Shown here: positions 1-37,768 of the stretch, piece by piece | How the letters are laid out: every line of letters begins with the position of its first letter | Position numbering within the stretch: position 1 is the first letter of the stretch | Source: an uncultured archaeon | Lineage (GTDB): Archaea; Asgardarchaeota; Lokiarchaeia; Sigyniarchaeales; SOKP01 | DNA: 37,768 nt | Reading direction: 5' to 3' | Assembly (NCBI GenBank): GCA_964508365.1 | Contig: CAZDTP010000040.1 | Span: 1 to 37,768, forward strand | Notes under the pieces: generated by a model | Databases searched by the model: none | What the model saw: the letters and a program-made list of their open reading frames with translations, nothing else | What the model was told of the DNA's origin: nothing | Made by a program: the position numbers and the translations under genes

Positions 1-2
1 TT

Positions 3-281
3 GGTGTTTCAGCATCCGAATTAATCGCAGAAATCGCTCTGGCAATGAAGAACGGGCTAAGTATCCATGATATAACTAACACTGTTCATAGTCATCCTAC
101 CTTGTCTGAAATGGTTTTAGAGGCTGCAGAAGATGTCTATGGGCTTTCAATTCATAGAGTAAGAAGGAGAGTTAAGCAAAAAATTGATCTTAAAGAGGAT
201 ATGATTCGACAATTTGCCTCTAGCGAAAATCTGAAAAAATATGGGCTTATTTCATTAGAACCACTGCTAACTACTGGATGA
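3..281 (+). CDS. lpdA: Dihydrolipoamide dehydrogenase (E3), C-terminal fragment; 5' end lies outside the window
   Basis: The frame is open from base 3: GVSASELIAEIALAMKNGLSIHDITNTVHSHPTLSEMVLEAAED, containing the H-P-T-x-x-E active-site motif of the dimerisation domain. The ORF-track ATG at 45 is internal. Confidence 0.9.
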   Translation, partial: GVSASELIAEIALAMKNGLSIHDITNTVHSHPTLSEMVLEAAEDVYGLSIHRVRRRVKQKIDLKEDMIRQFASSENLKKYGLISLEPLLTTG

Positions 282-395
282 ATTTTAAATAATGAATTTT
301 TTTTATTTTTAGTAAGAAATATCTTATATCTTTGCAATTAGAGATAAAAAGATAATCTTAAAAAAAATCTAACTTTTTTCTAAACATCATAATAA

Positions 396-488
396 TTTGG
401 TTGTTTTCTCATAGAAGTTAAGACATTTTCTGATCTAATAAAAGAGGTTCATAATAAGGGTATTTGCCAATTGTGTGGGGGCAATTAA
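396..488 (+). pseudogene. Probable remnant of the N-terminus of an F420 hydrogenase/dehydrogenase beta-subunit-like (FrhB-like) Fe-S protein
   Basis: Reads (FGCFL)IEVKTFSDLIKEVHNKGICQLCGGN*. It resembles the KTFxDLIxEVxxxGxCxxCGGCxxxC start of FrhB-like proteins but stops before the third Cys and has no start codon. Confidence 0.45.
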
Positions 489-809
489 GTGTTCAAAATT
501 AGACTCATATCATATAGAAAAAATGAAAACCCTAATTACTAAATATTCTAATAAAAAACTTGAACGATTTAATGATTTTACCCGTCAGGAATTATAATTT
601 CCTGATATTATTAAATCTTCCGTATTCTAATATCTTTAATTTTCTAGATACACATCAGGATTATTATTTCAGGAAATGTGGGCTTTCATTCAGTGGCAAT
701 CTCTTTCCTATTTTCTTTCAATCATTCCAAAAACTCTTGAATTTCTTAAAGAATACTCGAAAGTATAAAAAAAATATAAAAGAAAAAGGTATTTTTAATT
801 TATATTAAT

Positions 810-1514
810 CTATGGAGATTTTTTATAATTAATATAAATAAGCAAAAGGAAAACAGCAGCAGGCGGAAGAAATATTAATGTGAAAATTCCGGCTTCATGT
901 AAACGATAGTATAGTTCTATCATGAGGATGCCAATGTTTATTATAAAAGCTCCTGTTAAAGCTGTGATATAACTAGGTTGTTTTAAGATTTTCCATGTGG
1001 TAAAAACATAAAGTAATAATCCACCCGCAATCAAAATGTATGCCCATATTGGAACATTCGCTTCTTGAAAAAAATTGGGAACTCTAAAAGCAGCTTCAAC
1101 TATTAAAAAGAAAAAAGAACCCGTTATTAGCATCAACGATATGTTATACGCATTTTGATTAGGTAGAATTTCCTTGCTATAGTAATAGGCTATAAGTAGT
1201 AAAACAGAAAAAGTAATAGTAGGAAAAATTACAAATTCACTTATCCAATACAAATCTAAAATAATTGCAAAATATGCTATTATAAAAATTTCACCAATTA
1301 GTATTACAACTATTCCTATTACTTCCAAACGAAAGCCTTCTATAAGAAATAATCCTGTTAAATAAATACTGAGTCCCGTTACCACTATATAAATACCATA
1401 TATCCAAACATTTTCTACTGTTAAAGGGATAACTACAATTATATTTATTAAAACGGCTATAAGTACTACGATAGTGGCGATTCCTGAAATGATTAATACT
1501 TTTTTTTTATCCAT
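810..1514 (-). CDS. Hypothetical polytopic membrane protein (~7-8 TM)
   Basis: 234-aa ORF of alternating hydrophobic stretches; no family motif recognised. Confidence 0.75.
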   Translation of the reverse strand: MDKKKVLIISGIATIVVLIAVLINIIVVIPLTVENVWIYGIYIVVTGLSIYLTGLFLIEGFRLEVIGIVVILIGEIFIIAYFAIILDLYWISEFVIFPTITFSVLLLIAYYYSKEILPNQNAYNISLMLITGSFFFLIVEAAFRVPNFFQEANVPIWAYILIAGGLLLYVFTTWKILKQPSYITALTGAFIINIGILMIELYYRLHEAGIFTLIFLPPAAVFLLLIYINYKKSP

Positions 1515-1675
1515 TATATTTCACGCTCTAAGGTTAATAAAGTTAAATATTATTATATCTTTAAAAATGTAAAATGTTTTTTAAAATTACTTGTTAAATT
1601 CAGACTTTTTCTAATAAAGTAAAGATTAAAGCTTAATTTTTATCTTTTAGCAAAAAATAGAGAAAAAAAAAATAA

Positions 1676-2245
1676 TTATTCCTTTTTGCTAAACTTTTCT
1701 GTTCCTGTCAAACCATAAAGAAATCGTGTAAAGCCGTTAATAAAAAGAGAGGTTGCTATAAGGTAAATTGCAATAATAGTTTCCAAATCTGCTGCGATTA
1801 CGATAATTAAATTTAGGACAATTGTAATACACCCCACAATTACAAGAAGAATTCTGAACCATTTAATAAATTTCTCGTTTACCACTCCTGTTCCTACTCT
1901 AGCTATTCCTATAATAAGTAAACCTAATGTAAGAAAGAAAATTAATAGTTCTGTTGAAAAGGTCGGATCTCCTAAGGTTGTAATAAACACTACAAATGAA
2001 ATTAATATTATAATAAACCCTGAAACAAATTTTGTGGCTTTTCCTATATTACTTAGGTCCTCATCATTTATTGAAATGTAAACCCGTGAGATACCAGATA
2101 TTAGTAGGATGATTGTGAATACGTAGATTAAAAATATCAGAGCTGCACTAGTGTAGAAAAATACTATTGCTGAAAGTATCATGATAATTACTCCGTTCAG
2201 AATATTTGAAGAAATAATCTCTTTTTTTGTGGATTTTTCACTCAT
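1676..2245 (-). CDS. HdeD/DUF308-like membrane protein
   Basis: Two internal repeats of three short TM segments with GixxI and 'LLISGISR'/'LIIGIAR'/'FINGFTR' patterns; GTGA upstream of the ATG. Confidence 0.7.
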   Translation of the reverse strand: MSEKSTKKEIISSNILNGVIIMILSAIVFFYTSAALIFLIYVFTIILLISGISRVYISINDEDLSNIGKATKFVSGFIIILISFVVFITTLGDPTFSTELLIFFLTLGLLIIGIARVGTGVVNEKFIKWFRILLVIVGCITIVLNLIIVIAADLETIIAIYLIATSLFINGFTRFLYGLTGTEKFSKKE

Positions 2246-2409
2246 ATAATATCACTTTTTTTGTTTAAAAGGCTGATAATAATTTTTTTTATTGCTCATA
2301 TGCTTATAAATCTTTAGCTTTCTTTTTAAAATAGCCTTATTCAATAAAGTATTTTAGCTTTCTTTTCTTTCATTGAAATTATTACTAATTCACAAAATAA
2401 TTAAAACTC

Positions 2410-3855
2410 TTGATAATCAGTGCAATTCTCATTTTAGGATGTTTTTTATTAGTTCTCATTTTTATTTTGACTAACAAATTAAATAGGGCAATTTCCTCAT
2501 TGCTAGGGGCAGTGATAACATACTTTGTGTTAATTTTCATTGAAGGTTATGATTTTTCTATAATTGTTGAGTTATTATTTGGTACTCCAAGCGAAGAATT
2601 TGTAAATCTACATTCTATAATATTGATTATTGGGATGATGATGATAGTTCAAATCGCTCACGAGGCAGGCACATTCCAATTTATAGCCGGAAAATTAATT
2701 AAATTGTCAGGAGGAAAGCCAGTACTTCTAATGGTTATTTTTTGTATAGTTACAGTTTTTATTTCAGCAATCTTAAATAATATTCTAACTGTTATTGTTA
2801 TGATTCCGCTTACAATTACAGTATCGCGGATATTGAATATAGATCCCTCACCCTACATATTAACCCAGGCAATTTTAGTCAATATTGGTGGTACTCTTTT
2901 TTCAATTTCCTCAATTCCTAATATTTTAATAGCCACTTATGCAAATATACAATTTTTTGAATTCTTTCTAAATATCGGTATTCTCTCTTTAATTGTGTTT
3001 CTATTTACATTATGTTTTTTCATTCTACTTTATAAAAGTGAATTAAAAGTTCCATCAGAGGGAGCAAAAGTATTAAACGAATTTAATATATGGAATGTAG
3101 TGCAGAATAAACGAATGTTATACCAATCTTTAATTTCTTTAGTAATTTTAATAGTCTTGTTTATTGTAATTCCTTCTTTCTTAATACCTCCTGATATAAT
3201 AGCATTAAGCATCGCATTAGTGTTAATTATAATAACAAGATTAGATCCTAAAGACATAATTTCAAAGATCGATTTTGAACTTATCTTTTACTTATTAGGG
3301 ATATTTATAATAGCTGGAGGTTTAGAAATTACAGGAGTAACTGATGCAATAGGTGCGGCATTATTGAACATAGGCGGAACAAATTTCTATGTGCAACTAT
3401 TAATTCTGTTATGGTTCTCTGCTTATTTAAGTAGTTGTATTGATAACATTCCAATAACAAAAGTTCTAATTCCTGTAGCAGATACGATGGCAGGAAGTGT
3501 TTCATTAATTAATAGGAATAAGTTTTTTTATAGTCTTGCTTTTGGAGCGAATTGGGGTGATAATTTGACACCATTAGGCGATAATATACTGGTTTTTAAT
3601 ATTGCTGAGCAAAACAAGCGCTCTATTAGTTTCAAATCTTTTTTTAAATTAGGTTTTGTCACAACTAACTACCAATTAATTTTGATTTCGCTTTATTACA
3701 CGTTAGTATTTAATACTCTACTTGGACTCATTATTATTGGTACAATTATTTTTATTATTGTTATTGTTATTATATTACGCAAATTTGGTCCCAATAAGGT
3801 TAAATCTCAAATAAATAAATTTACAACAAGAATCAGAAATATGATAGTAAGGTGA
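2410..3855 (+). CDS. SLC13/ArsB/NhaD (IT superfamily) permease, P-protein/citrate-transporter-like
   Basis: Motifs SAILNNILTV, NIGGTLFSISSIPNILIA, SSCIDNIP and GANWGDNLTPLG; ~12 TM; TTG start. Confidence 0.85.
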   Translation: MIISAILILGCFLLVLIFILTNKLNRAISSLLGAVITYFVLIFIEGYDFSIIVELLFGTPSEEFVNLHSIILIIGMMMIVQIAHEAGTFQFIAGKLIKLSGGKPVLLMVIFCIVTVFISAILNNILTVIVMIPLTITVSRILNIDPSPYILTQAILVNIGGTLFSISSIPNILIATYANIQFFEFFLNIGILSLIVFLFTLCFFILLYKSELKVPSEGAKVLNEFNIWNVVQNKRMLYQSLISLVILIVLFIVIPSFLIPPDIIALSIALVLIIITRLDPKDIISKIDFELIFYLLGIFIIAGGLEITGVTDAIGAALLNIGGTNFYVQLLILLWFSAYLSSCIDNIPITKVLIPVADTMAGSVSLINRNKFFYSLAFGANWGDNLTPLGDNILVFNIAEQNKRSISFKSFFKLGFVTTNYQLILISLYYTLVFNTLLGLIIIGTIIFIIVIVIILRKFGPNKVKSQINKFTTRIRNMIVR

Positions 3856-3922
3856 GGTAATTATAGTTTTTAAAAATCTAAATAGAATAAAGGCAGCCCT
3901 TCCAGAAGTAATTCATGTTGTA

Positions 3923-4486
3923 ATGTTTTATAATAATGGTACTATTTTTCAAACTACATTTGAACAAGATATAAATGTCCCAAAGTTAGGTGAAAATTTA
4001 GCAGAACTTTTAAATCGTGTTAGACGTGTTTATGAAATCAGCCAATTCAAAATGGATAATTATAAGAAAATCGTATTTGAAACTGATGATATTTCTGTTA
4101 TAATTCTAAAACTCGGGGAAGATAGTAATATTGCTTTATTCTTCAAGAAAGAAGAGGAAAAAGATTTAAAGCTAAGTTCAATAAAAAGATACATTACTAG
4201 AATAGAAGCATTAATCGATATGAATGAAGAAGAAATTATTCTCCAAGAAATATTAACGAAAGAAGAAGAATTAAAAAATGCACTAAATCTCCTCCAATTT
4301 AAGCGGGAGAATATTCAAACCTTGGATGAAAAATTGAAAAATTTAGATGGGATTGAATACCCGGAAGAATCAAAACAAATTGAAAAGGAATTATATTCCC
4401 TGAAGGCAGATTGTGCTAAATTAGAAAAAGAAACAAGTGATATTCAAGAGGAGATTTTATGTTTAAAGCAAATTATTGAGAAATGA
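3923..4486 (+). CDS. Roadblock/longin/profilin-like alpha-beta domain followed by a coiled coil; true start probably upstream (~3860-3863)
   Basis: N-terminal beta-beta-alpha-beta-beta-beta pattern (VMFYNNGTIF...KIVFETDDISVIILKLGEDSNIALFF), then an E/K/L-rich heptad region. The frame is open back to 3851. Confidence 0.6.
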   Translation: MFYNNGTIFQTTFEQDINVPKLGENLAELLNRVRRVYEISQFKMDNYKKIVFETDDISVIILKLGEDSNIALFFKKEEEKDLKLSSIKRYITRIEALIDMNEEEIILQEILTKEEELKNALNLLQFKRENIQTLDEKLKNLDGIEYPEESKQIEKELYSLKADCAKLEKETSDIQEEILCLKQIIEK

Positions 4487-4510
4487 ATCCCAATATTTTC
4501 CTTGATCTGT

Positions 4511-4531
4511 TTTAGCCACATTTAGCCACAT
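4511..4531. repeat. Perfect 10-bp tandem repeat TTTAGCCACA x2
   Basis: tttagccaca tttagccaca t, in the spacer between two convergent genes. Confidence 0.85.
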
Positions 4532-4592
4532 CTTAGAATAAAAAGTTGTAAAGATAAGTATGTTTTGAATACTATTAGTTTTTTACCTTATG

Positions 4593-5684
4593 TCATATCC
4601 ATCTTTTTCTTTTGAAGTAATACAGCATTAAAATGGCGATTATTACCATTATTAATATTAAGATTGGGTATCCGAAGGATTGGGAAAGTTCGGGCATATA
4701 TTTGAAGTTCATTCCATAAAATCCCGCTAAAAATGATAAAGGGATGAACGTTGTCGAAATTATAGTTAACACTTTCATAATATCATTCATCCTGTTGCTT
4801 ACACTAGATAAATACATATCTAACATTCCAAAAATTATATCACGGTAGTTTTCTATAAGATCCGAAATTCTAAAAATGTGGTCATAAATATCCCTTAAAT
4901 AGACCTGCAAGTCATCAGTGATTAATTTTGACTGCTCTCTTTGTAATTTATTTAATAACTCTCTCATCGGCCAAATAGATTTTCTTAAATCAATTGATGA
5001 TCTTTTTAAACGATAAATTTGTTGTAAGGTTTCTGGATTAGGATTTTTTATTAGATTATCTTCAATATCTTCTATATTTTCCCCCATTTTTTCTATTACA
5101 ATGAAATAATTATCAATTATCACATCTATTAATGCATATAAAAGATAATCAGCCTTCATTACTCGTACTTTTCCTTTAGGAACTTTTATTCTTTCATATA
5201 TCGGATTAAAAATTTCTGATTCTTGCTCTTGGAATGATATTACATAGTTATCCCCTAATATCAGGCTTATTTGTTCATGATCGAATTCATCTAGGTTCTG
5301 ATTCCAAAATATATTTCTAAGTACGATAAAGATATAATCACCATAATCTTCCATTTTTGGTCTTTGATTTGGACTTAGAATATCTTCTAACACGAGGGGA
5401 TGGAAATTAAATTGATTCCCTATCTGTTCAAATACATTAACTTCAGCCAAGCCAGAAATATCAATCCACTTAATAAAAGAATCTCTGGTTTTTCCAAGAT
5501 CAATCTGAAAATCTCTTATTTCCTCTATATTATAGGTATCTTCATTGAATTGTGTCATTTTTATTTTAGTCTTTTCTTTTGGTTTGTCTCCTATATATTT
5601 TAAAGTGCCTGGTGGAAGACCAACTTTTTCTTTTCTTTTTGTTGATGGTAATACTTTTTTAAACGGTTTTGTTATTCCTCTCAA
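4593..5684 (-). CDS. corA: Magnesium/cobalt transporter CorA
   Basis: N-terminal KVGLPPGTL, QRPKME, and the YGMNF signature (AGFYGMNFKYMPEL) between two C-terminal TM helices; TTG start. Confidence 0.95.
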   Translation of the reverse strand: MRGITKPFKKVLPSTKRKEKVGLPPGTLKYIGDKPKEKTKIKMTQFNEDTYNIEEIRDFQIDLGKTRDSFIKWIDISGLAEVNVFEQIGNQFNFHPLVLEDILSPNQRPKMEDYGDYIFIVLRNIFWNQNLDEFDHEQISLILGDNYVISFQEQESEIFNPIYERIKVPKGKVRVMKADYLLYALIDVIIDNYFIVIEKMGENIEDIEDNLIKNPNPETLQQIYRLKRSSIDLRKSIWPMRELLNKLQREQSKLITDDLQVYLRDIYDHIFRISDLIENYRDIIFGMLDMYLSSVSNRMNDIMKVLTIISTTFIPLSFLAGFYGMNFKYMPELSQSFGYPILILIMVIIAILMLYYFKRKRWI

Positions 5685-5893
5685 ATTTTATTACCTTACT
5701 TTCTGATTTAATACTAAGACAATTAATATTACCAATAAAGATTCCATTAATTTCTAATGTATCAAATAATTAAAATAATTATAATTAAAATTGTTATTAT
5801 CTTTAATTAAATTAAAAAGATAGAGAATGAGATATATATCACATTAAGTATGATTCTCAAATTAATAAAAAACTTAGAAGTAAATGTGTTCGT

Positions 5894-6805
5894 ATGAAAA
5901 GAATTTATAGAATTATAATATGGATTTCAATTATAGGAATTTTTTTGTTAGTTTATTATTATTTTGGTTTTGAGCTATTATTATTGAATATATTACTTTT
6001 AAATATGGTCGCTTATGTCTTAAGATCAATATTACTTGATGTATTTCAAACTTTGATTAAAAACTTATTAGTTCGATATATGTTAATGATAATTATAAAT
6101 ATTATATGGTTAATATTTCCATTTTGGTTGATTTTTATTATTTCACCGATTTATTTTGTAGCAATTATTTCTTTTCTGGTTGTAGCAATATCTTTAACTT
6201 TTCAAAATATAATTAATAATATTGCTTCAGGAGTAATGCTTTTATCATCAGAGGGTTTTGAGGCGGGTGATCTAGTTGAAACAAGTGGAACTGAAGGAAT
6301 TGTGAAAGAAATTACCTTAAACAACTTGAAACTAGTAGATTATGATGGATCTATCACCTATATTCCTAACAGAATTGCCTTTAATTCATCAGTAGTTCGT
6401 TATACTCATAAACCAATAAGAAAAGAAAAGAAAATAGAAATTTCTAATGTAGTAAAAAGTCTCGGAAAAATTATCACTGGTGAAAAAAAAGTAACTCGTT
6501 ACATTAAAGTAGTTGAACTTTTAGGGTCAACAGATCCAGAGCTACTTGAAGAATTATTAAAACCAATATTTGACAAGTATGAACCGATTTTTGGAGTAAG
6601 ACCATATTACTATGCAAATAATACAGTTAGTGCAATCGTAAATCGATTAGGTATTACCATTCACATTATTACAGAGGACCCCAAATTGATCCTAACATAT
6701 TTAAATCCCTTAATAAAAGAAATTCTATTTAAAATTTATGATAAAGAAATAAATTATGGATGGAAACCTAATGAAAAAAATGATCAAGAAATAGTATGGA
6801 GGTAA
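5894..6805 (+). CDS. mscS: Small-conductance mechanosensitive channel family protein (first of pair)
   Basis: TM helices followed by QNIINNIASGVMLL...FEAGDLVETSGTEGIVKEITL...DGSITYIPN, the MscS beta-domain. Confidence 0.85.
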   Translation: MKRIYRIIIWISIIGIFLLVYYYFGFELLLLNILLLNMVAYVLRSILLDVFQTLIKNLLVRYMLMIIINIIWLIFPFWLIFIISPIYFVAIISFLVVAISLTFQNIINNIASGVMLLSSEGFEAGDLVETSGTEGIVKEITLNNLKLVDYDGSITYIPNRIAFNSSVVRYTHKPIRKEKKIEISNVVKSLGKIITGEKKVTRYIKVVELLGSTDPELLEELLKPIFDKYEPIFGVRPYYYANNTVSAIVNRLGITIHIITEDPKLILTYLNPLIKEILFKIYDKEINYGWKPNEKNDQEIVWR

Positions 6806-6812
6806 CTTAAAA

Positions 6813-7739
6813 ATGCCGCCACTTTTTAACACTGATTTAGAAGCGTTAATATATCTTTTAGTTTTCGGGGTAGGCTTTTATCTTTTAAATAAGTTGTTTT
6901 CAATAACAATTGGCAAAAGTGAAAAAATACCTCTTAAGCAAAAAATTATTATTAATTTTTCTTTAAAAATTGCTGCAGTTCTTATAGTAGTATTTTTTGT
7001 TATTGAAGGATTTCCCCTCATTTCTCTAATTGACCCAACTTATACAGCCGTACTTACTGGAGCAATTAGTACCGCGATTGCATTCGCTTCTAGCGGTATT
7101 TTTTCAAATTTTTTTTCGGGAATTGTCATAATGTTAATAAGACCTTTTGAAGTTGACGATTTGGTCAAAATTGAAGGAGATAAAGGTATCATACGAGCAA
7201 TAAATCTAACAAAGGTGAAATTAGAAACATTTGATAATATAATAATTGAAAAATCAAATGGGCAAGTTCTTTCTTCAAAAATAGTAAATTATACAATCAA
7301 ACTTGGTAAAAAGAAGTCTTTTAAAGATTTTAAAAGTAAGATCTTTGCCCCTCAAGATATTGGTTTTAAAGGTATTTATGAAGATATTTCGAATTCTAAA
7401 AAAGAATTTGAAAATAATCTAAAAAAAGCATACGATTCCTTTTCGACTAAGAACTATCCAAAACTATATAATTTTACTTTTAGAATGGCTTTTCCCTACA
7501 AGGGATTTCGAGTTATTATCAATGAAGTAACAAAACTATGTGATTTATACAATCAGAAGAACTATTTTAGAATTAAACCCCAATTCGATATAATTGATTA
7601 TAATGTAAGTATAATAGTTAAATTTCGATTATTAACATTTAGTCCACAAAAAATATATGATTTTCAGCCTAAATTCGCTAAGGATGTTTATGATATAATT
7701 TATAAATATACAATTTTGCACAAAAGTGAAAATTTATAA
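6813..7739 (+). CDS. mscS: Small-conductance mechanosensitive channel family protein (second of pair)
   Basis: IFSNFFSGIVIMLIRPFEVDDLVKIEGDKGIIRAINLTKV; GGAGGT RBS 7 nt after the previous stop. Confidence 0.85.
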   Translation: MPPLFNTDLEALIYLLVFGVGFYLLNKLFSITIGKSEKIPLKQKIIINFSLKIAAVLIVVFFVIEGFPLISLIDPTYTAVLTGAISTAIAFASSGIFSNFFSGIVIMLIRPFEVDDLVKIEGDKGIIRAINLTKVKLETFDNIIIEKSNGQVLSSKIVNYTIKLGKKKSFKDFKSKIFAPQDIGFKGIYEDISNSKKEFENNLKKAYDSFSTKNYPKLYNFTFRMAFPYKGFRVIINEVTKLCDLYNQKNYFRIKPQFDIIDYNVSIIVKFRLLTFSPQKIYDFQPKFAKDVYDIIYKYTILHKSENL

Positions 7740-7840
7740 AATCAAAGTTAAATTTTTTAATTAATCTATCCTAGTTCGGCATAATTAACTGAATTAAAAT
7801 TTATCCAGGTATTATTTCTCGCTTATATTTTTATATTAAT

Positions 7841-8476
7841 CTATTTTCTTCGAATTTTACTCAGATATTTTTGTTTTTTTTGCTCCAATGGTTTCATATA
7901 ACCAAGTAATTCATCAAAAACTACATTTTGGTGCAATTGTGGGCGAAAAATAAACTTATAATATTTTTTTTTCCAATAGAAGCGCAGGCTATTGAGATAT
8001 ACTAGAATTTCTGAAATTTGTTGAGGATTTATTTCTGTATAGGAAGTTATTATATTTTGCTCGGTATTAGATTCAATATTCCTTTTTAAAAGACTACCTT
8101 CTGTTTTTAATAAATAAATTGTACCGTTCAAATAAGCGTTGTGATCCTCATTATAAGTCAATCCAAGATATCTCGCATATAACTTAAAATATTGAGTAAT
8201 TTTTGCACCTAGATAATTTTTTTGAATTACATCTCGATTTTTATTTTTTATTAATTTCTGTAATTCTTGGTCTTCCATCTGACTTTTGTTCTCCTGGAGA
8301 AATTCATAATATTTAACCTGTAAGGTGGTAAAGATTAACATCTCTACGTCCTGATAAAAATCTTGAACCTCAACTGCTAAAATCCTATCATCTTTAATGT
8401 GATCCCATATTATAATGAAGAGCACTGCAACTGAGACTGCTAAACTTAAATATATAAGTATATCCTGTGGATTCAT
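7841..8476 (-). CDS. Hypothetical protein with one N-terminal TM helix
   Basis: 211-aa ORF; hydrophobic residues 6-24, then soluble; no family recognised. Confidence 0.7.
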   Translation of the reverse strand: MNPQDILIYLSLAVSVAVLFIIIWDHIKDDRILAVEVQDFYQDVEMLIFTTLQVKYYEFLQENKSQMEDQELQKLIKNKNRDVIQKNYLGAKITQYFKLYARYLGLTYNEDHNAYLNGTIYLLKTEGSLLKRNIESNTEQNIITSYTEINPQQISEILVYLNSLRFYWKKKYYKFIFRPQLHQNVVFDELLGYMKPLEQKKQKYLSKIRRK

Positions 8477-8736
8477 AAGATTAAGATAACCTTTTCTATA
8501 TTTTTAATGGATTTGTAGTATAATTTAGTTAATTATAGATATTCATTGCTTTTAAATACATCATTCATATTTTTTTAGGGAAGGAAAGCGTCGTATTACA
8601 ATTATTAATAAGGATAGAACATGGATTCAAATTTTATATATAGGGTATTCTTTTTAAGTTGAGAAATTTAAAAATTTAATAAAATAACTTTTTTTTATTG
8701 TTGTATAAATTGGGAGTAGGCAAGTAGAGTAAAAGC

Positions 8737-9126
8737 ATGGTACGAGAGAATAATATATCTGTTTATCTCAATAATCGAGAAAAGCGTATCATCGAAAAAA
8801 ATGCTAAACTTCACGGGTATAGAGGAGTATCTACATTTTTACGGGATTGTGGATTAAATGTAGATATTTCAAATAAGGGCTTATTAGCCATTCTTTTAGT
8901 GTATCTCAAAACAAATTTAGAAAATTATTCTCCTGATAAATCTTTGAATTGGACCAGAACAAAAATCAAAGACGATATTAGAATTGGTGCTATGACTAAA
9001 TTTGCGGGAATGCCAAAAGACAAATACGAAGCAACATTAATTAAGCTTGAAGAAACAATTTCTCAAGCAACAGAATTAAAAAAAGAGTTGAGTGAGCTAT
9101 TAGTCAAGAGAGGAAAAATACAATAG
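8737..9126 (+). CDS. Ribbon-helix-helix (CopG/MobC-like) DNA-binding protein
   Basis: NISVYLNNREKRIIEKNAKLHGYRGVSTFLRDCGL fits the RHH strand-helix-turn-helix pattern; followed by a helical C-terminus. Confidence 0.55.
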   Translation: MVRENNISVYLNNREKRIIEKNAKLHGYRGVSTFLRDCGLNVDISNKGLLAILLVYLKTNLENYSPDKSLNWTRTKIKDDIRIGAMTKFAGMPKDKYEATLIKLEETISQATELKKELSELLVKRGKIQ

Positions 9127-9248
9127 ATTTTCATTGTAAACGATGTGGTTTGTGGTTTCCAGGAAAACCTAATAGATTAGGTTTATGTGATTTATGTAAA
9201 ATTACTAAAGAAAACGATAAAAAAATAAATTTGAATGAATGGATATAA
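9123..9248 (+). CDS. 41-aa CxxC-x13-CxxC zinc-finger microprotein (not in ORF track; ATA start inferred)
   Basis: (M)DFHCKRCGLWFPGKPNRLGLCDLCKITKENDKKINLNEWI*. The ATA overlaps the upstream TAG (ATAG), and GAGAGGA lies 8 nt upstream. Confidence 0.55.
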   Translation: MDFHCKRCGLWFPGKPNRLGLCDLCKITKENDKKINLNEWI

Positions 9249-9299
9249 ATATCTTAAATAAATTAATTATTAATAATAAAAAAAATATGAGGTTAAATT

Positions 9300-9413
9300 A
9301 TGGCAAAAAAAGGAGTTCCTAAAAAAGATGGAAGTGGACGTGGCGTACGAGCTAATCAGGGTCGTGGGGGCTGTGAACCAACAAAAAAAACAGGAAAACG
9401 TAAAAATAAATAA
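9300..9413 (+). CDS. 37-aa basic Gly/Lys/Arg-rich microprotein (not in ORF track)
   Basis: MAKKGVPKKDGSGRGVRANQGRGGCEPTKKTGKRKNK*. GAGGT RBS upstream of the ATG; a locally GC-rich stretch within AT-rich DNA. Confidence 0.7.
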   Translation: MAKKGVPKKDGSGRGVRANQGRGGCEPTKKTGKRKNK

Positions 9414-9714
9414 AGATATACAAAACTGTCCAAAACTACAAAAATAAAGATCAATTCAAAAATTCCTTCCTATAGAATAGAATAGTGAATATATAGTCGG
9501 AATAATGTTAAATCAACCAGATAGATTAATAAAATTCCGTGATAAAATTTAATACAAAAATTTTCTTTTTATCTCTTCTTTTTTTTGCATATATTGAATT
9601 TAAAGAATAAAGGCTTAATTATCGAATGTTCATTATCAAAGTTTTTTAGGTTTCCTAATTTCTTTAACTTAGACTATTATATTTCAATTCAATAATATAA
9701 AATGTGATTACCAC

Positions 9715-11388
9715 TTGTTTGATAAAGATTATTTAGAAAAAATTAGAATAGAAAAGGAAAAGTGGGAAGAAAAGTTAAAAGGATCAAAAGAACGCGATGT
9801 TAAATTCGTAACTGATTCTGAAATTCCTATAAAAAGGTTATACACTCCACTGGATGTAAAAGGAGATTATTTAGAAACGGTAAACTTTCCCGGCCAAGAA
9901 CCTTTTACAAGGGGCGTATATCCATCTATGTATCGTGGTAAATTATGGACTATGCGATTATTCTCTGGACATGGTACTCCCGAAGAGACTAATTTAAGAT
10001 GGAAATATTTATACGAAAATGGGGAAACTGGATTCAGTGCTGCCGTGGACGCACTTACTTTTAACGGAATTGACCCTACAAATCCCGACGGTGCCCCAGA
10101 AGTCGGAACATCGGGTGTTCCGCTCTATTGTATTGATAGCCTTTTTGCACTGACAGAGGATATCCCAATAGATAAGATTAGTGTAGCATTGGTCGTAGAA
10201 CCTTTTACGAGCGCTCCCGTTTGTGCAATGTATTTCAACATGGCGAAAATGCGGGGGTATGACATAAAAAATTTAATGGGAACAACACAAAACGATATTT
10301 TAACGATGACGGTCGGATACATCCCTTACAAGAACAGTCCACCAAATCATTTATTAAGGGTTGCATGTGATTTTATTGAATGGACAGTAGCTCAGAAAAA
10401 CGTTCCTCTTTGGCATCCTATCAATTTTACAGGATATAATTATAGAGAAGGTGGAATTGATGCAATTCAAGAACTTGGTTTTGTATTCGCAAGTGCTTGT
10501 TCTCATATTGACAATTTAATCGAGAGGGGTTGGAAAGCTGATGATTTTGTAGGTAGACTCGCTTTTCATTTAGCTGCTCATAAGGATTTCTTTGAGGAAA
10601 TAGCAAAATACCGTGCAGCTCGAAGGATATGGTATAAGCTCATGAAGGATAAATACGAAGTGAAAAATCCTAAAAATTTTGGTTTTAGGTTTCATGTACA
10701 AACCGCTGGAAGCTCTTTAACTGCCCAATTGCCTATGATTAATATTGTCCGAACAGCTATACAAGGTTTGGAAGCAAATATTGGCGGATGCCAATCTCTT
10801 CATACTAACTCTTACGACGAAGCAATATGCTTACCATCAGAACAGGCGGCTCTTGTTGCGTTAAGAACTCAACAAGTGATTGCAGATGAGACTCGAATTA
10901 CCAATACAATTGATCCCTTGGCTGGTAGTTATTATGTTGAATGGTTGACTGATGAAGTCGAGGAACGAGTATGGAACTACATGGATAAAATTCAAAAAGT
11001 AGGATCCATCGATAAAGCATTGTCGACGGGATGGCTCTATAAGGAAATGCGAGATGCTTTCCATAAGAGAAGAACTCGCCTTGAGAACGGGGAAGAAATC
11101 ATGATTGGTATCAATAAGTACAAGGTACCTTATGATACGGTCACCGATGTTTTCAGAACATCGCAAAAAGCTATCGATACCGAAGTCAATCGGATTAACA
11201 AATTAAAAGCAAGGAGAAATAACGCAAAACTAGAGAAAATTTTAGACAAGCTAAGAGTTGTATGCGAGAAGGAGGAGAATGTCATGCCCGTAATAATGGA
11301 AGCTACAAAAGAAGGAGCGACTGTTGGCGAGATATGTGATATTTACAGAGAAATATGGGGTATATGGGAACCACCATTAGCTATTTAA
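9715..11388 (+). CDS. B12-dependent acyl-CoA mutase, large (substrate-binding) subunit; methylmalonyl-CoA mutase family but atypical pocket
   Basis: PFTRGVYPSMY, WTMR, GTTQNDIL, FHVQTAG, QSLHTNSYDEA, DPLAGSYYVE; TTG start. Confidence 0.92.
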   Translation: MFDKDYLEKIRIEKEKWEEKLKGSKERDVKFVTDSEIPIKRLYTPLDVKGDYLETVNFPGQEPFTRGVYPSMYRGKLWTMRLFSGHGTPEETNLRWKYLYENGETGFSAAVDALTFNGIDPTNPDGAPEVGTSGVPLYCIDSLFALTEDIPIDKISVALVVEPFTSAPVCAMYFNMAKMRGYDIKNLMGTTQNDILTMTVGYIPYKNSPPNHLLRVACDFIEWTVAQKNVPLWHPINFTGYNYREGGIDAIQELGFVFASACSHIDNLIERGWKADDFVGRLAFHLAAHKDFFEEIAKYRAARRIWYKLMKDKYEVKNPKNFGFRFHVQTAGSSLTAQLPMINIVRTAIQGLEANIGGCQSLHTNSYDEAICLPSEQAALVALRTQQVIADETRITNTIDPLAGSYYVEWLTDEVEERVWNYMDKIQKVGSIDKALSTGWLYKEMRDAFHKRRTRLENGEEIMIGINKYKVPYDTVTDVFRTSQKAIDTEVNRINKLKARRNNAKLEKILDKLRVVCEKEENVMPVIMEATKEGATVGEICDIYREIWGIWEPPLAI

Positions 11389-11401
11389 TTGAGGTGTTAA
11401 G

Positions 11402-11800
11402 ATGAGTGAGAGAAAAATTAGAGTTTTAATGTCAAAACCTGGAATTGATGGTCATTGGAGAGGTGGTATTGTAGTATCCAGAGCATTAAGAGATGCTGGT
11501 ATGGAACTCATCTTCGGTGGATTTCAAAATGTAAACCAGATCGTCGAAGCAGCAATTCAAGAAGATGTAGATGTACTTGGTCTATCGATTCATAGCGGAG
11601 CTCATTTCGCATACACTAAACAAATTATCGATTTATTAAAGGAAAGGGGAGTGTTTGAAAACATTTTAATTTTAGTAGGTGGCGTTATACCCGCTCAAGA
11701 CTTTCCAAAATTAAAAGAAATCGGCGTAGCTAATGTGTATGGTCCTGGCTCAATGACTAGTGACATAACTGAATTTATTAAAACACACGTCAAAAAATAA
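11402..11800 (+). CDS. Cobalamin-binding small subunit of the acyl-CoA mutase
   Basis: DxHxxG motif (DGHWRG), GLSIHSGAH and VGGVIP; GAGGTG RBS 13 nt after the large-subunit stop. Confidence 0.93.
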   Translation: MSERKIRVLMSKPGIDGHWRGGIVVSRALRDAGMELIFGGFQNVNQIVEAAIQEDVDVLGLSIHSGAHFAYTKQIIDLLKERGVFENILILVGGVIPAQDFPKLKEIGVANVYGPGSMTSDITEFIKTHVKK

Positions 11801-11906
11801 TTAATTTTATTTTCTACATTTTTACAGAATTAATAATAAAAAAAAATTAAAATTATCTTACTATTTTTGGTTCTTTTACAATACTTGGCTCTACACCTAA
11901 CTTTGG

Positions 11907-13388
11907 CTACTTCTTTAAATTATCATTGAGTTTGTCATCAATACCTGCAATTGCTTTTACCATTTTTTTTCTGGCTTCAATGTCGTATTGGGTTGTGATG
12001 GCAATTTGCTCCATTACAGGGGAACCCCCACCGTGATAACCTCCAACTTGCATGATACCTCCCGATGCAGAGCAAAGCATATCTCCGACATAACGCCAGA
12101 ATTGAGCTGCATTGTGAGGTGCGATCTTTGGATTTCTAGTGATGTATTTGTTAAGATAATCCTTCAATTCAGGATTTAGGAAGTCTTTTTCGTGGGGGAA
12201 GGTAGCCGGAATACCACCTGAGATGTCGCAAATAATTTCTGCTTCCCGATATACATTTTCTCCAGTTAAACATCTTCCAACATTACAATAAATAGAATTA
12301 GGTATATAACTTCCTGGACCATAGGGAATAAATCCTAAACCAGGCATGTATACCTCTGGTTTACCTAGGTCAGAAGCTGTATAACCCGCAGCGTAGCCTA
12401 GTTCCGTGACCATAATCAATTCCGCTAACTTATGCCTGACATGGGGTGCTTTATGAACATTATTATATTCTGCAGCTAATGCAGCTGTACCTGTTATTAA
12501 ATCTCCTATTGCTGGCTTACATCCAGAATAACTATGTCGATGAAATAATGCAAATAATAACGCAAGAACGCCCGCATGTTGGTATTCACCGCAGAGAAAA
12601 ACTCTTTCCCATGGAATAAATACATTATCAAAAATTATATAGGAATCTGTATAACCTGGTATAAAACCTCGTTTGAAATGTTTTCTCTCTCTTAAATTGT
12701 GAATTGTGACAACTTGCTTTACACCGTCATAATCTCCAGGGACTGCAAATGCTACAGCATAATCTTTATCCTCTGGTCGTAAAGCTCTTGTAGGGACAAC
12801 TATTATTTCATCAGACACAGACGCTTCCGAAATGTGAACTTTACACCCGTTCACTATGATTCCGTCGTCTCTTTTTTCTACGACACGAACATACATATCT
12901 GGGTCTTCTTGATCAGCAGGACGCTTTATGCGATTTCCTTTAACATCTGTTTGGGCACAGGCAGCAATTAAATCTTCTCTTTGAAATCGTTCCATCCATT
13001 TCTTAAAATTTTCATGATAATTTGTTTGTCCTTTATTCATTTTATCCGCTTCATAACTAACATTATAGACTGCATTTGCACCATCGCATCCCATGCACCG
13101 TTGAATACACCCTCCTACCTTCTGACATAGTTTACGAGTCATGTCTTGTTTTTTATGAAGGTCATCTGTGCTCTGGTGAATATGCGTAAATCTATTAATG
13201 GTTTCGTCAATTAGATGGGACTTAACTTTCATTAGATCAGATAATTCCTCCACCATATCGTAAGTCATACCAATTGTGTTAATAGTGTCCATCTGTCGTT
13301 CGTCTAATCTACTGATCTTTTCTCCGTCATAGTAGATATTGTTTTTCATTTTACCTAAATCGTTCATATATTGTTCTTTTGTTCTCAT
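11907..13388 (-). CDS. abfD: 4-hydroxybutyryl-CoA dehydratase / vinylacetyl-CoA isomerase (HpaB/AbfD fold)
   Basis: The [4Fe-4S] ligand set of AbfD is present: CIQRC (two Cys) and HRHSYSGCK (His, Cys). Also AQTDVKGNR and a GGGSP C-terminal motif. Confidence 0.85.
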   Translation of the reverse strand: MRTKEQYMNDLGKMKNNIYYDGEKISRLDERQMDTINTIGMTYDMVEELSDLMKVKSHLIDETINRFTHIHQSTDDLHKKQDMTRKLCQKVGGCIQRCMGCDGANAVYNVSYEADKMNKGQTNYHENFKKWMERFQREDLIAACAQTDVKGNRIKRPADQEDPDMYVRVVEKRDDGIIVNGCKVHISEASVSDEIIVVPTRALRPEDKDYAVAFAVPGDYDGVKQVVTIHNLRERKHFKRGFIPGYTDSYIIFDNVFIPWERVFLCGEYQHAGVLALLFALFHRHSYSGCKPAIGDLITGTAALAAEYNNVHKAPHVRHKLAELIMVTELGYAAGYTASDLGKPEVYMPGLGFIPYGPGSYIPNSIYCNVGRCLTGENVYREAEIICDISGGIPATFPHEKDFLNPELKDYLNKYITRNPKIAPHNAAQFWRYVGDMLCSASGGIMQVGGYHGGGSPVMEQIAITTQYDIEARKKMVKAIAGIDDKLNDNLKK

Positions 13389-13608
13389 TTGTATACCTCT
13401 TTTTACATTTGATAAATTTGTTTACTTGATTAATCATTATTACCTTTATCTATAAATAATTAATCCCTATTTTATGAAAAATATTATGCCTTATAATTAT
13501 CTTTATAAGTATTATAAATAATGTTAAAAAATAAGTAAATTTCATCTATATTGTTTTCTCCTTGTTTACTCATGAACTTAACCCATTAAACATAACAAAA
13601 TCTTAATT

Positions 13609-14787
13609 TTACCAATCATCTGGAGTTGTTAACCCTGAACCTGTAATAAATAGCACCACACTGTCATTCGAATCAATAAATCCCTCGTCTGTTAATTTTA
13701 CCGTTGCGGCGACTGTCGCAGCAGCTTCTGGGCAAACCATAATTCCTTCAGTTTTTGCAAATGAATACATCGCATTTTTTATTTCCGAATCATCAACAGC
13801 AATCGCGGTTCCACTGGATTCTCTGATAGCATTTAGTATTAAATAATCTCCAATCGCTCCCGGAACCCGAATTCCAGAAGCAAACGAGTGAGCATTTTCC
13901 CAAGGAGTTGCAAATTTATCACCGTTTTTAAAAGCTCTCACAATCGGTTGACATCCTGATGGTTGAACGGAAACCATTTTTGGACGCTCGCTTCCTATTA
14001 ATCCTAAGGTTTCCATCTCTTCAAATGCTTTCCACATGCCTACTATTCCCGTTCCTCCTCCAGTAGGATATATAATCATATCAGGCAGAGTCCAGTCAAA
14101 TAGTTCCGCTAATTCTAGTCCCATTGTCTTTTTTCCCTCTACTCGATAAGGCTCTTTCAATGTAGAAACTGAAAACCAATTATTTTTCATACCTTCTTCT
14201 TTAGCAACTCGACCCGCATCACTTATCAATCCTTCAATTAATGTTAGTTCTCCACCCATATGTTTTATTTCTTTTTGAATTAGTTCAGGGGTATCTTTAG
14301 GTACAAAAATGTGAGCCTTTACTCCTGAGTGAGCAGTATAAGCTGATAACGCAGCACCAGCATTTCCCGCACTTGGCATAACAAAATCTTTAATTCCTAA
14401 TTCTAACCCTTTAGAAACTGTAGCACATAATCCTCGAGACTTAAAAGTTCCAGTAGGGTTTTGTCCTTCGTCTTTAAGATAAATTTGATTTAACTTCAAA
14501 TCCTTGCCAAAATTGTTGAGTTTAACATTAGGAGTCCATCCCTCTCCAAGTGTTATCCGAAATTTATTTTCTTTTACTGGCATAATTTCATGTAGACGCC
14601 AAATATTGTACACTTTCCTACTTTGAATATTCTGTTTTGAAAGAGTCTCTTTAGCTTTCTCTAAATCATATTTTGGGTATAACACTTTTCCACATGAAGT
14701 ACATAGTCCATTTCTTTCATTTGCGTCAAATTCTTTTCCACAATTAGTACATATTAAATTAATGATATATGAGCGATTAGTATCCAT
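13609..14787 (-). CDS. thrC: Threonine synthase-like PLP enzyme with N-terminal Zn ribbon
   Basis: CTNCG...CTSCG; NPTGTFKSRG (PLP lysine); PSAGNAG; RVEGKKT; YPTGGGTG; TGSGL. Confidence 0.85.
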   Translation of the reverse strand: MDTNRSYIINLICTNCGKEFDANERNGLCTSCGKVLYPKYDLEKAKETLSKQNIQSRKVYNIWRLHEIMPVKENKFRITLGEGWTPNVKLNNFGKDLKLNQIYLKDEGQNPTGTFKSRGLCATVSKGLELGIKDFVMPSAGNAGAALSAYTAHSGVKAHIFVPKDTPELIQKEIKHMGGELTLIEGLISDAGRVAKEEGMKNNWFSVSTLKEPYRVEGKKTMGLELAELFDWTLPDMIIYPTGGGTGIVGMWKAFEEMETLGLIGSERPKMVSVQPSGCQPIVRAFKNGDKFATPWENAHSFASGIRVPGAIGDYLILNAIRESSGTAIAVDDSEIKNAMYSFAKTEGIMVCPEAAATVAATVKLTDEGFIDSNDSVVLFITGSGLTTPDDW

Positions 14788-14903
14788 CTTTGTAACCTCT
14801 AATTGTTATGAAACTTTATTTTTTTTGAATTTTATATCTCTTATAATTTCTATGAAAACATCGACAGAAAAACTAATAATTAAAGCAAATATCTGAACAG
14901 ATA

Positions 14904-16112
14904 ATGATTGAAGAAAAGATACAGGTTTACGGATATCGTTGGATAATTTTAATCATCTTTATGCTAGTAAATATATTTTCACAGATTTTGTGGATATCTT
15001 ATGCCACCGTCACATTAGAAGCGACAACATATTATAATGTCAGTGAATTTGAAATTCTTTTTTTATCAACGATTTTTATGATAGTATATATTCCAGTTAC
15101 ATTTATTACATCTTGGTTCATCAATAAATATGGTTTTAGGATAGGTGTGGGATTTGGAGCTCTATTTAATGGAGTTTTTGGGTTTTTAAGATTTTTAGCT
15201 GGACCGAATTATCTTTTAATTTTATTTTTTCACATTATTATTGCTATAAGCCAACCGTTTTTTTTAAATAGCGTTACATTACTGTCCGCAAATTGGTTTC
15301 CGGAATCAGAACGTACTATTGCTACTGGTCTTTCAGTGATATCTCAACTTCTAGGAATCGCTCTCGGTATGATTTTAACACCAATTCTAGTGATGATATT
15401 TAGCTTTGAAGTAATGCTATTTATATATGGGTTGTTTTCCTTAATTATCGGAATATTGTTTGTAATTATCGCTCGAGATAGACCTCCCACACCACCTTCA
15501 ATCAAATTAATTAATGAAAATATTATATTGAAAGGAGAATTAAAATTACTTTTTTTTAATAAGCGTTATTGGATTTTGATAATTATCTTTTTAGTTGGTC
15601 TGGGAGCATTTAATATGGTAACAACATATATTGAGCTTATAGTTGTCCCCAGAGGTTTAACATCTATCGAAGCTGGAAATCTCGGGGGGATACTGCTTCT
15701 GGGTGGGATAATAGGGTCCATACTGATGTCCATATTATCAGATAAATTGCGAAAACGAACATTATTAATAAAAATATCGCTTTTAATTGCCGTGGCTGCT
15801 TTTTTTGCTATATCTTTTGCGAATAATGCAATTATGTTATATATTTTCGGATTTCTATTAGGATTCGGTTTATTATCTGTTGGTCCTGTAGTATTAGAGT
15901 ATGCTGTTGAAATTACAGTACCCGTTCCGGAAGCAACTTCAAACGGAATGCTAATGATGGTAGGTGCGGTTGGTGGTATTATTTTTATCTTAGGTTTTGA
16001 AGGATTTACTACTCCTTCAGGAGATTATCTCCTTGCCCTGATAGTATTATCCATCCTTTCATTAGTATCATTTATTCTCTCTTTCTTTCTTAAAGATGTA
16101 AAAAGAGAATAA
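14904..16112 (+). CDS. MFS transporter, FLVCR/SLC49-like
   Basis: 12 TM; N-terminal VYGYRWIILIIF, WFPESERTIATG and SDKLRKR motifs. Confidence 0.85.
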   Translation: MIEEKIQVYGYRWIILIIFMLVNIFSQILWISYATVTLEATTYYNVSEFEILFLSTIFMIVYIPVTFITSWFINKYGFRIGVGFGALFNGVFGFLRFLAGPNYLLILFFHIIIAISQPFFLNSVTLLSANWFPESERTIATGLSVISQLLGIALGMILTPILVMIFSFEVMLFIYGLFSLIIGILFVIIARDRPPTPPSIKLINENIILKGELKLLFFNKRYWILIIIFLVGLGAFNMVTTYIELIVVPRGLTSIEAGNLGGILLLGGIIGSILMSILSDKLRKRTLLIKISLLIAVAAFFAISFANNAIMLYIFGFLLGFGLLSVGPVVLEYAVEITVPVPEATSNGMLMMVGAVGGIIFILGFEGFTTPSGDYLLALIVLSILSLVSFILSFFLKDVKRE

Positions 16113-16292
16113 AAGCAATAAAACCTTCTTTAAATACTAATCATTTATTGTTAGATAGATCATCCATTTTTTCATGAAAAATATTGTAATGTTTTTATTC
16201 GAGATTATGTCAAAAACTAAAAAACATATCTAATATTTTTCTATTTAAGTTATATATTTATACAACAACGAATCTGAGGAAGTCATTTTTTC

Positions 16293-17264
16293 ATGGGGAA
16301 TTATGATTTAGGAACTTTAATAACTAATTTTAAAAAAAAGGACAAAATTGCTTTAGCAAGATTAATTACACTTATCGAGAACGAACCTGAACGAGCACAT
16401 GAGGTCTTTAAGCATTTTGAAAGCGTAAGACACGAATCTTATATAATTGGACTTACTGGATCTCCTGGAGTGGGAAAAAGTACGTTAACAGGTGCCATAG
16501 CTCAAAAAATGTTAGATGAAGGCAAAACTGTTGGGATTATATCTGTAGATCCAACTAGCCCTTTTAGCGGAGGAGCATTTTTAGGAGATAGAGTCAGAAT
16601 GACTAATATTTCTTTACATCCTAACGTTTTTATGCGTAGTCTTGCGTCAAGAGGATATAAAGGAGGAATATCAAGAGCAGTATTCGACATAAGTATGTTA
16701 TATGAAGCTTTTGGTATGGACATAATTATTATTGAAACGGTCGGAGTTGGTCAAGCGGAATTTGATATCTATAATTTAGCTTACACAGTTGTAGTCATCT
16801 TAGTTCCTGGTTACGGTGATGTCATTCAGATGCAAAAAGCTGGTATTATCGAGATAGGAGATATCTACGATGTAAACAAAAAAGATTTAGGAGGAGAAGA
16901 TATAGCCGTACAAATTGAAATGATGCTCGATGATACTATATTTCAGAGTGGGTATCGACCCCCTGTTGTATTAACTGATGCTATAAAAGGTGAAGGGATA
17001 GATGAGCTTCTCCAATATATTTGGGATCATAGGGAACATATTGAATTATCTGGTACCATAAAAGAAAAGCAAAAAAATCGGTTTAATTATAAGATAAATG
17101 AACTGGTTTTCTCCAAAGTCGAAAAATTAGTCTCAGAAAAAGTTCTCAATAAAATTAAAATTAAGGAAATAGTAAACGATGCGTTGGATAATAACAGCTT
17201 TGGAATTTATGATAAAGTACACAATCTTTTCGAAAAGCTGAATTTCAAAATCGATGAAGATTAA
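16293..17264 (+). CDS. meaB: MeaB/ArgK G-protein chaperone of B12 acyl-CoA mutases
   Basis: GLTGSPGVGKST, VDPTSPFSGGAFLGDRVRM, FMRSLASRG, IETVGVGQ, VNKKD. Confidence 0.95.
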   Translation: MGNYDLGTLITNFKKKDKIALARLITLIENEPERAHEVFKHFESVRHESYIIGLTGSPGVGKSTLTGAIAQKMLDEGKTVGIISVDPTSPFSGGAFLGDRVRMTNISLHPNVFMRSLASRGYKGGISRAVFDISMLYEAFGMDIIIIETVGVGQAEFDIYNLAYTVVVILVPGYGDVIQMQKAGIIEIGDIYDVNKKDLGGEDIAVQIEMMLDDTIFQSGYRPPVVLTDAIKGEGIDELLQYIWDHREHIELSGTIKEKQKNRFNYKINELVFSKVEKLVSEKVLNKIKIKEIVNDALDNNSFGIYDKVHNLFEKLNFKIDED

Positions 17265-17402
17265 TACAAATTCCTCATTAGTCTCATTTTATTTAGAAAT
17301 CATTTAAACTAAAAACAAGTTTTAAATACCTTATTCTCTCAAGATTAATTTTAGTGTTTTTAAAACATAGAAGGTAAAACTTAAAAACTTTTTTTCTAAA
17401 TC

Positions 17403-18329
17403 GTGACTATGCCCCATAAAAATAAAAGAATATCTCTCGAGGGGAAAATGGATGATTGGGGTCCATTTGGCAAAAACGAAGGAAAATGGTTGATCTTTTC
17501 AATTGGAAATCCCGTAGAAGGTCATGGATATGCATTACCAAGAAATATTGACGATTTACAATCACAACGAATAGCCCATCTTATTTCATGCAAAACAGGA
17601 GGGCGATATGTTGGACATATCCCATGGGCAACTGATAGTTTTACCTCAATTGCCACGGATTGGGCGCCAAAATCAATTCCGGTGAAAGAACTAGTTAAAA
17701 AGATAATAGATTTCATAAAGTTCCACATTGAAATTTATAAAAAAATGGATTTACCTGTTTCAAGAGTTTTTATTTATTCGGGACATGGTGGAAATAATCC
17801 GCTTGTTGATTATACTAAAGAAATACAAGACGCACTACAATTAGAGAGACTAATTATATCTACAACAGAAAATATTGCAGAAGATAATATCGACAGGATG
17901 ATGATAGAATTAGAGAAACTTTCTCTAGAACTCGCAACTAAGGGTGGAAATCCGAGACAGATAAAAAGAACTTTAATTAAAGTGTTACTAAGTGCAGCAC
18001 ATGCGGGGCATTTTGAGCATTCACTTGGAGCAGCTTTAGGAGTATTGGACGAAGAAAAGCTAAAGATTATGAATGAAGAATTGGAAAGAGATTTTGAATC
18101 TGCTCTTAATAAATGGCCACCAATTGGAGGTTTAGGCGGGTTCTTAATGGCTGGCGGAGAATATACAGAAGCTTTAGGGACAAAGGATAACGATAAATTT
18201 GGATTATGGAATTGTTTGAAGCGTTTACGCACTCTTGATAACGGTAAAATTAAAGTCTTCAAAGAGTTAGGGGAATTGATTATAAATTTGTTAGTTGAAT
18301 ATTATTCTGAAATAATTTTAAGTAATTAA
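17403..18329 (+). CDS. Creatininase/ArfB-family metal amidohydrolase (start may be the ATG at 17409)
   Basis: Metal-ligand motifs EGHGYALPRNID, SGHGGN and HAGHFE are all present. Confidence 0.8.
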   Translation: MTMPHKNKRISLEGKMDDWGPFGKNEGKWLIFSIGNPVEGHGYALPRNIDDLQSQRIAHLISCKTGGRYVGHIPWATDSFTSIATDWAPKSIPVKELVKKIIDFIKFHIEIYKKMDLPVSRVFIYSGHGGNNPLVDYTKEIQDALQLERLIISTTENIAEDNIDRMMIELEKLSLELATKGGNPRQIKRTLIKVLLSAAHAGHFEHSLGAALGVLDEEKLKIMNEELERDFESALNKWPPIGGLGGFLMAGGEYTEALGTKDNDKFGLWNCLKRLRTLDNGKIKVFKELGELIINLLVEYYSEIILSN

Positions 18330-18503
18330 TTTTTTTGTGTATGAATAGTTAAGATCATTTTTGCTGAATTTTTTGCTAATTTCAATTACATATCAATAAA
18401 TCTTTTGATAAAATATATCTTTAAATTAAATCTTAACGTAAATTCATTTATTCAATAAATTTAACAATAAACAACGTTATCTATTTAAAACGAGGTTATA
18501 AAA

Positions 18504-19919
18504 ATGGAAAAAGAAACGATAGAGATTAAACACTCTAAAAAGAGTATGCTTTCCTACGGTTTCGGGAAGTTCATTACTGAATTCTTTAATATGTGCTTTG
18601 GGGCGTATGTCTTCTTCTTTTATGAGCGTGTAATTGGTTTAAATGTCTGGTTTACTAGTACAGGATTTATTATATTTGCTGTATGGAATGCGTTTAATGA
18701 CCCTTTAGTAGGTTATTTAACAGATAGACCGTTTAAATTTACAAAAAAACGGGGAAGACGACTTCCTTGGGTTTTAATTGGAGGAATTCCATGGATCTTA
18801 AGTTATCTTCTCATATTTACTCCCCCCGTTGTAGATCCAGTGGACGGTGCTCTAATATTATTTGCATGGATCGTGATTATGACATGCTTATACGATACTT
18901 TTGCTTCAATATATGGTGTAAATTTTTATGCTATCTTTCCAGATAAGTTCCGTGAGAGTAGTGAACGCAGAACGGCGTCTATCTTAAGCACACTAATAGG
19001 CGCTCTAGGAACTGCCTTTGGAGCGATTATTCCGAGTCTTTTTATAGTGTGGGATCAAAGGGACACATATATTGTCCAAGCAGGAGTTGTAGTTATTATA
19101 TGTATGATTGCTTTAGCGCTCGCAATTCCTGGTAGTCGCGAGGATCGAGAAAGAATTGATTGCTATATCGAAAAATGCGAGGAAGGAATGGAAAGAGAAC
19201 CTTTTTTTAGAGAATTTAGAAGCATTTTAAAACATAAGAATTTTATGGCTTATATTATTTCTTTTATGTGTTATCAAACCCTAGTAGCAATAATGATAGG
19301 ATCCGTTCCATATGTTGCAGAAGCTGTATTAAATGTAGAAGCAGGAAATGTTACTCTAATAATGGCATTTCTTCTCATAGGAATGTTCGTTTCGATGCCT
19401 ATTTGGGGAAAAATTGCCGATAAAACAAACGACGATCGAAAAACAATGATACTTGCAGCAACCGTATTAACTATTGGTACATTTCCACTTATGTTCATTA
19501 ACGATTATGTCATAATGATTATCTTTATATTCATTTGGGGTTTTTGTGAAGGCGGTTATTGGGTTATGTTATCACCAGTGTTTTCAAACACAATTGATGA
19601 ATCCGTAGTCTTAACCGGTAAAAGAAAAGAGGGAACTTATCAAGGGTTTCAAACATTCGTCAGCAGAGCAGCATTAGTTTTTCAAGCTTTAACTTTCTCA
19701 ATTATACATACAGTAACAAATTTCAATCCCAGTTCTGGAATTCCTGGTGATCCGCTTCCGCCCCAGCCACCTGAGGCCGTAATCGGAATTCAAATACATT
19801 TTGCATTGATTCCTATGATTTTCATGTTTATCGCGACTATAGTACTGTGGAGATTTTATAAGTTAACGCCTGAGAAATTAGAAGATGTAAAAAAGAAGTT
19901 AGCTGAACTGGGAATATAA
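18504..19919 (+). CDS. GPH-family (MelB-like) glycoside/cation symporter, MFS
   Basis: SYGFG, VWNAFNDPLVGYLTDR, RGRRLPW, GKRKEGTYQG. Confidence 0.9.
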   Translation: MEKETIEIKHSKKSMLSYGFGKFITEFFNMCFGAYVFFFYERVIGLNVWFTSTGFIIFAVWNAFNDPLVGYLTDRPFKFTKKRGRRLPWVLIGGIPWILSYLLIFTPPVVDPVDGALILFAWIVIMTCLYDTFASIYGVNFYAIFPDKFRESSERRTASILSTLIGALGTAFGAIIPSLFIVWDQRDTYIVQAGVVVIICMIALALAIPGSREDRERIDCYIEKCEEGMEREPFFREFRSILKHKNFMAYIISFMCYQTLVAIMIGSVPYVAEAVLNVEAGNVTLIMAFLLIGMFVSMPIWGKIADKTNDDRKTMILAATVLTIGTFPLMFINDYVIMIIFIFIWGFCEGGYWVMLSPVFSNTIDESVVLTGKRKEGTYQGFQTFVSRAALVFQALTFSIIHTVTNFNPSSGIPGDPLPPQPPEAVIGIQIHFALIPMIFMFIATIVLWRFYKLTPEKLEDVKKKLAELGI

Positions 19920-20083
19920 AAAATTATATGGGTATATCAAATTAAACAATTTTATTTTTTTATTTCTTTCTTTTGATATTTTTATCAAATTATCTTAAAT
20001 AAACTCCGATTATTTCATTAGAACTCAAATCTTTTATAGTTTAACAACTAATATCACATAATTACATACAAGAAGCGATAAAA

Positions 20084-21583
20084 ATGAATAAATCGGATAT
20101 AATTGATACGACTTATGGGAAGATACAAGGTTATAAAGAGAACGGATTAGTAATATTTAAGGGTGTTCCTTATGCAGAACCTCCAATAAACGAACTACGA
20201 TTTTCTCCTCCCGTTGAGAAAAAACCTTGGGATGATGTATTGGATGCTAGTGAATATGGGCATTGTGCATACCAAGGATATTCTCAGCTCGAAGATTTTA
20301 CGGGTAAACTTCAACCCGAAAGTGAAGACTGTTTGAATCTTAATATCTGGACCCCTAATGTAGATAATAAGAAGCGCCCAGTGATGTTCTGGATACACGG
20401 GGGTGCATTTATTATGGGAGGTGGGATTGATACCATGTATGATGGTTCAGCCTTAGCCCGGCGAGGTGATGTTGTAATAGTTACTATTAATTATCGGTTA
20501 GGTGCTTTAGGTTATTTATACATTCCCGGTGTTACGGTCAATGTTGGGCAACTGGATCAAATATTAGCGCTTAAATGGGTTCACGATAATATTGAATTAT
20601 TTGGAGGGGATTCACATAATGTTACGATTTTTGGTGAATCTGCTGGGGGTTATTCAGTAGTTGCTTTAGCCGCCATGCCCGCAGCTAAGGGATTATTTCA
20701 TCGTATAATTGCTCAAAGCGCTCCTACTATTGATCCGAAGGTTACTAAAAAACCCACAAAAAAAATAATGCGTATGTTGGGTGTTGATACCAGCGATATT
20801 AACGCATTACGAAAGATATCACCTGAAAAAATAATCGATGCACAGAATAAGCTTTTAGCTGAAGATCCCACTAATCTTCTTGCTTTTCGACCTCTTATAG
20901 ATGGTGAAACATTACCAATACATCCTTTAAAGGCGTTTCAAAGTGGTGATTGTAAGGATATTGAATTTATGATTGGCACTAATCTGGAAGAGGCTAAGTT
21001 ATTTACAGCTCTTGATCCGGAAATAAGTAAATTGAATAATGTAGATGGCGAAAAACTCCTAATCGGTTTTTTGGGTAGATTAGGTATAGACATTACTAAA
21101 AGTAAAACGATGATCGATACATACAAGCAAGCGAGAGAAGGCAATTTTTCGATTGAATCTAAAGAAATTATGAATGCACTTATCACTGACTTTATGTTCC
21201 GCATTTCTACAATTCACTTGCTTGAAGCGCAGAGTAAATTTCAATCCAATACATATAATTACCTTTTTACCTGGCCATCTCCAGCATTTAACGGGGAATT
21301 AGGAGCATGCCACGCTCTTGAGATACCTTTCGTTTTTAACACGCTAAATAATCCTGCGTTTAAAGATTTCGTAGGTAACAGTCCAGATTTAAATGCTATT
21401 AGTCATAAAGTTATGGATGCTTGGATTGCATTTGCTCGTACTGGAAACCCAAACTACGATGGTATACCTAAGTGGCCGTCATATGATATTGAAAAGAGAT
21501 CAACTATGTTAATAGATCACGAGTTTAAAGTAGTTGAAAAGTTTCTTGATAAAGAACGAGCTGCTTGGGATGATCTTGTTTAG
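20084..21583 (+). CDS. Type-B carboxylesterase/lipase (PnbA-like)
   Basis: FKGVPYA, SEDCLNLNIW, HGGAF oxyanion hole, GESAG nucleophile, GTNLEE acid and GACHALEIPF His. Confidence 0.93.
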   Translation: MNKSDIIDTTYGKIQGYKENGLVIFKGVPYAEPPINELRFSPPVEKKPWDDVLDASEYGHCAYQGYSQLEDFTGKLQPESEDCLNLNIWTPNVDNKKRPVMFWIHGGAFIMGGGIDTMYDGSALARRGDVVIVTINYRLGALGYLYIPGVTVNVGQLDQILALKWVHDNIELFGGDSHNVTIFGESAGGYSVVALAAMPAAKGLFHRIIAQSAPTIDPKVTKKPTKKIMRMLGVDTSDINALRKISPEKIIDAQNKLLAEDPTNLLAFRPLIDGETLPIHPLKAFQSGDCKDIEFMIGTNLEEAKLFTALDPEISKLNNVDGEKLLIGFLGRLGIDITKSKTMIDTYKQAREGNFSIESKEIMNALITDFMFRISTIHLLEAQSKFQSNTYNYLFTWPSPAFNGELGACHALEIPFVFNTLNNPAFKDFVGNSPDLNAISHKVMDAWIAFARTGNPNYDGIPKWPSYDIEKRSTMLIDHEFKVVEKFLDKERAAWDDLV

Positions 21584-21615
21584 TAAAACTCAAAAATTTT
21601 TAATTTTTTTTTATT

Positions 21616-22398
21616 CTAATCTTTTTTAAGCCATTCTTTAAGTGCTGCTTTAACAGAGCGACGCATTTCCACTGAGTAATCTGCCCCTAATTTACCAAGA
21701 TAGAATTGTTGCCCCATATTTTCTGCTTCTTTTACTACGATTTTTCTCTCTTCACCCTTTAACATCTCGTTAAAATCCTTTTCGCTTAACCTAGAGTATT
21801 TGTCTGTAAACTGTATAAATTTTTGAGGAAAGCGATTCGTGAGGGGAATTTTGTTTTTATCTCCTTTAGGATATCCAAAACATATCAAAGTTATAGAAAA
21901 TACCCATTTAGGAAGTTTAAACATCTCACGATGAATTTCATAGTTTTCCATAATGTCTCCAATATAACAGGAGCCAATGCCTAACGCTTCAGCAGCAATT
22001 ACAGAATTTTGGGCAGCAATTAATGCATCACAACAAGCAAGAAGTAAATCAGATTCTTGGGGTGTTTGAAACTCTTTACCTATTTCATTGCATTTTTCCT
22101 TGACTTTACTTAATTTAAAGTAATCCCACCATCGCTGCATGTCAGCTAAAAACAACAAAACTAACGGTGCTTTTGCAATATGTGGTTGATTGTCGCAAGT
22201 TTTTACCAATTTTTCTTTTATTTTTTGATCAGATACTTGAATAATTGAATACATCATCAAATTTCCCGCTGTAGGGGCTTTTATTGCTCCTTGGATGATT
22301 GTATCTATTTCTTCTTGAGTTAGTGGTTTAGGGCTATAGGCTCTAATTGTTCTTCTACTATTAATTAAATTTATAGTATCATTATTTAGCTCAGTCAT
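21616..22398 (-). CDS. Nitroreductase/NADPH-flavin reductase, NfrA/Frp-like
   Basis: RRTIRAY, APTAGNLMMYSII, AAQNSVIAAEALGIGSCYIG, GYP. Confidence 0.9.
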   Translation of the reverse strand: MTELNNDTINLINSRRTIRAYSPKPLTQEEIDTIIQGAIKAPTAGNLMMYSIIQVSDQKIKEKLVKTCDNQPHIAKAPLVLLFLADMQRWWDYFKLSKVKEKCNEIGKEFQTPQESDLLLACCDALIAAQNSVIAAEALGIGSCYIGDIMENYEIHREMFKLPKWVFSITLICFGYPKGDKNKIPLTNRFPQKFIQFTDKYSRLSEKDFNEMLKGEERKIVVKEAENMGQQFYLGKLGADYSVEMRRSVKAALKEWLKKD

Positions 22399-22444
22399 GA
22401 TATTAATAAAATTCTTCTTTAATGGGCTGTAACCATTTGAGTTT

Positions 22445-24901
22445 TCATAATAATTTAAAAGTTTTAATTTTCCAAGGTTTTATTTTTGTTTGATTAGATT
22501 TAAGAGAACCCAATTCTTTCAAAAGGAAATCAACTTCTTTTATCTGGTTCCCAACTAAAATTCCATCTATTTTAATATCAATTTCTTCATTAGTTGGATT
22601 ATATGTCCTTAGATACAATCCTGTTTTGCGTCTCCATAAGAATACTATTGGAAGTGGGGGTTCTATAGACAAGAAGGATTGTTCTTCATCATTAATGCCT
22701 CTTAGTTCGTTTATACTAATCCCTAATAACCTAAAATAATAGGAATTCACAAATTCTAAAACCGAGAGGAAATCCCTTTTATCAGTAACAACTATAGCGA
22801 ATTCATATCTCCCTTTATCGTAAAGAATGTTATTAAGTTCAAAGTTTTCTTGGTTGATCTCAAATCTTTGACTATTTTTTTGAATATAGATAATTTGTTC
22901 GCTAATTCCCTTTAGCCATATAAAATCCAATGTTTGTATTTTTCTTCTTCTTGTTTCTTCGATTCCAAAAGGATAATTAATTAGAGATTTTTGTATATTG
23001 ACTTTCGGTGTGAGAATAACATGATTCTTATTATTAGTTTCAAGGATAATCTCAAGCCTATTTATTCCGCTGAATTGAACTATTTCAACCTTAAAACTCT
23101 GATTTTTAGCATTTCCTATAAAAATGTATTTTTCTTCTACATCATTGCGATACTTTTCTTTCAGCTCTAAATCGTATGGAATTAACAGAAGAAATGACAA
23201 TTCATAAACAAGCTTCTCCTTATATATGACTCCTATTTTTTTAAAATTGTCTAATAATTTTAGTTCATAGAAAAATATTGGCTTTGATTTTGGTATTTTG
23301 TTATGCTCCTCACTTGTAGAATAAATTTTATACCCAAATCCCGGTACTTCAGCTATGAATTTTCGATGAAAATTTTTTTGGTGCAATGGAAAGGAGATTA
23401 TATCTCTTCTTGAATAAGGAGTTGGATTAAAAACAAATAAGGTATTTGGATGTATTTCTGGATTTATTTGCTCTTTAAGAATTTCTTTGGCTATTTCTGA
23501 AAGTGCTACATTCATTTGGCTAGTACATGTATCTTGTATTTCTTTATGTATTTGAATACTCCACTCAGAAATAGTATTTGGATTTTTGGTTAGATTTATA
23601 TTACGAAGCTCTTCCATACTCAGTTGTATTTGCGAATATTCTCCCGATCGTAAGTGAGGGACCACATAGCAATCGTGAGCTTGGTTAGGTAATAATTTTT
23701 CCCATAATTGCTCAAAAAATGTATCCTTAGATTCTTTGTTAAAATAGCTTAAGATACTATTCAAGATTTCAGATATACTAATAAGGATTTCAGAATTTTT
23801 ATTATAAAGGAACAATTTGGATGACAGAAACAAGTTATCACTAAGACGAAATTCATCTCTTATATATTTAAAATCGCCTTCTTTCTCAGTCAATTCAAAG
23901 AACTCCGCTAAACTTAAAAATTTTCCAAAAATGTTTGAAAATTTAGACATTCGCCAGACTTCTTCTTGGTAAGGCATGTTATTCATGAAATCTTCAAGAC
24001 TCGAATATACTATTTTTTTCATAAAAGGACGAGCAACAGCTTGAAATAATAAATTAGGCAATTCTTGAAAAAAAGTACCATGCCAATACTCTCCATTAAA
24101 TATCCCTGATTGGTCTACGATAGCATCGAGCGAGGTGTTGTCTAATCCAATCCACCCAATGTGCGGTGAGTTAGCTGTTGGATTAATTCCTAATAAGCGA
24201 GTTCTTAGTGAGGCATATTTAATATTAAAGTTTTTTAATATTTGAGGAATTTGTGGGTGGATTGAACTTTCTGAGCAATAATACATATTAGAATCCAATC
24301 CAATTTTTTTAAGATTCTTTAATCCGTATTCAAAGTGTTTAATATTAGATTCTGGACCTATAATTAAGTTATAAGGTTGAGAGTATGAAGGGTTAATTAT
24401 TTCACACTTCCCACTTTTAAACAGCTTTAGAAATTCTTCAAAATTTTCTGGATATCTTTCATTCAACCACTCTAAACAACTTACAGCTACTTCTAAATTA
24501 TAAGGCATTTGATTATCATTAGCTTTTCGTATACTTTTTAATAAACGATCCAAGGAATCGCTTGGGTTATCAAATTCGCAGAATCCAATATCATTAATGA
24601 TAATTCCTCCATGCCATCCTACGATATATAATAATTCAGGCACAATTACTTTATGGATAGTTGATTTAAGCTTATTTAATAGGTTTACAAATTCTCTGCG
24701 TGTAATTTCCTCATTTTGTTGGAATTTTTGCTCGATAACATCCAGCTTCCCCCTAAATTTATCACAATTGAATCTAGGTTTTCTAATGGGAAATTTATTA
24801 ATGAAAATAAGAAATAAATCAAATATAGAGTTCAAAGCTTTAATATCTTCAAGTTTTATTTCATTTTGCTCATTATTCAACATGGTAAATAGATATAGCA
24901 C
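22445..24901 (-). CDS. Divergent GH38/GH57-clan glycoside hydrolase-like protein (start may be the ATG at 24883)
   Basis: EIINPSYSQP...GPESNIKHFEYG, PQIPQIL, LLPNQAHDCY, VFNPTPYSR, EVPGFGYK and LRTYNP follow GH38 architecture, but the canonical HxD and DxFG motifs are altered. Confidence 0.65.
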   Translation of the reverse strand: MLYLFTMLNNEQNEIKLEDIKALNSIFDLFLIFINKFPIRKPRFNCDKFRGKLDVIEQKFQQNEEITRREFVNLLNKLKSTIHKVIVPELLYIVGWHGGIIINDIGFCEFDNPSDSLDRLLKSIRKANDNQMPYNLEVAVSCLEWLNERYPENFEEFLKLFKSGKCEIINPSYSQPYNLIIGPESNIKHFEYGLKNLKKIGLDSNMYYCSESSIHPQIPQILKNFNIKYASLRTRLLGINPTANSPHIGWIGLDNTSLDAIVDQSGIFNGEYWHGTFFQELPNLLFQAVARPFMKKIVYSSLEDFMNNMPYQEEVWRMSKFSNIFGKFLSLAEFFELTEKEGDFKYIRDEFRLSDNLFLSSKLFLYNKNSEILISISEILNSILSYFNKESKDTFFEQLWEKLLPNQAHDCYVVPHLRSGEYSQIQLSMEELRNINLTKNPNTISEWSIQIHKEIQDTCTSQMNVALSEIAKEILKEQINPEIHPNTLFVFNPTPYSRRDIISFPLHQKNFHRKFIAEVPGFGYKIYSTSEEHNKIPKSKPIFFYELKLLDNFKKIGVIYKEKLVYELSFLLLIPYDLELKEKYRNDVEEKYIFIGNAKNQSFKVEIVQFSGINRLEIILETNNKNHVILTPKVNIQKSLINYPFGIEETRRRKIQTLDFIWLKGISEQIIYIQKNSQRFEINQENFELNNILYDKGRYEFAIVVTDKRDFLSVLEFVNSYYFRLLGISINELRGINDEEQSFLSIEPPLPIVFLWRRKTGLYLRTYNPTNEEIDIKIDGILVGNQIKEVDFLLKELGSLKSNQTKIKPWKIKTFKLL

Positions 24902-24915
24902 TATTTTTAGACAAA

Positions 24916-25587
24916 TTAAGGTAATTCTTTTTCTTTTTCAATATCAGTAGGATCGCGTCCTTTTTCTAATTGCTCAAACCACCATTTATCTGTAGAGATT
25001 ATTTCTTTTGCTTTTAATAAAACAGATTCAATATTATTTTGATTAACGATGACTACACCATTAATATCACCAAATATTAAATCTCCTGGAGTTATCACTC
25101 TATCTCCACATTTCACAGGTTTCATCACATTATCTAGATCTATAATCATTCTACCTCGAATTGATGAACTTATTACCCCTCTTGCAAAAATTGGGAAATT
25201 TAAAGAAATAACTTGTGAAATATCTCGGATTGGTCCATCAACCAAACCTCCTCGAAATCCTAAATCTTGAAGTAACCTGCTTGTGCTCTGTCCAAGTCCA
25301 GCAGCAATCATTTGACCTGACATATCAACACACATTATAGGATATTTGGGAAGTTTTCTCATAAATTTGACTAAACGAGCAATAATATTCCTCTCGAGTG
25401 GTTCATCAGAGAGTATCATCTTCATTGTCCCTGCTAAGCCGAGTATCCTCGAGCCAGGCCACATTGGTCTTATACCTGCATCAATAAAACCGGGTTCAAG
25501 ACCTAGCTCATCGATAGCATCTGAAACGGCGCAAGTATATAGTTTTGAATACTCTGCTATTATTGATCTAAGTTTATTCTCGTCCAT
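24916..25587 (-). CDS. RraA / HMG-CHA class II aldolase family protein
   Basis: AVSDAID, GLVDGPIRD metal/phosphate motif, FPIFARG and ITPGDLIFGDINGVV. Confidence 0.85.
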   Translation of the reverse strand: MDENKLRSIIAEYSKLYTCAVSDAIDELGLEPGFIDAGIRPMWPGSRILGLAGTMKMILSDEPLERNIIARLVKFMRKLPKYPIMCVDMSGQMIAAGLGQSTSRLLQDLGFRGGLVDGPIRDISQVISLNFPIFARGVISSSIRGRMIIDLDNVMKPVKCGDRVITPGDLIFGDINGVVIVNQNNIESVLLKAKEIISTDKWWFEQLEKGRDPTDIEKEKELP

Positions 25588-25635
25588 GATTTTCAGAGAT
25601 TAAGAAGTTATTTAAGAATATCAAAATATAATATA

Positions 25636-25676
25636 AAATGATACTTTTTCCATTATAAACTTATATAAATGATACT
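25636..25676. promoter_or_regulatory. Divergent promoter with direct repeat AAATGATACT x2 and TATA-like TTATATAAA
   Basis: Copies at 25636-25645 and 25667-25676 (31-bp spacing); TATA-like element at 25661-25669 between the rraA and ilvD-like starts. Confidence 0.45.
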
Positions 25677-25747
25677 GCGACTGAAATAAAGAAATAGTAA
25701 TTCTGTATAAGCTTAATAAAAATACTAATTGGGATTAGGTAATTAAG

Positions 25748-27418
25748 ATGGATAAAAATGAATTTGATCTAAAAAAAAGAAGTAGTAGTATTTTTGAGTG
25801 GACAAAAACAACCCCCTTTAATTATGTAACAAGGGGGATCATTAAAGGGGTGGGATTAGAGGATAAAGACATCGATAATAAACCCTTCATCGGTATTGCG
25901 AATACATGGAATGAACTCAATCCAGGTCATAAACATTTAAACGAACTTGCTGAGGCTGTAAAGTATGGAATCTTGGAAGCTGGTGGTCTACCTTTTGAAT
26001 TTTGTACGGTAGGACCTTGTGATGGTTGGGCTAATGGCAACGAAGGAATGCGTTATATTCTACCTCATAGAGAAGTTATTGCAGATTCAATTGAATTAAT
26101 GGTTCAAGCACATAGTTTGGATGCGTTAGTTACCATATCTAGTTGTGATAAAATTAATCCTGCAGTTTTAATGGCAGCAATTCGATTAGATATACCTACA
26201 ATTTGCGTTCCAGGCGGACCTAATTTTTATGAGATTAGATTCATGCCTGAGTATACTGGGATTGATCAGAACAACTACGATGACTTTGATTATAAAGTAA
26301 AATGCATTACTTGTGCGACACATGGATCATGTGAAATTATGGGAACCGCGAATACATTTCAATGCTTAATGGAAGCTTTTGGAATGACCTTGCCCAATGC
26401 AGCTACGATTCCAGCAGTTACACGCATGAAATATACAATCGCAAGAAATTCAGGAAGGCAAATTATCGATTTGCTTAGAAAAGGAATAACTCCCTCACAC
26501 ATAATGACGAAGAAATCGCTTGAAAATGCCCTAATGGTGGACCTAGCGATTGGCGGATCAACAAATTCCGCTTTACATCTCCCTGCAATAGCATATGAAA
26601 TGGGAATTGAATTTGATTTAGAAATGTTCAACGATTTTAGCAAAAAAATACCCACAATCGCAAATATTTATCCTTCTGGAAATTACGGTGCTGTAGATTT
26701 ATATAAAGCAGGGGGAATTCCAGCAGTAATGAATAGAATAAAAGAATATCTTAATCTGGATTGTTTAACTGTTACTGGAAAAACATTAGGGAAAATTATT
26801 CGAAGAGCTAAAGTATTAGACGAAGATATTATAAGACCACTGAATAACCCTGTTTTTCCCGAAGGTGGAACAGTTATACTAAAAGGAAATTTGGCTCCAG
26901 ATGGAGCTGTCGTTAAGCAATCTGGTGTTAAACACAAAGATATGCTTAAATTTTCAGGTCCAGCTATATGTTATAATTCAGAAGGAGAAGTTCTTGATGA
27001 TTTAGCTATGAATAAAATAGACAATGGTTCTGTACTTATCATTCGATATGAAGGTCCAAAAGGGGCTCCTGGTATGCCAGAATTGCTAGCAGTGACAGCA
27101 ACTCTTATGTTAAAGAAGAAATTAGATAGAGTTGCATTAATCACCGATGGTCGATTCTCTGGTGGCACCTCAGGACCTTGTATTGGACATGTAAGTCCTG
27201 AAGCATATGTTGGGGGACCAATCGCAGTTATTAAAAATGGTGATATTATCACTATTGATATCCCAAATCGGAAACTTATTGCAGAAATTAGCGATGATGA
27301 AATCAAAAATAGGTTAAATCAATGGAATCCCGTTGAAAAACCTATTAATAGTAAAGCCCTGTTGAAATATAAAAAATTAGTTTCATCAGCAGCTGAAGGA
27401 GCTATACTTAAGTTTTAA
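25748..27418 (+). CDS. ilvD: IlvD/Edd-family Fe-S dehydratase (dihydroxy-acid or sugar-acid dehydratase)
   Basis: NPGHKHL, PCDG, SCDK, GSCEIMGTAN, GGSTN, GNLAPDG, YEGPKGAPGMPE, TDGRFSG and GHVSPEA. The symbol denotes the family; substrate not established. Confidence 0.9.
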   Translation: MDKNEFDLKKRSSSIFEWTKTTPFNYVTRGIIKGVGLEDKDIDNKPFIGIANTWNELNPGHKHLNELAEAVKYGILEAGGLPFEFCTVGPCDGWANGNEGMRYILPHREVIADSIELMVQAHSLDALVTISSCDKINPAVLMAAIRLDIPTICVPGGPNFYEIRFMPEYTGIDQNNYDDFDYKVKCITCATHGSCEIMGTANTFQCLMEAFGMTLPNAATIPAVTRMKYTIARNSGRQIIDLLRKGITPSHIMTKKSLENALMVDLAIGGSTNSALHLPAIAYEMGIEFDLEMFNDFSKKIPTIANIYPSGNYGAVDLYKAGGIPAVMNRIKEYLNLDCLTVTGKTLGKIIRRAKVLDEDIIRPLNNPVFPEGGTVILKGNLAPDGAVVKQSGVKHKDMLKFSGPAICYNSEGEVLDDLAMNKIDNGSVLIIRYEGPKGAPGMPELLAVTATLMLKKKLDRVALITDGRFSGGTSGPCIGHVSPEAYVGGPIAVIKNGDIITIDIPNRKLIAEISDDEIKNRLNQWNPVEKPINSKALLKYKKLVSSAAEGAILKF

Positions 27419-27430
27419 AAAAAAAAAAAA
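27417..27430 (-). terminator. A14 run (T14 on minus strand), likely archaeal oligo-T terminator between convergent genes
   Basis: Homopolymer lies 26 nt past the stop of the minus-strand GPH gene. Confidence 0.45.
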
Positions 27431-27456
27431 TTAAGAGAAAAAATTTATTATTTTAA

Positions 27457-28866
27457 TTATATTCTTGCTTTTTTAGCTTCATGAATCTCTGCTAGCTTAT
27501 TCTTAATATTGGCTAGATTTTCACCATGTAAAGGATATTTCCACATCGCTAAAATAATAACTGTTAAAGCTATTGCGGGAAATACGAAGGCTAAGAATTT
27601 TAATCCTAAAATTTGCTCAGGGGTAATCGCTGAAACTTCAGGTTCGTGAATTCTCCATCCAACATTGGTAAATACAAGGCTAATTGCGAGAAAAACGAAT
27701 ATATAGCCTACTCTCAAGAAAAAAATATAATTACCGAAAAAACTTGCATCTCTTCTAGTTCCAGTTTTCAGCTCATCTTCATCAATAATATCTGAAACAA
27801 TTAAATCCTTAGAATAAAGTGATCCTCCTAAACCTATACCAACAAAGAAAAATACGATAAAGGCTAAAATAAGATTTAAATCAAATATTAATGGTAATAA
27901 TGTAACCATCCAAACCGCAGAAGAAATCATCCACATTTTTCTTACACCGATCTTTGTTGCCAATCGTTTCCATATTAATGTAATAGATAAAGCTGCAGCG
28001 ATAAAAGCCAGACCCAATAAAAGTGAGAGAATTATCCCTTCCTGTCCCAATACGTATTTTCCATATAGAGGAATGATTGTTGGGAGAATTGTATCAACAA
28101 AAAAATCACCCATAAAAGCAGGTATTGCCCATCTAAATGATTTACTTTTCAAAGTTGTTTTAAATGAAGTAAAAAAACCGGGGACTTCCTTATGATCTTG
28201 CTGGAACTCTGGTCTTTCTCTTGGTGTAAACTTTAAAAAGAGTAAACCGACAATTATAATTATAACTGTTAATGTAATTCCAAAAAAGGCGTATTCAATG
28301 ACATATTTGGGATCTGAATAGTCTTTAATAAAAAACCCTGGAAGAAGAAACGCAAAAATTAAACCTACTATAGCAAAAACTTGTCGTATATTGTTAGCTT
28401 TCAACCGAGCATCCTTAGTGATAAATATTTCTGGAAGCATGGAAGTGAGATTGATGTCGTAAGTTGTATAGCAGAATTCAAAGAGTATAATAATAACAAC
28501 AAAATAGATGAAGTTGATTGTAGTATCAGTGATTCCATAAGAAAAAGGTGGAAAAAACAGGAAAAACATTACAACGGCTAATGGAACTAATAAAACCATG
28601 ATATACGGTCTTCGACGTCCCCATCGTGTATGAGTTCTGTCACTTAGAAAACCCATTAATGGGTCGTTGAACGCGTTCCATACTGACCATATAATAAACC
28701 CTAATGTAATTAAATCTAGAGGAATTCTTACTACCGTGAAATAAAATGTAAATATCAAAAATGTAAACGCTTGGTATGATGTTATGAGAGATATCTGACC
28801 AAAACTATAACCTACTGCTCCTTTTGCAGAATAATCGCTAGATAAATCATTATCCACAATAATCAC
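27457..28866 (-). CDS. GPH-family glycoside/cation symporter, MFS
   Basis: GYSFGQ, VWNAFNDPLMGFLSDRTHTRWGRRRPY, GTRRDASFFG; GTG start. Confidence 0.9.
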   Translation of the reverse strand: MIIVDNDLSSDYSAKGAVGYSFGQISLITSYQAFTFLIFTFYFTVVRIPLDLITLGFIIWSVWNAFNDPLMGFLSDRTHTRWGRRRPYIMVLLVPLAVVMFFLFFPPFSYGITDTTINFIYFVVIIILFEFCYTTYDINLTSMLPEIFITKDARLKANNIRQVFAIVGLIFAFLLPGFFIKDYSDPKYVIEYAFFGITLTVIIIIVGLLFLKFTPRERPEFQQDHKEVPGFFTSFKTTLKSKSFRWAIPAFMGDFFVDTILPTIIPLYGKYVLGQEGIILSLLLGLAFIAAALSITLIWKRLATKIGVRKMWMISSAVWMVTLLPLIFDLNLILAFIVFFFVGIGLGGSLYSKDLIVSDIIDEDELKTGTRRDASFFGNYIFFLRVGYIFVFLAISLVFTNVGWRIHEPEVSAITPEQILGLKFLAFVFPAIALTVIILAMWKYPLHGENLANIKNKLAEIHEAKKARI

Positions 28867-28943
28867 TTTTTTAAAAATTAAGTTATAATATGTTATAGGA
28901 CAAAAGTATTAAAAAAGCTTTAAGAATTTGAGGCAGAAAAAAA

Positions 28944-30806
28944 TTAATAATAGTCAATATTCAATTCTGTCAATTTTTCCTTAGTTGGTATCCCGTTATT
29001 ATCCCAACCTCTAAGGTTGTAATATTCTTCAAGCATATTTTCAATTTTTACAATTTTATTCTTAGTAAGACCTCTTTCCAATGGATACTGTAGTCTTGGT
29101 GGAATTCTATCGTCTTTTCGCGTAATACCGCACTTGGTATTAAAAAGTCTTTTTAATGTGAAAATTCTTTCCCCAATCTCTAAAAGATCACGAAGATTTA
29201 AGCGAATGCCGTGTAAATAATAAATAGAATCTAATATTAAATCAAAGATTTTATCAACGATTTGCGAACCTGAAGATATTGTTTGTCGGCAAATCCCTAA
29301 CGCATTGTTAATTTCAGATATATTTTGAGTTATAACAACATCATTGGCAAATTCTGGTCTATCAACCGTCCTTTCTCTTATAGATATTGGTTTTGTAATA
29401 TCAAAAGTTTTTTCGAAACCAGTGAATCCAGAATATGTATCATTAGCAAAACCTCGTAAATGACAAGCACCACGGTTAGATGTTGCGTATTGTAATCCAA
29501 GAGGAAATATAGCGCGTGGGTCATGCATCGGAGCTTCAAGGCCTTTGACTTCTGTTAAAAAATCATTAGATCCTTTTCCAATATGTTTTGAGGCTTTTTT
29601 TGAGCCTTGACCTAATAATTTGCCAATTCCTTCATTTTCACATATTAAGTTAGTCAATCTAATAATCGCTTCAGTATCACCCCACACTAGCGGGAACCCA
29701 ACCTCACTTTCAGTTAAAATTCCTTTTTCATAGCAATCAAGTGCGAATGCAATCGTACAGCCTGTTGAGATTGTATCGACACCCATTATATTACAAATAT
29801 GGTTTAAATATGCGATTGCTTCGACATCAGAAATTAGACACATCGATCCAAAAGCAGCAGTTGTTTCATACTCTGCTCCCGCTGCGTTTTCTATTTTATA
29901 ACGCCCTTCGTTAATCTCAATTTCTCGGCCACAGCTAAATGGACATAGATAGCAGGGTTTATTCTTTACATGTAACCGATCAAAAACTACTTCTCCCGAA
30001 ATATTTGATACTTCTCGCCATTTGTGTAATGTCCAATTCTTATGAGGAACATCACATAATCGTTCAAAATACGAAATATTATTCGTACCAAATTTCCGCA
30101 AAATTTCCGCCATAGGAGATTTTTGAAATGAAGTAAAAAGTTTCTTCGCAATTTCTTTAAATTTCTCCTCGTTAAAGTATTCGACTTTTTTAGTGCTTTT
30201 TAATGCGATTGCCTTTAAGTTTTTCGAACCCATTACCGCACCCATGCCAGTTCTTCCTACAGCTCTATGATGATCGTTAATTATTGAAGATAAAGGTACT
30301 CTTTTTTCTCCAGAAGGTCCGATACAAGCGATCTTAAACTGACTCCCCAATTTGGACTGGAGGTTATGGATCGTCTTATCTGTGGTCATTCCCCAAATCG
30401 AGGAAGCATCTTTAAATTCGTAATGATCATTATCAATTACTAAATATAAAGGGGAGTTGGATATATTTTTAAAAACGATACCTGTTAAACTTCTTCTTAA
30501 TTCGGCTCCAAAGAAGCCTCCTGACATCCCCTCTCCATAAATATTAGTTAAAGGAGACTTCGCAGTTACGGAATAAAATCCAGAACATGGATATGCCGTA
30601 CCTGATAAAAGGCCTGTCATAAAAATCAAGGGATTATTTTCATCTAAGGGATCATTCTGATATCCTTTTTCCTTCATTAGGAGATCGATAGCAAAACCAG
30701 GTCCTCCTAGCAAGGAAGTGATGCATTGCTTGTTAATAAAACTCTCTTTGAAAGATTGATTCTTTAAATCTACTTCTAGAATTTTACCTAGTACTTCTTG
30801 TGCCAT
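28944..30806 (-). CDS. aor: Tungsten aldehyde:ferredoxin oxidoreductase family
   Basis: AKSPLT, GRTGMGAVMGSKNLKAI, CYLCPFSC, EYET, DTIS, HDPR, NRGACHL and YYNLRGWDNNG. Confidence 0.93.
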   Translation of the reverse strand: MAQEVLGKILEVDLKNQSFKESFINKQCITSLLGGPGFAIDLLMKEKGYQNDPLDENNPLIFMTGLLSGTAYPCSGFYSVTAKSPLTNIYGEGMSGGFFGAELRRSLTGIVFKNISNSPLYLVIDNDHYEFKDASSIWGMTTDKTIHNLQSKLGSQFKIACIGPSGEKRVPLSSIINDHHRAVGRTGMGAVMGSKNLKAIALKSTKKVEYFNEEKFKEIAKKLFTSFQKSPMAEILRKFGTNNISYFERLCDVPHKNWTLHKWREVSNISGEVVFDRLHVKNKPCYLCPFSCGREIEINEGRYKIENAAGAEYETTAAFGSMCLISDVEAIAYLNHICNIMGVDTISTGCTIAFALDCYEKGILTESEVGFPLVWGDTEAIIRLTNLICENEGIGKLLGQGSKKASKHIGKGSNDFLTEVKGLEAPMHDPRAIFPLGLQYATSNRGACHLRGFANDTYSGFTGFEKTFDITKPISIRERTVDRPEFANDVVITQNISEINNALGICRQTISSGSQIVDKIFDLILDSIYYLHGIRLNLRDLLEIGERIFTLKRLFNTKCGITRKDDRIPPRLQYPLERGLTKNKIVKIENMLEEYYNLRGWDNNGIPTKEKLTELNIDYY

Positions 30807-30943
30807 AATAATACCAATAAAAATAGATTAGTTATAACATCTAAATAAGGATTATAGTTCTAAATGGTAATTAATGCTCATTCTTAAGTTTTAAGAGAAC
30901 ATGTTAGATGGAAAAAAAAGTCAATAGATTAATTTTTCTTTTA

Positions 30944-32182
30944 TTAGAGCTCTTTTGGTAATTGATTGCTACATGGAAAAATTCCAATTTTGGGGGTGTT
31001 CCCATACATTTGTTCTAAATCTTTCACTAATTCTTGAAAATTAGTATGAAAAATTGTAGTGTCAGGATAATAATGCAATACATCTCTTTTATTGATGTTT
31101 TGAGAAAATATGCAAAACTTCTTCTTTTTCAATATCCCCTTAAATATGACTGTATCTCCCCAATTTTTATAAAGTTTTCCACCTGTTTCTCCTAACAAGG
31201 AATGAAATCCTCTTCCTTCACTAGCCGCAGTTAAAAGTACAATTGCCCCTTCCCGTTTAATGAAACTTTTTGATTTTAAAAAGAAATTTAATCCCTTTAA
31301 AGCTTGAGATAATTCCGTATCTTCGGGGTATAGGTTAAAGAATCCGATATCGAGGTTTAAATCTGGTGGTAAATTCGTTGAGTAAACATTTTTTGCTAAT
31401 TCCATAGCCTTTCGATGCGCCTTTATAAAATCCCCAGCAAAAATCCCTCCTACCTTTCTTGTCATTGTAGGTATAAGATTTATGGAAAAATCTAACCCTA
31501 CTTTTTTACATGTATCCTCAATATCTTTCCTTAAATCTGTTACAATTCCCAACCCTATTCCTACTCCCCTTACTCCTGCTTGATGATTTGCCTCAAGGGT
31601 TTGAATTCCACATAAACCTGGAAGAACCACTTTAGCTCCCCCCCCATACCCTGCCAAAGGATGTGGTATTACGCAACCAATCGCAATTTTTACCTCAGCA
31701 TCATAATAGGTTTTGTTTATAAAAATCGGAGTATCTTTGTATGAATCTCCGATGTAAACAAGATTTTCATAGGGGTGGTGATTTTCTATTTTTATTTTGT
31801 CAACAATTTTTAGACCAACTTTTTTGATTGAATCTTGTCTATTCATAGGTCGGTGAGCGCCCAGAGCATATATTAAAGTAATGTTATCATTTGTTATTCC
31901 AGCCATGTTTAATTGGTGTAAAACTATTTCTAAGATACTTTCTGCTTGAATTGGTCTTGATATGTCTTCAACCGCAATTACCGCGTTACTTTTCCCTTTC
32001 GCTATTTCTTGAATTGTAGAAGTCCCAATAGGATTACTGAAAGCTGTTTTAATATCTTCTTGGGATAGTTCAGAAGCATCTTGCATCTTGTAGATATTGA
32101 CATCCCAAGTATCTGGAAATTCAAGTTTTAAGTCTTTATCCCCGTACCAAGCTGCCCAAGGAACATTAAAGGTTTGTACCAT
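30944..32182 (-). CDS. larA: LarA-superfamily nickel-pincer hydroxyacid racemase/epimerase
   Basis: EDISRP, ALGAHRP, PHPLAGYGGGAKVVLPG, EANH and SQALKG correspond to the conserved LarA catalytic and cofactor-binding residues. Substrate not established. Confidence 0.88.
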   Translation of the reverse strand: MVQTFNVPWAAWYGDKDLKLEFPDTWDVNIYKMQDASELSQEDIKTAFSNPIGTSTIQEIAKGKSNAVIAVEDISRPIQAESILEIVLHQLNMAGITNDNITLIYALGAHRPMNRQDSIKKVGLKIVDKIKIENHHPYENLVYIGDSYKDTPIFINKTYYDAEVKIAIGCVIPHPLAGYGGGAKVVLPGLCGIQTLEANHQAGVRGVGIGLGIVTDLRKDIEDTCKKVGLDFSINLIPTMTRKVGGIFAGDFIKAHRKAMELAKNVYSTNLPPDLNLDIGFFNLYPEDTELSQALKGLNFFLKSKSFIKREGAIVLLTAASEGRGFHSLLGETGGKLYKNWGDTVIFKGILKKKKFCIFSQNINKRDVLHYYPDTTIFHTNFQELVKDLEQMYGNTPKIGIFPCSNQLPKEL

Positions 32183-32324
32183 TCTTATTTCTCACATTTT
32201 TAGAAAAGTAATTAACTCTTTCCCTTTGATAATTGAGTTAATATTGATTTTTGAATAATCCTTTATTAATCTATTTAACGTACTCTTTGAGAGCGAGAAT
32301 TGTTAGAAAAGTGCACCTTAAACC

Positions 32325-32353
32325 TTTATAAACAGAAAATTTTCTTATTCTGT
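32325..32353 (+). promoter_or_regulatory. TATA-like TTTATAAA followed by inverted repeat ACAGAA-N10-TTCTGT
   Basis: TATA-like element at 32325-32332; arms at 32332-32337 and 32348-32353, upstream of the 32386 operon. Confidence 0.4.
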
Positions 32354-32385
32354 AGAAATAATTAAAAGTTGAATGGTGAATGTGA

Positions 32386-32979
32386 ATGAGTCTTAAGAGA
32401 AATAAGATCATAAGTAAAATTACTTCGATTTCCACAAGTATTACTTCTTTTCTTATTCCTTTTTTTCAATATGTCCCTTGTACGGCAATATGGTTCGGTA
32501 TAATGAGTGTCCCATTACTATCGTATTTAGCATTGTTTTTTCAGTACCCTAGCATTCTATTATATGACTTAAGATTCTTAGTCGGAACTTATGGATTCAA
32601 TATCATAATGTTTGGGTTAATATTATACATCTCCTGTTTAATCTATCAATTATCACACAGGAGTCAATTAATTAAAAGGGGACCTTATAGGATTGTAAGA
32701 CACCCTCAATATCTTTCTTTTATTATCATGACATTAGGGATGACAATAGTGGCATTTCAGACATCGCCAATTTTTGAATTCCCAGTTTCTTATGAAACTA
32801 GATTTAGCTTTTTAATTTTTATTTGGATTGTTGAGGTATTAGCTTACATTCTATTGGGGAAAATCGAAGAATTTGCCTTAAAATCAAAACATGGAGATGA
32901 ATTCCTAGGGTATAGAAATAGAGTAGCTTTTATTATTCCATTCTTAAAAATACAAGGCAATAAAATTGAAAAAGAATAA
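32386..32979 (+). CDS. ICMT/PEMT-family membrane methyltransferase, copy 1
   Basis: GPYRIVRHPQY, IEEFAL...G..F..YRNRVAFIIPF. Confidence 0.8.
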   Translation: MSLKRNKIISKITSISTSITSFLIPFFQYVPCTAIWFGIMSVPLLSYLALFFQYPSILLYDLRFLVGTYGFNIIMFGLILYISCLIYQLSHRSQLIKRGPYRIVRHPQYLSFIIMTLGMTIVAFQTSPIFEFPVSYETRFSFLIFIWIVEVLAYILLGKIEEFALKSKHGDEFLGYRNRVAFIIPFLKIQGNKIEKE

Positions 32980-33006
32980 TTCGTAATAATTATACTGGAA
33001 TCTAAT

Positions 33007-33606
33007 ATGGATTTTAGAGAAAGTAAAATTAAAAAAAAAATTGAGGCAATATCTACGAGAATTTCTTCAATATTCATCCCAATTTTTCAATACGTACCTT
33101 GCTTATCCGTATGGTGTGGCATAATGAGCGTGCCATTAATAACTTATTTAATTTTATTCTTTCAGAATCCCAAAATTCTCTCAAATGACCTTTATTTTTT
33201 ATTTCAAGCTCCTAGTATTTATTTTATTTTTTTTGGTTTCTGGCTTTTTGTTTACTCATTAATTTTTCAATTAGCCCATAGAAAGCAGTTGATTCAAACT
33301 GGACCATATAAATATATAAGACACCCTCAATATCTATCGTTCATTTTAATGACATTTGGAATGACACTAGTAGTTTTTCAGACATCACCAATTTTTGAAT
33401 TCGCAGTTTCTCATGAAAATCAATACGGTATTTTGGTTTTAATTTGGATTGTTGAAGTAGTAGCTTACATTCTATTGGGAAAGATCGAGGAAATTGCCTT
33501 AAAAGCTAAATATGGAATTAAATTCCTAGAGTATAGAAATAGAGTCGCTTTCATTATTCCATTCTTAAAATTCAAGGCAATAAAATCGAAAAAGCATACA
33601 TTATAA
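33007..33606 (+). CDS. ICMT/PEMT-family membrane methyltransferase, copy 2 (tandem paralogue)
   Basis: GPYKYIRHPQY, IEEIAL...YRNRVAFIIPF; collinear with copy 1. Confidence 0.8.
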   Translation: MDFRESKIKKKIEAISTRISSIFIPIFQYVPCLSVWCGIMSVPLITYLILFFQNPKILSNDLYFLFQAPSIYFIFFGFWLFVYSLIFQLAHRKQLIQTGPYKYIRHPQYLSFILMTFGMTLVVFQTSPIFEFAVSHENQYGILVLIWIVEVVAYILLGKIEEIALKAKYGIKFLEYRNRVAFIIPFLKFKAIKSKKHTL

Positions 33607-34340
33607 TGGCCTCAAAAATGTCGAGTATCACTATACAATCGGATAAATACAAACGCAATTTTATAACGAAGATTATCCTTTTTATTTTTTCTCTTGGTTT
33701 ATTATCGATTATATCATACTTGTTAATTAAATTGTATGAAAAACGATCTTATGATCTTGATATAATCGCTCTCAGATCGCTTTTAATTTTTCTTTTAGTA
33801 CCAACTCTTATCTTCGTTTCAACACTTACTGCTCTCACAGTAAAAGAATATAGAAATTATTTTATTCGACGGAGCTATATTAATGAAGGAAGATCTTATC
33901 TATCTCTTGCGGATATATTTCAAAACGAAAATCGTTTAAATATCTTAACTGAAATCCTCAATAATCCCGGTATTCATCACAACGAATTGCTCCGAAGATG
34001 TAATTTGAATAAAGGTCAATTGCAATGGCATTTAGACACATTATTAAAGCATTGCATTATTAAAAAAGAAGAATATGGGCAATATGCTATTTATTTTCCT
34101 ATCACATCGTCGACAGAAGCAATTGAAGTTTTTAAAAATCAATTTGCTAAATCAAAAACTACTTTGGAAATATTGGATACTATTAAAAAATATCCTGGAA
34201 TTAATTCTGCCGAGATTTCCCGCATTCTGAATCTTTCTCGTAATTCTATCAAATATCATGTTGATAAACTACTGGAAAAGCACTTAATAAAGTTAGAAAA
34301 GAAAGGACGGATTAAAGAATTGTATTTATCATATCCCTAA
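33606..34340 (+). CDS. Membrane-anchored transcription regulator with two winged-HTH domains
   Basis: Two N-terminal TM helices, then NPGIHHNELLRRCNLNKGQLQWHLDTL and YPGINSAEISRILNLSRNSIKYHVDKL; TAATG overlap with the upstream gene. Confidence 0.85.
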   Translation: MASKMSSITIQSDKYKRNFITKIILFIFSLGLLSIISYLLIKLYEKRSYDLDIIALRSLLIFLLVPTLIFVSTLTALTVKEYRNYFIRRSYINEGRSYLSLADIFQNENRLNILTEILNNPGIHHNELLRRCNLNKGQLQWHLDTLLKHCIIKKEEYGQYAIYFPITSSTEAIEVFKNQFAKSKTTLEILDTIKKYPGINSAEISRILNLSRNSIKYHVDKLLEKHLIKLEKKGRIKELYLSYP

Positions 34341-34559
34341 GATAGTAATTTTGGAAATCACTGCTTCAATGTAAAGATTTCAAAAATTACAGATAAAATA
34401 AAATCACTTTGATAATGGAACAACTTAATTATATCAAGCTTGTAAGTATTATTCATTAGATATCTCTAAACCTTAAATTCCCATTAACCATTATGCATAT
34501 TCGTGGATTACTCTTTGGATTAGATAGGTGTTGCAACTTTCAGGTACTGATTTTAATTT

Positions 34560-35993
34560 CTAGGGTTTCGTTTTTTTAAAGAAAATTACAATAAAAACAG
34601 TTAGAACTGTGATTAAAAACACCATATTATAACCAGATATCACAGCGTTAGATTCGTGATCAAGATCTTCACAAGTATTATTAAAAATAATGTTCCCGGT
34701 GCATTCAACCTCATAAATGCATTTTTCATAAGCTGACAAAAAATTTACACAGACTGTATTTAAATCGCTGTGATTTAAATATATACCATACTCATTATCA
34801 TCGGCGGTATTGCCCCTTAAGCTGTTATTGGCGGATTCTAATAAATAAAATCCCATCTCATTACTAGTGGCATTATTGCTCATCAATGTATTATTGGCAG
34901 AGAATGCAATGTTGTAACCATAATAATTATCAGTGGCATTATTGCCTGTCAAGATATTGTTGTTAGAATAATACTGAATGTTGAATCCTGCAGCTTGATT
35001 AGTAGCTGAATTGTTTATCAAGACATTATTGGCAGAATAATGAAGATAGAAACCTTGGTAATTATTATCGGCAGTATTATCCTTCAAGATGTTATTGTCT
35101 GAATACCGAAGGTAAAAATCATAATAATTATTTATAGCGGTATTACTCTTTAGATTATTATTAGTTGAATAATTGAGATAGAAACCTCCACCATTATAAG
35201 TAGCAGTATTGTCCGTTAAGGTATTATTACTGGAATAATGGAGCGAGAAACCACGACCATTATTAGTAGCGGTATTATCTGTCAAGATGTTACTATTAGA
35301 ATTTTGGAGGTTAAAACCAGGACCATTGATATTGGCCATAGCAGCGGTATTGCCCGTCAAGATATTATTGTGTGAATCTTGGAGAGAGAACCCACTACCA
35401 TAATTAGAAGCATTAATGGCGTTATTGTTGATCAAAATATTATTGTCTGAATGATTTAAGCTAAAGCCTTCGTCATTTATAGTGGCGTTATTTTCCATCA
35501 AGATGTTATTAGTGGAGTTTTGGAGGTTAAAACCACAAGTATTATTATGTGCAGTATTGTACCTTAACTCCCCGTTTGAAACATTGTACAAATAAAATCC
35601 ATCGTTATCATAGAGCGTACCGTTAGTTACCGTCACATTTTGAATGATAAAATACAGATTAGTGTTCTGAATATCAATCCCATTGTAATTCGTAACTGTA
35701 TTATTAATTATATAATTCTCAATAATGTATGGATTACTTTCCGTTCCATTTCCAAACCATCCTTCTATCCCCACTAGAGTTTTAAAGTCATCATTACCGT
35801 TAATTAAAATGGGTACGTGAATTGCCGATAACTTCGGACGTTCCGCGAAATAGCCCTTATCAGTTTCCTTTCCCATTTGGTGTGCATCGAGTGTATAAAA
35901 TAAATTTGAAGTAAATATTAATGATCCGAAAACCAAACATAGGATTATAGATATTCCTATTAAAAATGATATCTTTTTAGCTATTTTTTTCAC
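34560..35993 (-). CDS. Secreted/surface right-handed beta-helix (NosD/CASH-like) protein with C-terminal ISGY-TM-basic anchor
   Basis: N-terminal hydrophobic signal; ~13-14 repeats of ~22 aa, GFxLxxSxNNxLxxNTAxxN; many N-x-S/T sequons; ends ISGYNMVFLITVLTVFIVIFFKKTKP; GTG start. Confidence 0.88.
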   Translation of the reverse strand: MKKIAKKISFLIGISIILCLVFGSLIFTSNLFYTLDAHQMGKETDKGYFAERPKLSAIHVPILINGNDDFKTLVGIEGWFGNGTESNPYIIENYIINNTVTNYNGIDIQNTNLYFIIQNVTVTNGTLYDNDGFYLYNVSNGELRYNTAHNNTCGFNLQNSTNNILMENNATINDEGFSLNHSDNNILINNNAINASNYGSGFSLQDSHNNILTGNTAAMANINGPGFNLQNSNSNILTDNTATNNGRGFSLHYSSNNTLTDNTATYNGGGFYLNYSTNNNLKSNTAINNYYDFYLRYSDNNILKDNTADNNYQGFYLHYSANNVLINNSATNQAAGFNIQYYSNNNILTGNNATDNYYGYNIAFSANNTLMSNNATSNEMGFYLLESANNSLRGNTADDNEYGIYLNHSDLNTVCVNFLSAYEKCIYEVECTGNIIFNNTCEDLDHESNAVISGYNMVFLITVLTVFIVIFFKKTKP

Positions 35994-36105
35994 CTTTTTT
36001 AGATTCCTAAGTATGAGAAGGAAAAAGCTTATATTTAAATTTAATCCCCTTAGAATTTTTCATTTCGAAGTTTAATTAATCCTCCAAATAGGGGAGATAT
36101 TAAGT

Positions 36106-36987
36106 TTAACTAGTTAGTAGTTTTGGAAACTTCTGCTCCATCGCTAATTCTTTCTGGATGATCTCGTTCAGTAATTCTTCTCTTTCTTTACCAGATAATA
36201 TTTCCAACTTTCTAATTTTTAATGGATCTACTTTTTCTCTCAATACATTTATCTCTTTCAATGTTGGAGGTTTTGTCGTTTGAACATGGTCGGAAATGAT
36301 CAAATCAAATCCGGTTGATTCTTTAATATGATCAATATCAACGCCAGGATGAATTGATGCTAACCTCATTCGTCTGGTTTTTTCGTCAAAATCCATATAG
36401 GCTAAGTTAGAAATCATACATTGTGGTCCTGCTCCACCACATATAGAATTTTCACCATTAGGGAAGCCAACTCCGGAAACAAAATCTAATTTTTCGGTTG
36501 GAACAAATGTTCTTGAATCGTGGCGAGGTGTATACAGAAAAGATCCTCGGGCGTAAAACATACTGAAGTCAGCTATCCCCGCACAACCCGGTAATCTTAT
36601 TTTTGGTTTATTGTAGTCTCCAATACAAATATTGTTCGTGTTGCCGTATTGATCTACTTGTGCGGGTCTAAAAAATTCAATGGTAGTAAGCTTATCCGAA
36701 GGAAGAGATTCTAATGTACATTCTCCAGAATTCTGAAAGCGATAAGCTCTAGCTGTATTCATTTCTAAATAGAGCAAGGAAACTTGGCGAGGTTCGTCCA
36801 CAAAAGTATTCCCCATAATATAATGAAATATTGAGTTTGGTGCGTGCGTCATTTTTGCTAATGTAAACGCTGCCCATGCGCAAGGAGTCGCAACTCCAAC
36901 GATCATAACATCATTATTTCGAACTTCTCTTGCCATTAAAACTGTTATCATTTCATCTATAGTATAATCTTTAGAAAAATCAGTCAT
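36106..36987 (-). CDS. Class I CoA-transferase-fold beta subunit (GctB/IpdB-like)
   Basis: YTIDEM, AQVDQYGNTN, IGDYNKPKIRLPGCAG, LDFVSGVG, RRMRLASIHPGV, STGFDL. Confidence 0.85.
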   Translation of the reverse strand: MTDFSKDYTIDEMITVLMAREVRNNDVMIVGVATPCAWAAFTLAKMTHAPNSIFHYIMGNTFVDEPRQVSLLYLEMNTARAYRFQNSGECTLESLPSDKLTTIEFFRPAQVDQYGNTNNICIGDYNKPKIRLPGCAGIADFSMFYARGSFLYTPRHDSRTFVPTEKLDFVSGVGFPNGENSICGGAGPQCMISNLAYMDFDEKTRRMRLASIHPGVDIDHIKESTGFDLIISDHVQTTKPPTLKEINVLREKVDPLKIRKLEILSGKEREELLNEIIQKELAMEQKFPKLLTS

Positions 36988-37128
36988 TACTCATCCACTC
37001 ATAAATTGAGAATTTTAGTGTAATACTTATTTGGTAGAAAGAAAACATTTAAGATTTTCTAAGAGTCCACGATGTATCTTTCGAAAATGTAAAAATTGAA
37101 AAACTATTTGATATTTACCTTAATAATT

Positions 37129-37734
37129 ATGTACATTGTCTGTTTTGATTTAGAGGGTGTTTTCACTCCTGAAGTGTGGATTGCTGTAAGTAAAGCTACT
37201 GGAATCGACGAACTTAAATTAACGACTCGAGACATTTCTAATTATGATACCCTAATGCAAAATCGCATAGCTATTTTAAAAAAAAATAAGATTTCTCTTA
37301 AAGACATTCAGGAAATTATATCGAATATGGATCTATTGCCAGGTGCGAAAGACTTTTTAGACTATATTCGTTCTGTAGCTCAATTAGTAATTGTAACTGA
37401 TAGTTTTATAGAATTTGTCATGCCTTTTATGAAAAAATTAGGTTTTCCTCTGTGTTGTTGTCACAATCTTCAGACCAACGAAGAAGGTATGATTACTGAT
37501 TATAAGATTCGCATAAGTGAGATGAAAAAAAAGACGGTTTTAGCTTTAAAAGAGTTAAATTACGAAGTGATTGCGGCAGGTGATTCCTACAACGATGTAT
37601 CCATGTTATTAGAAGCAAAAAAGGGGATTTTGTTTAGACCGCCGAAAAATGTTATTAATCAATTTCCAGAGCTTCCGGTTGTTAATGAATACGACGAATT
37701 TAAAGAGCTGATTTCTAAATATTTAGGATTGTAG
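37129..37734 (+). CDS. thrH: Phosphoserine phosphatase/homoserine phosphotransferase (HAD)
   Basis: MYIVCFDLEGV (DxE variant typical of ThrH), LTTRD and AGDSYNDVSML. The ATG at 37129 is preferred over the ORF-track TTG at 37096. Confidence 0.9.
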   Translation: MYIVCFDLEGVFTPEVWIAVSKATGIDELKLTTRDISNYDTLMQNRIAILKKNKISLKDIQEIISNMDLLPGAKDFLDYIRSVAQLVIVTDSFIEFVMPFMKKLGFPLCCCHNLQTNEEGMITDYKIRISEMKKKTVLALKELNYEVIAAGDSYNDVSMLLEAKKGILFRPPKNVINQFPELPVVNEYDEFKELISKYLGL

Positions 37735-37768
37735 AATATGGTTATAACTATGTGCTCTAACCTTGAAA

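Follow-up and report, generated by a model that had tools for sequence, protein, structure and literature searches.

The genes for the large and small subunits of an orphan acyl-CoA mutase, together with a MeaB gene (Table 1), probably encode an active two-subunit AdoCbl mutase with its own chaperone. The enzyme would not be a methylmalonyl-CoA mutase (MCM) and would act on a short, non-carboxylated acyl-CoA. The probability of this reading is about 0.7. The analysis of the window, that is, the whole stretch of 37,768 nucleotides, and of related genomes establishes the integrity of the genes, their family, the pattern and conservation of residues, the phylogenetic separation and the gene neighbourhood; from these we infer mutase activity, substrate class and pathway role. 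In public records the large subunit is named methylmalonyl-CoA mutase. This label is almost certainly wrong, because the pocket is unlike that of any studied family member.

Table 1. Mutase genes, selected neighbours and pocket residues in the window.
Feature	Position	Strand	Remarks
Acyl-CoA mutase large (substrate-binding, TIM-barrel) subunit	9715..11388	+	557 aa; TTG start
Large-subunit pocket residues			Leu82-Phe83, Ala110-Val111, Val160-Val161-Glu162, Gln192, Tyr202/Tyr205, Tyr241-Asn242
B12-binding small subunit	11402..11800	+	132 aa; PF02310; TIGR00640 at 135 bits
4-Hydroxybutyryl-CoA dehydratase/vinylacetyl-CoA isomerase homologue (AbfD type)	11907..13388	-	convergent with mutase
MeaB G-protein chaperone dedicated to the orphan mutase	16293..17264	+	TIGR00750 at 291 bits, above cut-off
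Glutaconate-CoA-transferase-family beta-like subunit	36106..36987	-	PF01144 CoA_trans; 25 kb from mutase

The Mutase and Its Cofactor System

The large subunit is a member of the AdoCbl-dependent acyl-CoA mutase superfamily. It matched PF01642 with 534 bits (E 3.4e-160, cut-off 22) and TIGR00641 with 536 bits (cut-off 304). The open reading frame is full length and homologues are equally long. The best solved relative in HMMER searches was HcmA (4r3u) with 436 bits over the full length. An AF2 model reached a pLDDT of 92, and Foldseek superimposed it on 4r3u with a TM of 0.95 and on 1req with 0.92. The ESM Atlas look-up returned only generic 'methylmalonyl-CoA mutase' clusters. A branched-chain-amino-acid leader peptide was sought upstream of both mutases of the genome and was not found.

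The cofactor-binding part seems complete. The base-off/His-on motif DxHxxG of the small subunit is intact and reads DGHWRG; an alignment with canonical small subunits revealed a deletion of one residue. In 77 of 80 related loci, the small subunit gene lies 13-30 nt downstream of the large subunit gene. MeaB follows straight after the small subunit in most of these 80 loci, at about +500 nt; in the window, three inserted genes separate MeaB from the mutase genes. MeaB is encoded exactly twice in the genome, once per mutase set, and CobA adenosyltransferase once. Basal relatives carry a CobA gene inside the mutase cluster.

The Substrate Pocket

The original prediction was based on four motif changes relative to MCM. 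All four are real: the translation of the large subunit contains MRLFSGH, QNDILTMTVGY, TGYNYREGG and SVALVVEP. Residues were paired by HMMER alignment to solved structures, including 5req (a chain with the Y89F mutation of Propionibacterium shermanii MCM), 1req, 2xij and 4r3u. The counterpart of Phe83 is Tyr89 in P. shermanii MCM and Ile90 in HcmA. Leu82 aligns with the glutamine preceding Tyr89 in MCM, Ala110 with Asp117 of HcmA and Asn242 with MCM His244. The serine, threonine and asparagine of the MCM sequence SMTMN correspond to Ala158, Val160 and Glu162, which changes the motif into ALVVE. The loop after Gln192 has 23 residues up to the next conserved arginine, compared with 22 in MCM, isobutyryl-CoA mutase (ICM) and 2-hydroxyisobutyryl-CoA mutase (HCM). 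Due to this additional residue, MCM Arg207 has two possible equivalents: Tyr202 in the HMMER alignment and Tyr205 if the loop is placed as in an alternative MAFFT alignment. The predicted loss of the carboxylate-binding Arg207 was upheld by formal alignment: the loop segment has no arginine at any position.

The pocket residues are invariant in 76 orthologues, and the mutase clade has a clade-specific residue at 25 positions that canonical mutases otherwise conserve. Hence, the pattern is neither chance nor sequencing noise. The orthologue of family f21 (70% identical) has a phenylalanine where the orphan mutase has Tyr202. This speaks for a hydrophobic function of the position. In the AF2 model, Glu162 and Asn242 are located just past barrel strands 3 and 5 on the active-site face. 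Apparently, neither the Tyr/Arg pair that binds the carboxylate nor the histidine that polarises the thioester carbonyl is left in the pocket. Its predicted lining consists of Leu82, Phe83, Val111, Val160, Val161, Met198 and, in place of Arg207, an aromatic residue (Tyr/Phe), together with Glu162 and Asn242. His244 presumably helps catalysis in every acyl-CoA mutase studied. With an asparagine at this position, mutase activity itself is an assumption. Odd pockets as such are no rarity in the superfamily: many further uncharacterised mutase clusters from metagenomes have them as well.

Comparison With Known Mutases

The claim that the residue pattern matches none of the MCM, ICM, HCM and pivalyl-CoA mutase (PCM) signatures held against the reference sequences and in the tree. 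Reference signatures were taken from PDB alignments and from sequences fetched from plasmid records. MCM (P. shermanii 1REQ, human 2XIQ, Escherichia coli ScpA, Sinorhizobium meliloti BhbA) has the same fold. Gln197, Tyr243, the scaffold of the CoA channel and the cofactor system of MCM are kept in the orphan mutase, whereas Tyr89, Arg207 and His244 are all replaced and the barrel-lining Ser/Thr/Asn side chains are changed to Ala/Val/Glu.

The closest known system is HcmAB of Aquincola tertiaricarbonis (4R3U; homologues Mpe_B0541 and Xaut_5021), with 37% identity. Both enzymes have split large and small subunits and a MeaB partner and lack the MCM arginine. However, Ile90, the hydroxyl ligand Asp117 and Gln208 of HcmA are replaced by Phe83, Ala110 and Tyr202, the histidine is replaced by Asn242, the orphan mutase has an additional residue in the loop that follows Gln192, and the two proteins do not cluster in the tree.

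The ICM signature combines a glutamine at the Arg207 position with a retained His244. ICM (Streptomyces IcmA/IcmB; fused IcmF, 4XC6) resembles the orphan mutase in the phenylalanine at the Tyr89 position, the pocket for a non-carboxylated substrate and, probably, a connection with butyryl-CoA metabolism. It differs by the glutamine, which is a Tyr/Phe in the orphan mutase, and by the histidine, which is an asparagine. IcmF is distant in sequence and structure (236 bits; TM 0.84). Xaut_5043/5044 of Xanthobacter autotrophicus is presumably the pivalyl-CoA/isovaleryl-CoA mutase of Kitanishi et al. 2015. This PCM likewise consists of separate subunits, has MeaB next to it and acts on a non-carboxylated substrate, and its loop after Gln197 is equally one residue longer. 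Every key site differs, with Leu/Leu/Asn/Gln-His in PCM and Phe/Ala/Tyr/Tyr-Asn in the orphan mutase, and the two are in different clades.

The phylogenetic analysis placed the orphan mutases in a clade with an SH-like support of 100, within a small group with a support of 95. This clade lies apart from the references for MCM, HcmA, ICM-like enzymes and PCM, with Phe/Gln/His-signature sequences standing in for a biochemically characterised IcmA. The references covered MCM, ICM-like, HCM and PCM sequences; the pocket seems unfit for the carboxylated substrate of ethylmalonyl-CoA mutase. A Streptomyces canus plasmid gene was considered as an 'IcmA-like' reference and rejected because it carries the MCM signature. 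The nearest cluster at the 50% identity level is only 46% identical to the mutase. Two loci with mutases of 47-49% identity adjoining ACAD-Etf genes (L098 and L099) were rejected as a sister clade: they have the canonical Tyr/Arg signature. Consequently, the evidence does not date the Bcd-Etf link to before the mutase clade. Nearly all orthologues belong to a single GTDB family of Loki-type Asgard archaea or to a neighbouring family; the mutase is 77-97% identical across 80 species-level genomes. None of the papers searched connects Asgard archaea to such an acyl-CoA mutase.

Genome Context and Gene Neighbourhood

The only other mutase of the genome has the orthodox ICM signature Phe/Gln/His. 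Most genomes of the family likewise encode this paralogue, which has a separate small subunit and a separate MeaB. The genome is 100% complete and had no match to the carboxyltransferase PF01039 and no methylmalonyl-CoA epimerase above the cut-off (best TIGR03081 match 36 bits, cut-off 115). The MCM equivalog model NF006944, which spans the fused B12 domain too, scored 432 bits against a cut-off of 876. The statement that the enzyme is not an MCM is thus well supported by the three missing hallmarks, the low score and the absent partners. Lacking carboxyltransferase and epimerase and having an orthodox ICM-type paralogue, the organism is very unlikely to use the orphan mutase as MCM. The annotated function and a paralogue that, like MutA, does not catalyse a reaction are both hardly credible. 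The public annotation speaks for the former, and the loss of His244 could mean that catalysis was lost. Loss of catalysis is at odds with a private B12 subunit with an intact motif, a private MeaB and an invariant pocket in a protein this well conserved among the species-level genomes.

Ancestral neighbours of the mutase are a butyryl-CoA dehydrogenase/EtfAB operon and a glutaconate-CoA-transferase-like pair. Basal branches of the mutase clade have two gene sets next to the mutase: a divergent Bcd-like ACAD-EtfB-EtfA(ferredoxin) operon, sometimes accompanied by a crotonase, and a GctAB-like pair. The Bcd-Etf operon of the genome studied is on another contig, away from the mutase. An ACAD-EtfBA set is found beside a canonical Tyr/Arg-type mutase in another Asgard family, and Bcd orthologues are present in genomes without the orphan mutase. 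The Bcd-Etf neighbourhood is not specific to the mutase clade.

The CoA-transferase subunit of the window is possibly a pathway partner of the mutase. Its orthologue in a related locus (L071:10144-11040; 74% identity, BLASTP E 4e-177) matched GctB (1poi_B) with 100 bits. In basal relatives, the orthologue is located directly behind mutase-MeaB. This CoA-transferase cluster ('CoATa') is present in 17 loci.

The AbfD homologue lies 106 nt past the small subunit. It matched AbfD of Clostridium aminobutyricum (1u8v) with 348 bits and has intact counterparts of the Cys-x3-Cys and His-x6-Cys motifs, whose residues are presumably the Fe-S ligands. AbfD adjoins the mutase in 8 of 80 loci. These belong to three subclades and never to basal branches. 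AbfD is a later insertion between small subunit and MeaB, and a functional link is uncertain. Of the genomes sampled in both searches, 48 have the mutase and 13 lack it; an AbfD orthologue was present in 26 of the former and 9 of the latter. In one genus (g3), the four genomes (89-100% complete) all carry the mutase and had no AbfD-family match at E <= 1e-80. AbfD and mutase are not co-inherited.

Proposed Function

By analogy to the family, the TIM barrel would bind an acyl-CoA. The Co-C bond of AdoCbl would be broken, a hydrogen abstracted from the substrate and the -CO-SCoA group shifted to the neighbouring carbon. The substrate may feed or drain the butyryl-/crotonyl-CoA pool. Most likely, its acyl group is short (about C4 or perhaps C5), mainly alkyl and free of a carboxylate. 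A butyryl/isobutyryl-type or C5 alkyl compound is the leading candidate at clearly less than an even chance. A hydroxy- or amino-substituted C3-C4 acyl-CoA is distinctly less probable, and other compounds share the rest. The new specificity class proposed for the enzyme may exist. A rearrangement outside the known acyl-CoA mutase reactions, proceeding without the catalytic His244 and providing Loki-type Asgard archaea with a B12 branch into the butyryl/crotonyl-CoA hub, has nearly an even chance. Candidates are a C5 alkyl pair (for example 2-methylbutyryl-/valeryl-CoA) or a hydroxy/amino C3-C4 pair (for example lactyl-/3-hydroxypropionyl-CoA). Rearrangements of the lactyl-/3-hydroxypropionyl-CoA type are treated as new to nature (PMC11599936).

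The enzyme may also be a sequence-drifted ICM that interconverts butyryl-CoA and isobutyryl-CoA and links valine or isobutyrate to the Bcd-Etf butyryl-CoA pathway. Phenylalanine at position 89, the hallmark of ICM, the hydrophobic pocket and the Bcd-Etf neighbourhood are also compatible with such a reaction. The missing carboxylate-binding arginine, the Tyr/Phe at the 207 site and the ancestral crotonase point in the same direction. However, an orthodox Phe/Gln/His mutase already exists in the genome and most of the family, Gln198 of ICM and His244 have become Tyr/Phe and Asn, 25 otherwise conserved sites are altered, and the clade is far from ICM-like sequences in the tree. A drifted ICM is unlikely.

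Hydroxyacyl-CoA substrates were considered in two forms. An HCM-type reaction (3-hydroxybutyryl-CoA to 2-hydroxyisobutyryl-CoA and back) or an interconversion of lactyl-CoA and 3-hydroxypropionyl-CoA would agree with HcmA as best solved match in sequence and fold. The NCBIfam model with the best match to the ACAD is the acryloyl-CoA reductase AcrC, and some relatives have genes for a GlcD-like 2-hydroxyacid dehydrogenase and 2-hydroxyacyl-CoA-dehydratase-like proteins downstream. A smaller substrate would suit the bulky Phe/Tyr residues. Yet the HCM determinants Ile90 and Asp117 are exchanged for Phe and Ala, the tree does not group the enzyme with HcmA, and the dehydratase cluster occurs in just one late subclade, at 8-9 of the 80 loci. 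These reactions are improbable. Slightly more so is a conversion of 3-hydroxyisobutyryl-CoA to 4-hydroxybutyryl-CoA, followed by dehydration to crotonyl-CoA by the neighbouring AbfD. It would be the reduced analogue of the MCM reaction, and the convergent AbfD gene with its intact ligands, inserted in three separate subclades, made it attractive. The rare adjacency and the phyletic pattern gave this AbfD-coupled route no support, and the phenylalanine in the f21 orthologue argues against a hydroxyl ligand at the Arg207 site.

Asgard archaea are the closest known prokaryotic relatives of eukaryotes. Their metabolic reconstructions count the orphan mutase gene as MCM. Alkylsuccinate rearrangement has been invoked for such genes in Asgard archaea (PMC8163825); in the genome studied, this reading has no surrounding pathway. 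Should the orphan mutase be a second ICM, the finding shrinks to an annotation correction. Should its substrate be new, the few known natural specificities of acyl-CoA mutases would be joined by one more reaction. The 'general acid' His244 would then prove dispensable, and the enzyme would provide a new scaffold to engineer carbon-skeleton rearrangements.

Mutase set and substrate pocket

By the names on its homologues, the window belongs to a Loki-type Asgard archaeon. The large subunit of the acyl-CoA mutase is labelled methylmalonyl-CoA mutase (MCM) in public records, and its matches to the family models PF01642 and TIGR00641 span the whole protein. The small subunit starts 13 bases 3′ of it and has the His-on motif DGHWRG. 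Three genes separate the small subunit from the MeaB gene. The profile search identified them as a homologue of 4-hydroxybutyryl-CoA dehydratase (AbfD), a threonine synthase and an MFS transporter.

Location of the mutase genes and related features. Locations without prefix are in the window; C17, C5 and C21 are further contigs of its genome, L001 is a locus, and G192 and G252 are related genomes.
Feature	Location	Strand or orientation	Description
Acyl-CoA mutase large subunit	9715-11388	+	TTG start, 557 aa; PF01642 E 3.4e-160; TIGR00641 536 bits
B12-binding small subunit	11402-11800		132 aa; TIGR00640 135 bits
AbfD-type 4-hydroxybutyryl-CoA dehydratase homologue	11907-13388	convergent	
MeaB chaperone	16293-17264		profile match
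GctB-like CoA-transferase-family subunit	36106-36987		74% identity to the gene right after mutase-MeaB in basal relatives
Second mutase set	C17, L001:1441-4490		large subunit, small subunit, MeaB
AbfD-type paralogue	C5:53005-53811		
AbfD-type paralogue	C21:8998-9789		
Bcd-like dehydrogenase orthologue	G192:C60:2329-3507		single in-frame TAG
Bcd-like dehydrogenase orthologue	G252:C40:960-2138		single in-frame TAG

Pocket residues were assigned from HMMER alignments to solved structures. Leu82-Phe83 align with Gln-Tyr89 of MCM, Tyr202 with Arg207, Asn242 with His244, and Ala158, Val160 and Glu162 with Ser, Thr and Asn of SMTMN. Ala110 aligns with Asp117 of HcmA. All substitutions that the original prediction had read by eye were reproduced. 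Compared with MCM, isobutyryl-CoA mutase (ICM) and 2-hydroxyisobutyryl-CoA mutase (HCM), the loop following Gln192 has one extra residue, so the equivalent of Arg207 is Tyr202 (HMMER) or Tyr205 in an alternative MAFFT placement. This segment contains no arginine; the residue is tyrosine in both alignments, and the predicted loss of Arg207 stands.

The diagnostic pocket positions are unchanged across 76 orthologues. An unbiased scan detected 25 sites with an invariant residue of the clade's own in place of an otherwise conserved canonical residue. The orthologue of the neighbouring GTDB family f21 keeps Leu82, Phe83, Val111, Tyr138, Glu162 and Asn242 and has a phenylalanine at position 202, which argues for a predicted hydrophobic wall, not a hydroxyl ligand, in place of Arg207. 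The AlphaFold model (pLDDT 92, pTM 0.92) superimposes with a TM score of 0.95 on HcmA and 0.92 on MCM. Phe83, Val111, Glu162, Gln192 and Asn242 of the model are found where barrel strands end C-terminally or directly behind that point, on the active-site face.

Probable substrate class and position in the mutase family

Reference sequences came from annotated plasmid records: E. coli ScpA, S. meliloti BhbA/ScpA, two HcmA homologues (Methylibium, Xaut_5021) and Xaut_5043, which we take to be the characterised pivalyl-CoA mutase (PCM). The five-site signature is QY/A/R/YH in MCM, QI/D/Q/YH in HCM, QL/L/N/QH in PCM and LF/A/Y/YN in the mutase of the window. Exactly two mutase sets are encoded in the 100%-complete genome. 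The second mutase has the ICM-type signature QF/A/Q/YH, with Phe, Gln and His at positions 89, 207 and 244. It shares 61% identity with an Acetoanaerobium noterae gene and 54-57% with genes on haloarchaeal plasmids, and probably carries the MCM label in error, too.

The same genome has one CobA-type adenosyltransferase. A carboxyltransferase domain (PF01039) was not found anywhere in it; therefore, acetyl-, propionyl- and methylcrotonyl-CoA carboxylases and a transcarboxylase are absent. Methylmalonyl-CoA epimerase had no match above the cut-off. Methylmalonyl-CoA is neither made nor consumed by anything in this genome.

Judged from its sequence and the genome's gene content, the enzyme of the window is not an MCM. 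Most likely, it would be an active AdoCbl-dependent mutase whose acyl-CoA substrate is short, non-carboxylated and mainly alkyl. Its signature shares Phe and Ala with the ICM type and differs by Leu, Tyr and Asn. To a truly new substrate, as originally predicted, we assign a probability of about 0.45; a second ICM that has drifted is the less likely alternative. The papers searched yielded nothing that links Asgard archaea to an acyl-CoA mutase of this kind.

Clustering at 50% identity placed the entire clade in a single cluster, with the next cluster just 46% identical. A FastTree phylogeny of 95 sequences, with MCM, HCM, ICM-type and PCM references, gave the clade an SH-like support of 100. 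It groups with a few further uncharacterised sequences that have the longer loop (support 95), apart from all references. Dozens of other uncharacterised clusters likewise have unorthodox pockets; the clade is thus one orphan lineage among many and not unique.

Distribution

A sample of 300 genomes from across the phylum was searched. Orthologues were present in 55 of the 69 genomes that belong to the same GTDB family as the window (at least 77% identity) and in five of six f21 genomes (69-71%). Beyond these, one genome of family f4 and two bins of family f7 had orthologues. The other sampled families hold only paralogues of 42-47% identity, so some NCBI records, which bear Thor-, Odin-, Hod- and Hermodarchaeota names, overstate the spread. 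One copy of the locus (L042, DATKTW010000125.1; CorA through mutase to MeaB), 97% identical and syntenic throughout, is labelled 'Candidatus Nanopelagicaceae bacterium'; this contig is probably mis-binned.

Gene neighbourhood

The nearest outgroup served to root the tree on which neighbourhoods were mapped. Large subunit, small subunit and MeaB form the conserved core, with the small subunit in 77 and MeaB in 62 of 80 related loci. In the basal branches, a divergently oriented Bcd-like acyl-CoA dehydrogenase is located immediately upstream of the mutase, beside EtfB and a ferredoxin-domain EtfA. Among solved structures, the dehydrogenase matches best (404 bits) Bcd from the bifurcating Bcd-EtfAB complex of C. 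difficile. Three relatives from the window's own subclade have a crotonase with EtfB/EtfA genes. These neighbours would tie the mutase to the butyryl/crotonyl-CoA hub. The connection is loose, since genomes without this mutase can likewise have the Bcd orthologue, which is on a different contig in the window's genome, and since in another Asgard family a canonical Tyr/Arg mutase adjoins an acyl-CoA dehydrogenase-EtfBA set as well. Besides the two orthologues with TAG, three other related genomes have a Bcd-like orthologue with a single in-frame TAA.

Downstream, the basal branches have a pair of glutaconate-CoA-transferase-like genes and frequently a CobA adenosyltransferase. In this pair, the partner of the basal GctB-like gene is a second CoA-transferase-family (PF01144) subunit of ~285 aa. 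Solved matches of the basal GctB-like orthologue include Myxococcus 'glutaconate CoA-transferase family' chains (5mzw), presumably the AibAB decarboxylase, and IpdAB (6co6); the GctB-like protein of the window may thus not be a transferase.

In one subclade (L014, L017, L018, L026, L039, L041, L057, L081), MeaB is followed by a small ORF, a double-cubane/HadC-like protein, an HGD-D family protein, a GlcD-like FAD oxidase and a CCG-domain Fe-S protein. This conserved five-gene block looks like a 2-hydroxyacid dehydrogenase with a 2-hydroxyacyl-CoA-dehydratase-like module.

The AbfD homologue beside the mutase looks functional by its sequence, since the cluster-ligand motifs of 1u8v are kept. 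Three separate subclades, with eight such loci in total, have AbfD inserted between small subunit and MeaB; it is missing from every basal arrangement among the compared loci. Among genomes sampled in both searches, 26 of 48 with the mutase have an AbfD orthologue versus nine of 13 without it, and genus g3 has the mutase and no detected AbfD-family gene. An obligatory route from 3-hydroxyisobutyryl-CoA via 4-hydroxybutyryl-CoA to crotonyl-CoA is therefore unsupported; mutase and AbfD may occasionally share a role. The window's genome has three AbfD-type paralogues. In many related genomes, the match of the most distant one (~40% identity) contains one in-frame stop codon (TAA, TAG or TGA).

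Follow-up and report, generated by a model that had tools for sequence, protein, structure and literature searches.

Six contiguous genes of an uncultured Lokiarchaeia archaeon belong to a conserved, optional gene set of Asgard archaea and are not chance neighbours. They lie in a 37,768-nucleotide stretch of DNA (the window) and encode a GH38-like protein, an RraA-like protein, an IlvD/Edd dehydratase, a GPH carrier, an aldehyde:ferredoxin oxidoreductase (AOR) and a LarA-superfamily protein. To one reading of their joint function we assign a probability of roughly 55%: a glycoside would be taken up and hydrolysed, IlvD would dehydrate an aldonate, an RraA-type aldolase would cleave the product, and the aldehyde would be oxidised in a ferredoxin-linked reaction. 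All substrates and reactions of this route are ones that we infer from the families and their neighbourhoods.

Organisation and conservation of the cluster

Pfam and NCBIfam profile searches of the six ORFs agreed with the families named in a first-pass annotation of the window, and the ORF limits were exactly those it had given (Table 1). The genes are arranged in three transcription units on both strands. As the annotation had remarked for kinases, NAD(P) sugar dehydrogenases and classic KD(P)G aldolases, these classes are missing from the six genes; the same profiles show no DHDPS- or Eda-type aldolase among them either, and none of these enzymes is encoded by the flanking genes scanned (13609-22398 and 32386-34340). 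The lack of a kinase is, however, a property of the cluster and not of the pathway, since a MOFRL glycerate kinase is encoded elsewhere in the genome.

Table 1. Positions of the six genes and of the conserved spacer element in the window
Feature	Position	Strand	Length or basis
GH38-like	22445..24901	-	818 aa
RraA-like	24916..25587	-	223 aa
Conserved spacer element (candidate promoter or operator)	25635..25660	.	spacer comparison
IlvD/Edd accessory paralogue	25748..27418	+	556 aa
GPH (MFS_2) carrier	27457..28866	-	469 aa
AOR	28944..30806	-	620 aa
LarA superfamily	30944..32182	-	412 aa

With the RraA-like gene as anchor, we compared 36 species-level loci from Asgard archaea of the Lokiarchaeia type (Promethearchaeia). 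The GH38-like gene adjoins it in 30 loci; IlvD accompanies it in 27, AOR (at least 55% identity) in 21, LarA in 11 and GPH (at least 60% identity) in 9. Where at least 5 kb was available on both sides (15 loci), IlvD is always present, followed by the GH38-like gene (13), AOR (12), LarA (8) and GPH (5). Gene order is shuffled between genera, and many loci contain all six genes or some of them. For GPH and AOR, with about 30 and about 15 paralogues in the genome, neighbourhood by chance has to be taken seriously; the conservation of orthologues across genera removes this doubt for AOR and does so only in part for GPH. The loci are not independent observations, as most come from one archaeal family. 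The co-conservation expected from the first-pass annotation thus holds across genera for the GH38-like, RraA-like, IlvD and AOR genes, whereas LarA and the orthologous GPH carrier are optional; some loci without that carrier have other GPH paralogues.

Properties of the encoded proteins

IlvD matches ILVD_EDD_N (386 bits) and ILV_EDD_C (239 bits) in Pfam, keeps the three Cys ligands and a TDGRFSGGT motif (DHAD-type GRFSG), and passes the ilvD equivalog model TIGR00110 of NCBIfam (631 against a cut-off of 618). Its best matches among solved structures are DHADs (6ovt, 410 bits); solved pentonate and hexonate dehydratases are more distant, L-arabinonate dehydratase scoring 342 bits, and this counts against our preferred reading. 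Copies with 62-100% identity occur in 42 of 121 genomes of the family (about a third), while a second, DHAD-like copy of about 40-47% identity is found in nearly every family genome sampled. In the tree the accessory copies form a clade with an SH-aLRT of 99, and the housekeeping copies form a separate one. The accessory type is present in 18 of 19 family genomes positive for the RraA-like gene, the exception being a cluster that ends at a contig edge, and in none of the 20 negative ones, those listed by name. These observations support IlvD as a dedicated accessory paralogue of the cluster beside a separate DHAD-like copy, in agreement with the earlier proposal, and ilvC is found elsewhere in the genome. 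We propose that it would act as a sugar-acid (aldonate) dehydratase; the DHAD of Sulfolobus dehydrates gluconate and D-glycerate (PMC6692406).

The RraA-like protein has a Pfam match of 86.5 bits and stays under every NCBIfam equivalog cut-off, far under those of all characterised aldolase models. Its nearest solved structures are 3K4I (uncharacterised) and 3NOJ, an HMG/CHA aldolase, of which it keeps the catalytic Arg-Asp dyad (R121-D122), although the equivalent of Asp102 is Gln100. The gene is single-copy in the genome; among the matches listed, all 120 closest homologues are at least 74% identical, and the named ones almost all carry Asgard labels. The protein is probably a class II pyruvate aldolase whose substrate would be a 4-hydroxy-2-oxo (2-keto-3-deoxy) acid. 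One characterised RraA-like enzyme, FlDet, has no aldolase role and works instead as a 2-keto-3-deoxy-hexarate dehydratase/decarboxylase (PMC8563752); this, the low aldolase-model scores and the Gln at the Asp102 position weigh against our preferred reading.

By its profile matches (AFOR_N 216 bits, AFOR_C 388 bits) and nearest solved structures (9mqx, 377 bits; 1aor, 365 bits), AOR is an aldehyde:ferredoxin oxidoreductase of the AOR sensu stricto type, whose metal may be tungsten or molybdenum, the sequence not discriminating between them. A ferredoxin-dependent glyceraldehyde oxidoreductase is part of the archaeal non-phosphorylative Entner-Doudoroff (ED) branch (PMC2063504), and we propose that AOR oxidises the aldehyde set free by the aldolase. 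In five loci AOR directly adjoins the RraA-like gene on the same strand, and in a distant Asgard genome (L063) it forms a triad with an RraA-like gene (43% identity) and a lactate-racemase-like LarA. Two further loci (L076, L078) carry a paralogous cluster of TrmB-like regulator, LarA, esterase, two-subunit UxaA/GarD-like dehydratase, AOR, DHDPS-family protein, IlvD and GPH. There a DHDPS-type aldolase-family gene adjoins AOR in place of the RraA-like gene, so that two unrelated folds occur as aldolase-family partners of AOR and this IlvD clade. Such non-orthologous displacement supports the link between aldolase and AOR.

Sister operons of three species contain an extended SDR and a metallo-beta-lactamase (MBL) protein and no AOR; an AOR orthologue is absent from the genomes whose cluster has this pair instead. 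Pairs of SDR and MBL proteins are the usual form of the sugar dehydrogenase and lactonase step, and this pair may have the same function. However, the SDR is closest to UDP-glucose 4-epimerases, which makes the proposed sugar dehydrogenase function conjectural too, and no uronate dehydrogenase is among its solved relatives. The cluster of the window encodes no enzyme leading from sugar to aldonate, and its genome has no orthologue of the sister-cluster SDR or MBL protein; this gap likewise counts against our preferred reading.

The GH38-like ORF follows the RraA-like gene after 14 bp, on the same strand, and its product is probably cytoplasmic. Its Pfam matches to GH38N (29.7 bits), GH57 and GH38C2 are weak. 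An AlphaFold2 model (pLDDT 87, pTM 0.89) was matched end to end by Foldseek to GH38 alpha-mannosidases (6lz1, 2wyi; TMq 0.65-0.72, about 12% identity). Spacing and HMMER alignment suggest that the invariant residues H97, E211, R235, H409 and D410 correspond to the metal and nucleophile motifs of GH38, in which case Glu would occupy the nucleophile position where GH38 has Asp. The carrier matches MFS_2/GPH with 197 bits and stays under the cut-off of TIGR00792 (172.5 against 231); it likely imports a glycoside. Within the 160-bp spacer between the divergent RraA-like and IlvD genes, an element of about 25 bp (AATGATAyTwwTTTGATTATAA-like) is retained in different genera, in contrast to the remaining spacer, which diverges (17 loci compared). 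Its 10-mer taken by itself shows no over-representation in the window, and the element is a candidate for a shared promoter or operator.

LarA has a Lar_N domain (181 bits, Pfam), and its best matches are malate racemases both in the PDB and in NCBIfam (LarAH6, 236 bits against a cut-off of 500). The residues H110 (His108 of LarA1), H174, K184 and H200 are invariant. The specificity positions (P175, L176, W, G) fit none of the described groups, gluconate 2-epimerases included, and the marker Lys of malate racemases at the T359 position is Gly here (PMC11770544). The protein would thus be a nickel-pincer 2-hydroxyacid racemase or epimerase of an undescribed subgroup. Homologues isomerise gluconate/mannonate, glycerate and lactate (PMC7583248, PMC11770544), some of them favouring glycerate (PMC11770544). 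Since the pattern matches no described group, the role of aldonate C2-epimerase given to LarA by the first-pass annotation is only one of two placements, whereas its assignment to the superfamily stands: LarA might act on the aldonate before dehydration or, about equally probably, on a small hydroxy-acid product afterwards. The cofactor genes that the annotation had expected are all present elsewhere in the genome, larB and larC on one contig and larE on another. One genome has the cluster and no LarA of this type; LarA is hence dispensable in some genomes, which counts against our preferred reading. Two other loci hold LarA-IlvD pairs without an RraA-like gene.

Proposed route and competing readings

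In the preferred route, a glycoside would be imported by the GPH symporter and its sugar released by the cytoplasmic GH38-fold enzyme. The sugar would then be oxidised to an aldonic acid, here possibly by AOR or an unlinked enzyme, in the sister clusters perhaps by the SDR and MBL proteins. The accessory IlvD would turn this 2,3-dihydroxy acid into a 2-keto-3-deoxy acid, from which the RraA-like protein, as a metal-dependent class II aldolase, would form pyruvate and an aldehyde (glyceraldehyde, lactaldehyde or glycolaldehyde). AOR would convert the aldehyde to the acid and reduce ferredoxin. Where LarA is present, it might invert C2 of the aldonate before this is dehydrated (for example from mannonate to gluconate) or that of the small product, lactate or glycerate, later; glycerate, if formed, could be fed into lower glycolysis by the unlinked MOFRL glycerate kinase. 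This retains from the earlier proposal the co-conservation, the dedicated IlvD, the cofactor genes and the aldolase-AOR link; missing from it are an aldonate-forming enzyme and a constant place for LarA and GPH.

The main rival, unlikely in our view, is a Weimberg-type or oxidative uronate/aldarate route. Here IlvD would dehydrate a pentonate or aldarate, the RraA-like protein would convert the resulting 2-keto-3-deoxy acid, by dehydration with or without decarboxylation, to 2-oxoglutarate semialdehyde, and AOR would oxidise this to 2-oxoglutarate; AOR might also turn uronate into aldarate, and LarA might epimerise aldarate or aldonate. FlDet has exactly the activity needed, and the DHDPS family also contains KdgD-type dehydratases, the L076 protein scoring higher on the KdgD model (68 bits) than on that of archaeal KDG-aldolase (58 bits). 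The UxaA/GarD-like dehydratase of the paralogous cluster has galactarate dehydratase as its best model, GPH carriers include hexuronide carriers, and the complementary distribution of AOR and the SDR-MBL pair would fit AOR replacing a uronate or aldose dehydrogenase. However, we know of no IlvD-family aldarate dehydratase, and RraA-like enzymes are best characterised for aldol cleavage and the decarboxylation of oxaloacetate. The relatives of the SDR point away from this route as well, and the recurrent link to LarA, including that in L063, agrees better with a small 2-hydroxy acid as product than with 2-oxoglutarate.

Three other readings seem very improbable. A sulfoquinovoside could be imported and hydrolysed, with IlvD dehydrating sulfogluconate, cleavage giving pyruvate and sulfolactaldehyde, AOR forming sulfolactate and LarA racemising it for a sulfo-lyase. 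In its favour, the known sulfo-ED pathway combines an IlvD/Edd-family dehydratase with an SDR dehydrogenase, a lactonase, an aldolase and an aldehyde dehydrogenase, GPH-type carriers import sulfoquinovose, and the product would be a 2-hydroxy acid that is chiral. The two-subunit enzyme (SAF plus UxaA-like) of the paralogous cluster and of G000:C29 has what we take to be the architecture of the sulfolactate sulfo-lyase SuyAB. But known sulfoquinovosidases belong to GH31, the UxaA-like gene lies outside this cluster and has the galactarate model as its best, in the vicinity of the cluster no genes for handling sulfite were seen, and no sulfonate-specific feature was found. Just as doubtful is the use of dicarboxylic hydroxy acids, in which LarA would epimerise tartrate or a similar 2,3-dihydroxy-dicarboxylate, IlvD would form oxaloacetate and the RraA-like protein would decarboxylate it to pyruvate. 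The malate-racemase matches of LarA, the oxaloacetate decarboxylase activity of RraA/HMG aldolases (in the name of NCBIfam NF006731) and the 2,3-dihydroxy acids that IlvD accepts agree with it; the missing malate-racemase Lys does not, and the GH38-like protein, GPH and AOR, which we regard as more tightly linked to the core than LarA, would have no role. The alternative raised in the first-pass annotation, hydrolysis of mannosylglycerate by the GH38-like protein with racemisation of glycerate by LarA and dehydration to pyruvate by IlvD, deserves equally little credence. It agrees with the sole NCBIfam match of the GH38-like protein (mannosylglycerate hydrolase, 43 bits against a cut-off of 1138), the glycerate preference of some LarA homologues, the D-glycerate activity of Sulfolobus DHAD and the LarA-IlvD pairs lacking an RraA-like gene, but it leaves the RraA-like protein and AOR, both core members, and the fate of mannose unexplained, and LarA is only optional. 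Least probable, and already disfavoured, is the absence of any common pathway, with IlvD as an ordinary branched-chain amino-acid enzyme among unrelated neighbours: the ilvD cut-off, the many AOR and GPH paralogues and the three transcription units would allow it, but the orthologue-level linkage survives rearrangements across genera, this IlvD type tracks the RraA-like gene and a separate DHAD-like copy is near-universal.

In conclusion, the cluster is most likely an accessory catabolic set of Lokiarchaeia-type (Promethearchaeia) Asgard archaea, through which a glycoside would be broken down via a non-phosphorylated sugar acid to pyruvate.

Layout and conservation of the gene cluster

The first-pass annotation had described six contiguous genes, and both the limits and the families it gave agree with the exact open reading frames and with the Pfam and NCBIfam matches that we obtained (see the list of cluster genes). 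It had also remarked that a kinase, an NAD(P)-dependent sugar dehydrogenase and a classical KD(P)G aldolase are missing from the cluster; we found none of them among the six genes or in the flanks that were scanned (13609-22398, 32386-34340). Contig C40 of the genome G000 (4.07 Mb, 32% GC, 149 contigs) constitutes the window. The names on the closest RraA-like homologues and related loci include Promethearchaeota, Promethearchaeia, Lokiarchaeota, Helarchaeota and Candidatus Sigynarchaeum, which identifies the host as an Asgard archaeon of the Loki type.

Genes of the cluster, with position in the window, strand and domain evidence
Gene	Position	Strand	Domain evidence
GH38-like	22445-24901	-	weak GH38N, GH57 and GH38C2 matches
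RraA-like	24916-25587	-	RraA-like domain
IlvD/Edd	25748-27418	+	both family domains; ilvD equivalog cut-off (TIGR00110) narrowly exceeded (631 vs 618 bits)
MFS_2/GPH carrier	27457-28866	-	Pfam MFS_2
AOR	28944-30806	-	two AFOR domains
LarA	30944-32182	-	Lar_N domain; under all LarA-subgroup cut-offs

The genes form three transcription units. The RraA-like gene is followed by the GH38-like gene after a gap of 14 bp, IlvD diverges from this pair across a spacer of 160 bp, and LarA, AOR and the GPH carrier follow one another in a unit convergent with IlvD. Within the divergent spacer (25588-25747) lies an element of ~25 bp (core ~25635-25660, AATGATAyTwwTTTGATTATAA-like), represented in the window by two exact AAATGATACT copies 31 bp apart. 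When orthologous spacers were compared, this element was conserved across genera while the remaining spacer sequence diverged, and it may be a shared promoter or operator. As an over-represented motif the AAATGATACT repeat has no significance within the window, and it is the conservation between orthologous spacers alone that stands. At one locus (L057, G207:C9) an IS605 OrfB/TnpB-type gene (10927-12204) separates the RraA-like gene from IlvD and breaks this otherwise constant divergent pair.

Since G000 contains ~30 GPH and ~15 AOR paralogues, adjacency of a carrier and an AOR means little by itself; IlvD and LarA occur twice each, the RraA-like and the GH38-like gene once each. The two expansions (~30 tblastn matches for GPH/MFS_2, ~15 for the AOR family) suggest a wide capacity for glycoside uptake and aldehyde oxidation. 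Linkage was followed in 20 neighbourhoods around RraA-like orthologues and, separately, at 36 species-level loci, 15 of which have at least 5 kb on either side of the RraA-like gene (see the list of linkage counts). The cluster genes are co-conserved across genera, and this orthologue-level comparison settles the question of chance adjacency for the AOR and, in part, for the GPH carrier. Gene order and orientation vary between genera, which favours selection on linkage over inherited synteny. From the counts at the 36 loci it follows that the GH38-like, RraA-like, IlvD and AOR genes are the core of the cluster and that LarA and the window GPH carrier are optional modules.

Genes of the window type found beside the RraA-like gene
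Gene	All loci	Loci with full flanks
GH38-like	30/36	13/15
IlvD	27/36	15/15
AOR	21/36	12/15
LarA	11/36	8/15
GPH orthologue	9/36	5/15

ICMT-like genes, an HTH regulator, a carboxylesterase and a nitroreductase were also considered as members; they are present at 1 to 3 of the 36 loci and are local passengers or synteny. Carboxylesterase or esterase genes do recur, in differing arrangements, beside clusters with IlvD and LarA (window 20084-21583; L051, L081, L076), and it may be that substrates of the pathway are esterified or acetylated. In one genus the cluster (L087, G301:C3; L088, G304:C60) includes a B12-binding radical SAM protein of ~660 aa, a second, distant RraA-like gene (26-28% identity) and a PCC-domain gene. 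In one genus, too, a fixed block encoding a GlcD-like FAD oxidase, a CCG-domain iron-sulfur protein, a CdhC-like protein and a CbiA/NifH-like ATPase flanks the cluster or an IlvD-LarA remnant of it (L046, L053, L055, L056, L082, L085, L086). Two public contigs carry the Asgard cluster at 71-95% identity under the labels 'Candidatus Nanopelagicaceae bacterium' (L091, DATKTW010000125.1) and 'Candidatus Deferrimicrobium sp.' (L112, DATKTP010000100.1); these are probably mislabelled bins.

Candidate enzymes for hydrolysis, dehydration, cleavage and aldehyde oxidation

The IlvD protein has both family domains (PF00920, 386 bits; PF24877, 239 bits), and an alignment with its paralogue shows PCDG, SCDK, a third Cys and TDGRFSGGT, so that the Fe-S cysteine ligands and the GRxSG motif of the serine base are kept (motif mapping after PMC5770437). 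Against models of the biosynthetic dihydroxy-acid dehydratase (DHAD) it falls above TIGR00110 and just below PRK00911 (642.5 vs 644). Of 121 genomes in the family, 42 encode an IlvD of the window type (62-100% identity), and nearly all have a second type (~40-47% identity), the counterpart of G000:C3:12731-14398. The window type was found in 18 of the 19 RraA-like-positive genomes sampled in both searches, the exception being cut by a contig end, and in no RraA-like-negative genome among the 20 listed by name. A quick maximum-likelihood tree resolves the accessory clade (29 rows, SH-aLRT 99), the housekeeping clade (100) and a third type as distinct. On the strength of this distribution, the tracking of the RraA-like gene and the tree, the refuting case named by the first-pass annotation, a window IlvD that is the only DHAD of the genome, does not apply: a separate and near-universal DHAD-like copy exists. 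Distribution and phylogeny also speak against ordinary DHAD activity as the main role of the window IlvD, its sequence motifs being DHAD-like nonetheless. Gene context adds that ilvC is located elsewhere in G000 and that no ilv operon surrounds either IlvD copy. The housekeeping copy (L003, G000:C3:5000-24000) is flanked by two Gfo/Idh/MocA oxidoreductases and a DNA methyltransferase; ~3 kb away lies a gene for a TPP enzyme that misses the cut-off for acetolactate synthase, and larE is ~15 kb away.

Among solved structures, DHADs outscore pentonate and galactonate dehydratases as matches to the accessory IlvD. The DHAD of Saccharolobus solfataricus is promiscuous and dehydrates gluconate and glycerate (PMC6692406), and it is the relevant precedent for the accessory IlvD as a putative sugar-acid dehydratase. 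A synthetic kinase-free glycolysis has been built on this enzyme, in which, as would be the case here, a DHAD-type IlvD is combined with a KDG aldolase and an enzyme that oxidises aldehydes (PMC6692406). That system is a man-made cascade around one promiscuous housekeeping enzyme, whereas in the window a separate accessory paralogue, a putative sugar-acid dehydratase, is genetically linked to the proposed aldolase and to the AOR.

The RraA-like protein covers the full-length PF03737 profile (86.5 bits). Its R121-D122 pair is invariant in 12 orthologues and aligns to the RD of 3NOJ, the HMG/CHA aldolase whose Pseudomonas putida residues Arg123 and Asp124 are catalytic and metal-binding. Fold family and Arg-Asp dyad are thus shared with the HMG/CHA aldolases (LigK/ProA/GalC); unlike these, the protein has an invariant Gln100 at the equivalent of Asp102 and stays far from equivalog level (TIGR02798, 59 vs 304.5 bits; NF006731, 64 vs 179 bits), and it occurs in a setting of carbohydrate rather than aromatic breakdown. 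Its nearest solved relative, 3K4I, is uncharacterised. The RraA-like family also includes non-aldolase activities, as documented for FlDet, a 2-keto-3-deoxy-hexarate dehydratase/decarboxylase (PMC8563752). This precedent favours the chief rival to an aldolase role, in which the RraA-like protein would act as a dehydratase/decarboxylase and deliver 2-oxoglutarate semialdehyde to the AOR.

The AOR (aldehyde:ferredoxin oxidoreductase) has both family domains (PF02730, 216 bits; PF01314, 388 bits), matches 1AOR at 365 bits and resembles, by its closest solved structures, the broad-specificity AOR sensu stricto. It is the immediate same-strand neighbour of the RraA-like gene at five loci (L112, L115, L118, L120, L123), and in a distant Asgard genome (L063) an operon consists of AOR, an RraA-like gene (43% identity) and LarA. 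In paralogous clusters around the accessory IlvD clade a DHDPS-family gene stands beside the AOR instead of the RraA-like gene. One of these (L076, G207:C3:22700-42699) reads TrmB-like regulator, LarA (54%), esterase, two-subunit dehydratase (SAF small and UxaA/GarD-like large subunit), AOR (35%), DHDPS-family protein, IlvD (63%) and GPH; another (L078, G301:C1) has a similar gene set, and as judged from gene content such paralogous clusters represent a putative second ferredoxin-linked sugar-acid module. The archaeal branch of the non-phosphorylative Entner-Doudoroff (ED) pathway uses a ferredoxin-dependent glyceraldehyde oxidoreductase (PMC2063504). Because of the adjacency to AOR, the displacement by a DHDPS-family gene and the type and precedent of the AOR, we infer that the RraA-like protein acts on the product of IlvD and upstream of the AOR.

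Elsewhere in G000 (L137, G000:C29:30000-42000) a two-subunit SAF and UxaA-like dehydratase, 65% identical to that of L076, is transcribed away from a further AOR paralogue; its neighbours include LutA/LutB-like iron-sulfur proteins of lactate oxidation, a 2-oxoacid:ferredoxin oxidoreductase and a BhcC-like aldolase. RraA-like homologues of ~38% identity in the Asgard family f9 were set aside, their context being different (glycyl-radical enzyme, aminotransferase, PfkB kinase, Eda-type aldolase). This f9 block (L064-L074), in which the aminotransferase is of class I/II, is strongly conserved and also carries GlcD/CCG oxidase and URO-D-like genes. For bacterial and Caldivirga RraA-like homologues (~30% identity) a consistent gene context was not found.

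For the GH38-like protein the predicted model (pLDDT 87) has a full-length Foldseek match to GH38 alpha-mannosidases (E ~1e-29, TMq 0.65-0.72, ~12% identity), and in Pfam the GH38N match reaches 29.7 bits against a cut-off of 25, with GH57 nearly equal. H97, E211, R235 and H409-D410 are invariant and correspond, by spacing and HMMER alignment, to the metal and nucleophile motifs of GH38. The protein thus shares with Ams1, SpGH38 and Golgi mannosidase II the multi-domain fold over its full length and the His and His-Asp motifs of the metal site; it differs from them in its low identity and in Glu211, which would occupy the position of the Asp nucleophile of GH38 and in this would resemble GH57. 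The family is small (~40 sequence clusters with E <=1e-30), and its named relatives are mostly uncultured archaea (Promethearchaeota, Thermoprotei, Bathyarchaeota), to which a language-model search added Bacillota. The Thermoprotei relative lies in a carbohydrate context (Gfo/Idh/MocA oxidoreductase, xylose-isomerase-like barrels, hydrolase, lactate-permease-like carrier) but points to no substrate. The GPH carrier is above the cut-off of Pfam MFS_2 (197 bits) and below that of TIGR00792 (172.5 vs 231.35).

Sugar oxidation and the place of LarA

An enzyme leading from sugar to aldonate (aldose dehydrogenase, lactonase) was found neither in the window cluster nor in its scanned flanks. In three species from two deeper lineages (L061/L121, L062/L122 and L119, the last from Candidatus Sigynarchaeum) an extended SDR gene directly follows the RraA-like gene. 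At L061 and L119 it is followed by a gene of metallo-beta-lactamase (MBL) fold and then by IlvD and LarA; the L062 locus ends with its contig inside the SDR gene. A pair of SDR and MBL proteins is the usual form of a dehydrogenase with its lactonase. The nearest solved relatives of this SDR are UDP-glucose 4-epimerases, for which reason we rejected it as a uronate dehydrogenase and regard its dehydrogenase role itself as putative. The clusters with SDR and MBL carry no AOR, and no orthologue of the cluster AOR was found in two searched genomes of this type (best 39% identity); G000, for its part, lacks orthologues of the SDR and of the MBL protein of the sister clusters. With few independent lineages at hand, this complementarity can mean that the AOR took over sugar oxidation and, equally, that the step missing from a cluster is carried out in each lineage by unlinked enzymes. 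A Fe-ADH-like gene beside the Sigynarchaeum operon was considered and dismissed; being closest to glycerol-1-phosphate dehydrogenase, it is probably a lipid housekeeping gene.

The LarA protein belongs to its superfamily by the Lar_N domain (PF09861, 181 bits) and by invariant residues, namely both catalytic histidines (H110, the counterpart of LarA1 His108, and H174), the cofactor-tethering K184 and the nickel-binding H200. The cofactor genes that the first-pass annotation expected elsewhere in the genome are indeed present, all above their cut-offs (LarC, C27, 324 bits; LarB, C27, 240 bits; LarE, C3, 273 bits). Unlike in known LarA groups, the C-terminal third is unmatched by models and each NCBIfam equivalog cut-off is missed by >250 bits. 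At the LarA1 positions 175, 176, 358 and 359, from which specificity is predicted, the signature residues have been described as E, V, A, H in gluconate 2-epimerase (GntE), F, F, W, E/Q in lactate racemase (LAR) and x, x, H/Q, K in malate racemase (MAR) (PMC11770544). In the window type these residues are P, L, W and G, the C-terminal part of the alignment being of modest confidence, and the combination fits no signature of a lactate, malate or 2-hydroxyglutarate racemase or of a gluconate 2-epimerase (PMC11770544); in keeping the Trp, the protein is more like the lactate racemases with their small substrates than like the epimerases.

Two placements of LarA can be considered. For a position after the AOR speaks that it adjoins the AOR at nearly all loci with both genes, that the LarA of the L063 triad is lactate-racemase-like (V, F, W, C), and that in one genus the cluster has GlcD/GlcF-type 2-hydroxy-acid oxidase genes as neighbours. 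For a position before IlvD speaks that LarA adjoins IlvD in operons that lack an AOR and in the paralogous pairs L075 and L082; in addition, a GH38-type mannosidase would give mannose, and mannonate would require C2 inversion for a DHAD-type enzyme. One genome (G231) has the cluster and lacks a LarA of the window type, and therefore LarA widens the pathway and does not define it.

Proposed route and its meaning

The candidate dehydratase, aldolase and aldehyde-oxidising genes are linked and co-conserved, and their families differ from those of the classical enzymes. As far as sequence comparison can tell, the best-supported mechanism would be a non-phosphorylative pathway that converts a sugar acid to pyruvate with non-classical enzymes. 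In it the IlvD paralogue, an RraA-type aldolase and the AOR would be fed by the GH38-fold glycosidase and the GPH carrier, and LarA would be an optional helper that inverts a stereocentre. The general interpretation of the first-pass annotation thus fares unevenly: its observation of the gene set holds, its sugar-acid pathway is supported in part, and its description as kinase-free applies to the cluster alone. A MOFRL glycerate kinase is encoded at G000:C26 (97 bits), and of 42 genomes sampled from the genus 36 have one, with or without the cluster. Being near-universal in the genus, it was rejected as a trait linked to the cluster; by its presence in genome and genus, a conventional exit for glycerate exists.

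The proposed route resembles the non-phosphorylative ED pathway of archaea (Thermoproteus tenax, Sulfolobus/Saccharolobus, Thermoplasmatales) and the Dahms-type pentose route in its sequence of aldonate dehydration, aldol cleavage to pyruvate and an aldehyde, and aldehyde oxidation. In extracts of T. tenax this last oxidation is ferredoxin-dependent (PMC2063504), and the MOFRL glycerate kinase is common to the archaeal pathway and G000. In contrast to the archaeal pathway, the dehydratase would be an IlvD paralogue instead of an enolase-superfamily gluconate dehydratase and the proposed aldolase an RraA-like (class II) protein instead of a DHDPS-type KD(P)G aldolase. The cluster further includes a GH38-fold glycosidase, a GPH carrier and a nickel-pincer isomerase, it lacks a sugar dehydrogenase, and it belongs to an Asgard archaeon of mesophilic sediment life.

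A bolder and rather improbable idea is that the cluster might be the natural phosphate-free and NAD-free counterpart of a synthetic 'minimal glycolysis'. The AOR would then oxidise the free aldose to the aldonate, replacing the NAD-dependent sugar dehydrogenase and the lactonase, and also the aldehyde from cleavage; the accessory IlvD would dehydrate both the aldonate and D-glycerate, and LarA would supply the right stereoisomer. In this way a hexose would yield two pyruvates with four enzymes and ferredoxin as the sole carrier. The idea would fit because of the complementarity between AOR and the SDR and MBL pair, the recurring LarA-IlvD pairs and the double role of the Sulfolobus DHAD (PMC6692406).

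No description of this gene combination turned up in literature searches. No relatives of eukaryotes closer than the Asgard archaea are known; these archaea abound in sediments, and their diet has been deduced almost wholly from genomes. Through the non-phosphorylative sugar-acid route, a physiological role would be assigned for the first time to an RraA-like protein outside aromatic catabolism, and likewise to one of the numerous AORs of Asgard archaea, an undescribed subgroup of LarA and a glycosidase family intermediate between GH38 and GH57. For the genes of the cluster the automatic labels 'dihydroxy-acid dehydratase', 'RNase E regulator' and 'lactate racemase' are all probably either incorrect or incomplete, and its enzymes would be of interest to builders of cell-free sugar-acid cascades. 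A ferredoxin-linked route that invests no ATP in its upper part would suit energy-limited fermenters, and within one Lokiarchaeia family the cluster marks carbohydrate degradation as an optional trait, present in roughly a quarter to a third of its members.
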